Shown: piece by piece, positions 1 to 64,000 of the stretch
Layout: each line of letters opens with the position of its first letter
Numbering within the stretch: the first letter of the stretch is position 1
Origin: Tubulanus polymorphus
Lineage: Eukaryota > Animalia > Nemertea
Direction: 5' to 3'
Assembly (NCBI RefSeq): GCF_964204645.1
Contig: NC_134034.1
Location: 8,196,962 to 8,260,961 of the forward strand
Length of the DNA: 64,000 bases
Notes under the pieces: generated by a model
Seen by the model: only the letters and a program-made list of their open reading frames with translations
Databases searched by the model: none
What the model was told of the DNA's origin: nothing
Position numbers and translations under genes: made by a program

Positions 1-89
1 CCTAAGTCATCTTCTGTTTAATGTCCTGACAAATGACATACACAGTAATCCAAAATATACCAGACTGAGTAAATTTCCGAAACGAACTT

Positions 90-935
90 AACACACTGTT
101 CGACCAAAAAACTTAATGTTCCGACAAGAAAATCTTGTTCGAGTGAAAACAATTCAGTTTCAATACGCTTTTTGTTTGAACCAAAACTTTCTTCAATCTG
201 ACAAAAAAATGTGTTCGAATAAAAAGCTATGTTATTGTTGAAATGAAAAACTTTTTGCCCCGGCAAAAAAATTTGGTTGAGCGAAAACAATTTTTTCGAA
301 CGAATGTTTGAATGAAAACAATTCTGTTCGAAGGAAATACTTAATACTTTTGGTTCGGAGAAAAAACTTTTTACAGTATACTTGTTCGAACGAAAAACTT
401 CATGTTCTGACAAGAAAATTCTGTTCAAATTAAAACGATTCTGTTCGAACGAAAAACCTTTCGTTTGGACAAAAAAAAGTTTGTTCAACTTTGTTCTAAC
501 GATTTATTTTAAATTGGTTCAATCGAAAAGAATATTATTGGTTGGAACGAAATAAATTTTATTCCGATGAAAGAATTTTCAAGTGAAAGGTCTTTTGAAC
601 AAAAAAAAAAGATATTTGTGGGGCTCCGTAGGTCGGCCTTCTGACGCGATGCGATCCTCGCGTTGCATCGCAAGTTTCGGTGCAAGTCGGTTGCGATATG
701 ATTGTCAGCGACTGTGTGCGACTAGTTTCTGCCAGTCGCAAGAGCGCGTAGGTCGGTTGTGACAGTCGTGTCGCGTCGCAGAAAGTAGAACACGTGCGAC
801 TCCTTGTGACTGGCTTTGCTGACAGTCGTAACCCGTCGCAAGGGAGCGTAGGTCGATGAGTCGTTGCGACACAATCGTCGCTGGCGGTCGCAGTGAATGG
901 CGTCGCAGTGAGTCGCTGACCTACGCCCGGCTTAA
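90..935. repeat. Two abutting non-autonomous transposon remnants (TTCGAAC/A-tract short repeats to about 630; TCGCA/CGTAGGTC repeats 628-935)
   Basis: Short-period degenerate repeats; the second ends GACCTACGCCCGGC-TTAA. Confidence 0.45.
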
Positions 936-3019
936 GTCATTAGGAATTAATGAAATACCAGTTTCATTTATGATGAAAAAACTCAAATGAAAAGTCTGGC
1001 TTATAAAGCTGTCTGCTCAGACGAAATTCAATAACAACCCTCCTAAATATCGTAAATTTTGTTTTGAAGTTCAATCCAATGAGTCCGTTAATAAGCTAAA
1101 CAATTATCCTGTGTTTGAGACAGTAAAGCTCAGTACCGGTAGGCCTAAAGCCGCGCAAAACTCGATAAACACTTCAAGCGACACAGCGAACGATCTCCTT
1201 TCCCCCACAGCGAATGCTTACACCTAATGTCAAGTGTGAGTCCAACGTACGGATAGGAGTGTGTTATATACTTGTATTTAGTAAATACCTTGTGCATTTG
1301 ACAATGATCGGTATGTACTGTAGGAAATATAGAGTATTGATGGTATTGATATAGAGGTTGAAGCCTGCGGCCGAATAAAGTAACATATTATTTTATTTTG
1401 ATACCTCGTCGACATAACAGCTTTTCTCCGCTATCTCTTCGGCGTGTTTAGTTTAGGCCTACGACTCCCCCGTACACTTATGATTTATCTTCGTAAATAC
1501 ACGGTTAATTTGATAAAGAAAAATAAGTATTGCTAAACTCAACTGCTTGACGCCCGCAGCCAAAACTTTGGTCGTAAAAAATTAATTTGTACTCGATTTG
1601 ATTCTCATGATGAGGAGAAACTCGCAGCTGATCCCCGGAACGACGATGTAGTGACAAAAATAATAATAATAATAATAATAATCACGCGAATCTCAATATG
1701 GTTTTCTGTGATGTAACAGAGAACCCTAAATATAGCTGCAAGCAGCGACAACGGGTTTCTGCCTTTCTGGATAGAATGTCGTTCAGGGATGCGAGCAAAG
1801 ATTTCACCCGAAATCAGTTTGTTACATTCCGTTTTTTGAAAGAGTGCCACCTAGGGGTCAACTCACAACATGGATATGTTGACCCACAAGTGCTACTACG
1901 CGCATGTGCTACTACGCGCAAAGTACTAATGTGCCAGGTTTTCGGGGAAATAACATCGAGAAGAACGAAGCTACAGTGTTTTTACCATTCCCTAGTGACA
2001 GTTTAAGCGCATATTCGGTTATTATTAGTTCCGAAAAAAAGTCGACTAGATAAGAAAACCGAATTTGGCCCAAAGCACAAATTTGGCCTATAGGGTATAC
2101 TATGCAGGAGGGAAGGCCTTATAGTGTTACTATTATTAGTAGGGGAGTGACAAGTCAGTCTGACAAGTCAAGCGATCAGATGGGGACTACAATTCACATA
2201 TGAAATTGACGTCCAATAACCATTATAAAAACATAATCACGAACGGTACCAGCACTCCCCATTACTAACTGTCACTGGTCTCTGGCTAGCAATCATTCTT
2301 TATCGGTGTAGTGGGTAGGTATTTTCAGCTGACTTTGTTCTTTTCTATGACATAACCATCGCCGCTGCGTCACGATGTGATGTACATGTACAAGGGCCTC
2401 CAATTTGTAATGTATGTGATGTATAAACTGACTTTAGACCGTTTAATATCGACGATAACAAGGTATCACCGACGCTGTCGTTTTCTGACGCTAACTAGTA
2501 TGACCTGCCTTTTGGACCGGACCAATTCAATTCAATGAAGAAAACACGTACCGGTACAGTAAATAAATAAACCGCTGTTGATTTTTCGAAGTATTGATAT
2601 CCACGAACAAAACTATACTATTATAGGTTGTTTAAAAGGAACTGCTTTTAATAACAGTACGATTAAACTTACTTCACAAACAAGGCAGTACATTTTTAAC
2701 TTGTGAATGGTCGAACCCCAGTTATTCACAGTAACCTGTGATTTGGATATTCTCGGAGCCTTCCTTCTTTATTTATTTATGAAATGACGTCACAAACTTT
2801 CAGATTCGTGCCAGTATGCGTGCCATGATCGATGATTGCTATTTCCACCGGTGTTATCTTTAAGTAACTTCAAGTTTAAAAAAGGAAGCACAGTACATCC
2901 ATAGAAACTACGCGCAGAAAGAGACTGTTATATTATTATCAGAGTTTAACATTTCGTTTCAAAGTTGTTAGTAGTCAAATCTAATAGAAGATGATTTTTA
3001 TGTGACGAAACTCTGTGGC

Positions 3020-3200
3020 AGCAGAAACCCTAATAATCATGCGAATATCAATAGGGTTTTCTGTGAAGAAACAGAAAACCCTAATAAGAAACACGCGAAT
3101 CTCAAAAGGGTTTTCTGTAAAGTAACAGAAAACCCCAATAATAATAATAATCAACAGAATAACAGCAGAGTTTCTGACAAAGGTCAGAAAACCTTATTTA
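3020..3200 (+). repeat. Tandem hairpin units of about 58 bp (AGGGTTTTCTGT...ACAGAAAACCCT) with (AAT)n; related end at 1660-1730
   Basis: Palindromic unit repeated about three times; resembles HINE 3' ends. Confidence 0.55.
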
Positions 3201-4616
3201 TATGCGATCTGTCTATTTATACTGGTACCTATGGATATTTTTTAAACACACTGAATTACAAACTTGTAACTCATGACATGTTCTATCATTATGGTGTGTT
3301 TCAAGCAGGGATGAAAATCTTACGCGGAAACGCAGAAATCTGCTGTTGGATATCTTTTTAGCATTGGTTGACGTCTATGACGTCATGCCAATGCTAGTAA
3401 AATGGATCGAAAATAGTAGTACGAAAAAATAGCGCCGACTCTTCTCATTTTCATAGTAACTTCAAATTGTCACTCCGTTCACGTAAAACATTAGAAACAG
3501 CTGAAAATGACTAAGAAAAATGTTTCAATTATTCACCACAACATAGCGTCGCCAGATTTCTGATTTAATGGTCCAAAAAGTTATTCGATCGCATTTTTCT
3601 CATTCATTATCTGGTTGATGAGAGCGAGTTAAACAATCGCGTAGCGATATGTCCGCATTGACATTGGCAGTAAAGAATGGGTAACAGCCTCTTCTGAATA
3701 GAAAAACATAAAATCATGTTAAAAAATGCAGTTAAAGAGCCATAGGATAAAAACTTGGAAAGATATCTGAAAAGTTTTAAGTTCACCTGAAAGGGGACGT
3801 TTATGCGCACAGTTCTTGAAATGTTTGGATTTTTTAGAAACTTATTTCTGAAAATAACGAACTTCAAAGTACAGTACCCTGGATTTTTATGCGCACGGCA
3901 AAAACTGACCACCGATTTATATATCGCTCCCATGTCGCATTGTTGCAAATATTGGAAATGACTTTTACATAACTCAAAACTTGAGATTCACACGGTTTAA
4001 ATGTTGCTGAAACCGTCAAAATCCATCCAGGGACAGATGAAATATGATACAACACGCATCACAGATAGTTTTTAAAAAGGGGAAAAAATGACCCAACAAT
4101 ACAGGACAAAAGTACCCTAACAAAATGGCGGCTAGCAACTGTAAAATGGTTTATTAGCCTAGGCTAAATCGTTTGGCAGAAAATAAATTCATTTTCAGGA
4201 ATAAAATCGTACTAGTCAATAGACCTTTAAGTCTGTTGTCCTCCCAATCAACATCGTCATAGAAGATTTGCCAGCAGATGTAAAACATTATAACCACTTA
4301 ATACCACAGTATAATCCACCAATGCTTCAAGGCCCATGGGCCTCTTGTTTTTGATATTGTTTGCATATAAAAAGGTGATAAATTTGTTTTTTTGGCCCTA
4401 AGATTTTGCAAAAAAATATTTCTCCCTACCTACCGACTCATCCTGAAAACTTGAGTTGTTCTTACGGCAAACAGACAATTGTTTTGGGATGGCCATAGTA
4501 TTTCTTTATACTGTATTGTATTGTGATCATGTCTGTTCACAAGTTTATTATTTTGTTGTAATTCGCAATTGTTACACCATTAAGTTATGTTCATTCACAC
4601 TTCTACTTCATTTTAG

Positions 4617-5070
4617 TCATCAGACTGAGCATGAGCATCACCAGCATACTAGAAGTCTGCCTCCAAGTGGAAGGACACGAAATGGTAATGCGTTATATCC
4701 ACACAATTCACCATCGATCCCCTCTAGATTTCAAGAACTCCTTATCAACGTACAAGGAAATGGTTCAAATTCATCAGTGCATGTACGTAATTTGACTTCG
4801 GGACAGCAAAGATCAGGCCATCCGCCAAAACGAAAACCGATTGCTAATAATAGAAGGAAAAGCATTGGTATTGGACCAGATGAAATATCAAATCGAAATG
4901 ATTTGTACTTAGGATTACCACCTACAACTCCCTCTGTGATAAATCCAGCCAATTTGATCCACGGGCGTTCAGGATCATTAAAATCTGGAACAATACGACG
5001 AAATGTACAATCACCATCAGTAAATAATGAAGATATGGGATTATCGGGCTACACAATAAAACGTCCCTAA
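4617..5070 (+). CDS. Probable terminal coding exon of an unidentified gene (about 150 aa, S/P/N/R-rich, likely disordered)
   Basis: Pyrimidine-rich acceptor cttcattttag at 4616, open frame to TAA at 5070, non-repetitive coding-like composition, AATAAA near 5137. No family recognised. Confidence 0.55.
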
Positions 5071-5989
5071 GATATAAATTGTAATGAGTTGCAACAGTAT
5101 TGATGAATGTCATTAAAGAAACCAACAAATTGATTCAATAAAATAGTAATTATGGACAATCGATTTAGCGAAGTCCATTTTGCAAACGTATACAACACCT
5201 GCTTCCTTTGATATAAAATAACTTGCAAAAGAGGCTTAGTTTCCCATCGGAACCTTCAAAATATTCATCAATGCAGTGATAAAATCTCTAACCCTATTGA
5301 ATTTCGTCGGAAAGCATTGCCTATTTGTTGATTTGGTTATTTATTTGCTGTTGGAACTACATTTCTTTTCGGAAGAACACATGACTTGTTAAGTGCAGAT
5401 TCATGCTTAATACACACGCGTGTCACACAGACTCACTACTATATAGTGTATTGTTTGTTTGGCTTTACGTCGTTTGGATCTTGATCTATATTCACTACTG
5501 CTATCTGCGTACATATATATGAAAAGTCTGTCTCTCGCGCGTGTGTGGCCTAATTAAAACTATCTGATTTGAGCAATTGCGCGCCACTGGTAAACCACTA
5601 ATGGCAATCGCGCATATTCAAAATCTTTTAAATATGGAGTAGGCCTATAATAAAATCTTTATGAATTATAAGTGCTTAGACTCAAGCAGTTAAGAGTATA
5701 CTTACTGACATTGATAGTATGGATAAAACATGCACCATCATGTAAAGTAAGGGTCCATATTAAGAATTTCAATTCTAGTCTTTTTTTTCTTTACTGATGT
5801 CTCGGAGAGTATTCTTCCACCCATCCTCAAGAGTTTCTTTAGAAATGACAGTTAAATGTTACAGAGTTAGAGATGTTGCTAAGTCATGCCAGGTACCTCT
5901 CCTGAAGGGATATTTAAAAAAGCGGACAAAAGTTTCAACTGAGGAAAGTAGCCAGGACTTATGTTAACAGCAGGCATTGGGAGCAATTT

Positions 5990-7290
5990 TTGATTACAGC
6001 CTTTAGGGTGCACTGTAGAGGTAGTGCTTGTAAAATCTTTAAATTGCTTCAAGTCTCACCATCATTATCCGATCTTGACAAAACTTGGTACTATGGCAGG
6101 GGGTGGACCCAGAGGGGGGTTCGGGTCCAAACCTTTTTAGACCAAGTGCTCTTTTGAAAATCATGTGCGAAAAATTCCACCCGACATTGATCTATGATGG
6201 AAGTCCACAGTACTTCTGAAAGCAGTATTGTGCACTAAAATTGCATAAAAATGTGCCTAATTTTTCAGAATTTTACACGAGCACCGCGCCACCGCTTCTA
6301 GCCAAAAATCCTGTTTCTCGGGCGGGGCAATCACCAAAATGGGTAGGTAGTTAGGGAATCTTTATAGAAAAAAAAATTTGAGTATATTTTGAAAATCGGG
6401 TAGGTCACCGTAAATACTTTTTACTGGACCAAATTTTTAGCCAGGAATATGATTAACAGCTAGTAGACCACAATGATAAATGGAAATTGTGGTGTTTGTA
6501 CAATAACTTATTAAAAAAACTATATTTTGAACATATTTCACAGAATTCCAAGAATTTTACAATCCAAGGTCGCTTTCAATGTTTGATAAGCAAAGTTGTC
6601 CAAGCATGGTTGCACCATTTCCAGGTGCAAATTGTTAAATCCAACGTAATAAAATAGTCTTATGATGTTGATCTCAGTGCCGACGATTTGATTAAAAAGA
6701 AAAAAACATTTACAAGAATGGAGAGTTTGATAGTCAGTCGGCCACATATATATTTTCGAAAAAAGTTGTTTCAATTAAAATTTTGAAAAAGGGTCAGGGA
6801 TATTTAGCTGAATACGATAATTTGAAACAACAAAATATCAGGTCGGTGGGGCCTGAGAAACAGGGTTTTCTTTTGTTGTAGCCTAATAGAGCTGTTTTCT
6901 CAATTTAATCTCTAGGGGCTCTGTACAGGTGGTGCTTGTAAAATCTACTAGAATTATAATCTGATCTTGACAAAATTTAATATTTAGATATTAAGGGGCA
7001 AGGGCTGAAATTTGATATAGCCATTTTCCAAATTTGACTTCTAGGGACAGGTCACGCTTATAAAATCTTTATATCATTACATGTCCTACAATTATTATCC
7101 GATCTTGACGAAACTAGGTTTACTGGGGCCAAGACGTTATAGAGCTGTTTTCCCAATTTGACCTCTAGAGGTAGCTGTACAGGTCACGTTTGACAAAGCT
7201 TAGTATGTAGTTACAATGGACCAGGGCTCAGAAGTTATTGAGCCGTTTTCCGGAATTTTCATGCGCTGTGCAGGTGGTCCTTGCAAATAA
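5990..7290 (+). repeat. Degenerate tandem repeat of about 120 bp, interrupted at about 6095-6885 by other insertions
   Basis: Recurring GCTTGTAAAATCT...ATTATCCGATCTTGAC.AAA motif. Confidence 0.5.
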
Positions 7291-8423
7291 TTAAGCTATA
7301 ATTAATAATTCAGCTATAGTATACATGTATTATCTCATTCTAGCCCAACAACCTCCTACGGTCTTTGTGGGATTTCATGCTGTATGATGGGCTCTTTCTG
7401 TGGCCACTTTTGGTGTTCTTGGCATAAGGCCAAACAGAGAAATACCCTAGTTTCTCAAGAAAGTCAAATGCCGACAGCATCATAAAAAAAGTCCCCAATA
7501 GAAATTAAAAAGTCAAATGCACCCGCCCGCATCGGAAAACATGCGATTGTCTTTGTTTATGAAAATGAAAAACCCGCTCACCCGCATGGCTGTATAATGT
7601 GCAACAGAGGTTTTTTTCTGCAGGTGTTTTCATGCTCATCCTTCACGTACTGGTAATCCACATTTAACAAAACAGCAGCAGGTTATTTTCGTTTTACTTC
7701 ATTTCGAAGAAGCGTGAAAATAGCATAAAAGATTGTCTCAGTTTCGATTAAATGTGAAGATATCATTTGATTTTATAGGTTTAGGGAGCTTCTTAGTTCT
7801 AAACAAAGCTTTTAGCATACTGTACTTGCATTAGTAATATTTGTTCATGGCATTGGTAAAAGAAACTTCCCTCCCATGTCGTCTCTTCTTTAAGTCTCCG
7901 GTTTAGCTTTTTATTTCACTCTTTTAAAGGAGTGAAATACAAATAAAATTTGCCCACCCTTGTCACTTTCCAGAAAAAAATCTGATGAGAAACTAGGGTA
8001 TTTCTTTGTGTCAGGGATGAGAATTCCCCACCGATTTCGGTATTGAAAAATATCATTTTTACAAATACATGTAGTCCAAAAATGATGTAAAAGTATAGGG
8101 GGGTGATGGTCTCAGTCGACTGATCCGGCGCGATTGGTGATCGGGTGAACCGTAAAAGCGTTCAGCGCCTGTTTTACTTATCGTTGCGTATTGCATTGCA
8201 ACGGTTGATTTTGTATCTACTACCACGATGTGTATGTATTTTATTGATCAGTTGCGGACAGACAGGCAACAGTAACAGTAGTAATGTATATAGGACTACT
8301 ACTGTTGCCACGCACATACGTGGCGAGAGCACCTTCATATATCATATACTGTGTTGATTTATAAGGCTTTTTTATTTAAGCAACTCGAATCAACACGGAT
8401 CGAATCGAATAAAAACGCCTTTA

Positions 8424-9024
8424 GGCCACACCAAATGAAAAACCCCGTTTCTCGGGCCCGACCGACCCGATACTTCCCTATTTCAAATAATCATTTTCAG
8501 GATAAAATATAATCGCCTACCCACCCTTTTTCAAAATTTATGGTGAAATAACTTTTTTCAAAAATATATATGTGGGCGACCGACTACCAAACTCGTTTCT
8601 CGTAAATATTTTTTTACCAAATCGTGATGTCGGCACTGGAGATCAACATCATAAAACATTTTATTATATCGGATTTAAAATTTGATTCTGGAATTGGCGC
8701 AACCATGCTCAGACAACTTTGCTAATCGGACTTTGATGGCGACTTTGGATTGTAAAATTCCAGGAATTCCCTGAAATATGTTCAATAGTTTTTTTATAGT
8801 TAATTGTACAAACACCTCAATTTCCTTTTATTATTGTGGTCTACTAGCTGTTAATCATATTCCTGGACAAAAAAATTTTGTCCAGTAAAAATTATTTACG
8901 GCAACCTACCCACTGATAGAAAAAACGATATTTTTTTTCTATAAAAAGAAAAAAAATGTCTTACCTACCTACCCATTTTGGTGATTGCCCTGCCCGAGAA
9001 ACAGGATTTTCTTTTGGTGTGGCC
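8424..9024. mobile_element. PIF/Harbinger (Tourist-like) MITE; inverted relative at about 6300-6885
   Basis: TIR GGCCACACCAAA...TTTGGTGTGGCC, 3-bp TSD TTA. Confidence 0.75.
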
Positions 9025-9089
9025 TTAGTGAGCATTCATCGGCGCATTTTAGCTGCAATTATTCAGGGCTCGACCCGTAATGCATGAGA

Positions 9090-9900
9090 TGATAATTCTC
9101 CATCGACAGTTCATCCTGGAACGTCCTGTATGGTTTTAATATCGCAGGGATTTGAGTCTTTCAGGCCAACCAACAAAAACAGTTTCTTTGAGGGCTGACA
9201 GTTCTACATCCTGGTCTGTATCTCGGCGAATTTTATTCAGTGGAGTGCCAGAAAACTGCATATGATGGAATCCCTTCTATCGGCGGACCTCGGATAGGTG
9301 ATACTCTCGTGAGAGCGACCGCTAACAGCATTTCTCTACCTGCTGGACCTTAAGCGACGTACACTGTAATCTAGGGGGTGCTGCGGTTATATTTTTCAGA
9401 TATATGCTCTCCATGGGTTTATTGTCTGATTGTAGTATAAACTCCTTTCTGAATAAGTACGGTACATGTATGTGTGAAATTTTCAATACCTCTATGTCAC
9501 TGCAAGCATCTCCCGTTCAAAAATTGCATATCTTATGTCTCCATGTGGTTAATCGCTTTTGAAGCATATGCTACAGGACAATCATTTTGAATCAATGCAA
9601 CCCTGATGCCCTTCAAAGAAGTGTTGACTTGTAATATTGAGTCCTTCTTTGGGTCAAAATACCATAGCGTCCTTTCTTTGCTAGTTGCATCCTTGATTTT
9701 CTAAAAGGCAGCATCATGACTTGAGCACCACTTTTAAACTCTGCATCTTTCTTGACCAATTCACGCATTGCTGACGTTTGAGATGACATGTTAGGTACAA
9801 ATGTATAAATAATATTACCGGCATCCCTAAGAACGACAGTAGATCTTTTACATTCTCTGGAGGTTTCATCAATCGGATGGCTTTACTTTCGGCTTTCAAT
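9090..9900 (-). mobile_element. Degenerate Ty3/Gypsy LTR-retrotransposon pol fragment (RT C-terminus and RNase H)
   Basis: Frameshifted remnants MKPPENVKDLLSFLGM, YFDPKKDSILQV, QNDCPVAYASK, EREMLAV, NITAAPPRLQ, GWPE. Confidence 0.8.
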
Positions 9901-12352
9901 TCCTCTATAGTGGTTGCGACATGGTGGCATCTTCTTATAGCCTTATTCGAAGGGTCAAGGCAAGGTTAAGGCAACCTTGACCCTAAGTAGCCATCAAATT
10001 TATCACAGGCTATTTTCTAATAGCAAAAGCTGTTGTGAAATTCGAACGAATGCCGAGCCAGTCTCTTTGAAAACTTTAACTAAGCCACACACGAGGCACG
10101 CTGTTCATGTAACTAGCAACGCATGGTGAATAGATAAATAACCACAGCAGGGGTCAGAGTGACGCGTGTGTAAAGCAGAAAGTGTTCTTCCAAAAAGAAA
10201 TGCAGATCCAGCAACAAAAATAACTTAATCAGCAAATATGCAACGCTTAACGACAAATTCAAGGGTTAGAGATTTTATTACCGCATTGTAATATTGAATA
10301 TTTCACAATTTCAGAAGAGAAACTAAGCCTCGTTCGCAAGTTATTTTGTATACATTGGTACGAGTTCATTGGTAATATAGTGCGATTGCATACAATGTAC
10401 GACCTTTGAAAATGTGCTATTTTGTTGTATGTACTTCATGAACGTTCTCTAGTAAATTGTATCCAGTGTGAATTTGATAAAAGTCTTACTTGGGGCAAAA
10501 TTCGGTTTGTAAACTGCACTGTATATAACTGATTATGTCCAAGTTTATTATAATGACGTTCCACTGAAATAAAATGTGTATTCAATAAATTATATTGATA
10601 TTCAATATCAAATATAAGTAAAACGCCCCAGGTTAAAATCCACGCAAGTTAATATCAATTCAAAATCAGAAAAGCTGGCACTTATCCCAGTACTGGCTTT
10701 AACAGTGGGGTTTCTAACCAAGAAGGATTTTAAAGAGGGAGGATATTTTACTTTTTACCTCAAATATCAACTGTAATGCGTGATCGATTATAATTTGAGT
10801 GATTATTGTTTTGAGCCTCATTTATACAACATAGTTCTTTTTTCATGCACATGCCCATTCTGCAGGTGAATGCAATAAAATGGATAATTCTAATATTATT
10901 TGACATCTTTTGTAACTTTTGAGGTTTGTTGGCCGATACTTAGCACTAGTGATGATGGTAAGCTGATATTTCTAACACTTCTTTGGTGATACCTTAGATG
11001 CCTAAGGCCAAAAAAATGATACCTTGTTTCTCATTTATGAAGGAAAACAGTATGACCAAAAGTGACCCAGCTGGCAGCATTTAGTTTTTATTTTTTCCAT
11101 AAAAAAGTATGAATCCGACAATTTATGCATGGTCTACCGTTCTATGTAGTGGATACGGCACGAACATAGAAGCTATACTGTTCCTCATCTGCTTATTGCT
11201 TTTTGCCATGATCAAGGTACACATAACAGCCGACCTGCTGTTATAGAAATGATCTCATGATTTCAAATTTATTGCAGTTTACTAAAATGACCCCAACTGA
11301 TTATGAGAAACAACTTAGGCCCTATCATTTAGCCATATCGAGATACAAAAAAGATACAAAAACTTATTTCCGTTAATCAATGATAACTCACATGATAACA
11401 GTTTGTCTTTATTATAAATCGCAGTTCTTTGCGCTGATTTGGGTTATATGTGCATAGATACCCCTTGATTCACTAAAAATATAGGATACCAAACCCATTT
11501 TTCTCGTCGGCCGGTGCCTTAAAGAAATTATTTCCTCTTCGTGTAGGCCTACACGGGGTACTTAAATTAATAACATTAAATCAAAGAAATGGACAACAGT
11601 TCACTAACATATTACTGATACCGTACGATGATTTTAATAATTGAAAATTTGACGAACTTTCACATAAGACACAACGCACCTTTTCAAAGGGCGTATTAGA
11701 GGGCACCCTTTCCATAAAGAAAGGTACTTTCATTCATGGCAAGGGCAGTTTCCATACATAATATTGAACCAGAAAGCGCCTTTTTATATAAAATAAACCC
11801 CAATCTTAAATCCTGCCTACGGACCTGTTTTGAGCAACTGTTAATACATGTACTTAGTAAATCGTTTTTTATTTTGATATGTATTTTTGCTACGTTTTAG
11901 TCCTTATGAATCCATTAAAAAATAATTATTTTATTACTGTATTGTTTCTTCATTTACTTAAGGTTCAGCTGTGCTATGGTCGGTCCAATTCTCTAAATTC
12001 CGTGTATTCTATTTTTCATGGCCAGAACCAAAAATCTACCTCTCAACGGAGAGCCGGAATTTTCTAAGTTGGAAGCTATGACTAAACAAACATGAACAGG
12101 CTGTGAAGTATAAATTGCACCCGAAGCATGGGATTCGAACCTACTCTATGTATGGCATTAGCTAGTCAAAAGATTCCGTTCATAGGCTAACATCAACCAA
12201 ATTGGCAAATCTTTGACTTTATTCAAAATATTTATCCACACGACCTTGATTCAATTTCAATTAATCTTATTTTATTCAGTGAACCTTATTGATTTCCGGT
12301 TTACTATGCCCCACAATTCGAAGTTTATATGAAATAATTTATTAAAACAAAA

Positions 12353-12394
12353 CCACAACGTTTCGGCTGTTGACTAACAGCCATCATCAGGTGG
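12353..12394 (-). ncRNA. Minimal type I hammerhead ribozyme (inverted pLTR copy)
   Basis: Minus strand: ccac-CTGATGA-t-ggctgtt-agtc-aacagcc-GAAA-cgtt-gtgg, with a perfect 7-bp stem II. Confidence 0.78.
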
Positions 12395-12857
12395 AATGAC
12401 CAATCGGGTCGCAATCTTAGTCAACGTATTAAGGAACATAGGGTAGACATCCATAATCAAAAGCCTGAGAGTGGGATAGCAAACCATGTTTTTACACTCA
12501 ACCACCAATTTGACTTTCAAAATTCTAAACTCATTTATCCTTGTACAGACATCCATAAGAGAAACATAGTGAAATCCAACTTATCTACCAATCTAAATAC
12601 TGGTTGTTCTCCTCATAATCAATTATTATCTAGACATATCAACTCTCCACTACATTTTGGTTAATGTCACTGTGTCACACTGCTATCCCCATCCACTTCT
12701 ACTCCACTTTTGTATTCATCCTAACTGTTCATAGAATTTTGTGGTTTCCACAGTAGTTTTCATTTGTCACTTGTTCTGTTTGCGTTTATTCTGACACTTC
12801 GCTTTTGTTTATGTCCTGTAAGTTTGTATGCTACGTTACTTCTGTTTTCTGGTCATT

Positions 12858-12899
12858 CCACCTGATGATGGCAGTTAGTCAACAGCCGAAACGTTGTGG
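12858..12899 (+). ncRNA. Minimal type I hammerhead ribozyme (PLE-associated)
   Basis: ccac-CTGATGA-t-ggcagtt-agtc-aacagcc-GAAA-cgtt-gtgg: conserved core, stem II with one mismatch, stem I ccac/gtgg, palindromic ACGT in place of stem III. Confidence 0.75.
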
Positions 12900-13492
12900 T
12901 TTTGTTTCAATAAATCATTTCATATAAAATTCGAATCGTGGGGTTGCTGCATTGAAATTCATATCACAATATAAAAATAGTCGTCGGATTTTGAACATCA
13001 TTTTGCAGTATGCTGATAACAATATGGACTTCATTGATATTTGCCCAATTTCATTTTCCGAAAAAAAATCTTGATGAGAAGAAAAGTATTAATTCATGTG
13101 GCCTAAAAAGCAACAAATAACATAAAATATCATGTAAAACTGTATAAACGACTTTATTCTGATTTCAAATAGTATCAGTACAGCATAAAACATGATCGCG
13201 TTTTTCTACGTAGTCTTTCTATATATGTTTACCAAACTCCTGAACTTGCCAGTAGTTTCCAAACACAAATCCGAAACACATCATATCTACTAACGGAATG
13301 ATCTCAAGAAAACACAGATGCATAGATTGGGGAGAAAGCAATTAAAGCCTTCATTTATTTCAGTCGAATAAAACTCGTGAAGTCTTTTCTACTCAAAATG
13401 GTTAGCTTCTCCAGATGCGATGCTAAAAATTTCATTTGTTCATTGGTTGACTGTCTGCATTTCCTGTGTTGTAAATTTTGCTTGTAATTCTT

Positions 13493-13512
13493 CTATTCAA
13501 GATCAGGTAAAT
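13493..13512 (-). CDS. PTGES3: p23/PTGES3 terminal coding exon (DLPDLE-stop)
   Basis: ttatttcag acceptor, phase 1 (G+AT=Asp); the PDLE C-terminus is typical of p23. Joined CDS is 495 nt (164 aa). AATAAA on the minus strand near 13153-13158. Confidence 0.9.
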
Positions 13513-15729
13513 CTGAAATAATAAGCAACGAAATGTAGCTGGTTCTCCGTGCAACCGTAACATGCACATCCAAAATAAACTTGAGGTCCATGGACCTTGA
13601 GGCTTCGTCTAGATAATCTGAAGTTCCAGTTTTGGAAAAGGAACAGGGCCCGCCTCGCCGGGCAGGCTGGATCAATGTTTTTAAACATATCAATTACATT
13701 TACAATATATATGTCACCACTTGTGCTGAAATGTAATTTAGAATTCAATACTGTCTTAATTTTAAAATATGCCTGTTTTCTGGGTTTATTTTCTCAAAGA
13801 TCCACATGAGCTTTTGAGGTTTATGTTTGTTGCTCTATCCAACCACTCCAGTTTCAAACTGCATATCAGTGAATGGTTGTCAAACTTTATTGAAAACATT
13901 TTCAAAAATATTGCAATATAAAATCTTTCAATGAAAAATAAACATTACAGTAAGTCCTAATAATAACACATTATTTGTCATTACAAACACAGTTTATAAT
14001 GTAACGATATGAAATATTTCAGCAATTTTTACTTAAGGACCTGTTTAAAACAAAAACAAGAAAGAAATTCTAAAAATGGGCTTGTACTGAAAGCTGGCTT
14101 GGTGGTTTTGTATTTCTGTAGTAGAAATAATCGAACTTTGAATTGATTACTTTTTAAAGAGCTAAGAGATCGGTGTTGTCTTACATCACTACATGAAATG
14201 TTACACACGGGGACTGGGAATCGGAATGGTTTTATTGTAGACGTGGACCGAGTTAGTGCAAGCTTTTGGATAGTTGTTATTTGAATATTGTAGTGTCTTA
14301 ACGGAATCTATCATCATGTTGATAATTGCTAGATTACTAATCGGATTGTGTTGAAATGATTTTGCATAGAAACATTTACAACTGAAAGAAAATACGTGAC
14401 TAACTCGAGTGACTTCAGATGAAGAGAAGCGAACACGAAAATAGATAGGAGCCACGATTTATCTTTTTGAAATAATAAAGACATTAAGCAAGAATAAATT
14501 GCATTTCCTTCAAATGACAATCCTCCAAAGTTTATTGCCACCATAGACTACCGCCCCCTGGCTCTTTGGAAACAGGGAACCAGTCTTCAATTCAATTCAG
14601 AATTTATTTTACAGAAAAGCGGTTTTTAAGTTTTAGATATTTAAACTGAAAAATATAAATGTTCATACAGAGATTTTTCAAATGGCCGCTAACGCAAGCA
14701 TCCAATAAAAGTAAAAGAAAATCAAAAGAATTTTTTCAAAACTTGTAAGTAAATGTTTTATTGTGAAATTTTAATTGTGTCAATAAAGAATGAATTGAAT
14801 TGTCGGCAGCACTATGCCGCGCATGAATACCAATTTCAAGACTGATCACTGAAGACTGATAAAAAATTCGATCATCATCAGCGTTCGATTTTTACTTCGT
14901 ATCTTAATAATATAATCCAGGGCCCAGTTTCACGAAAAAGTTTAAGCCCAAAACGGTTAAGTTTGAATTGTTGATCTCATTGAAAACATGAAGTAACCAA
15001 TGGCAATTACACCAAAAATTTGAGTTTAACTTTTTTCTGAAACTGGGCTCAGAGATATGAATGAAATAGAAAAATTAAACCTGGGAAAAATAGGGAGAAA
15101 AAGTTCAACAATACGGACCCAGCGAGTACCCATAAACATGGCGCCTGGAAACTGTAATAAGGCATATTTGTGCCACCAACAGAAAGTTATTCACAGAACC
15201 ATTCTACACGCAACCTCGGTTAATCTGTATCACTAGGGACTGAGCTTTTTAGTAAGTGATCCGTATATACTTATAACAGATAATTTGTTATACTTATAAC
15301 AGATAATTTGTAATTGATACGAATTAACAATTACTCGTATATGATTTAAAGGGCAAATGCCATCAAAATTGTACTTTCCGTGATTTCTTAACCAGAAGAA
15401 ACTTTAGTATACATATAACGACCCGAGATGTGACTTATTGAAATAAATTGCCCATGGGCTAAGTGTGGTTTACCTTGAAAGCTAGAGGTTGTTTGGAGTA
15501 AGGGCATTGCTTGAAAAATCTTTTTAATTCATGACTTCAAAGTTCCACAAGTTTATATTGTATTTTATCTTTCTTAAAGAATTATTTTGTAGTCAAATAA
15601 GACCAAAGATATACATTTGTTTGCGGTCCACGTCCAAAATTTTGTAGGGTACAGGTAGGCGCGGCAGGGAAACTATTTTATATTTTCAAAAAAATATGTT
15701 TAATATAATATGAAAAAATATTCAAATAA

Positions 15730-16313
15730 GGCCATCCCAAAATAATTGTCTGTTTGCCGCAACACCGACTCAACTTTTCAGGATGAGTCGGTAGGTAGGT
15801 AGAAATTTTTTCTTTGCAAAATTTTTGGGCAAAAAAAAACAAATTTTTCACCTTTGGGCTTTTTTACATGGAAACAATATCGCAAAAAATCATCTATGTT
15901 GCGCACGGGAAATTTGTCTAATAGCGTAGATTTCAAGAATTATTCTAAAATTATAACTTCGTCCAGAGCATCATCTCTGGCTTAAAAATGAAACAGTACA
16001 TTGAATATGTGCAAGCTTTTACGTTACCAGCTATTCAGTCACTATAGTCACTATTAGAATGAGTGGCAGCTTATTGGAACACTGCCAGTTTCCTGGAAAC
16101 ATAAATTAGGCCACATGTCAAGGCATGTTTTCACACCATGCACACTTGAATTCAAACATACGTAGCTCATACGCCGGCAGTGGGTCGGTCGGTCGGCCAT
16201 TTCTATCAAAAATAAAATTTATTTCAATGAATCCCAGAAAAAAGTTTTTACTCGGTACCTCTGAAGTCGGGTTGGTCGGGTTACAACAAACAGACCATTA
16301 TTTTGGGATGGCC
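15730..16313. mobile_element. PIF/Harbinger (Tourist-like) MITE; inverted fragment at about 4370-4495
   Basis: TIR GGCCATCCCAAAATAAT...ATTATTTTGGGATGGCC, TSD TAA. Confidence 0.75.
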
Positions 16314-16553
16314 TAAAATTCATATGATGTCACATATCAGAGGGTGGCTGAATATTGGGTCTTGGAAACCTCTTCCAATGTTGGCCACGGAAGCTAAAAT
16401 ACTGGTACAGAAGAAATCGGCTATTAGATTAAAAATCCTGGAATTTACCACTACAATATTCAGACCTTGACAGACCTTATAGTTTGCTGCTTAGTATTTT
16501 CAGGTCACAAGAAATTACAATCTATTACAAATTCTATCGAACAGAAAACAGCG

Positions 16554-17100
16554 CTCATCTTCTGCTACGATTATTCAGCCTATTTTCATGTCAAACGTTC
16601 ACGCGTTACAGCATCACCGTAGTGTACTGTACGAGCTTGTGTGTGTGTGTGGTGTAGCACTCCACGCGCACGTGGAGGCCTCGTGTAAGTGAATATTCGC
16701 TTTCACCTCCATGTCAATCAAAACAATCACCGGTATTAAAATGAAACAATGCCTATGGCAGAGGAGTGAAATAATTACATCCTCACCAGCAATGAGCATT
16801 TGAAATCGGCACGTATACGGCACCTAGTCCAATGAAACGTACGACATTCCATGGCTTTCCCATAATTATTATAGTAGCGCCAGAATTCCCCGTATATCCC
16901 AAAAACAGCCAATCACATTCGCTCGTAGAGACGACGCCCCCCAATCGAGGTCATTGCAATTTTAAACGCGAGAGCTAAGAATTTTACCGCCAAAAACAGT
17001 TTTTCGTAGAATTTTAACTCAGTTGACCATGTCATCGACGGAGGTTCGCCATGTCTTCAATCGCATCGATTATATGTCGTTTAAGCTGAGAACCAATGAA
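16554..17100 (+). repeat. Interspersed repeat; second copy split into 38118-38425 and 39645-39897
   Basis: Direct sequence similarity; the second copy is interrupted by about 1.2 kb. Confidence 0.65.
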
Positions 17101-18416
17101 ACAAATGCTCACATAAAAAAACGTATCGCGATTTTATATTAATTGGCTCACTGCCAACATCATATCGCTGACAAAGGTAAACCAAAAAGGAGCAAGAATT
17201 AGCCGTAAAAGTTAGCTGAATAGTCATCTATTTATCCTTCACTCTGTGCGTATAGTTCATATTCAACCCGCAGGTGGCGCTATTTATGATGTTAACTATG
17301 ACAATCAACATAAGCACGTGTGCGCGCTAGTACGTGTATGTATAATCCTATGTATAATCGATTCACTGACCTACGGCGCTATTATCATGTCATATACAAC
17401 GGTAGCAACACTATACAATGGTAAGAGTTGATTAATTCAAATCACTCCAAAACGATAAGATATCGCATGAAATGTCTAATGAAATGACTGGAAGCCGCGA
17501 GCGTTTGTCTGAGATGAAGTCACAAACACGCACCTGCTAAGATAAACAATAACAGTGAGCACGTGCTGAAATTGCCGATTTAAAAGTCACATTTTTCAGT
17601 AATGACTGAACTAAAATTCAAACCAGTTCCATATTTGATATTTGTGAATACATCACATTTGAAAATGAATTTTACACAATATTCTATTTTGATGACATAT
17701 GCTATTCAAGTGCACAATCCGTATAATAGCCGGTTTAGTTATCTCTCAAACCGTGGACTACTACTGTAGAACTACACTAAACGATCCGTTCGGAGGGGGA
17801 ATAAAAAGTTCATGGTATCCGATGGTCCATTTGACATCATTTTATACATGAAAAGAAAACACCCCCTAGCGTGATGAAACACCAATCAACTGGTTTCAGT
17901 AGAGTAGGGCTATTTGCAGCCATCTTTAGTACAGGGCATAGTACATAAAGTACATCTTTAGTACATAAACATAGGCCTATGTACTTGAGGGCGATTCATC
18001 AAAGGATTTTTGCTTATTGACAAATAATAGCATCTGTACTGAAGTCAATTGATTATCAAGTGGTTATTGAGACTATGAAATTGATGGATTAACTTCAGTG
18101 TTTTATGGAGGTTCTCCTATTTCCTACTGACCACATTTACCTCACTAGATTACAGATGTTTATACTTTTTTCACTTCAAGTGTATGTTCCAGACAGCTGA
18201 TAAGGATTACACATAAGAAATAACATATAAATTGGGAAACAAGACAATGCATTCGTCTACGGAATAAGTGAAAATACGGATTATGGAGTTCGTAATTAGA
18301 CACATAATTTTAAAGGGAATTCTGAAAAGTGGGACCAATTCATTTATACGGAATAAGCACTTATACTGTTTAACCGGAGACTGATTAACTGTATAAGGAT
18401 CAACACTGTTGATCTT

Positions 18417-19269
18417 AAACAAGAGCCCCAAGGGGCACTATGGCCAGCCTGTCAACTTTTCATAAAATGGCAAATGATGATGCATTCTGTGAGTTAAATT
18501 TGTCAAAATACACTCCCAGCTGAGAGTCAATACCTAATAATTTACACAATACAATTGTAGAATACAAAAGTAACACAGACAGCAACTGGATCTGGCAGGA
18601 ACAAATACCTCAAATAAATCTTTTCCCTTGGTCTAATTCATTTTAATGCGGAATAGAATTGAATTTTCTGAAATTTGCTCCAAAAAAAATAAATTGAATT
18701 GGATTTGATATTTTTTGCAGAATTAAATTTGATTGAATTTGTAGTTTGAGCACATGGCTAATTAGCATATCAAGGTCATCTATCTGATTTGAGAAAAAGT
18801 TTTTTTTTTCCGGACTTTGCACAATGGTCAATGATATTTTCTGTAGTGCTAATAAAAATATTCCTCCCAAAAACCAAATCTTTCACAGAAATCGATCTTG
18901 AAATACAATTTTAGATCTAAAAATAAAACCAGGAAGTAAAGCGGTAGACGATACCGCGGGTTCACGTGAACATCTGCTGCTGATCTCAGCGGCTAAGCCA
19001 ATCATAGAGGAGTCTTTGCTTTCTGATTGGCTTTTCAAAACCAATATTTTTGCGATCAGATATTCGCGAAAAAGCTCATATAAATTTCAACAAGGCCCTC
19101 TTTCAAAATTCAGCTACGTAGAGTTTGGAGAATGGATAATGCTTTAATGAATGATTTGTATGAATATATGCTCAGTTGCACAGACGAAGAGTCTTTGCTC
19201 TGGAAACCACGTCATTTAAATACGCTCCATTTGTAGAGTAATAGGCTCAGCCTACGGCTGGCCTAAAAA
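18417..19269 (+). mobile_element. HINE-like family B (second copy 62311-63187; fragments near 21410-21660, 27830-27990, 31190-31830)
   Basis: Starts AAACAAGAGCCCCAAGGGGCAC, ends in hairpin AGGCTCAGCC-TAC-GGCTGGCCT then AAAAA; near-collinear second copy. Confidence 0.7.
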
Positions 19270-19650
19270 TCGGGACCATCAATATTCATCCTATATAAGC
19301 AATTATCCGACTTTGGCCCATCAAACTTATGCAAGTTTTACTATTAGGTCAACTAATGCTCAAATAATCGCAGGTGGACAACTATATACAATCGCGGATG
19401 GTCGAACCAAGTATTCATCATAGCGTAACCAATAACCTAGGAATTATCAGTGCAAAATTTATTTCATAGATCAATGGACAAGCTGACTTCGGTATAACCT
19501 CTCCACGTCTTTGTGGGGGTGAAATCAAACTGTGATTTACCAAGTTCTTTATGATCCTTGATCCTTGAGAACCTTGAATCCCAATGTGGATGACATTTAG
19601 GTGTGCTATGATTTTAGGGCAAGCCAACATTTTGACTGGATATTTCTTAC

Positions 19651-19810
19651 CTTCGTCATCACTGTCTTCTTCTTCATTAAAATCTTCTTCATTCGGAGCT
19701 TGAAATGATGACATCTGTGACATCATATCTTCAAACCCTGTTTCTTTACTTTCGTAATCAGAGTCATCTTCATCAGCCCACTTATCAAAATCCGTTTTGA
19801 TCCAGTGATA
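19651..19810 (-). CDS. PTGES3: p23/PTGES3 exon 5 (YHWIKTDFDKWADEDDSD...NEEEDSDDE)
   Basis: atag acceptor, gtaag donor, 160 nt; W-I-K-x-D-F-x-K-W-x-D-E-D-D signature followed by the acidic tail. Confidence 0.95.
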
Positions 19811-21885
19811 CTATCATAAAAAAGTATTATGGGTATTAGGAAAGTATTATGTTATCATGATGTTTAGGCAAAAAAAACATACGGCTGTTTACGGTTTTCC
19901 GACCTTTTTTGGGCTTACTGGAATTAAAATAATGAAGAACGACTGTCTCAGCTCGTCAGGAGTTACTAGAATATATTTTACATATAAATCCGCCATCGAT
20001 ATTGTTTCCTTATATAGTTATATGCCTTCTTCAGGCGCACGTGTCAGTCCGATTGCTACTACGCGCTAATCAATAGACTGTTTGTTACACACACAATATA
20101 CACTATTATGTAGCGATGCTGTAGTGATGTAGTAGGTACATGAAAGCTGCTTACTCGCGCGCGTGTATGAATGCAGCGAAGTGGTGTTAAAAATGAAAGA
20201 AGTTTTTTTTTAATCGAATGATCATTAAAACTATCATAGCAGTGAGAAGATGAGCCTGTCTTTTCTAAATTTTGCTTCATCATAGAATTTGTAATAAAAC
20301 TTTGTTAATCAATATTTCTACATTGGGAGATGTTGGATGATTTTTGATCGGCCTATGGAATTAAGCTACATGTATCAGTTTACCATCACTTGCCCTCCCG
20401 TCCGTGGATGGCCAGGTCCTGCATGAAAATTTTCATTATTTACCTATTTTTCATTTTTATGTTCTAATACCCACAAAAATGAACATAATGCGCAAAAGCA
20501 CAAACGATATCCATAAACCACTTTTGAAAGCAATATTTAATATGTAGATTGCCTTCAAATGTTTGGAGTGAAATGTTTAAGTCTTGAAATTTACGGATTA
20601 TTATCGGAATGTAATTGCCATGTGAGCTAATCTATTTTGACAGCTGAGCTACCACTAACACCATCTATTGAACATAAATTGAAGCTGTTGCCAAATTTAC
20701 TACAAGTGCTGCCATAAATCATTGGAAATGTCTGTTATGTCGAGTCTCTGTTGAATTTTAATAGACTATATTTTTTACAGTGTCCAATTCTCTGAATCAA
20801 CAGGCAATAAATAGACCTATATTGATAAACCTATATTGAAAAGATAGATTTTTTTTTAATGTAAAACTAGAGCTAGAGGGGAGGCTTAGTAGTTCACACA
20901 CTTCTTCAGCTTCAACATTTTTAATGTAACTAAGTCATGGGTGATTTATAATTGGCACATTCAAAATTTTCGAATAAATATGACAGTTAGCACAAAATAC
21001 GCGTCTCTTGTTAGCGAAGGTTTTTTTTTAGCGTTGCTTATTTTTTTGCGACTGAAAATTATGAACAATGGAAAAACCTTGTCAACTTTTGACTTCTGAG
21101 ATGATTGTAAACTGATACATTACTTCCATTGGCCTAGCTACCCTTGATCGATGAAATGAAAAATATTTTTTTGAAAATAAAATTTTTCCCCTACCTACCT
21201 ACCTACCTACCTACCTACCCTACCAAATTTTGGACATGAACCGTAAACAAAGGTATATTTTTTTCCCCTTTTATCGATGAAAAAACATTGATGATTAAAG
21301 TTTATTTCTAATTAGTAAAAGTATCCTCCTTTGATTTTGTTGCTTGTCATTACATCCTTAACATGCCATAAATCCTTTCCACTCTGAGGTCATATGGTAA
21401 CGTAGGGAAAAACACTAGACGATACCCGCGTTCATGTTAACACCTGCTGATTAATGTAGCTAATCCAATCATAGAGGAGACTTTGCAACCTGTTTGGCTC
21501 TTTAAAACTGATATTTTTTTGTTCAGATTTTCACAAAAACCCCCTGTAAATTTTATATCAACATGGTTCATTTTAAAGGATTGGGTTCCTAGGAAATGGA
21601 GAAGGAATAAAGATTTAATGCATGATCTATATGAATATTTGCTCAGCTCAGTTGCACCGTGAAAGGAAAAATTGATTTTACATTTCTTACATAAGGAGTT
21701 ATGGAGCCCTCAAAGTGACTAGCAGATGGTATTCAGATCTGCAAGTACATACCAATTATTTACAAATCCTGTGTTACCATGATAAATTTGCGAGAAAATA
21801 CACTACAGGCTTGCTAATTAGAATTTTGTATCATAAATAGGCACTGTATCTGAACCCTACATATTTTCCAAAGTGTCATACTTAC

Positions 21886-21987
21886 TTTTTTTTCATCTTT
21901 TACTAGCCGATCCCAAAAACCTTCATCAGCTTTGTGTATCACCATTGGAATATTTCTCATTTGTTTGTGTAACTGGTACTTAGACTT
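21886..21987 (-). CDS. PTGES3: p23/PTGES3 exon 4 (KSKYQLHKQMRNIPMVIHKADEGFWDRLVKDEKK)
   Basis: tttatag acceptor, gtaagt donor, 102 nt, phase 0 to 0; W-x-R-L-x-K p23 signature. Confidence 0.93.
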
Positions 21988-22024
21988 CTATAAAAATACA
22001 AGTTGTAGATAGAACTTAGTCATA

Positions 22025-22662
22025 AAAGGTAACAAAATATGCTTAGGTATCAATATAATGTCGAAAAACTTTTTCCCACCTACGAATGAGTACCGATTAC
22101 ACCAAGATGGCCGCCAATTGCGTCATAATTGGCTGATCAAAAATACCTATCTCAGGTATAAAACATCCCGTTCCAAAGAATATCCATCAGCAATTGCAAT
22201 GAGAAATGGCAAACCAGTAGGAAGCTACAGGACTCAGAATTTGGGCCAAAATTGACATTTTTGGACACTAAAAAGGTCATAGGACGGCCATCTTGAGTCT
22301 GATAGACCCAATTTTTGTTATGCTTATGGACCCGGGGGGATTCAAATATATACAAGAGATCAAGATAATTGATCAAAGCATCTTCAAAATTTCCCTCAAA
22401 AAGTTCAAAAACGTATTAGTGCTGATTTTGGCAAACAACAATGGCTGCCAGTCGGCCATCTTGATTCTGACAGGGCCAGTTTTTGGGCTGATGATGTGTC
22501 TACGGTAGATACATGTGTAACCCAAATATCAAGACATTACATTGAAGCCTCTTCAAAACTTCCCAAAATAACTGGATTCCATCTACGGACGGACGGACGC
22601 TACGACGGATGAAAAGTGAACGCAATAGTCCGCTGGGACTAAAGTCCCAAGTGGGCTAAAAA
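22025..22662 (+). mobile_element. HINE-like family A, 5'-truncated copy
   Basis: Core, (GGAC)n and terminal hairpin. Confidence 0.7.
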
Positions 22663-23110
22663 TGCATCAAGAATTGGTGTAGGCATCGTGCTGAAAAGAA
22701 ATCCAAGATGGATGGCAACCCTGGTGGCCATACTTGAACTCAATTTTCAATAAGGGGTAGACATTTCACCAACCAAAATTCTTACACCTAGTATCCTGAA
22801 AATGCATCAAGAATTGCAGGCCGTTTCGTGCTAGAAATTAAAGATGGCTGACCTGGCGGCCATATTTGAAGGCCGATGACCTCCATATACTAAAGGCATG
22901 GACAGCTTGACCCTGATCCTCACACTAAATTTTGTGGAAATCCATCAAGAATTGCGGGCTGCATCGTGCAAACAAGAAATTCAACATGGCCACCCCAATG
23001 GCAGCCATATTTGATCACCAATGACAGTTTTTTACAATAGGGGTGGACATCTCGCCAGACCCAATCTTCAAGGTAATTTTCAAAAAGATTCATCGCAAAT
23101 TATAGGCGAT
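22662..23110 (+). repeat. Degenerate tandem repeat of about 130 bp (3 units)
   Basis: Recurring ATCAAGAATTG...CATCGTGC...AAGATGG...GGCCATA motif. Confidence 0.5.
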
Positions 23111-23368
23111 TTACTGTTTAGAATTCAATTCCAGAGGTCCAGGCTTAGGCCTATGCAATAGGAGTCAATTAAGATTCAGGTTTTTGAAAAACCAGCACAG
23201 ATGCCTCTTCAAATCACATGTAATTAAAAAATTCAGCGCTTCTTAGTTTAATGTCCCTGTTTTTATCGCCCACGTAGTCAAAATTAATGTTTACATCGAA
23301 CGTCTTCAACAGCTGATACAACCGCACCCGCGTCTGTCAATCATCTTAATTGATTCATATACTAAAAT

Positions 23369-24106
23369 CAGGGATGAGAACGCTGACCTGTAAAATCCGC
23401 GGGTTATTTTTCTTGAGTGACATACGCGAACCAGCTGACGGCGTAGCCGTCAGCACTAGCGAGCGCCGAAGGCGCGAAGCTATTTGGGGGGGGGTTTGGG
23501 GGCCCTCCCCCAAGAAAATTTTAGAAATTAAATACATTTTCCGAGCACTTAGAGCGATCTCGAACCCATGAACGACTATTATATTTTGGAAGGTAATGGC
23601 TAGTTCCAATGTGGTACATCCTCATTTGATGACATTCAGCATCTCATGCATTACGGGTCGAGCCCAGAATTATTGCAGTAAAAATGCGCCGATGAATGCT
23701 CACTAAAAATCATCACCAAGTAGTGTATAATATCCGAAAGCGTTCGCCACACACACGCAGCAACAGTAAGTAGACCTATATACGTTACTACTGTTGCTGT
23801 GCGTGCGTGTCTGCAACCGATCGATAAAATACATACAAACTCATCATAGTACAAATGTACATATAAAATCACTGTGTTGCAATGAATATGCATTGAAATG
23901 CGATACTTTTACGTGACGATAAGTAAAACAGGCACTGAACGCTTTTACGGTTCACCTGATTACCGATCGCGCCGGACCAATTGAGTGAGATCATCACCCC
24001 CCCCCCCCCATACTTTTACATCATTTTTGGACTATTTGGAAAATTGATATTTTTCAATACTGAAATCCGCGGAAAACCGAATTCTCATGGGGAATTCTCA
24101 TCTCTG
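23369..24106 (+). mobile_element. hAT-like non-autonomous element E1 (inverted partial copy at 8012-9085, itself interrupted by a MITE)
   Basis: Termini CAGGGATGAGAA...TTCTCATCTCTG; flanks TAAAAT (left) and CAGAGA (right). Confidence 0.65.
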
Positions 24107-24484
24107 CAGAGATATGGATTTTACCAAGGAATAGATCGCACTGCAAGAATTGGTCTTACTAGATAAATGGATTTTACCAAGGAATAGATCGCACTGCAAG
24201 AATTGGTCTTTCCGGAGAAATGGATTTTATCAAGAAATAGATCGCACTGCAAGAACTGGTCTTACCAGAGAAATGGATTTTACCAAGGAATAGATCGCAC
24301 TGCAAGAATTGGTCTTACCAGAGAAATGGATTTTACCAAGGAATAGATTGCACTGCAAGAATTGGTCTTTCCAGAGAAATGGATTTTACCAAGGAATAGA
24401 TCGCACTGCAAAAACTGGTCTTTCCAGAGAAATGGATCTTTACCAAGGAATAGATCGCACTGCAAGAATTGGTCTTTCCAGAGA
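24107..24484. repeat. Minisatellite, 7 x 53 bp
   Basis: Unit CAGAGAAATGGATTTTACCAAGGAATAGATCGCACTGCAAGAATTGGTCTTTC, few substitutions between units, no spacers. Confidence 0.95.
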
Positions 24485-24750
24485 CAGGGATGAGAACGCC
24501 AACCTGTAAAATCCGCGGGTTATTTTTCTTGAGTGACATACGCGAACCAGCTGACGGCTAAGCCGTCAGCACTAGCGAGCGCCGAAGGCGCGAAGCTATT
24601 TGGGGGGGGTTTGGGGGCCCTCCCCCAAGAAAATTTTAGAAATTAAATACGTTTTCCGAGCACTTAGAGCGATCTCGAACCCATGAATTGATATTTTTCA
24701 ATACTGAAATCCGCGGGAAACCGCGGATCCGCGGGGAATTCTCATCTCTG
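24485..24750 (+). mobile_element. Internally deleted copy E2 of the same hAT-like element
   Basis: First 200 bp nearly identical to E1; same termini; flanks CAGAGA (left) and TAAAAT (right). Confidence 0.7.
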
Positions 24751-26658
24751 TAAAATGCTCACTATGAAAAAACTATGCGGTGGATCAATCCGGAATTTTT
24801 CAGTAGAATGTCAGACACTAGGTACCTTTCTTTAAAGGTTCATTTGTTGTATGTCATTAACAATCAGTTATACAGTACTTTATTCATAACTTTGAAGCGA
24901 CGCGCCGGCATCGAGCGCTCAAGCAAGGTCAGTCACGTAGGCCAACGATAACACGAAACAGACCACGGTTTTGCTGGTTAAGAGCGTCTCTCCACATAAA
25001 TTAGATGGACTGTAATGGACCATTTGTTGACACTAACCTTTAATAAGCTTTGTATGGATACAATCAAGATAATTCCACCCTATAATTCCACTATTCAACG
25101 ATCGACGTGCAGCTTATACATGGCGCCGCCATTTAATACGCTAGCCACGATGTATCTCTACACACATCAAAATCACACTTGAATGACAAATGTTGACTTA
25201 TAAGAAACGATCGAAAGCTAGCAAGTTGATTGGGAAAATAGCAGCACTATAGTTGAAAAAAGTTGATAAACCACCTCCGACTTGTCTAATCATTTAAAAG
25301 CTTCGCTTCGCCTTCACATGGAACTATTTCCGCCTTATCACAGGTGCACTCTGCGCGGTGATTCGCCCATTCAACGATAAAAACTTTCCTACGGTCTTAC
25401 TATCAGCATTTTCTAATAATATAGGGAAATATTTAAAAAAAGCGAAATTTCACACTCTGCATTAATAAGATTAAAGTATTTATTCGTTTGACAAATCTTC
25501 CTCTGAACTCCCACCAACAAGTTATAAGTGGCGACACGAAAATGACGTCATCGACTCACTTCCATCTTATACCTTCTTATACCTTAATAATAATACAAGT
25601 ACTGAATTTTTTGCAACAGGAAAATAGGAAGTATGACATCATTTGGTTTGCTAAATATGGACATATAACCACGGAAATCTGCGTCTCCACATAAGGGTTT
25701 CAAATTGTTATGATTTAAAAATTCAGACCCGGGGCTTGTGGAAGTTCTGTCCATACATGTGGGCTAATCCAGGCAGGGATAGTCATTTTGTAAATTGTAG
25801 AAATTTTGAAAATAACGGAGTTCACGTAGGTTAAGTGACTAGAATTAAAGTTACTAGAAGAGTAACATGGCTCTTATGCCTTTGTGGGGCAAGAAAAATA
25901 TTGACTTCTGAGCCCTCTGTAATCGCACATACAAACCACACATTCATCAGAACATGCAATTGTAAATTGGCATCATTACTGCTCAGAACAAGCACATTAT
26001 TGACTGTTATCGACTTTAAGGATTAGGCCTAGATCATTTTGTATTGATTGTTGTATGACTGCTATTGAACGTAGCGTAGATCAATAAAGCAGCAGTGGCT
26101 CGGAGCACTCGTTAACCCTCTTGTTTCCGAAACTGGTTATACATTACTCAAACCAGAGTTCAGTACCTCAGCAAAATTAGTGGCTTCAGCGCTCATCCAA
26201 GATGACGTTTTTAGTAGTCTACACTGCTTGACATGCCTGAGAAGGAACAATGAACCTAATGCAGTCGCTAAAATTGTATGTTCTCATTCCCCAGCCAGGT
26301 CAGATAAATTAATAGTAAAAATAAAATGCTGCCAGGCCCAAAATTAATACTTTCTTTTTATGATGAAAATCAATCCTGGCCGGGCGGAGCAATATAAGTA
26401 GTATATGGAAACGATTTTACTTGTTTAAAATCAGATGCCTAATAGCGTGAGGTCTGGAATCGAACCTACAACAACACTTTAGTATCTAGCCATTGTTCCG
26501 GAACCCGTAACATCAACTGGTATTTGTACTAATCCACTCCATTGTGCATCATTTTGACAAAGATTGTGACTATTTCTGTTAACAAAGAGGGCAAACGAAC
26601 AAATAATACTTGAACTTTTGTTTCTCAAAAAATCATTTTTTTGAAGTTGTAATTCTTT

Positions 26659-27160
26659 AAATTGCCCATGGGCAGTGTGGTTTACCTTGTAAGCTAAAGG
26701 TTGTTTGGAGCAAGGGCATTGTTTATGAAAAATCTTTTTAATTCGTGACTTCGAAGTTTGGATTGTATTTTATCTTTCCCAAAGAATTATTTCAAAGTTA
26801 AATAAGGCCAAAAATATAAATTTGCTTACGGTCCACGCCCAAAATTGCATAGGGTTCAGGTAGGTAAACTATTTTATATTTTGAAAAGATATCTTTCACA
26901 ATATGAAATAAATTGCCCATGGGTAAAGTGTGGTTTACCTTGAATACAGGAGCTTGTTGGCAAGGGCATTGCTAATGAAAAATCTTTTAATTCATGACTT
27001 CAAGTTCGATTATTGTATTTCATCTTTGTCAAAGAATTAGTTTGTAGTCAAATCGAGGCCAAAAATATACATTTGTTTATGCTCCACGTCCAAAATTTTG
27101 TAGGGTACAGGTAGGCAGGAAAACTATTTCATATTTGGAAAAAAATATTTTTCACAAAAT
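26659..27160 (+). repeat. Tandem duplication of a unit of about 250 bp; third copy at about 15445-15720
   Basis: AAATTGCCCATGGG...GTGTGGTTTACCTTG repeated at 26659, 26910 and 15445. Confidence 0.75.
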
Positions 27161-28364
27161 GAACTAGAGGCCCCAAGCCTTGTGAAGTCTAGGCGTGGAT
27201 GTTGTGATATGCTACTTAGCCATTTGCTTACGAACATATCCAATTTGATTTTATTCAGCAAAAAATTATCAAACTAAATCAAGCTTTGTTCAGTATAAAT
27301 CAATCTTTGAGAGGAAAAATAATTAATTTAAAGCATATGCTACTTGTTGTGTTACTTTAAAAAAGTCAAATTTGTACTGTGTTAATAAAACAGGAGCTCG
27401 AGAGCACTGGACCTTTGGTCCTTTAGTTGCATATGGTCACCAGGGGGCGTTGAATATTGAAATTGTTAGATTGTTGAGCATTTGAAACCACTTCCCAAGT
27501 GGGCATGGCGTCCCTGGACCCCTAGTTATCCTTGGAGACCTATGTTGTACAGTAGGTGTCTATTTGAGTCATTGGGGAAAACCCTCTTCTATGTATATTC
27601 ATGATGAATTATCATTCAGTTGTGTGTTAATACTGCATGTATAGCGCTTTTCATGGAGATGGTGTCAATTGACTTGGACCAAAGATCCCGCCAAAAACAT
27701 CTGGTTGGTGTTTACATCAGATTTAATACAAAAAAGATATTATGGCAGCGACTTGAGAAAACACTATTTTACTCAACCCTTACACAATTGTCAAAGATAA
27801 ATTTTCTGTTGTGCATTTGAAAATTCCTTCCATAAACTGAGTCAATTCAAGATTTTACAAAAATCAAACTTGAAATGCTTATTTTAGTCATAAAACGAAC
27901 CCGGAAGTAAAATAGTGTATTATATTAAGACGATGATACGTGAACAGCTGCTGCTCGGCTCTGATTGGTTCTCTAAACTTATTTTTTCCACAAGGACTTA
28001 ATTTCTGTCTTGGCCGCGCGATTATGTTATTTAGATGTATTAATCAGTGTAAGGACTCAATCAAGTATTTATTCACAATGTTATTTCTGTAGAAACGATT
28101 TTGCTGTTTGCGTGCCGCTAAGTGATGTAGAGCTAAAAACGATCACTTACCGGCGACACGTGTGGTATTGTCCACACAGCAAAAAAAGTGCAATGCTGAC
28201 GGCTGACTACATTGTTGTTATATTCATCCGCACAGACACGAATGCATAAATAACGCACTAATCGAAAAAAATGGTTTAATCATGGCAATTCATTTATTCA
28301 TAATACAACCGACACAACCGATTTCAGGCATTGTCATAATAGCTCTCTCGATCCTCGAGAGCTA

Positions 28365-29350
28365 AAAACCAATGACCTTGAAACTTGACCTTGAAACAGC
28401 GCATAGATTATTATTTTAGTTATGCGCTATATAAGAAATAAACTATTATTATTATTATTATTATTAAGCTCACTACAATTATAGAACATGTCAGCAGCTA
28501 CGATTTTGTAATTGATTGTGATAACAAAATATGCCTCGTTACCAATTCAAAATGGAAATAATAAGTAATTCTACTATTCAATGCCCCCTCAGGGTCCCTA
28601 CAGATCAGTCATTCCAGAATTCAAGGCGTTTTCAAGGAGAAAATTCAAATTTCGACGAAGCACCTGCAAAAATTTCATATACCAATTACGGTAGACTTCT
28701 CCAAAATGAGTACTGTTTCTCAGTAAACCATTAAATTCTGTGGAATCAGCGCCAGTGTATATAACAACTAGAGTTTAAACATCAAATCTAACAGTTTTCT
28801 AATTACCAATCTCTCAGAATTCAAGGAGTTTTCAAGGGCTTTTGGGCAAATTTTGCTCAAATTCAAGGATAATCAAAGACCTTGAAAAACATTTTTGGTT
28901 TAGAAGGGGTTTTCAAGGAGTTGTAGGGACCCTGCCCCTGGTGACCATATGCCAAACCCAATGACCTTGAAACTCACCACAATAATAGAACATGTCATGA
29001 ACTACAACTTTGCAATTAATCATGTTAAACAAAATATGCCTAGGCACCAATATAATAAGGAAATACTAAGTTATTCTAATATTCAATGCCCCCTGGTGAC
29101 CATATAGAATAACTAATGTCCTTAAAACACACCACAATCATAGGCGATGTCATGAGCTACAACTTCGCAATTGATTGTGGTAACTAAATATGCTTAGGTA
29201 TCAATATTATGTGGAAAAATTTTTTCCCACCTACGAATGAGTACTGATGATACCAATATGGCCGCCAATTGTGTCATAATTGGCCAGATGGACGCACGAA
29301 AAGTGAAAACAATAGCCCGCTGGGACTAAAGTCCCAAGTGGGCAAAAAAA
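28365..29350 (+). mobile_element. HINE-like family A, internally deleted copy interrupted by a MITE
   Basis: 154-bp units and terminal hairpin present, core missing. Confidence 0.65.
28590..28934. mobile_element. hAT-like MITE with a 5-bp TSD, inserted in a family A tandem unit
   Basis: TIR CAGGGTCCCTACA...TGTAGGGACCCTG; TSD CCCCT; internal TTCAAG repeats. Confidence 0.75.
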
Positions 29351-29432
29351 AGAAATATATACCATGTATATACATGGTATATACCATGCATTAGACATCG
29401 TCACGCTGTTATCAAAATTTCCATCATTAAAA

Positions 29433-30633
29433 AAACTAGGGGTCCAGGGACACCATGCCCACTTGGGAAGTGGTTTCAAATGCTCAACGATTTCAATATT
29501 CAACGCCCCCTGGTGACAATATACTAAAACCAATGACCTTGAAACTCACCACAATCATAGAACATGTCATATGCTACGATTTTGTAATTGATTGTGATAA
29601 CAAAATATGCCTCGTTACCAATCTAATATGGAAATACTAAGTTATTCTACAAGTCAACGCCCCCTGGTGACCATATTGCAATTGATCATGGTAACAAAAT
29701 ATGCTTAGGTACCAATCTAATAAGGAAATACTAAGTTATTCTACTATTCAACGCCCCCTGGTACCATAAAGAATAACTTATGTCCTTAAAACTCACCACA
29801 ATCATGGACAATGTCATGAGCTACAACTTTGCAATTGATTGTGGTAACTAAATATGCATTGGTACAAATATAATATAGGAATACTAAGATATTATATTAT
29901 TCAACGCCCCTTGGTGGCCATATACAAAAACTAATGACCTTGAAACTCACCACAATCATAGAACACCTTATAAGCTACAACTTTCTAATTCATTGCAGTA
30001 ACAAAATATGCGTAGGTATCAATATAATGTCGAAAAACTTTTTCCCACCTACGAATGAGTACCGATAACACCAAGATGGCCGCCAATTGCGTCATAATTG
30101 GCTGACTAAAATACCTATCTCAGGTATAAAACATCCCTTTCCAAAGAATACCCTTCAGCAATTGTAATGAGAAATGGCAAACCAGTAGGAAGCTACAGGA
30201 CTCAGAATTTGGGCCAAAATTGACATTTTTGGGCACTAAAAAGGTCATAGGACGGCCATCTTGAGTCCGATCGACCCAATTTTTGTTATGCTTATGGGCC
30301 CTGAGGGGATTCGAATACATACGAAAGATCAAGGTAATTGATCAAGGCGTCTTCAAAATTTCCCTCAAAAAGTTCAAAAATGTATAAAAGTGCTGATTTT
30401 GGCAAACAACAATGGCTGCCAGTCGGCCATCTTGATTCTGACAGGGCCAGTTTTTGGGCTGGAGATGTGTCTAGGGTAGATACATGTGTAACCCAAATAT
30501 CAAGACATTACATTGAAGCGTCTTCAAAACTTCCCAAAATAACTGGATTCCGTCTACGGACGGACGGACGGACGATGGACGAAAAGTGAACGCAATAGCC
30601 CGCTGGGACTTAAGTCCCAAGTGGGCTAAAAAC
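29433..30633 (+). mobile_element. HINE-like family A, complete copy
   Basis: Same 5' end, tandem units, core and terminal hairpin as 39909-41164. Confidence 0.75.
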
Positions 30634-31449
30634 AATCATAAACCTACAGATTTGCATCATTTTTTCGAAATTCAAGGCCCTAAAATCAATTTTCAAGACC
30701 AAAGTGCTAAATTCAAGGCTTTTCAAGCCCTTGAATTTCCTTTTGACAATTCAAGGATTTCAAGGCCTGCTATGAACCGTGCCACGGCATAGGCCAATGA
30801 CCATGCAGTCCATGAGGTACAAGCTTCACATCCATCATTTAACACGAGTGTTTTGAAGCTGTTCACAGACTGAACCTTAAGGCCAACTGTTAGCCGTACC
30901 CTGAGGGCCTATAGCTAGTCTTAGGATTGACCAAGTGGGACAGGAAAACAATATTCAACAGCGGAAGAACGACAGTTACGCAAGATTAATAATTATGGGC
31001 ATTTTGGGCTTGACAATTTTGATCCCGTGAGACAATGACATAAAACAACTACAGCTTTAGCATAAACTACTCGGGACAGTAAGATTAAAGTATTAATTCG
31101 TTTGAGAAATCTTAATCTGATCTCTCACCAACAAGTTATATAAGTAGCGACATGCAAATGACTCATCTACTCACTACCATCTTCTATTCCTCCCAAAAAC
31201 CAAATCAACTTAAGATTTCACAAAAATCGATCTTGAAAAACAATTTCGAATCTTAAAATAAAACCAGGAAGTTAAGCAGTACACAATACCGCAGGTGAAG
31301 CTGCTGATGTATGTGGCCAAGCCAATCATCGAGGAGTCTTGCTTTCTGATTGGCTTCTGATATTTTTGCCTTCAGATTTTCGCAAAAAAAGCTCACATAC
31401 ATTCATCCTCTCTCGGCAGGGATTCGAACCTCGTGTTATCGCTACGCTC

Positions 31450-31690
31450 AGCCACGGCACGAACCCCTGCCACAGTAGACGGGTGCGCAGATGCGCAGCT
31501 TTGTCGCAGGTAAACTTGCGGCACCAATCATATTGCTCGTTGTATAGCCGAGGCAAATTAAACGGAAGAACTATAAACGGAAAAACCCGGGTTAAAATAA
31601 AACAGGATTTCTGATTGGTTAATAATGACATCTAAGCTGCGCATGTAGCTGCGCACTCGGTCTCGTGTGGCAGGGTTTTGTACCGTGGCA
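31450..31690. mobile_element. Small fold-back element within a family B fragment
   Basis: GCCACGGCACGAACCCCTGCCAC...GTGGCAGGGTTTTGTACCGTGGC imperfect inverted repeat. Confidence 0.5.
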
Positions 31691-32529
31691 ATCCCGATGC
31701 CGATAGAATTTGGAGAATGGATAATGAATAAATGAATGAGTTGTATGAATATATGCTCAGTTGCACAGTCAAAGGGCCATTCCTCTGGAAACCATGTCAG
31801 TTAAATTTGCTCCATTTGAATAGTCATAGTAATCAAAGAAGAAAATCAGCACGCCCGCCCACCTGGACTGTCACAGGGGACAACAATACCCCCACGCCCT
31901 ACGGCCAAGGGTTAAAAATCGAATATTACAGGCTGGTCATAGTGCCCCATGGGGCTCTTGTTTTAAAGACGCAGAGAAATCCCTGAATTTTTACAATAAT
32001 GCAGCGCGCTCACGGAAAACGTTTAGAAGTATTGACATATAGAGGCTTTACTGGGTGACAGGGAAATATGAAGTCTATGTATATACAATTATTGATGTAC
32101 GTAATAAAATTGAGCACCTGAACCTGGAATTGGCTAAGATGAAAGGGAATATCGCTTGGAAAACAGCCAATACTTGATAAGAAAATTGACTCCAGATAAT
32201 AGCATGAAGGAAAATTTAAGCATTGCGTATCTTTTATTTGCATGGTTGGCCGCCGCACTATATACCCCTTAGCGAGAACATTGATATCAAGACAATCCAT
32301 TGAAGCGTCTACTAACAGGCGACGGACAAAAAGTGAACGCAATAGCCCACTGAGACTAAAACGCATGTGAACTAAAAACATCTCAAATGGTAGACAAATG
32401 AATTTATATCAAATATCAAGATAATGAATCAAAGGATGTTATTGAAAAGATGAGCTTTGATGAACTTATGAAAAAATGATGCTACAAGTTAACACACGCA
32501 GTAGCTATTCAACTTTCTGTTATACTTAC

Positions 32530-32599
32530 TTCCGGAACAACATCTTTGAAAAATTCTAATTTAAATGCATACTCTTTCTCTTCTGGACCAGCAGCACAG
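32530..32599 (-). CDS. PTGES3: p23/PTGES3 exon 3 (CAAGPEEKEYAFKLEFFKDVVPE)
   Basis: tttttag acceptor, gtaagt donor, 70 nt, phase 2 to 0, continues the frame from exon 2. Confidence 0.92.
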
Positions 32600-33932
32600 C
32601 TAAAAAATACAAATACGAACGCAATGAATGAATTAAGACAGTTTAAATGCAATAGGCCTACTCTGAAAGCCACTGAATCCATGGATTTGGATGCTGCGGT
32701 CACGAATATCATCTCAAAATGAACACAAATATTTATTTCCCAAGATTTCCATACGCCCTTCATGAAAATAATCATCTTAACCCTTGGATACTGAAGGGCT
32801 TTCCCAGTACTGGCCATATACCCCGCTGTACTGAGCCAGAAATCGAAATTTTTAGCGATTTTACTAAAACCCCTGGTATAAAGATACCGTAAGTGATGAA
32901 AGGGGTATTGTACCTAGAGGGCAATGTAGTGGCCAAACATTCTGGTGATAAAAAATAAATTTTTGTTATATGCCTAGGTACCAATCTAATGAGGAAATAT
33001 TAAGTTATTCTACTATCGGGAGATTCTCCTAAAAGTACCCTAGATTTGTGTGAAAAATTAAATTTGCTATAGAAAGCCAATTAAGGTGTCAAATATAAGC
33101 AAACACCCTATATTTCAGGATTCTAATGTGAAGTTCTCTACCCAATCAAAAATATGAAATTTCTCCTACCAAAGTCATATCCTGAAAATAATTGTGAAAT
33201 GCGTCACTGGGCACGATAAGGTTAGGGGCCTTTATGAATCGAATTGAATGAAGTTTCAATGATTTTTGTTATTTTACATAGAATCTATAAGTGTCTAATG
33301 ATTAAAAATAACAAGAAAATGAGTTTAAAGCTATTTCATTATTCACTAGCCTCAAATAAGAATCTGTTGTATTTTGCATGTCCTGTACAACACCACAACT
33401 ACCTTTTTATAAATTTCCAGAGTTAAAAGTGACCCATTTGCTTACTGAATCCAATTTCTTCTTAGTATATCTTACTATTCTGATAGTCAAAATCATCATG
33501 GTTACCATGGGGTATCCACAAACTGCTAAATGATTTTGTCCTGTACAACACAGATATAATAAGGCCTTTAAATCAACTTTAATGAATCATACTTTGCAAT
33601 TTAATGGTGGAAGATGTTAGATAATGTGGCTGTTTACAGACACTTACCTCGAACCATTTTTATACCTTATTTTTTACTACTTTTTAGGACCAATTTTTAC
33701 TATTTAATACGTGTGCCTCAAAGTTTATTGATAAAATTTTATTTTAGATTAATTTTATAAAATATAAGTAATAATCTTGCCAATTATGATTTCTTGAATG
33801 TTCCCTGGTCACTTAGAATATTAATAACCTGTGTCTTAGCACCGGTGAATCAGTTTTGATCATTTATTCAATGAGATTCTCCCTCTGTTGTACAGGACGT
33901 ATACTACCTTTTCAGCTGAAAAAGTGCAAGGC

Positions 33933-35000
33933 CAGTGCTTCGTCTAGCCAAAAATAGAAGGGCGAACCGCCCCGCCCCCGAAAATAGCCGCCCTTGTGCC
34001 CTTCAGATGTGTCCCATGCTCGCCCTTGTGCCCTCATCACTTGCCGTAGGTCCGCCATCCTGCCCTTGTCAGTCACAAGTAATGAGTCAGGGCTTTCAAA
34101 ATAAGCCGAAGCATCCGACTGTTAGTAAGTTTCCTGCGACGGCTATGAAATATCTCGTATGATATCAACGATAGTAGCTCATGTGATCAGTGGTTATATT
34201 CAAATGTTCTGCAGTCAGTGTGCATCGTGTGAAAACGTGCCTCAGACGCGTGGCCTAGTTTAAGTTTCCAGGAAATTGGCTGACTTCCAAACTACTGCCA
34301 ATCATTCTAGCGATGCCGTTGTAAAGCTAGTAGTGTATATTCGATGGATTGTTTCGTTTTGAACACATCGTGATGCTCTGGATCTTTTTATCTAGACTAT
34401 TTGACAAATTTTTTTTTATACAAGGTGAAAAACTTTGTTCGGTGAACTCGCAGAGAGACTCGCACAGACAATTAGTTTGAGTAGCCTTATAGCAATAATG
34501 TGTTCTTAAGCTGACTGCTTACCAATTATCAACAGTTACTTGCCAATCACTAACACTATCAATTTAAATCAATTAATTTGATATTTCTAAGATTAGAAGT
34601 ATGCAATTTCATGTAGGCCTATACACTATTGCTGGCTTTTTTTCGCTGTATCATTTGCTTTTTGAGATTGCTTTTTTCTGCTGTTTTCAGTCTGCAACTG
34701 GTTTTCCAAATCATTTTGAAAGCCTTATCTAGATTAACTTTTGTTCATTGACAGGCATAGGTGTAAGGATGTACTGTGGTCAAGTGTGTCACTCATGGCA
34801 TAATCAGATTTAAACATAGTTTCTAGTCCTCAATCGTAGTAGGGGGTACCTCGATTCTATGCAATAGGGAACATTGCAGTTTGCCCTTAAAACAGACGTG
34901 AGTGCGTTATTATGTGCCCTTGTTCCGATGGAATCACGCACAAAAATGCCCTTGTTTGAAATCAGCACCCTGCCCTTTTTTAATGCTAGATGAAGCACTG
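33933..35000. mobile_element. hAT-like non-autonomous element with a 5-bp TSD
   Basis: TIR CAGTGCTTCGTCTAGC...GCTAGATGAAGCACTG; AAGGC on both sides; repeated TGCCCTT subterminal motifs. Confidence 0.7.
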
Positions 35001-35554
35001 AAGGCATAGTTATATTTCAATCAGTTTTGGCACTTTTGTACTCAAGGATGTTATCTATCATCACGCTGCAAAAAGAACGTCAGGCAGCAAATAGATTATG
35101 TTACCCTTTGTACCAGAAGAAAATATCATCATTCAAAAATAGTGTTGTACAGGACAGTGATGAACCAAGCTCACAAAGGGCACTTATTTGCTGGAGATTT
35201 TCATTTTAAAGGTTGGAAAATAGATGTTGGGAAGAGGTGAAGGTAATATATAGCTTATATGACACTTAATAAACTGAAACAAGTGAATTTTTTTACATTA
35301 GAAATTTTGTCCTGTACAACACTGTCTTGTACAACACGATGGGTATCATCAATCAATTAGTCCTAGTTTCAATTCGCATCACAGAATTACTCTATAACTC
35401 TGGGATGTGATAGTTAACTTCCATAGGTATCTGCACAAGCCTAATTGCCTTCATATCTATCCAAACTTAACAGAAATTTTCATTCAAACTTTTCATCTGA
35501 AAATGCTTGATTTGTGTCCATCCAGTACAACACTATTTTTGGATGGCTATATTT

Positions 35555-36717
35555 TTTGACGCCTTATAAAACGTTACCATTATGAAACCTAAACAATGTT
35601 AACCATTCAGCGTCATTTTACAAACGACAGCCGTAAATCGATGTGCAAAACGTCACAGGTCTATGTGTACACAAACAAGCTATCTGGCAAAATATTATTG
35701 ACATAGATGTAGAATGGCTTCCTGTGATTATATAATGACCTATATTTGAACGTCGAAATGTTATATTGCATTGAATATCATGATAAGAGGTATTGTAATA
35801 GTAAAGGATGTATGATTATATCAGAAGCGGCAGGCATAAATAGAAATGATAAGTAAATCGGATTATTCGGTTAAATGGCGGATGTATACACGATTTGGAA
35901 GTCTGATATAAAAGTCAGACCCTGACGTGGGTATGCCGGTGGAATGACGAAGCTATCTACGATGTGTGTAGGGCCGGCGTGAATTTCATCAGCGGCTACA
36001 AGTGGTCAATATGGAAATGTGTAAACATATAATTTCAATATTCAAACGTTTTAGAAAATATGTTTGATATTAGGAGTATGCAGGTTTCGTGAGATTAGCA
36101 ATTTAAAATAGCATAGCTGTCATATACGGCTCCGCGTCCTCTGATGGCATGTATATTAGGTGACAATTTAATTCAATTCTTTATTGATCCTTATTACATT
36201 GAAATTCCGGGATAAAATTCCCAAATTCAATAAATACAAATTTTAAAATAAATTAATACAACATACATGACACACGGGTAATTCATACAGAACATAAGCA
36301 TGTTATTTTAAATGACAATGTCTACTTCAACCCACCCAGACTCAAGACTCTAGGATATCGAGTGACAGCCAAACCCGTGGCCCGGGCCCGGGGACCGGGC
36401 CGGCTGGCTAGGCCACACGATATGCTCGAAGTCATGATGAAGCAGACATCAGAAGAGCTCTTTCTTCAACCATGGAGGCAATGAAGTTGCAGACCAGCTT
36501 AGAGGCCTAAGTAAATGAAGTCGGTCGCAAGTTCGCGATCAATTATTGAGAATTTTCAATAAAAAAAATTTAAACCACTACTAGAGTCGAAGACCTGTAT
36601 CATCTACCCAATCGCCAAATCTCATCATTCCCCAAATTTCTTAAAACTTCGATTTCAAATTTGCAATTCCACATTAGCTTAGCCCAGAAATTCTACATTT
36701 TTTTCGCAGGCGTCAAA
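35555..36717 (+). mobile_element. Non-autonomous TIR element of about 1.15 kb, superfamily not assigned
   Basis: Ends TTTGACGCCT...AGGCGTCAAA; full-length inverted copy at 55793-56900. Confidence 0.75.
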
Positions 36718-39700
36718 TAATAAATTTCTAAAATTAATTTTCTTGTTTCTTGTAACTATCAGAATCTTTTTGCTGCCTGATGATGGACAACCTCCCTAAG
36801 TACCAAAGAACCAGAACACATTGAAATTGAAGGGTGCCTTGTAGTTCTTATAGATGAAAATGTAGTGTAAGTGTCCTGTACAACACAGGGAGAATTGCCC
36901 TATTCAACGCCCCCTGGTGACTACATAGAATGAGCTACAACTTTGCAATTGATTGTGGTAAAAAAATATGCATAGGTACGAATATAATATAGAAATACTA
37001 AGTTATTGTATTATTCAACGCCCCCTGGTGGCCATGTACAAAAACCAATGAAATTGAAACTCACCAAAATCATAGAACACTTTGTGGGCTACAACTTTCT
37101 AATTCATTGTTGTAACAAAATACGCTTAGGTATCAATATAATGTCGAAAAACTTTTTCCCACCTATGAATGAGTACTAATGACACCAAGATGGCCGCCAA
37201 TTGCATCATAATTGGCTGATCAAAAATAATAAATGCTGATGGGCCTGGGGGGGGGGGTTTCAAATGTATACGAAAGATCGAGGTAATTGATCAAGGCGTC
37301 TTCAAAATATCCCTCAAAAAGTTCAAAAATGTGAAAAAAGTGCTGACTTTGGCGTACAACAATGGCTGCCAGTCGGCCATCTTGATTCTGACAGGGCCAG
37401 TTTTTGGGCTGAAGATGTGTCTAGGGTAGATACATGTATAACCAACCAAATATCAAGAAATTACCTTGAAGCGTCTTTTAAACTTCCCAAACTGGATTCT
37501 GTCTACGTATGGACGGACGGACGAACAGTGAACGCAATAGCCCGCTGGAACTAAAGTCCCAAGTGGGCTAAAAAAGTGACTTATAATAATCAGAGTAATG
37601 ATTGAGCCCCATCTTATAGAAGTCCCCGGATTCATTGATAAGTGAATTGCATTTACACTAACACGGCTCTGTTATGGCACGTGCACGACGATGATTTATG
37701 GACGATACAAAGCTGGAAATTATTTTTAAGGCATGCGACCCTCCGTCGGAGATAAAAGCTTAATTTGGACTCATCATTGGTGATAGCCCAGATAAAACAA
37801 TTGAACAAGTCTTAGTTTTTGACAATTATTTAGAAATGAATATTTATTTTCTAAGCACCGCGATTGGGCTGCAAAGCCATCCATCATCATTCTAAAATTA
37901 ATCGAGGAAGCATTCAGCAAAAAATGCAAGCCATCACAGAGCTGCCTCTGTAAGCTACAACGTGGCAACGTTATTCATGGAGTGCACGACAAACCTTGAC
38001 CTCTCGCGATAAATTGAAACGATATTTAGTTGTAAATCGTTGCCCAAAACGTCAGTCGTATGACGTAACTCGTAAAACATAAAACGTAATTCGTAATGTC
38101 GTTTCAGGGCTTCCATACTCATCTGCTACGACAATTATTCAGCCTGTTATGATACCAAACATGCACGCGCCAAGCAGCGTTACAGCATCACCATATAGTA
38201 GTCTGTATGAGCGTGTGTTTGTGTGTGCAACAGTCTGATGTTCAGCGCACGTGGAGGCCTTGTGTAGTGAACATTCGCTTCACTTCAATCTCAATCAACA
38301 CAATCACTGGGTATCAAAATGAAACAACACCTATGGCATTATGTGAAATAATTATATTCTCACCAGCAATGAGCATTTAAAATTCGCACATATACGGCAC
38401 CTAGTCCAACCAGAAAGAAACTTTCCATGATGGGTTTCTGTGTAATTGTTTCTGTTTCATTCACCGAACTCGCTGTCAAAAAGGCGATTCTCGATATAAA
38501 TAGTAATGGGTTTCCCCGCGGGATACCCGCTTTGGGAAAGGCACCTGAATCGATGCTACGAGTTCGAATCCCAATATTCAGACGTAATTTATTATTCTTT
38601 GAAATAAATTCTTAGAATTTCTATTTATGATAGGATGTGCAGGTTTTGATTTGGTAATGATGTTAATAAAAGTTAACCTCTTAAGGTATTGTTTTCTATC
38701 TATTATTTGTGACGGATTAGTTTCGATGCTCCTCACAACCCGCCCCACCACGTGTCACTTATTCACGGACGCGCGGGTTGTATCATTTGTAATAGGTCTA
38801 CCACATGAAAGAGTCCATGGCCTGCCGTAGAATAGTAGGGCCTACCGATCACGCTATGTGCGATGAAAGTAGTGTTTGAAAAAAACAAATTTTTAATGAA
38901 ATAAACATTATTCATCATAATTAATCAATAGATCAGGTGCCGCCTAAATAATTGTTTGTTTCGTGAAATTTGTACAAAACTTCGTCATGTCTTGTGACCC
39001 TGAAAATACTAGAAGAATCATCGGTAAGCTTATAAAACGGCGAGGTCAACATAGTAACAACAACTTCGGGGATTGAAAAAAAAAACTCAAAAGAATTATC
39101 TTTTATACTGATGAGTTATACTGATGGGGAGTAGCGACCGTCATTGACACCGGTTATTTATCCATTCACTATCAAATGTGACGAGCCCAATAAATGATTG
39201 GGCATAGATTCGGCCTCTCAGCATTTAGCACAGCAGTTCCGAGAAGTGTTAAGACCGATCAGCGCGCGCGCTATCTAAAACCGGTGCTAGTACGATCAAT
39301 ATCTACAGGTATATACGTGTTCAGTATTACACAGCGAGTACCAGTATGTTGATCGAGCGTCGTCGTAGCAACGCGCTATACAGCGGCTTGAACTAGCGAG
39401 TAACGTTAATTATCTTTTAACCAAATTAGAGCACTTATAACCATCGGAATCAAATATAAACCAAGCTGCACCATCTACATCAAGTAGAGAATACCTGTGT
39501 GAAATTACAGAATCGTCGGTCCACACAAACAGCTTAAATCGTGTCATAAAGAAACATCCACAGACGGACAGACAGACAGACATGATGACGATGCCATAGA
39601 TGGGTTCGTCTGACGACGAAACCCATCAATAAAACATTTGCCAATAATGGCTTTCCCATAATTATTTTAGTAGCGCCGGAATTCCCTGTATATCCCAAAA

Positions 39701-39908
39701 ACAGCCAATCACAATCGCTCGTAGAGACGACGCCCCCCAATCGAGGTTATTGCAATTTTATACACAAGAGTTAAGAATTTTCTCGCCAAAAACAGTTTTT
39801 CCTCGAATTTAAAACAAAGCTGACCATGTCATCGACGGAGGTTCGTCATGTCTTCAATCGCATCGATTATAAGTTGTTTAACCCGAGAACCAATGAAAAA
39901 AAACACAT

Positions 39909-41164
39909 AAACTAGGGGTCCAGGGATACCATGCCCACTTGGGAAGTGGTTCCAAATGCTCAACAATCTAACAATTTCAATATTCAACGCCCCCTGGTGA
40001 CCATATACAGAATCCAATGACCTTGAAACTCACCACAATCATAGAACATGTCAGCAGCTACGATTTTGTAATTGATTGTGATAACAAAATATGCCTTGTT
40101 ACCACTTTAATATGGAAATACCAAGTTATTCTACTATTCAACGCCCCCTGGTGACCATATTCAAAACCCAATGACCTTGAAACTCACCACAATCATAGAA
40201 AATGTCACGAACTATAACTTTGTAATTGATCATGGTAACAAAATATGCCTAGGTACCAATATAATAAGGAAATACTAAGTTATTCTACTATTCAACGCCC
40301 CCTGATGACCATATAGAATAACTAATGACCTTGAAACTCACCACAATCATAGAAAATGTCACGAACTATAACTTTGTAATTGATTGTGGTTACAAAATAT
40401 GCATTGATACGAATATAATATAGAAATACTAAGTTTTGCATTATTCAACGCCCCCTGGTGGCCATATACAAAAACCAATGACCTTGAAACTCACCACAAT
40501 CATAGAACACGTTATGAGCTACAACTTTCTAAATGATTGTGGTAACAAAATACGCTTAGGTATCAATATAATGTGGAAAATACTTTTTCCCACTTACGAA
40601 TGAGTACTGCTGACACCAAGATGGCCGCCAATTGCGTCATAATTGGCTGATGAAAAATACCTGTCTCAGGTATAAAACATCCCTTTCCAAAGAATACCCA
40701 TCACAAATTGCAATGAGAAATGATAAACCAGTAGGAAGCTACAGGACTCAGAATTTGAGCCAAAATTAACATTTTTGGGCACTAAAAAGGTCATAGGACG
40801 GCCATCTTGAGTCCGATCGACCCAATTTTTGTTATGCTGATGGGCCCTGGGGGAATTCACATATATCCGAAAGATCAAGGTAATTGATCAAAGCGTCTTC
40901 AAAATTTCCCTCAAAAAGTTCAAAAATGTGTAAAAAGTGCTGATTTTGGCGAACAACAATGGCTGCCAGTCGGCCATCTTGAATCTGACAGGGCCAGTTT
41001 TTTGGCTGAAGATGTGTCTAGGGTAGATACATGTGTAACCCAAATATCAAGACATTACCTTGAAGCGTCTTCAAAACTTCCCAAAATAACTGGATTCTGT
41101 CTACGGACGGACGAAAAGTGAACGCAATAACCCGCTGGGACTAAAGTCCCAAGTGGGCTAAAAA
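39909..41164 (+). mobile_element. Helentron/HINE-like non-autonomous element, family A (complete copy with about 4 internal 154-bp tandem units)
   Basis: Starts AAACTAGGGGTCCAGGGA; unit starts at 39981, 40135, 40289, 40442; conserved core; (GGAC)n microsatellite; 3' hairpin CCCGCTGGGACT-AA-AGTCCCAAGTGGG then TAAAAA; no TSD, A-rich flanks. A partial duplicate of the 3' part follows at 41227-41468. Confidence 0.75.
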
Positions 41165-41514
41165 CGTACCGCGATTTTACATGAATTGGCTCAATGCCAA
41201 CCTCATACTGCTGACAAAGGTAAAACAAAAATGTATAAAAAGTGCTGATTTTGGTGAACAACAATGGCTGCCAGTCGGCCATCTTGATTCTGACAGGGCC
41301 AGTTTTTCGGCTGAAGATGTGCCTAGTTTAGATACATGTGTAACCCAAATATCAAGACATTACATTGAAGCGTCTTCAAAACTTCCCAAAATAACTGGAT
41401 TCCGTCTACGGACGGGCGAACGGACGAAAAGAGAATGCAATAGCCTGCTGGGACGAGTGGGGTAAAAATGCAATGGGCTTAAATGGAGGAAACATTTTGC
41501 AATTGTCCTCTTAC

Positions 41515-41631
41515 CTGAAACTTAGGCAATCTTTCTCCAGTTTCAGATCTGGATGACGAATGTCCTCAACATTTATTGTTATGTACAGGATATCATTTCG
41601 CTGCGCCCATAATACTGTTGGAGTAAATATT
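41515..41631 (-). CDS. PTGES3: p23/PTGES3 exon 2 (IFTPTVLWAQRNDILYITINVEDIRHPDLKLEKDCLSF)
   Basis: ttttttcag acceptor, gtaag donor, 117 nt; P-x-V-x-W-A-Q-R is the N-terminal motif of the p23 CS domain. Confidence 0.93.
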
Positions 41632-41819
41632 CTGAAAAAAATAACAGAAATTACTTTTACATGACATACAACAGAACAGGGAATCCTGCGTTGAAGCGAG
41701 CGATACAAAATGGCGGCCGGCACTTGTTATTGAATGACGACGCGCTGTGCTGCTCGCAATGAGATCAATATTTAACAATTATTCATCGGTCTAGCGGTGA
41801 ATTATTGTTTTCATATTCT

Positions 41820-42026
41820 GACGAAGCGTGAGCGTTTAGGAGAAACTTTACAGGCGTTGAGACGGCAACACTAGGTCACACGAGCACCTGCTACAAGTAT
41901 TCCCCTTCTATATTCAAATACAGCGGGATTTCTTAATGACGTTACACAGCGGTTGAACGACGTTCGGTGACCTAGTGTTGCCGTCTCAACACCTGTAAAG
42001 TTTTTCCTATACGCTCACGCTTCGCC
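41820..42026. mobile_element. MITE/fold-back element in p23 intron 1
   Basis: Inverted repeats of about 60 bp, CGAAGCGTGAGCGT...CACTAGGTCAC / GTGACCTAGTG...ACGCTCACGCTTCG. Confidence 0.7.
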
Positions 42027-42540
42027 AACTACCTTTTCTTTTATATTACTAAAGACATTTCACAAATTGATAGTGTCTCACAGTCGGATGAAATAATAGG
42101 ATATATATCTGTCATATCACTAGTAAGTGTCATACAAAATAAAAGTAAAAACGAAGTTTGTTCAGTATTTTGTGAGGTCGCCGTGTGTGGAGCCAGCGGC
42201 CATCATCTTTTTAAACAGTTAGGCCGTTTTTTCTCGGATTCATTGCAGATTAATGAGTGAAAACACAGATACACTATCAAAAACCCCAGCAACTTTATCC
42301 CAAGCCCATCGGCGAGTGCCTGTGGTTGACTGTCTTCGTTCGGTTGACTTGACTACTTTATTTAGTTTTACGACCCACAGTCAGACTTTTTAGGCTAATC
42401 TATTGGTCCTAATCGATTATCAAAGAAGCATCTAAACTTATCGCTTGGGGCGCATCAGCTTCTCTTTTCCAGTGTCAATCCTGATATCCAAGCGCCTACG
42501 ACGTCGTCACAAAATATCTCGAAAATGGAAAAATACCCAC

Positions 42541-42566
42541 CTTTTCTGACCCTCACCGGACGCCAT
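42541..42566 (-). CDS. PTGES3: p23/prostaglandin E synthase 3 (Hsp90 co-chaperone), coding exon 1 of 6 (MASGEGQK+2 nt)
   Basis: Minus strand reads gaaaATG GCG TCC GGT GAG GGT CAG AAA AG|gtgggt; the phase-2 donor matches the phase-2 acceptor of exon 2 (AG+A=Arg). It is the only compatible ATG/donor pair I found nearby. Confidence 0.8.
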
Positions 42567-43620
42567 TTTCGAACATGTGATGGATGGAGGCGAAAGGTCG
42601 GGGATATTTCAAAGTCACTGAAGCTCGGTTATTTTTCAAACCCTTCCAGGGCAATGTTGTTCGAATCCCATGATATTGAAAGAGATTGGTTTAGGTTGAG
42701 TCGGATGGCGCAGTACAATTTATATATTTAATCGAATTGGATATCATATTTTTGTTAAATCATCAGGATATAGGCTAAACCTTGATTTGTTAAGTGTAAA
42801 CCAATCAAATCAAATCTTTATTCAGCAAACAATTGTGACTGCCAACTACATAAATTTAGTAGGCCCTACCGGTACGAAAAATGATCAACATCTGATAAAC
42901 AATAATAGTAAAACAGACATATACATATGATAGACTTTGTGCATGGTTACAGCCGCAGGAACAATGCGGTGAATTTTAGTAGTTTTGGGACCCGGTTATT
43001 GTTAGTTGAAAATTTCCTTGCCGGCCGAGTTTGCTGTTTGTCTTTCCATATCCATTAAATTTAGTGCAATTTGATAAGAAATGTTCCTCATCCTCCATTT
43101 TCTAAGATTCCATTTAGAATAGTGTGACGTAGACACCTGGCGTCTTCAGTAGTCTCCCTCGTGCCGCCTTTTTTCGGGTGAGATGCTCGTGCTATTTAAG
43201 CCACCGGACTTTTTTTAATTAAAAAACATGAGGTGCAGAGATATTTTGCTAGTTTTAAAGTCATTCTTATTTGTTGTAAAATTGGCATCAGGTTAAGTAT
43301 TATGTGAATAGCAGACATGAGTTTATGATATTTTCATCTTTAAATTATATATACCGGTAGTATAGGATTCTAGATAGAAACAAGACGTAGAGACATACAA
43401 GGTCTCAGTGCTAAGTCAGGTTTTTTTTCATAAGTGGTCTTATTCCTGTAAGACCCAAGACTTTACTACCGGTACCGAGCATTGGTTTGATAAGACTGTT
43501 AAATAATTGTATCTGTTGTGTTGCAGATATAGTTTTCTGAAACTGCACGAGATGCTTTTTACAAGAGCGGTTATATGGTGGCTGATTCGGGCCATACTAA
43601 AACAATTTATGTAGGCCTAC
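42567..43620. promoter_or_regulatory. Probable divergent promoter region for PTGES3 (-) and the galactosyltransferase (+), with a candidate non-coding exon at about 43527-43610
   Basis: Head-to-head gene arrangement; YY1-like AAAATGGCG overlaps the p23 ATG; ttgcag...gtagg exon boundaries at 43526/43611. Confidence 0.4.
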
Positions 43621-45284
43621 GCTAGAGGAACGATAAAAATTTTGACATTGGCCCGTCTTTTGGTTTTCCCGAGCGAGAAGTCAAAACTTTTGGTTTTCTC
43701 GCGCGAGAAAAACAAAAGATTTGAATTCTCTTGAATTTTTTTATCATACCTCTAGTACTCTGGAAAATGTCAAGTTTTCAATTACGGGGAAGTAAACTAA
43801 AGAAATGAAAACAAAAATACCTTGGAATGACTACAGAGGCAAAGGTGTGAAAAGGTGTGATTAAAATGATGGTAGAAATTAAAAAAACTAACCTTTTTGC
43901 ACATAATGAGATTGAAACATAACGTTTGCATTTTAGATTGAAAATCAAGACGGCATTACAAACATAAAATTCGATGAAAACACGGAGGACTAAGAAAGAT
44001 TTAAAAAAGTTTTTTTGATAGTTTTTTGGTGATTTTTGCAGAATGCTGGGCGGATCCGTACTCTATATTAATAAATGTAAAGCTATCTTGCCTAGTTTTG
44101 CCCATCAGCGCCAAAACTCGAAATGGCAAAAGACGCTCTGCAGCCATAGAATGAAAGCTAGGCAAGATATCTCTACATTTTAAATTTCACTTGAAAGGAG
44201 GCGTACAGTTCCTGAAATGTTTGGAATTTTCCGAGAATTATTTCTTAAAATAACAAACTTAAGGTCCCTGAACTTCTACGTGTGCGGCAAAAACTGGCCA
44301 CATGTTTTTATATCGCTTTCATGTCGCATTGTTGCAAATTTGAGAAATGAATTGTACATAACTGAAAACAAGAGATTCACACGGTTTAAATGATGCTAAA
44401 ATTCTAAAATGCTAAAATGATGCTAAAATTGTCAAAATCCAACTATGGATCAATGAAATATGATATAACACTCACCGCAAATTGCTTTTAAAGAAGAGAA
44501 AAAGAATGACTCCAACATAGGACAACAATCGATTTTGTTGGCTGAAGTTGAAATGTTTGCTTCTGAAAGTTCAAAGTATGATTGGTCATGTTTTAATAGC
44601 GTTCCACAGGCTTGCGTAAAAATTGTATAGTAGCCCTCGTACACAATTTATAATAATAGTGACAGTGACCACGTTGGGGCTGGTCTAGTAGCATGACTGA
44701 GCAATTCACAGTAGTACTGTACTCAAACTGTGTATTGCTATATAAAGAGGTATACAGACATTAAGCTGACGCATGCGATGCACTTGGATATTTAATTCTA
44801 GTCTGAGGTAGGCCTTAAGATATGAAATATATTTAACTGTTCTTTTTGCGTTTTAAAAATTGAATGAGAAAGAGAGTTGAGGAGGGTCAGTAACAGTTAT
44901 CTTTGTTTACTACAGACAAAGATAACTTTTATAAGATAGAGAAGAGGGAACTTTACATTCAATACCTCCATAACTAAAAGGTACGTAGGACCTATAGGTA
45001 CGTACTATCTCAAAATATATACATCAAGAAAAATTAATACAGTCCGTGGTAATACCAACAAAGTGTCTCCAGGTATTCGTTTAATCACTGATAAAGACTA
45101 TATAGATTACTACTGAGATAATAAATCCCGGGAATAAATCCGTCTATTTTTAACTCAATAGGCGTTGGTACAGCCAAATACATGTAGATACTGTTTTGGT
45201 AGCTTTGATTGTAGGATGTGCTCTTTTATAAAATGTCCTACAATTTTCAGATTTTATGGTATCCATTCTACGAAGGCTGACACG

Positions 45285-46802
45285 ATGAGACGTTTCTTTC
45301 TTCGATTTTCTAACTATTGGGGATTAACTTTCGTTATCGCAATCGTTTTTTTCGTAGCATGTAATATTTCGTGGAAGCACAAACCTTTAAAATCAATATC
45401 CCCTCCTAAGGATGTATTACTAGAAAGAGATGGAAATTTGGCACATACCCAGCGTACGATGGACGTTCGAAATATCTTAAAATTGGAATTAGATAAAATG
45501 TTCAAATCAAGCCAGCCGAATTCAAAGCCCATTAGTTTTGACAGGCATGCTAAACTTCAGTTTCCCCATGAAAGTAAATCTCGGATACTAGCATCTAAAT
45601 CGGCTTTTCCAAAAATCCGTGGCGGTAACCGTGTGGCAAAGCAACTCCGCAGTCATCCGAAATCAACAGAATACAAAACTCGTGCTAGTAACTGGAGTCG
45701 TAATGTCACCGAAAGTGCAAAATCAAGTGCAAAATCTACGAATTTTGCACAAAAAAAAAATTCATATTTGAAATTTCAACCTAGAAAATCTGAAAAAATC
45801 CAAGCATTGGACATACGTAAGTTAACCGACGGGAATAGAAACCGAAAATACGCAAAAAAAGCTGTTGTAGCTGAAGCCGGGCATGTTGACGTCTCCGTAA
45901 AGAAGACAGGTGACGGTGTTCGGCGCGATTCGTGTAATGCATGCAATTCAAATTCGTTTCAATATATCATTAATGAAAATGACATGTGTATAAAAAGTAA
46001 CGGTAATGTAGATCTATTACTGATGGTGCTAAGTACCGCCAAGAATCGACCTCAAAGAGAAATTATTCGAGAAACGTGGGCGAGCATAAGTAAAGGTAAC
46101 AAAGCTACTGTACGCCATGTGTTTCTGTTTGGAACGGTTGCTCCTGTCTATACAGCCGTCTTGGATTTTGAGCGGAGAAAATACCACGACATCATACAAG
46201 CCGATTTCGTCGATAGTTATTATAATTTGACCAGGAAATCACTTATGGCGTTTCATTGGGCGAGTACATATTGTGAAAACGCGAAGTATATTCTTAAAAT
46301 AGACGATGACATGTGGGTGAATACACCGAGAATGTTGGACATGATCAGAAGAGGGGAAATGGGGAAATTCATAAATGATAGAAACTACGGAGGTTCTTGC
46401 TACTCTGGGAGTTTACCGATCCGAAATCCTAATTCAAAGTATTATGCGTCACGACAGGCATGGCCACACGATCAATATCCAGCATTCTGTGATGGTCAAA
46501 CCGGGTACATCTTAACGCCTAAAGTCGCTGCGGATTTGTACCACATGTCGAAAAACGTTCCATTTTTTCACCTGGAAGACGTATACATTGGACTGTGTAT
46601 GAAAGCATTGGGTAATGAAATCAAACCTATTAACGGTTTCTTTAAGGGATTAAGTGGAACAGTGAACGATATGTGTTTCTACAAGAAAGAGGTTTTTACT
46701 GTACATAAGGTATCAGTAGAACGATTGAGAACAATCTGGAACACGAGATGTTATGCATCAGACATTTCTTCGCAAACTATTCAAGGTGTTTTCAGCAGTT
46801 AG
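45285..46802 (+). CDS. Beta-1,3-galactosyltransferase-like protein (GT31, Galactosyl_T), type II membrane protein, about 505 aa, single coding exon
   Basis: ATG at 45285 follows a ttttcag acceptor ending at 45250. N-terminal TM segment (WGLTFVIAIVFFVAC) and GT31 motifs R-x-x-IRETW, QADFVDSYYNLTRK, YILKIDDD (DxD), LEDVYIGLC. Confidence 0.93.
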   Translation: MRRFFLRFSNYWGLTFVIAIVFFVACNISWKHKPLKSISPPKDVLLERDGNLAHTQRTMDVRNILKLELDKMFKSSQPNSKPISFDRHAKLQFPHESKSRILASKSAFPKIRGGNRVAKQLRSHPKSTEYKTRASNWSRNVTESAKSSAKSTNFAQKKNSYLKFQPRKSEKIQALDIRKLTDGNRNRKYAKKAVVAEAGHVDVSVKKTGDGVRRDSCNACNSNSFQYIINENDMCIKSNGNVDLLLMVLSTAKNRPQREIIRETWASISKGNKATVRHVFLFGTVAPVYTAVLDFERRKYHDIIQADFVDSYYNLTRKSLMAFHWASTYCENAKYILKIDDDMWVNTPRMLDMIRRGEMGKFINDRNYGGSCYSGSLPIRNPNSKYYASRQAWPHDQYPAFCDGQTGYILTPKVAADLYHMSKNVPFFHLEDVYIGLCMKALGNEIKPINGFFKGLSGTVNDMCFYKKEVFTVHKVSVERLRTIWNTRCYASDISSQTIQGVFSS

Positions 46803-46870
46803 CAGCAAAAATCCCCTTCAAAGTGTCCCCCACGTGGTACGATAACCACACTCAAACGTGGTGAATAGAG

Positions 46871-47221
46871 GATAAGATAAAAACCCACTATTTACAATTA
46901 AAAGAAATCTAAAATCGAGAATTTATTTATTGAAACAATCTAAAATATAAGAGCACGACGTTTCGATCTCACACTAGAGATCACCGTCAGGTGTGAGATA
47001 TTGACTAAAAACAGGGGTATATATACAGAGGAAATATATATTTATAGAGAATATATAGAGAATATATATATAGAGAAATATATATTCAATATCTCACACC
47101 TGACGATGATCTCTAGGGTGAGATCGAAACGTCGTGCCCTTATATTTTAGATTGTTTCAATATATAAATTCTCGGATTTTAGATTTCTTTTTATTTGTAA
47201 ATAGTGGGTTTTAATCTTATC
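46871..47221. mobile_element. Inverted pair of Penelope-type pLTR remnants just after the galactosyltransferase stop codon
   Basis: Arms 46871-47004 and 47086-47221 are reverse-complementary around an AT/GA-rich spacer; each arm carries a hammerhead motif. Confidence 0.75.
47096..47137 (+). ncRNA. Minimal type I hammerhead ribozyme
   Basis: cac-CTGACGA-t-gatctc-tagggt-gagatc-GAAA-cgtc-gtg: intact core, 6-bp stem II, GUC cleavage triplet. The minus-strand twin at about 46954-46993 has CTGACGG (core substitution). Confidence 0.78.
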
Positions 47222-49932
47222 CCCCACCTTTTGAATGGGGTGCAAGTAAATACAATCTCATTGTACAAGTTGAATTGAAAATACCACAAATTAACAGTTC
47301 TTTTATACTATCACAGCTCAAATATATCACGGGACGTGAACAAGTTAAAACAGTTCGTTGCAAAGTTCAAATTAAAACTGCACTAGCGTGAATTTGAGAT
47401 ATTTCAAATTAAAAGTTCATTATTTCTAATAATTCATGGTATCGCACAGTGAACAATAACAAAAGTTAAAAAGAGTTCATAGTACATAAATATTCCAGAT
47501 AAAATCTAATACATTTCATTAATTCTATTAATTCTACAAATTCTACAATTCTGAGTATTTTTCTACGAATTCTATCTAAGAATAAAGAAATGGGATATTC
47601 ATGTATTGCAGTTTTATTGAAAATGAATAGAATTAGAGATTCTCGCTTTGAAATGTTCTCAAAAAATTACCAAGGAGATTACCTAGGGGATTTTTACCTA
47701 AATTCGTTTTCAGCAAATATAGATAATAAATCTTACACTATGCACTCATTCAGTAATCGGTTAACGCGTTATTTCTTTTTGGACTACTTTTTTCTTTTTC
47801 TGAAAAGTTCTTGTTCTTACGATATTAATTAACGTTTACGGTTTAAGTAAGCCGCAACACGTATATCGCCGTACCGCGAGCCCGTGACACAGCGGCGAAT
47901 CGGTATCACCGATATTTGCATTGTGTGCCAAGCGACGCGATGCGAATTTTCAAGCCGGCGATTTCACTCTAATCAATCAACAAGCTTCAGTGGAACCTCG
48001 TTATTACGAGATGGCCTATTACGTAACTCGCGTATAATGTATGGGCCAAATTTAGAACAAATTCTAGTAAAAATCAGTTTAATATGAACACGATGATACG
48101 AAAAATTCGTTAAAACGTTAATTTCCTTATAGTAATTCAATGCGGTTAAAACGATGGCTGATCGCCTCTATCAGACTCAATACGGGTATAGCAATAACAA
48201 TTTTAACATACTTTTTTGTATGTGAATGTTCTTCGATTGAAAGGAATGAGAGACATTTGTCCTGAAAACGACGGAACTGTATTCTCGAGGTGCTTCTGTC
48301 CAGAAGGAACGAAATGAACTACAACATTGACTTGCTCACAGCACGGAATTTAGTGAATCTGGATCCACGAGGATCGGCGTAGGGTTCGATTCCCCCGCAA
48401 AATCGGAGAGGCTCACACCAGTTTCATTTGTGAAACAGAAAGAAATAGAAATTTACATAGAAAAATAAAACAGTTACAGAGTTAAAAATTGTACACATGT
48501 ATTTTTGAAACAAGACGATTTATTTCAGCAAAATAGTTTCAGTGATTCACCTTTTATTGCTCGGGTTAGTTTTACTACCAACGGGTGGCGCGGTATGTAA
48601 ATTTCACATAAATCACCAACTTTCGGCAATTAGCGGTACTTGAGACCACTTGAAAACATCATAGTCAGTAATTCAGTTATGGTAGTATGAAAATAAAAAG
48701 TTGATATAAATATATATGATATGATATGATATCTTTTTTAATGTTCAGTATAAACGTTGAATGTATATGTTCGTCACGTTTTGCATGTTAGTACCAATAC
48801 GTGCACGCGTCCATTCGAATGAAATGTGCACGTTACAGACTCAAATAAAAACGTTTACCGCGTTCATAGCCCCACGTTAAAATCTTTTGCGTTTAGAGGG
48901 AAATTTCAAAGTTAGCTCGCTACCTACAATAAAAATCGGACAAGACTTTTATAAGCGCCAAATTTGAATGTATGAGTAGTACTAACGAAGGATTCAGGAA
49001 ATACCCCTTGTCATTTCTAAAAACATTTAACCGGTAATTAGACAGTATTGGTGTAGCTTGCACAGGTAAGTGTTACTGTTGTTATATTGAGGTTCAGGGC
49101 AAATATTTTATTACATTATAATTAGGCCTATTTGATACCGAACACGACTGTGTTGTTTCTGAAACAGATAAATATAGCTATGTGGTCAGTACTGGTCAAG
49201 AATTGGTCAGTTGAATAGTTGTAATATCAAAGCTAGCACCATATCTAATTATTTGAAACCAAACACGACTTTGTTACTTCTAAAATTGGGCAAATAACTT
49301 TAAGGTCAGTATTGGTCAAGAATTGGTCACTTAATTAGTTGCTAAATCATAGCCTGCGCCATAGTCGCTCGACACCCAAACACTATTTTATTGCGTACTA
49401 ATGCTTATAGATTACTTCAGTAAATAAAGTAATTTGTCTATTTTAGAAGTAACACAGTCGTGTTTGGTGTCAACTTGAATGTTTAGTTATCAAAAATAAA
49501 GAATTGTTTTGTAATTGTGGCGCTGACACGCGGCTGCAGCCGCGATGCTAGGCTATATAGGTCAATGATCCAGCTATTTAATTTTATTGATTTAAGACAA
49601 ACAAGTGATTTTTTTCTATAAGGCTGATCCCACAGGTCGTCATTTACTAAAGTATCATTTGGAAAGTAAATCTCAAAAAGTAGGAATTAGAGGGTATTTT
49701 GACCTTTACGCCTAATTTAGTCCTAATTCGGTTCAATCTAAGTCTCGGATTGTTGTCCCTTACATTCCTTGTTTACATAAATTGAAATCGAATCTTAAAG
49801 CCCTAAAACACCGAAATCATTTTCAAATATGATAATGGAATTTCTATTCACTAAAAGCAATCTTATGTCTTACTTAGTATAGATGCTGGTGTTTATAAAA
49901 TCTGTTGTCTGGATTGTGATAAAATTCAGGTC

Positions 49933-50336
49933 AGTAATAGGGATAATAGGCTTTCAAGCCAAAGGTCGAACGGTCGAGCTCATTAAAAAACAAAACATTA
50001 AAAGTAATTTAAAACTATAATATATTTTCATAACCGTGTGCATTTTATATTATAACTAAATATTTATTCTAAGATATCAATAATTTAAAAAGCATATTGT
50101 ATTAAATCAATTGGTCGCTCCACTTCGCTACCGCTCCGCTCCGCGACCAATTGATTTATTTACAATACACAAATTCATATAATCAAATATATTTTAATAA
50201 TAATAATTATTCTATTATTCAACTGAAATACACACGGTTATGAAAATATATTATAGTTTTAAATTACTTTTAATATTTGTTTTTAATGAACTCGACCATT
50301 CAACCTTTAACCTGAAAGCCCATTACCCCTATTACT
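49933..50336. repeat. 404-bp terminal palindrome: arms 49933-50040 and 50231-50336 around a central stem-loop at 50095-50167
   Basis: Arms are reverse-complementary with 9 substitutions and 2 single-base indels; inner stem TAAATCAATTGGTCGC / GCGACCAATTGATTTA with a GC-rich loop. Confidence 0.9.
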
Positions 50337-50542
50337 CTTAAAATAATCATATACATGAATAACATTTAAATTGACAGATTATTCAATATAAAAGTATATA
50401 TTTACAACATTATTTCAATATTCATATTTGTGTGAGTTAGATTTTTAAACATTAAAAGTGTTAGTAAAGTGTGATTGAAATAATACATGATATAAATCAT
50501 TGAACTTCTAAAATCAATTTTAATAAAAAATTTAGTATTAAA

Positions 50543-50719
50543 ATGGAAGCAAATAAGTACTACTGTCCAACATGTAATATCAATATAGATAAATCCCAAA
50601 AAGCAAGACACAATAAAACTAAAACACATTTAGAGAATAAATTGAAACTAGAATATAAAGATGATATATTAGAAACTAAATTAGATGAATTAAACAATGA
50701 AAAAGAAACATACCAATAA
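50543..50719 (+). CDS. 58-aa ORF with one C2H2-type zinc finger (MEANKYYCPTCNINIDKSQKARHNKTKTHLENK...)
   Basis: Translated by hand (below the 60-aa ORF-track cutoff); C-x2-C...H-x5-H pattern. The C-terminus may be truncated by the rearrangement starting at 50712. Confidence 0.55.
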   Translation: MEANKYYCPTCNINIDKSQKARHNKTKTHLENKLKLEYKDDILETKLDELNNEKETYQ

Positions 50720-50808
50720 GGGTAAAAAAATATTTTTAAGCGTAAGGTTTCAGCGAACTCTAACTCTTTTTGAATTTTAACCTATTTTAATAAAAAGTTG
50801 ATATATAA

Positions 50809-51875
50809 ATGTGCTCAAGATTAATTAAAGTTCCCGCGAAAGACATGAGTAATAAATATATAAATTCAATATTATATTATTTAACTGTTAACAATAATTT
50901 AGCAGATATTTCAGGAGTAAATATAAATAAGTATTATAAATCTGAAAATAATGAATTAATTGAAACATCAGATATATTTTACGATAATATAATGCTATAT
51001 AAAATCATGTTAGAAAAAGAAATTATTAAAGAAAATAGAACAACTTTTCTAAACGTTAATCAGAGAAAGATAACGCATTATGAAATTAAAGAATGTTTTA
51101 ATCAAGGAGATATTTTATTGGATAATTTAGCTATAAAAATTACACGTGTTTTAACAATTCATGATGATAATTCAAAATCATATATATTAAGTAGAATTAA
51201 TCAAGAATTGAAATTAACAGATTATATTGCTGTATTTAAAATTTCATTATGCAATCAAAATTTAAATGAATAAATACAGAAAATGGATAATATTGAAAAA
51301 TTATTAAATGAAAAAAATTACAATACATTAGATGTAGATGTGACACAAGATTTTAAAGGATCATTTAATTCAGATGAAATAAAATCAATGTTCGAAAATA
51401 GAAAATATAAAGTTCTAAAAGAATTTTCCAATAGTTGTGTTCCAGCATTACATAAGGATGATAAAATAAAGATCTATAATAAAACAGCATGTCAATTCAA
51501 ATCTCCTGGCGTAAATATAAATTTCGGTTCAAATTTAATGAGTTACATAAATTGCTATCAAGAAAGGTTCAAAGAATCATTTGAAAAATCAATTGAAACA
51601 GGATTAATTAGAATTGAAATAACAAGTATTTCATTTAAAAGAGGATTAAAAGAGATGGGAAAAATAAAACAATACTTAAAAAAAGAAATATTTACTATTC
51701 ACCTACATATTTACAACTTAAATCATTATTTGATGAGGTTCAACAGACTGTATGTATTTATGATGAGGTTCAACAGACTGTATGTATTTATGATTTGATT
51801 GAAAAATGCTTTTATTTCTGTTATTATGGTGATTTATGAGCAAGGAAATTTATAGGATATAAATCTAGGATAAGT
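50809..51875 (+). pseudogene. Disrupted ORF of a putative Rep_trans-like rolling-circle initiator, left copy
   Basis: ORFs 50809-51273 and 51283-51798 are in the same frame, split by a TAA that reads TTA in the inverted copy. Motifs DVDVTQDF, KIKIYNK, GLIRIEIT. A frameshift near 51690 and a 30-bp tandem duplication at 51731-51790. Confidence 0.6.
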
Positions 51876-52993
51876 CTTTTTGATTTCTATTCGCTTCAAT
51901 AATGAATTCTGATTTATCATCATTTTGATCAATTGTTAGGTATAAACATGGGATATTCTTAATTGTAAACATTGATAAAACAAGTAAAAAGGAGGACTCT
52001 TCAATATTTTTACTTATCCTAGATTTATATCCTATAAATTTCCTTGCTAATAAATCACCATAATAACAGAAATAAAAGCATTTTTCAATCAAATCATAAA
52101 TACATACAGTCTGTTGAACCTCATCAAATAATGATTTAAGTTGTAAATATGTAGGTGAATAGTAAATATTTTCTTTTTTTAAGTATTTTTAAGTATTTTT
52201 CCCATCACTTTTAATCCTCTTTTAAATGAAATACTTGTTATTTCAATTCTAATTAATCCTGTTTCAATTGATTTTTCAAATGATTCTTTGAACCTCTCTT
52301 GATAGCAATTTATGTAACTCATTAAATTTGAACCGAAATTTATATTTACGCCAGGAGATTTGAATTGACATGCTGTTTTATTATAGATCTTTATTTTATC
52401 ATCCTTATGTTATGCTGAAACACAACTATTGGAAAATTCTTTTAGAACTTTATATTTTCTATTTTCGAACATTGATTTTATTTCATCTGAATTAAATGAT
52501 CCTTTAAAATCTTGTGTCACATCTATATTAATTCATTTAAATTTTGATTGCATAATGAAATTTTAAATACAGCAATATAATCTGTTAATTTTAATTCTTG
52601 ATTAATTCTACTTAATATATATGATTTTGAATTATCATCATGAATTGTTAAAACACGTGTAATTTTTATAGCTAAGTTATCCAATAAAATATCTCCTTGA
52701 TTAAAACATTCTTTAATTTCATAATGCGTTATCTTTCTCTGATTTACGTTTAGAAAAGTTGTTCTATTTTCTTTGATAATTTTTTTCTCTAACATGATTT
52801 TATATAGCATTATATTATCGCAAAATATATCTGATGTTTCAATTAATTCATTATTTTCAGATTTATAATACTTATTTATATTTACTCCTGAAATATCTGC
52901 TAAATTATTGTTAACAGTTAAATAATATAATATTGAATTTATATATTTATTACTCATGTCTTTCGCGGGAACTTTAATTAATCTTGAGCACAT
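51876..52993 (-). pseudogene. Inverted second copy of the same ORF (deletion of about 60 bp near 52525), extending into the 136-bp spacer
   Basis: The 52523-52993 protein is nearly identical to that of 50809-51273; ORF 51865-52092 continues the C-terminal part (IEKCFYFCYYGDLLARKFIG...). Confidence 0.65.
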
Positions 52994-54086
52994 TTATATA
53001 TCAACTTTTTATTAAAATAGGTTAAAATTCAAAAAGAGTTAGAGTTCGCTGAAACCTTACGCTTTAAAATATGTTTTTACCCTTATTGGTTTTTTAATGA
53101 GCTCGACCGTTCGACCTTTGGCTTGAAAGCCTATTATCCCTATTACTCAGGTCGCTCCCTCAGTAGTCGTATATAAGAACGGAGGAAAGGCAATAGGGAT
53201 CGAACATGTTATTAATCATAAGAATATGAAATATTATTAATCATTAGAATAGGAAACATATTATTAATAAAAAACCCCAATGTGCTGGCTACCCATGTTT
53301 AGTATACTAATGGTCGCGGATTTAATTTTGAAAGTTCTCAATAGTTTTCCCGTCTAATAGCATTACCCGACGCCACATAGTTGAGTCGGCCTTAATAAAT
53401 TAACATTCCAAATCCTGCATCAATTGTAACCTTGGTTGCTCTCCCATAATATACTTATGTCCAAGTTCATTTTCTCTCTCGCCAATATCACCTAATTGGT
53501 GTGCAATAGTGGTTATCGTTCCCTAACTCGGATATGTTGTATTTCGAGCCATTTCTTGACAATGGTTTTTAGTTGAAAACCGAAAGTTCGTATTCTCTAT
53601 AAATTTTAACGTTTCGATATTTTTATTTTTCCGACTTCTTGATTGTGGAACTGACATTATACTCCGCTTTCACGATTTATTGCGGAGTTTGACCTCGTCG
53701 CAAACGTATGATACTCCATTTCCATTACTATAATGTATTCGTGAATTGAAAACATATAGCGTTTTATCATCGGGGAAAAAGGTTTTAATGGATATTTTGA
53801 TTGAAAACTATGCATACTTAGTCTACTTTTCATCTACGTCAAGTCGTGTCATCCTATGATAGTTCTGTGATGACATCATGTATAATCCATTCTCCTAACA
53901 GTAAACAACGTAGTGACTTCGACTCTTCGGTGTTGAGATAATTGCTCTTAGATATACCGTATATGTTTGTGATATCAGGCCTTCTAAACGATACCAGTAC
54001 ACTGATTGTTTACAGAATCAACGTAGAATAAATCTATCACGTATAATAGTGTTAATTTGTGCGAACGATTCCTGGATATATTGCAA

Positions 54087-55121
54087 ATGGCATCGACAAA
54101 GATTCCTCAGTCTACTATCAGTCCCCTTTATGACGGGCATTTCTGTCCAAGAAACTCGTTCAATGCCGGAATCTACCTTTTCAATGTGTTTGGGGTTGGG
54201 TGTATGTGCGTTATAGGATTTACTTGCAACGTCCTAACTGTTTTCACAATCAATCGTTTTCAAAACCGCAGTGTTTCCATATACCTCATCCAGGTACTAT
54301 CTGTTATTGATGTCAGTTATCTTATAGCATGTTTTATATACTTCACATTACGTTTTGGGGTATATTACCTAATGAAAGGGGAAATGGCCTTACGACTTGA
54401 AGGCCGCAACATCTATCCGGGTTTCTATTACATCGCATTAGACATATATTTTGCCACGCTGCAAGTTCGCAATCAGTTTGTGGCAGTTGTTTCCACTGAC
54501 CGTTTTATCAATGTGTTCTTCCCGTTCTTAGCTCGGCGTCATCTCAATCGAAGGAAATATAATATTCTCATCGTTTGCATCATAATTTTTGCTATCATTT
54601 GTCGCTATTCACGATATATCCCACTGACAAAGTTTACTCTTGATCGTGTCAATATTTGTGACCATTCTCTTGAACTTTCTGTTCGACGTGCCCCTATTTT
54701 CCCACCGAAAGGACCATTTGATACTTACATTGTAGCTAAAAACTACGAAATCCTTGTAGCTTACGGTCCATTAGGCACTATTCTATTATCAAATTTTCTT
54801 ATCTTGTTAAAAATACGTTCAGCGACGAAAAAACGTGCGGCAATTGCCAAAAAAGGCGAGAAACACGATAACACTGCGACGCAAATGGTTTTTATTATTG
54901 TTGCCATTTTTCTAATCTGCGAAGGTGCTCCAACTATAGATCGAATTATCACAAATTTTGGAGTAAGTGCCACCAATTCACCGTTTATTCTCGGACTACG
55001 TAAAGTGTCACTTTATTTTACAATTCTAGACTCAATTCTCAATTTTTTCGTTTATGTTGCAGTGAATAATCTATTCAGAAATACATTACTTCTCATGATG
55101 AGAAAAAAATATCGAGGTTGA
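54087..55121 (+). CDS. Rhodopsin-class 7TM GPCR, FMRFamide/peptide-receptor-like expanded family, about 344 aa, single coding exon
   Basis: Seven hydrophobic segments, GFTCNVL in TM1, LSVID in TM2, STDRF (DRY-like) after TM3, FLICEGAP in TM6, LNFFVY...FR in TM7/H8; upstream acceptor tttacag near 54015. Confidence 0.88.
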   Translation: MASTKIPQSTISPLYDGHFCPRNSFNAGIYLFNVFGVGCMCVIGFTCNVLTVFTINRFQNRSVSIYLIQVLSVIDVSYLIACFIYFTLRFGVYYLMKGEMALRLEGRNIYPGFYYIALDIYFATLQVRNQFVAVVSTDRFINVFFPFLARRHLNRRKYNILIVCIIIFAIICRYSRYIPLTKFTLDRVNICDHSLELSVRRAPIFPPKGPFDTYIVAKNYEILVAYGPLGTILLSNFLILLKIRSATKKRAAIAKKGEKHDNTATQMVFIIVAIFLICEGAPTIDRIITNFGVSATNSPFILGLRKVSLYFTILDSILNFFVYVAVNNLFRNTLLLMMRKKYRG

Positions 55122-55792
55122 TCACATCAATTTCATTGAGCCTAGTGCCCTCTAGGCCGTCTTCAAGTATAAAAGGCCCATCATCTGTCAGACATGGCAG
55201 TATCTCTGAACCCATGGAGCAGTCAAGAGCTCCAGCATTGAAACTGGAATTTCCCTAATATCTCTGTCAGTTAACCGATTCGGACCCTCCTTTTTGTCAG
55301 GGATAAGTTGAAACATGTAATATAGTCATATCTATGGCTTAAAATTTAGTTTAAGCCCTCCTTCATGCATAAATTAGCAATTTACTTAGTGCATTCTTCA
55401 AATTTTCAAATCTTTGAATGACAAGCTGGGAGGAGTTATTCACCTCACCACAGAGAGCACAGTGACCTGTAGTCATAAACCTATATAAAAAAACAGTTGC
55501 AGCTCTCTAGTGCGTAATTTTGGGGGTTACAAAACTTTTAACCTGAAAGTTGTATCAAACAGAAAATTTATATATCATCTAAACTCCTCATCAGTAACAA
55601 TGTGTGAAAATTTCATCAAAATCGGACAAAAATTGAATAAATTGAAAATACAGATTTTATGCTCAACTCCATTATTACTGGAGGAATTCTTATCAAAAAA
55701 CATCTACAAAATCAGCGAATTCTAATTAAGAAGAATACTATGACCAAAATGATATCAAACATATACGAAAGAAAATTAACTTTAATAAATTC

Positions 55793-56900
55793 TTTGATGC
55801 CTGCGAAAAAATGTAGAATTTCTGGTATAAGCTAATGTGGAATTGCAAATTTAAAATCGAAGTTTTAAGAAATTTCGGGAATTATGAGATTTGGCGATTG
55901 GGTAGATGATACAGTCTTCGACTGGTCTAATTAAAAAAAAAAAATGGTCAACTTGTGACTTCGATTCACTTTTGCCTCTAAGCTGGTCTGCAACTTCATT
56001 GCCTCCATGGTTGAAGAAAGAGCTCTTCTGATGTCTGCTTCATCATGACTTTGAGCATATCGTGTAGCCAGCCAGCCCGGTCCTGGGGCCCGGTCTGGCT
56101 GTCACTTGATATCCTAGACTTGAGTCTGGGTTGAAGTAGACATTGTCATTTAAATAACTTTTTCATGTTATTTTGTATGAATTACCCGTGTGTCTTGTAT
56201 TTTCTTATTCTAAAATTTGTAAATGTATTGATTTTTGGAATTTTATCCCGGAACTTCAATGTAATAAGGATCAATAAAGTATTGAATTGAATTGTCACCT
56301 TATACACATGTCATCAGTGGACGCGGAGCCGTATATGACAGCTATGCTATTATAAATTGCTAATCTCATGAAACCTGCATACGTCTAATATCGAACATAT
56401 TTTCTAAAACATTTGAATATTGAAATTATTTTACACGTTTTTATATAGACCGCTTGTAGCCGCCGATGAAATTCACGCCAGCCCAACTCAGATCGTAGAT
56501 AGCTTCGTCATTCCACTAGCATTCCCATGTCAGGGTCTGACTTATATATCAGACTTCCAAATCGTGTATACATCCGCCATTTAACCGAATAATCCGATTT
56601 ACTTATCATTTCTATCTATCCCTGCCGCTCCTGATATAATCATACATCCTTTACTATTACAATACGTCTTCTCATGATATTCGATGCGATATAACATTTC
56701 GACGTTCAAATAGAGGTCATTATATAATCCCAGGGAGCCATTCTACATCTTTATCAATAATATTTTGCCAAATAGCTTGTATGTGTACACATAAACCTGT
56801 GACGTTTTGCACATCGATTTACGGTTGTCGTTTGTAAAATGACGCTGAATGGTTATCATTGTTTAGGTTTCATAATGGTAACGTTTTATAAGGCGTCAAA
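55793..56900 (-). mobile_element. Inverted second copy of the 1.15-kb TIR element
   Basis: Reverse complement aligns end to end with 35555-36717. Confidence 0.75.
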
Positions 56901-57623
56901 AAAGTTTTTTTTATGTGTCACTGTGATACTGTGTGATACTGGTGTGAGCCAGATGTGTTCCAGTTAACACTTTAAACAAACTACCGCTTGCTAGTTGCTA
57001 GTGGGATGTGGCCTGCACTGCAAATCTCAAGTACCAACCGGTGGGTTTTTGGACCTCCATTTGAGTCGGCCGATTTTTTACCGTATGTGTGCGATATCCA
57101 CAAATCATGGTTACAAATGTCCTTATTCCACAGATTCTTCAATGTTGTCCTCTTTTGCGCATAATGAATACAGAAAACCGCGAATGAAATTCTATAGAAC
57201 GACACCGAAATAACGATCGATATTTTCTAAATCCAGACAAGAAAACAAAATTTAATATAATGGAGTCGATTTTGGCCAGTCTCAACTTTTAATGAAACTG
57301 ACTTTTATCAGAACGACAGATTGAATGATAGCTTCGAAAAGTAGATTAAGGAAAACTTCCGACTCAACAAACGTTCATATTTAATAGATAAACTGAAACG
57401 AGCAGAAACAGCTTACGATTCGTGGACCCAGTACAATACGGCTCAAATTTGCTGTTTTTCATTAATAATACGGGCAATAATAAAACCAATCAGAAGCCGC
57501 AATTAGTTCTTCACATTTTAGGGGTAGAAATCGATTGACTGTGGTTTAAAATTTTTCCACGACAGGATGTTTTGTTATAGTAAAGGCCTATAAGCTTAAA
57601 ACCAAAGATTACTTGACTATAAC

Positions 57624-58261
57624 CGCGTTCACACGACAACTAGTTCCGGTCCAAATTTAGGCCGGACCAAATTTTGGTGAGCGTTCACACGGCGTTTTGA
57701 CACGCGGTGATAAAATCGCTTGTCACCGGGCCAACAAGATGTCGCCATCTGCTAAATAATTAATTGCGCCTGGATGAAGTCTTGCTTCCATATTCCAAGT
57801 AGAGCAAGACATTCTTCATTTAACCAATTCGATCCTCTGTCAGGTTTATACATTTTTGCGAATTCTATTTTATTCTACCATGCTGAAACTCTAAGTGTCG
57901 TTTAAACACGGTTTAAAGCACGGCAGTAAAACGGATGATGATCGCGATATACCAATACGAATCCAAACATTTCCATTGAATAGGGAGGAAAAAGAGTACT
58001 TAAAAATAATTACATAAATGGTAATAAATCATTTAAAACTTAATAAACTGGACTCATACTCTACCGCAGAGGTAACGACATCTACCTCAAGAGATTCAGA
58101 ATTACGATTTAGACCGGACCTGGTACCAGTTTCTGTCCACACACTCTAAACTAGACCGGTCTAATTTGGAACGGTATTTTTGCCCGTGTGAACGCTTGGT
58201 CCGGTCTAAATTGGACCGGACCAAATTTAGACTGGTCTAAATTTCGTCGTGTGAATGCGCC
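57624..58261. mobile_element. Harbinger-like MITE with repeated GACCGG/CCGGTC motifs
   Basis: Ends CGCGTTCACACGAC...GTCGTGTGAATGCG; TSD not clear. Confidence 0.55.
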
Positions 58262-58834
58262 TTTTATGTCTTCGCTTGACCTTTTTGACAAATCTAGTGT
58301 AGGTCTAGGTCTAGGTCTGTAGATTGCACGCAGTAAAAAACATGATCAGCTCCGGAGCCCTACCTATAACTGAATACATGTGGATATTATACACAGTGGA
58401 CTTAAGGTGATATTGTACCAATTTGACCACTGTGCCGCACCAAAAAAAAGAAAACCCTGTTTCTCGAGCCCGACCAATCCAATATCATCTTGGAAATAAC
58501 ATAGAATTGCCTATCAACCCTATATAAAAATTGGTTTGGACTTGACATTACACTGAAAATGAAAACTTTCGCGGCTTCGCCTCTGTGTGTTCAGTGTGCA
58601 TTAACGATGCACACAGGACAGCGAGTGAGGTGTGGAATTAGCGCGGGTCTCTCAATAAACGATCGGACAATAAGATCGGACGGTCTCAGATTGCACCAGA
58701 ATGCGCCTGCTTGCACAAAATTTAAAAAAATGTTATTCCTTAAAACAAACTCCCCATAAAAAATCCTGGGGAAGCCCATGTTTATTCACAACATCCATAT
58801 ATATCTCCACTTTCTTGCTGTGGCGTAAAGAATA

Positions 58835-60411
58835 AAACTAGGGGTCCAGGGACACCATGCACACTTGGAAGTGGTTTCAAATGCTCAACAACCTAACAAT
58901 TTCATTATTCAACGCCCCCATCCAATGACCTTAAAAAAATTCAAAATGAACTTGGAAATGACCACACAACATGTCAGCATCTATGATTTCGAAATTGATT
59001 GTGGTAACCAAATATGCCTAGAAACCACTATAATATGGAAACACTAAGTAATTCTACTATACAACGCCCCCTGATGACTATATGCAATGCCCAATGACTT
59101 TGAAACTAACCATAATCATAGAACAAGTCATGAGCTACAACTTTTCAATCGATCATGGTAACAAAATGTGCCTAGGTGCCAATATAATAAGGAAATATTA
59201 TGTTATTGTATTGTTCCATGCCCCCTGGTGGCCATATACCAAAACCAATGACCTTGAATCTCACCACAATTATAGAACATGTCATGAGCTACAACTTTCA
59301 AATTGATCGTGGTAACAAAATATGCATAGGTACGAATATGATATGGAAATACTAGGTTATTGAATTGTTCAACGCCCCTTGGTGGCCATATACAAAATCA
59401 ATGATCTTGAAAACTCACCACAATCATAGAACATGTCATGAGCTACAACTTTCCAATTGGTTGTGGTAACAAAATATGCATAGGTACAAATATAATATAG
59501 AAATACTAAGTTCTACTTTTCAATGAGCCCCGGTGACTACCGGTATATAGAATAACTTATGACCTCGAAAATCACCACAATCATTGAATATGTCATGAGC
59601 TACAACTTTTCAAATTGATTGTAGTAACAAAATATGCATACGGTAGGTACAAATATAATATAGAAATACTAAGTTATTGCATTGTTCAGTGCCCCTTGGT
59701 GGCCATACACAAAAACTAATGACCTTGAACCTCACCACAATCATAGAACACATTATGAGCTACAACTTTCCAATTGATTGAGGCGACAAAATATGCTTAG
59801 GTATCAATATAATGTGGAAAATACTTTTTTCCACCAACGAATGAGTACTGACGACACCAAAATGGCTGCCAATTGCGTCATTATTGGCTGATCAAAAAAT
59901 ACCTGTTTCAGGTATAAAAGATCCCTTTTCAAAGAATACCCATCACAAATTGCAATGAAAAATGGCAAACCATTCGGAAGTTGCAGGACTCAGAATTCAG
60001 GCCAAAATTGACATTTTTGGGCACAAAAAAGGTCAAAGGACGACCATCTTGAGTCCGATCGACCCAATTTTTTCTCATGCTTATGGGCCCTCGGGGGATA
60101 CAAATATATCTGAAAGATCAAGGTAATTAATAAAAGTGTCTTCAAAATTTCCCTCGAAAACTTCAAAAATGTGTAAAAAGTGCCGAATTTGGCGAACAAC
60201 AATGGATGCCGATCGGCCATCTTAAATCTGACAGGGCCAGTTTTTGGGTTGAACATGTGTCTAGGGTAGATGCATGTACAAGCTAAATATCAAGACATTA
60301 CCCAGAAGCATCTTCAAAACTTCCCAAAATAACTGGATTCCGTCTACGGACGGACGGACGAAAAGTGAATGCAATAGCCCGCTGGGACTAAAGTCCCAAG
60401 CGGGCTAAAAA
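58835..60411 (+). mobile_element. HINE-like family A, complete copy with about 6 tandem units
   Basis: Same structure; longer, more diverged array. Confidence 0.75.
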
Positions 60412-60601
60412 GCCTATAATTTGGAGAGATTGCTTTTATTTCAAATAATACATGCAGCACAAATTCAAAAGTCGAAATAGATTTACAGTGATTTAGGAGA
60501 GGTAATTAAATACAATATAATTAATCTACATACACTGTACAACAAAAACTGTAGCAATTCTTCCATAATACATGATGACATAACAGACTGAAATGGTGAA
60601 G

Positions 60602-60674
60602 CTATTTATACGCATTTGCCTTGTGTTTTGGAAGGAACGTGAAATCATCAGGCACAGGACCAAGAAACATCTCA
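60602..60674 (-). CDS. DUS3L: DUS3L terminal exon (SEMFLGPVPDDFTFLPKHKANAYK-stop)
   Basis: tttacag acceptor, phase-compatible with the previous exon; the PKHKANAY C-terminus is conserved in DUS3 proteins; AATAAA on the minus strand at 60435-60440. Confidence 0.92.
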
Positions 60675-60816
60675 CTGTAAATAAAATGTTTGAATAATTT
60701 TTGTAAGAGATATGGAATCATTACCCCGTGATCATTCACATGTTGTATGCATGCCATCTTTGCTCATACAGTTTTATGCTGCATACGATGCATTTAGCCC
60801 TCAAAATATATCTTCA

Positions 60817-61359
60817 ACAAGGCAATTTGATACTACGTATCCCCCGCGATAGCCAGTAGGGAATGACCCCTGAAGACACTGATTTTTAATATCGAAAAAT
60901 TATGAGTGTATCCAGGGATAACCATACTATGAAATATCATTGTCTTGCTATCAATGGTTATTTAAGAATTGAGTTTACAGGGTTTTAGGCAAAAGACCGC
61001 CACCAACCTGGACCTTTGACCCTAGAACCCCAAAATCACTAAGGCATAACCTCTCCCCAGGGGTAATCATACTATGAAGTAGCATTGTTCTGTTATCCAT
61101 GGTTCTTCTTGAATCATGTTTACAAGGTTCCAAATGAATGACCTGAAGTGACCTTGACCTTTGATCCTCGGACCCCAAATTTAATAGGGCACATCCTCTC
61201 CTTAGGGGTAGTCATACCGTGTAATATCATAGTGTGTAATATCAATGGTTCTTCTAGAATCGCGTTCACAAGCTGATGCGGACGGACGGACGTACAGACG
61301 ACGGATAATCACTCTTACCCATCAGCTCCGCTGACCTTCGGTCACAGCGGAGCTAAAAA
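60817..61359 (+). mobile_element. HINE-like family C in the last DUS3L intron
   Basis: AACAAG start, GACCTTGACCTTTGA tandem units, (GGAC)n, terminal hairpin AGCTCCGCTG...CAGCGGAGCT-AAAAA. Confidence 0.65.
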
Positions 61360-61863
61360 TTTGTCTAAGACTGCAGTCTGTAGGACGGGAACAAGCTACC
61401 ACGTCCCTATTTCACACATCAAAATGACTGTGGCAGCCATCTTGGATGACCAATACATGCCAAAAACAATAGGGGTCATCCTTGTCACATCTAAGACAAA
61501 CACACCATGTCAAAAGAAAATCAACCAAAAACTTAAGCCTTTAGAGCGGGAACAACATCTGCACGCCCGCCAGCTCGAACGTAGGTAACAGGCTACGACA
61601 ATATTCTCGCGTCCTAGGGCCGAGGGGTAATAAATAATCGAAGCGGAGCGGGACCCACCCTTAGATGAAACGGTCGCACCGTATAAATGCACTTGAATAT
61701 TTCTACACCTCACTAATCTTGTGAAAAACAACAATGAGCATAAAATTCACCATATACGCCATGTGTGTGTCCAACAGGAGTATATTTAATCCTAGGCAGG
61801 TTAGGCATCATGTCATACAGGTAACTTATCTGATGGTAATATCTGGTAAGGCCTGACTGGTAT

Positions 61864-63700
61864 GGGAGCGTCCAGAAATTACGTACCTCAAAATCTCCCA
61901 TTTTTTCTGAAACCCCCTCCCCCTTGTACCACCTTTGTACCAAATTCACTGACCCCCTCATAGGTACGTACCATGGTACCCATGACCACCCCCCCCAATT
62001 ATATCGATGCAAAGAACACAAATCAAAACTAAATATAAACTAGGGGTCCAAGGACACCATGCCCACTTGGGAAGTGGTTTCAAATGCTCAACAATCTAAC
62101 AATTTCAATACATAACACATCCTGGTGACCATAGACTCAGAATTCTGGCCAAAATTGACATTTTTAGACACTAAAAAAGGTCATAGGATGGCCATTTTGA
62201 GTCCGATCGACCCAATTTTTGTTTTGCTGCTGGGCCCTTGGTAGATTCAAATATATACATAAGATCAAGGTAATTGATCAAATCATCTTCAAAATTTCCT
62301 TCAAAAACTTAAACAAGAGCCCCAAGGGGCACTATGGCCAGCCTGTCAGCTTTTCATAATGGCAAATGATGATGCATTTTGTGGGTTAAATTTGTCAAAA
62401 TACATTCCCAGCCTGCCCTCAGAGTCAATATCTAATAATTTACACAATTCAATCGTAGAATACAAAAGTAGCACACGACAGCGACTGGATCTGGCAGGAA
62501 CAAATACCTCAAATCTTTTCCCTTGGTCTTATTGATTTTAATGCGGAATAATATTTAATTTGCTCAATAAAACAAAATTGAATTGGATTTGATTTTTTAT
62601 TTGTTCAATAAAGTAAAATTGAATTGGATTTTATATTTTTTATTGCGGAATAAAATTTGATTGAATTTGTAGTTTCAGCACATGGCTAACTAGCATATCA
62701 AGGTCATCTATCCGATTTAAGAAAAAGCTATTTTTCCCGGAAAATGGTCAATTTGATATTTTCCGTAGTGCTAATAAAAATATTCTTCCCAAAAACCAAA
62801 TCAACTAAAGCTTTCACAGAAATCGATCTTGAAATACAATTTTAGATCTTAAAAAAAACCCGGAAGTAAAACGGTAGACAATACCGCGGGTTTACGTGAA
62901 CACCTGCTGATTTCTGCGGCTATGCCAATCATAGAGGAGTCTTTCCTTTCTGATTGGCTTTTCAAAACCAATACTTTTTGCGATCAGATATTCAAGAAAA
63001 AAGCTCATATAAATTTTAACGAGGCCCTCTTTCAAAATTCAGCTACGTAGAGTTTGGAGAATGGATAATGCTTTAATGAATGATTTGTATGAATATATGC
63101 TCAGTGGCAATGTAAAAGAGCCCTTACTCTGGAAACCATATCATTTAAATTCGCTCCATTTGTATAGTAATAGGCTCAGCCTACGGCCATCTTGATTCTG
63201 ACAGGGCCAATTTTTGGGCTGAAGATGTGTCTAGGGTAGATACATGTATAAACCAAATATCAAGACATTACATTGAAGCGTCTTCAAAACTTCCCAAAAT
63301 AACTGGATTCCGACTACGGACGGACGAACGGACGGACAACAGACGAAAAGTGAACGCAATAGCCTGCTCGGACTCAAGTCCCAAGTGGGCTAAAAATATA
63401 AATACCTGATTCCAACAAGTGCATGAAAGATCGATACAGTTACCTGGTATGGGGAATTCCCAGTTGAAGTCTACTACAAGTCACTTGAACAAGTCACTAA
63501 AAGCCGATAAAACACCAGTATCGGCTATTTTCATTTGAGTTTGGGTGCATAAAGTATGTCCCAAGATTGATTAATACCCCACTCCCTGAAAGTATGTACC
63601 TTTTTTGCTGACCCCCTCCCCATGTACCACTTGTACCACCATGTACCAAAATTCAGTAACCCCTCCCCCAATTCGAGGTACGTAATTTTTGGACGCTCCC
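61864..63700. mobile_element. Harbinger-like MITE hosting nested family A and B elements
   Basis: TIR GGGAGCGTCCA.AAATTACGTACCTC...GAGGTACGTAATTTTTGGACGCTCCC; TAT on both sides. Confidence 0.7.
62037..63396 (+). mobile_element. HINE-like family A copy interrupted by a family B element (62311-63187)
   Basis: The 5' part 62037-62310 and the 3' part 63185-63396 match family A. Confidence 0.7.
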
Positions 63701-63789
63701 TATAAATTCATCACAGAGATTCTCTTATTTTGACAATTGACTGTACATATTCATCAAATATCAAGCAAAATGTGATCAAAATGTGAAAC

Positions 63790-63918
63790 CTTATCTTAAC
63801 CCAATCTCCACAGTTAGCACTAGCAAACAAAGTCTCTAAATCATCACGTCCAATATAATATGGCGGTCGCTCATTTATGCGTTGTGGTACTTGTTCCAGG
63901 ATCCCAACCGGAACATAC
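63790..63918 (-). CDS. DUS3L: tRNA-dihydrouridine(47) synthase-like, penultimate exon ([42 protein letters not shown])
   Basis: Recognisable DUS3L C-terminal sequence ([18 protein letters not shown]); ttcaag acceptor, gtttc donor, 129 nt. The gene continues beyond the window end. Confidence 0.9.
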
Positions 63919-64000
63919 CTTGAATAGAAAAATAAGTACACATCTTTAATATAGCTTCTGCCACCTTTAATGGTTTTTCTACCTTGCTGATTTAAATGCC

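Follow-up and report, generated by a model that had tools for sequence, protein, structure and literature searches.

Initiators of the Rep_trans family (PF02486) include the RepC and RepD proteins of the pT181 family, RepSTK1 and the gene II proteins of inoviruses, and are built on a two-lobed, TBP-like fold. In RepD, Y191 is the nucleophile, D46, D142 and E214 are the metal ligands, and R189, K193, D146 and R212 are conserved (PMC4797284). According to one recent paper the family appears restricted to bacteria (PMC13107129), and the TBP-fold initiators named in the available part of another are bacterial and archaeal only (PMC13595969). The first of these also describes Rep-Arvir of archaeal viruses and plasmids, a divergent TBP-fold initiator that was recognised by structure and has an essential hairpin (PMC13107129). 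Eukaryotic rolling-circle transposons and ssDNA viruses, in the literature covered, all use HUH enzymes, and both 2026 papers, as far as their available text extends, place the TBP-fold class in bacteria and archaea (PMC13107129; PMC13595969). Replitrons end in short direct repeats and mostly lack a target duplication (PMC10288648, partial text), and Mavericks, or Polintons, carry 6-bp target duplications and end in (AGT)2...(ACT)2 or (AG)3...(CT)3 (PMC8097293, partial text). Strand-selective folding is described for the integron attC site, an imperfect palindrome in which a nucleotide skew makes one strand fold better (PMC5027507, partial text), and GCGNNAGC mini-hairpins are DNA structures known from single-strand replication origins (PMC13037366, partial text, also the source of the motif definition used here).

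The window analysed here, the whole stretch of 64,000 nucleotides from Tubulanus polymorphus, contains a 404-base palindrome (49933-50336) that forms the left end of a 3,215-bp element (49933-53147) with the ends AGT...ACT. The original prediction had called the palindrome terminal, and this is borne out in the reads, where 1,673 loose ends, joined to unrelated flanking sequence, start at 49933 and set the element boundary. The sequence CAGGTC is found on both sides (49927-49932 and 53148-53153, plus strand) as a 6-bp target-site duplication, known from this one insertion. A short C2H2-like zinc-finger ORF follows the palindrome (50504-50719, plus strand; Pfam zf-U1 at E 7e-4, below the cut-off); in many other copies the ORF continues beyond this point into another finger-like motif, with 441 loose ends behind 50717. 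It is followed by a broken Rep_trans-like gene (50809-51875, plus strand), which is cut off at about half its length and carries stops at 51271-51273 and 51837-51839, a frameshift near 51670-51700 and a 30-bp tandem duplication at 51731-51794. The gene region is repeated in inverted orientation, as a snap-back, at 51865-53090 on the minus strand, and this second copy too is damaged by deletions and frameshifts; the arms of the duplication (50712-51875 and 52012-53090) span about 1.1 kb. The right end (53086-53147, minus strand) is identical to the outer arm of the palindrome at 61 of 62 bases and is without the hairpin, the inner arm and the zinc finger. The present copy is a derivative that is no longer functional, with half a genome doubled back on itself, and its structure is of the kind that template switching on a displaced strand would be expected to give.

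Several other features lie in the same neighbourhood. The element is flanked by a galactosyltransferase gene (45165-46802) and a single-ORF rhodopsin-family receptor gene (54027-55121), which mark the host as an animal. Just to its left is a separate repeat (49132-49550) with internal direct repeats and an inverted repeat (49132-49173 and 49432-49473) in which six of seven mismatches are G·T on the plus strand and none is a transversion; the folding energies of the whole region are equal between strands. Near 49528-49543 this repeat has a GC hairpin followed by CTAG, which we take to resemble a Helitron 3' end. The window also holds a 154-bp tandem repeat in three arrays (29575-30028, 39981-40755 and 58893-59997) and two more palindromic MITE-like repeats (46870-47222 and 41819-42027) without strong mismatch polarity.

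The palindrome is organised as two long arms around a weaker middle and an inner hairpin. The outer arm (49933-50045) begins 5'-AGTAAT and the inner arm (50226-50336) ends in ATTACT, where a further 335 reads stop and give way to unrelated flanks. Between these arms there are 100 paired positions and 10 transitions (3 A/G and 7 C/T); an apparent transversion at 49992 arises only from the way in which two 1-base indels are aligned. The hand alignment behind the original prediction had counted nine substitutions, with the three A/G correct and one C/T too few. All 10 transitions are A·C if the plus strand folds and G·T if the minus strand folds (p=0.002 against chance). Only two are at CpG (49967 and 49971), as had been reported, which rules out CpG decay as their source. 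As a control, the element's own long inverted duplication, with breakpoint columns dropped by hand, gives 4 plus-strand A·C, 4 plus-strand G·T and 7 transversions, and the arms differ from it with a Fisher p of 5e-4, or 0.023 when only transitions are compared. Among the window's distant inverted repeats with at least 8 transitions, one of seven is also one-sided (9:0, plus 7 transversions). The claim that every mismatch is a minus-strand G·T thus stands for the outer arms but fails over the whole palindrome, where the BLAST alignment, including the poorly paired middle, contains 16 A·C, 2 G·T and 21 transversions. This middle zone is A+T-rich (50046-50094, opposite about 50168-50225), and its 50046-50092 portion has 33 identical positions, 8 transversions and 3 transitions. 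Folded as DNA, the 404 bases reach -100.6 kcal/mol on the plus strand (z -18.0) and -116.9 on the minus strand (z -24.5), with none of 100 shuffles as good on either strand, so the minus strand is the more stable by 16 kcal/mol, the direction the original prediction called for.

The center of the palindrome is an inner hairpin (50095-50167, minus strand) with a perfect 14-bp stem (50105-50118 and 50143-50156) and a purine-rich 24-nt loop (50119-50142), whose minus-strand sequence had been quoted correctly. When the loop is folded on its own axis, the minus strand forms 6 G·A, 1 G·G, 1 G·T and 3 Watson-Crick pairs, whereas the plus strand has C·T and C·C mismatches; 10 of 11 minus-strand pairs are Watson-Crick, G·T or G·A (shuffle p=0.014). 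The dyad axis runs exactly through the center of GCGGTAGC (50134-50127, minus strand), assigned by sequence as a GCGNNAGC mini-hairpin motif. A mini-hairpin sequence had been predicted at the tip and does exist there, although the relevant one is this on-axis motif, while the two GCGNAGC sequences lie off the axis. The computed energies of the inner hairpin alone (ViennaRNA) are -21.2 and -19.9 between strands, a small difference of 1.3 kcal/mol from a program that does not model the G·A-type pairs of the loop. Energies, arm polarity and on-axis loop pairing together support folding of the minus strand as single-stranded DNA. The tip had been put forward as a candidate nick site, and a candidate priming site is as plausible.

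Raw reads under the same species label, covering the region 49800-51500 with about 12% of one run, allow the family to be viewed beyond this copy; a marine metagenome run that contributed just 7 short records was left aside. Read depth is 2-16 in the flank, about 2,300 in the arm, about 1,500 in the hairpin center, about 1,700 in the zinc finger and 30-60 in the broken gene. By this measure the hairpin ends are present in hundreds of copies and the gene in few, and since hairpin depth is about 40-70 times gene depth, most hairpin copies are without the Rep-like gene. The copies derive from few founders, so these hundreds are not independent. Common variants in the paired arms occur at 49943 (1557 of 2950 reads), 49948 (1540/3069), 49958 (1482/3537) and 50041 (696/1699), and compared with the inner arm of the present copy, three of them restore a Watson-Crick pair and one adds a minus-strand G·T. 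Among the best 40 of 273 variants, all with a share of about 40% or above in at least one run, these four arm variants all keep the minus-strand polarity, and none is in the inner arm. Reads sort to the better-fitting arm and the copies share ancestry, so that the arm variants are not a covariation test. Our inference is that the A/C arm type, which lies mainly on the outside, and the G/T type, mainly on the inside, are both common across the family; in the pooled reads both adjoin unrelated flanks (1,673 plus 360 reads against 335). From these read data, minus-strand folding looks like a family trait. A second palindrome interior also occurs on the same arms: 588 reads have loose ends after 49989 and 318 have them ahead of 50290, and the two sets seem to be reverse complements. 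This interior may belong to the opposite end of full-length elements or represent a subfamily.

The broken gene was read through, with X at the stop, to obtain a protein query. The read-through protein has three relatives at about 50% identity, and a profile search collected 253 clusters at E up to 0.001, mostly of 600-1,000 aa. No Pfam family scored above cut-off in the 52 relatives scanned, and PF02486 was matched in none of the window ORFs, four close proteins or 52 relatives. Among named sources, Planococcus citri and Schistocerca americana carry relatives on contigs of chromosome scale, and one Baumannia MAG has a related protein that may be insect-derived. Relatives also occur on short A+T-rich metagenome contigs. 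One of 185,579 prokaryote genomes was matched by a short peptide pattern that misses divergent members; the 3.6-kb MAG contig concerned is the same as one of the metagenome contigs, and its binning is probably wrong. Searches of IMG/VR, by protein or by terminal pattern, gave no relatives, nor did phage and plasmid collections or PHROGs; in the ESM Atlas no score exceeded 0.83. Sequence searches of the PDB gave nothing significant, with a TBP match at E 0.013 falling outside the domain.

Across 106 aligned sequences, the columns D59, D177, T179, D181, K221, Y223, N224, K225, G265, R268 and E270 are nearly invariant. Among aligned relatives, D59 is conserved in 97/100, D177 in 105/106, D181 in 106/106, Y223 in 105/106, K225 in 106/106, R268 in 103/105 and E270 in 100/103. 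D59, D177, D181, Y223, K225, R268 and E270 follow the order of RepD D46, D142, D146, Y191, K193, R212 and E214, an equivalence drawn from order, spacing and alignment end points and not from a residue-level superposition. The pattern D...DxTxD...KxYNK...RxE likewise runs in the order of RepD D46, D142/D146, R189/Y191/K193 and R212/E214. The pT181 RepC motifs RLDLAFD...RIYNKK...RVE, with 49 residues from the first to the second, compare with DVDVTQD...KIYNKT...RIE in the window, with 46. A tyrosine in a YxK motif and three candidate acidic metal ligands are present as D59, D177, Y223, K225 and E270 in 97-100% of aligned relatives, and the predicted catalytic codons on the plus strand are D59 (50983), D177 (51337), Y223 (51475) and E270 (51616). 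The position of RepD R140 is instead D in 75 of 106 relatives, and the RepD T176-Y178-G180 motif is unmatched, with C-L-T in most relatives. A comparison by hhalign of the profile with single-sequence RepC was not significant.

The model of the window's own domain has a pLDDT of 90, and its first and second Foldseek matches in the PDB are 4cwc and 4cwe (RepDE/RepDN, staphylococcal Rep_trans) at E 4e-3 and a probability of 0.90-0.91, with RepSTK1 at rank 17 and no match for this model below E 1e-3. With VIA-align, 4cwe gives the longest alignment (168 residues, Z 7.1, rmsd 6.0, range 51-292 on 39-236). Judged by the end points of this range alone, D59 would correspond to D46/D9 and E270 to E214. 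These scores (Z 6.6-7.1) are tied with TBP and ribosomal S6 and are below a half-domain phosphomutase match. The whole-domain matches are TBP chains and 4cwe, 4cwc and 4cij at Z 6.6-7.9, middling scores that are consistent with a TBP-like fold, and the intact relative P0154 is modelled with the same fold. Fold model and residue pattern together make it rather likely that the broken gene encodes a Rep_trans-like nickase. The C-terminal domain of intact relatives (P0154 residues about 625-716) is modelled as a small beta-barrel, for which a VIA match to 2cqa at Z 5.7 and a weak match to phage ssDNA-binding proteins suggest an OB-like fold; such a domain is missing from the window copy. In the Rep-like protein no helicase domain was detected, and no HUH motif is found among the conserved columns. 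The Rep-like protein of the original prediction is real, and by its modelled fold and residue pattern it groups with the TBP-fold Rep_trans initiators and not with AAV or HUH Reps, so the analogy with GAGC Rep-binding elements in AAV is left without support. An AAV-type GAGC binding element was rejected because the protein is not HUH.

Among the described systems closest to the locus is Rep_trans. The two have in common the TBP-like fold, the order of the conserved residues and, as proposed here, a hairpin origin used on one strand. The window family differs in having no Pfam match, identity of about 10%, a replaced R140 and a Y-to-E spacing of 47 residues versus 23, and its intact relatives, with 600-1,000 aa and an extra C-terminal part, reside in animal chromosomes. 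Rep-Arvir has similar Foldseek neighbours (viral TBPs and Inoviridae proteins) and, from the part of its description available, is likewise divergent, identified by structure and associated with a hairpin, but it has a KHYYM motif and a wHTH domain (PMC13107129), whereas the window family has a YxxK-type motif and eukaryotic hosts. The element shares with Mavericks the 6-bp target duplication and inverted termini; its ends AGTAAT...ATTACT agree with the (AGT)2...(ACT)2 motif (AGTAGT...ACTACT) at five of six bases. In contrast to Mavericks it is 3.2 kb long, with no polymerase (protein-primed), integrase, ATPase or capsid gene in its ORFs or in the Pfam scan of window ORFs, and has instead a long internal terminal hairpin and a nickase-like gene. 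Helitrons and Replitrons are similar in being eukaryotic, in terminal hairpins, in many non-autonomous copies and in a single-stranded phase, here proposed. They use HUH enzymes, whereas a TBP-like fold is predicted here, and the 62-bp inverted ends and 6-bp duplication contradict their termini, including those of Replitrons in the available text of PMC10288648; membership was rejected on both counts. The attC site, a much shorter bacterial tyrosine-recombinase substrate, is an analogy of design only.

From these observations, we slightly favor the explanation that the palindrome is a one-strand hairpin origin in a single-stranded phase, started by a Rep_trans-like nickase, of an element inserted by a Maverick-type integrase. 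An intact copy would make the TBP-fold enzyme, whose tyrosine would nick the minus strand, as RepD does at its hairpin. Host enzymes would then displace the minus strand, which would fold back into the long hairpin. On this strand the G·T and G·A pairs would be tolerated, while the plus strand would pair less well, and the hairpin could in this way serve as a strand-specific signal, with its tip as the nick site or the site of second-strand priming. The linear double-stranded product would be inserted by a Maverick-type integrase supplied in trans. A tyrosine nickase is not expected to make a 6-bp duplication, a point that separates DDE integrases from tyrosine enzymes. The 6-bp duplication and the Maverick-like ends, neither of which figured in the original prediction, therefore point to a separate integrase as the probable agent of insertion, and one acting in trans because the element encodes none.

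The weakest step of the proposed mechanism is the link between the gene and the hairpin. None of 12 metagenome loci of distant relatives (23-30% identity), many of them partial, has a comparable hairpin, and two of the 12 have terminal inverted repeats that are long, nearly perfect and free of G·T bias. These two Rep-like-gene contigs (L001 4692-5494 and L009 2997-3924) have inverted repeats of 104 and 257 bases that enclose loops of 595 and 414 bases, one of which holds a 175-aa ORF, and such termini could belong to free linear replicons, either as hairpins or as invertible ends. In other metagenome relatives, a PriCT-2 and SF2 helicase gene, herpes origin-binding-like, neighbors the Rep-like gene (L007 4164-6803), and a C2H2 zinc-finger gene lies directly upstream of it, as in the window (L008 630-1541).

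Of the alternatives, the one that survives best, and that we nonetheless consider unlikely, is a deamination footprint without function, in which the minus strand of a founder was exposed single-stranded, acquired A-to-G and C-to-T changes and was then amplified as a family. It predicts the same polarity as minus-strand folding, since all 10 arm differences belong to the two deamination classes on that strand, with ordinary methyl-C decay no explanation for a set in which two of 10 are at CpG, and amplification from one founder would yield the observed read pattern. What it leaves unexplained are the on-axis GCGNNAGC motif and the G·A-paired loop on the same strand, and the element's long inverted duplication has no such bias. 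Even this alternative implies a single-stranded phase.

Also improbable is that the element is a non-autonomous Maverick derivative or foldback MITE, with two diverged terminal repeats head to head in the 404-bp unit, mobility from a Maverick integrase alone, a Rep-like gene as cargo and a polarity due to chance. The 6-bp duplication and AGT...ACT ends fit this reading, the reads that end at 50336 beside unrelated flanks suggest that some copies may be the palindrome alone, and the Rep-like gene is far rarer than the hairpin. It is also consistent with a right end that inserted, or persisted, without the hairpin, and with the one unrelated one-sided repeat in the window. Chance must, however, cover 10 of 10 differences without a transversion, four of four concordant variants and the axis motif, and no polymerase, integrase or capsid Pfam match was found in 20 ORFs scanned at the loci of relatives or in the window ORFs scanned.

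Less probable again is an RNA hairpin, in which antisense transcripts of the element end would fold through G·U pairing and be processed into small RNAs for silencing of the family. Long hairpin RNAs show one-sided G·U pairing, and RNA tolerates G·U better than DNA tolerates G·T, so that one-sided pairing over 110 bp would fit such a transcript. Against this, the stem and the integration end are at exactly the same place, an Rfam search gave no match, and the tip motif is described as a DNA structure in the accessible text of PMC13037366. An endogenous virus of parvovirus type, with an HUH Rep and a terminal hairpin like that of AAV, would account for the imperfect terminal palindrome with GAGC repeats, and possibly for two arm types beside unrelated flanks as flip and flop forms, but is very improbable and already largely refuted by the predicted fold, as the protein models are TBP-like and not HUH, no helicase domain was detected, no capsid gene was seen and no relatives were found in IMG/VR. 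Membership in the Parvoviridae was rejected, with neither an HUH and SF3 helicase Rep nor a capsid gene found.

No eukaryotic Rep_trans-type element was found in the open-access literature searched, and none in the available portions of PMC11296320 and bioRxiv 10.64898/2026.10.13.758929; an unclassified database entry for such an element may exist. More tentatively, the element could stand for a new group of mobile DNA in eukaryotes and, with it, for a eukaryotic lineage of TBP-fold, Rep_trans-like rolling-circle initiators. Its members would be small replicons with hairpin ends that multiply via a single strand by means of their own tyrosine nickase and, as satellites, use the integrases, and perhaps the capsids, of Mavericks; they would occur in the chromosomes of insects and other animals and as short A+T-rich metagenome contigs. 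If this is true, a family of at least 253 protein clusters of this fold and residue pattern, located in animal chromosomes beside a one-strand hairpin and Maverick-like ends, would extend the TBP-fold initiator class to eukaryotes and would define a new kind of element, possibly a Maverick satellite. The hairpin is a defined substrate, so the nickase idea is directly testable, and one-sided G·T pairing may mark elements with a single-stranded phase genome-wide.

Follow-up and report, generated by a model that had tools for sequence, protein, structure and literature searches.

The window analyzed here (the whole 64-kb stretch of DNA) contains a mobile element of 3215 bp at 49933-53147, delimited by its two termini and by a perfect 6-bp duplication of the target site at 49927-49932 on the left and 53148-53153 on the right. 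We estimate that such a duplication would arise by chance about 4-5 times in 10,000. The terminal inverted repeats, at 49933-49991 on the plus strand (starting AGT) and at 53089-53147 on the minus strand, are exactly identical over 59 bp. The element is an island of low GC content (23%), and its surroundings are animal DNA, where a galactosyltransferase ORF (45162-46802) lies on one side and a rhodopsin-type receptor ORF (54027-55121) on the other.

Other repeats are scattered through the window. A palindromic element of approximately 350 bp (46870-47222; 115-bp arms at 87% and a TA-rich centre) lies directly behind the galactosyltransferase ORF, and the region 49129-49473, which is multi-copy in reads (depth ~200), has direct repeats at 120-bp spacing together with inverted repeats of 34-42 bp. 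A dispersed repeat family (28466-30632, 36850-37574, 39897-41454, 58822-60411 and 62025-63396) has tandem units of 154 bp in its interior and a 3' block that is conserved; it is a non-autonomous element. A repeat of about 1.1 kb occurs in two copies of opposite orientation (35552-36703 and 55806-56903; 86-95% identical by segment), and units of 53 bp form a tandem array at 24054-24477.

The ends of the element are AGTAAT...ATTACT, where five of the six letters agree with (AGT)2 and the second terminal triplet deviates. A 6-bp target-site duplication together with (AGT)2 ends is the Maverick signature according to the excerpted text of PMC8097293, and the ends and duplication seen here read as the Maverick/Polinton integration signature. 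Terminal inverted repeats, AG...CT ends, the 6-bp duplication, AT-rich intronless ORFs and an animal host are all features in common with these elements. The gene content is different: neither the element nor the rest of the window has a protein-primed PolB, rve integrase, ATPase, protease or capsid gene, none of the four window ORFs of at least 170 codons is a Maverick core gene, and the Rep-like gene described below is absent from the conserved Maverick genes given in the same excerpt. Because the PolB, rve integrase and capsid module are missing, the element is not an autonomous member of the Mavericks/Polintons, nor did the sequences examined show an autonomous parent. It is likely a non-autonomous element with ends of that type, probably inserted by the integrase of a helper, and it is from the 6-bp duplication that we infer the integration step. 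The sequence-only reading that preceded this analysis had credited the structure with two integrable ends, and the terminal repeats and the duplication bear this out.

The left terminal repeat opens an imperfect palindrome of 404 bp (49933-50336; 75-77% identity), which folds computationally as a single long hairpin (z = -18; 0 of 100 shuffles). Its interior has a GC-rich central stem-loop at approximately 50100-50166, the terminal repeat recurs inside it as a copy at 86% (50280-50336), and no Rfam family matched within it; we regard the palindrome as a candidate origin or nick site. Further in, an ORF of 58 codons on the plus strand (50543-50719) encodes one C2H2/U1-like zinc finger (Pfam zf-U1, E 7e-4, under the curated cut-off), and no longer homologue was found among 40 candidates.

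Raw DNA reads from another sample of the species (run X6, of which ~12% was read) cover these parts very unequally. The depth is 800-2840 over 49937-50664, with ~1650 in the zinc-finger ORF, compared with 30-71 in the arm up to 51665, 13-26 in the spacer and 6.5 in the least covered bin of the flanks. From this contrast, the left module is present in several hundred copies and the gene in roughly ten in that other animal, the zinc-finger module being 30-50 times more abundant than the gene. Loose ends before 49933/49932 are carried by 1673 + 356 reads and show no agreement among themselves, so this terminus is inserted at many sites. Another 588 reads depart from the reference at 49989, all with a common alternative continuation, which means that many family ends match this one for only ~57 bp. 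At 50717, 441 reads depart with a single continuation (agreement 0.98); the joint at 50712-50717, which the stop codon of the zinc-finger ORF spans, is thus the point where the high-copy hairpin/zinc-finger family departs from the window sequence. At least one X1 contig among those listed links the left module to the start of the arm; its shorter side covers 29 letters, and it hints that the link may exist in copies other than the present one. In addition, 335 reads, whose flanks are unrelated, stop at 50336. Either the 404-bp hairpin may also be mobile by itself, as a miniature element, or variant termini may have been mapped to the inner repeat copy. A small share of a marine metagenome (run X5) gave scattered short pieces only and was not used.

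The rest of the element is a mirror. The left arm (50712-51875, plus strand) carries a TATA-like box at 50802 and the 5' part of a gene that starts at 50809. The right arm (52012-53090, minus strand) carries a second copy of this part, with the gene running from 52993, and 136 bp of spacer (51876-52011) lie between the two. The inverted duplication and its spacer had been recognized in the sequence-only reading, and our alignment agrees. It gives 17 substitutions in 1076 aligned bp (1.6%), a 30-bp tandem duplication found in the left arm only (51731-51760/51761-51790), a segment of 58 bp (51277-51334) that is missing in the right arm, and three more small indel bases, which matches the substitutions, the 30-bp duplication and the deletion of about 60 bp described before. 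The right arm then abuts the right terminal repeat directly, with a 2-nt overlap, also as described.

In the left copy of the gene the motifs FxDN, DxDxTxD, KxYNK and GxxRxE lie at 50977, 51331, 51469 and 51601, and a stop (51271-51273) and, near 51685, a frameshift disrupt the reading frame. The right copy is disrupted by the 58-bp gap, which puts it out of frame and removes part of the first aspartate motif, as well as by small indels. A natural homologue, P0006, matches by tblastn on the minus strand through the spacer to 51886, 10 bp short of the fold point. The spacer therefore continues the ORF of the right copy, as claimed earlier, to about residue 374 of ~716, and both copies end at about half length. 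Since both are broken, neither is expected to make enzyme, and the mirrored copy is a dead derivative. The TATA-like box of each arm points inwards, so that double-stranded RNA from the arms is conceivable.

By its sequence, the arm gene corresponds to the 5' half of a protein of ~716 aa from an unnamed family. With an X at its stop, the left copy matches three metagenome proteins at ~50% identity, and P0006 (716 aa) is a cluster mate of these matches. A profile search at E<=0.001 collects 253 representatives, i.e., clusters at 50% identity, and 73 of 105 aligned members are at least 600 aa long. Organism names appear on 5 of the 23 rows of one family listing: Planococcus citri (three rows), Cacopsylla melanoneura and Cinara cedri, all hemipteran insects. 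Three family genes (P0012, P0014, P0182) lie on one 84-Mb sequence of P. citri with neighbouring LOC numbers, one of them with named isoforms, and this cluster is possibly expressed or domesticated. No Pfam family passes at E<=0.01 in any of the 54 members tested, tblastn against 50,697 phage records gives no match, no PHROGs family is matched by more than one of 74 members, and a sequence search of the PDB returns nothing with E under 0.03. Scans that all rest on two short patterns confirmed none of 287 and none of 600 candidate stretches in IMG/VR, 0 of 419 candidates in a first metagenome scan and 5 of 254 in a second, and 1 of 172 in prokaryote genomes. This last hit is a 3.6-kb contig (L006) filed under a Terracidiphilus MAG and identical to the contig L004, each with a single family ORF of 1049 codons and TTTTGGG repeats near the end; it is probably mis-binned eukaryotic DNA.

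The conserved columns of the family, over 105 aligned rows, include D46 (93/95), D163 (102/103), D167 (103/103), Y209 (104/105), K211 (105/105), R254 (102/103) and E256 (99/102), and the motif order D..DxDxTxD..KxYNK..RxE is that of Rep_trans. In the excerpted texts of PMC4797284 and PMC13107129, the corresponding residues of RepDE are D46, D142, D146, Y191, R212 and E214 on a TBP-like fold, with which the conserved residues of the family agree in kind and in order, compared by sequence order alone. An ordered three-motif pattern, composed after both families had been seen, is found in 89 of the 105 rows. The window's copy, pT181 RepC and VGJ Rep contain it too; among 2100 shuffles it turned up 4 times. 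The likeness to Rep_trans (PF02486; pT181 RepC/RepD, inovirus RstA) and to the archaeal Rep-Arvir (DUF7845) thus consists of a TBP-like fold, predicted here, and of an acidic triad, a tyrosine motif and an RxE in like order, with KIYNK in the family where RepC and VGJ Rep read RIYNK. There are also differences: the hosts are eukaryotic, the proteins have 700-950 aa and a predicted OB-fold tail, the tyrosine and the RxE are 47 residues apart compared with 23 in Rep_trans, and there is no Pfam match or significant profile match. Specifically, in the profile comparison 5 of 500 shuffles scored as high as RepC and 35 of 500 as high as VGJ Rep, the hhalign probability was <1% and the motifs were left unaligned, so the comparison is not significant.

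Structure prediction points the same way, at modest scores. In the AlphaFold model of P0006 (pLDDT 79.8), residues 38-283 match TBP with Z 9.3-9.4 and rmsd 4.0-4.3 over ~150 aligned residues, where a Z of ~9 is slightly above the usual background. Foldseek pairs the same model weakly with RepDE (4cwc; prob 0.89, E 4.7e-3). Among viral models, the P0006 model matches LEF-3 (E 1e-4) and, at E 0.012, an inovirus Rep; the C-terminus of the family resembles LEF-3, the single-strand-binding protein of baculoviruses. Atlas leads to Phage_CRI and Rep_trans (both 0.79) are weak. The matches of a second model, P0004, which is without the first ~70 residues, cover half-domains. Foldseek ranks RepDE 10th and 21st for it (E 0.09 and 0.12), and the 50 rows listed by a wide search do not include RepDE. 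For neither model did the PDB structure search give a match at E<=0.001. A conserved His-x-His pair, as in HUH enzymes, is absent among the conserved columns, and the fold differs too. From motifs and models, we think it quite probable that the gene product is a rolling-circle DNA-nicking initiator, a predicted eukaryotic relative of the pT181 type. The sequence-only reading had derived the element from strand-displacement replication, which fits less well with a gene that resembles a rolling-circle initiator and not a protein-primed strand-displacement module.

An intact protein of this kind (~700-950 aa in relatives) would be a fusion in which OB-fold single-strand-binding domains are attached to a tyrosine nickase with a TBP fold, from the Rep_trans superfamily. 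The enzyme would nick a hairpin near the element end, and a host polymerase would then copy the element. Replitrons and Helitrons are similar in that they too are mobile in eukaryotes, use an enzyme of rolling-circle type, have hairpins close to their ends and come with plentiful non-autonomous partners. They differ in that their enzymes are of the HUH kind, their terminal repeats are direct or missing, and a target duplication is mostly lacking (for Replitrons, the excerpted text of PMC10288648).

Alternatively, the Rep-like gene could be no more than a passenger, or else a selfish module in its own right that had moved into the ends of ordinary Mavericks, with an enzyme uninvolved in building or moving the element. 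The 6-bp duplication and the AGT ends do indicate a retrovirus-like integrase and not a nickase, and nickase transposons are mostly without target duplications in the same excerpt of PMC10288648. Mobile replication modules that invade terminal repeats have been proposed for polinton-like viruses (PMC11296320, in excerpt), and the excess of zinc-finger modules over genes also fits a passenger. However, the gene starts 154 bp from a terminus and next to a strong hairpin, and its relatives are found as a single long ORF on a short contig, though short contigs are usual in those collections. A passenger gene is moreover compatible with the explanation that we prefer, and we consider an uninvolved enzyme rather improbable.

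How did the mirror arise? On balance we favour two once-functional sister copies of the gene, joined head to head at internal breaks. Two gene-bearing ends, one arranged repeat-gene and the other repeat-hairpin-zinc finger-gene, would have been united, either because a parent with the gene close to each of its ends suffered an internal deletion or because two sister copies recombined while replicating together, and the joined product would have retained two intact ends and then integrated. In the collinear part of the arms, 6 of 11 differences in sense codons are synonymous compared with 3.0 expected with transition bias included, a marginal excess (P=0.046) in a count that omits the stop-codon site. 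One of five distinct relative loci, the contig L003 of a distant family member, has the same head-to-head layout of 3'-truncated genes, with residues 4-368 forward followed by residues 4-211 inverted (45-696 and 1178-1804; arms ~91% identical). Its arms show 54 differences in 594 bp, of which 29 are synonymous where 13.4 are expected, so the arms of L003 had been two genes under selection. Upstream of its minus copy, at 1951-2055, this contig also has a palindrome rich in AT.

A rival explanation, the one proposed in the sequence-only reading, is a snap-back on a single molecule. After folding back over 136 nt, a replicating strand would have copied the arm; it would next have jumped to the terminal repeat or else changed template to a high-copy zinc-finger element, within the overlap of 6 nt at 50712-50717. 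Decay of the two arms would have followed. Snap-back/copy-back defective viral genomes and fold-back inversions share with the element the order arm-spacer-arm, a spacer that continues one strand, here the ORF of one copy only, and a truncated gene. The low divergence of the arms and the damage to both copies are also as a fold-back would have it. At four sites both arms carry a letter that X6 reads rarely keep (50797, 5/67; 51115, 2/37; 51510, 0/41; 51659, 2/23), which makes the arms close sisters, and a fold-back explains this equally well. At 51126, 51210 and 51272 a few X6 reads are without the majority letter. What speaks against a snap-back is that it predicts neutral decay, whereas the differences lean synonymous, both here and in L003, as with two selected copies; that the arms differ at a site polymorphic across the family (51564, where the X6 reads are split, 26 of 43); and that the outer ends of the element are unlike each other, the unlike upstream modules demanding a second event. 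At the supposed skip over the hairpin and the zinc-finger ORF, the joint is as the sequence-only reading described it, but 59 bp is about the normal repeat length of the family and both borders of the skip are module borders, for which we obtain a post hoc chance of ~2 in 10,000. This favours a native right end (repeat-gene) and a left end that may be recombinant; the X1 contig that links the left module to the arm start speaks against it. A snap-back is possible and not the best fit, and we think it unlikely as the actual origin. What stands of the earlier claim is that the element is defective, integrated and virus-like, that both of its ends are integrable and that its gene is truncated; the snap-back itself is weakened.

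An assembly artefact, in the form of a fold-back read chimera or mis-joined haplotypes, would account for junction support from reads that is confined to the left side of the element and for left-arm letters that are missing from X6 (0/100 at 50737, 0/47 at 50981). X6 comes from another sample, however, and may simply be without this insertion. The perfect 6-bp duplication argues against an artefact, as do the 58- and 30-bp indels specific to one arm, the substitutions between the arms and the matching layout of L003, an unrelated contig. One X1 contig also bridges the left border, extending out of the flank into the terminal repeat by 26 letters, fewer than the tool's bar of 31, and X1 is possibly the source of the assembly. 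We therefore regard an artefact as very unlikely. The reading as a whole, a non-autonomous element with Maverick-type ends whose mirror came from two joined, once-functional copies of a predicted initiator gene, falls just short of an even call in our judgement.

What deserves attention is the gene family together with its connection to ends of Maverick type, a connection which suggests a satellite of endogenous polintoviruses; the value of the mirrored copy is that ends, target duplication and gene are visible together. In the excerpted text of PMC13107129 (2026), Rep_trans enzymes appear restricted to bacteria, with an archaeal branch added, and there and in the excerpt of PMC13595969 the fold is described in bacterial and archaeal elements only. 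No eukaryotic Rep_trans-like element emerged from a search of mainly open-access literature, and the family may be catalogued elsewhere. Sequence motifs and models predict, in an element of an animal genome, a type of initiator for which reports have until now come from bacteria and archaea alone. We tentatively propose, with more doubt than conviction, that such elements may form an undescribed class of small eukaryotic elements, which would combine a TBP-fold (Rep_trans-like) nickase and single-strand-binding domains with borrowed Maverick-type ends and integrase, would recurrently yield head-to-head gene pairs as a defective product, and would place the superfamily in the third domain of life. 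If this is true, the at least 253 clusters at 50% identity in animal genomes would be a eukaryotic branch of Rep_trans, and its enzymes would join those of Helitrons and Replitrons as a third rolling-circle type in eukaryotic mobile DNA.
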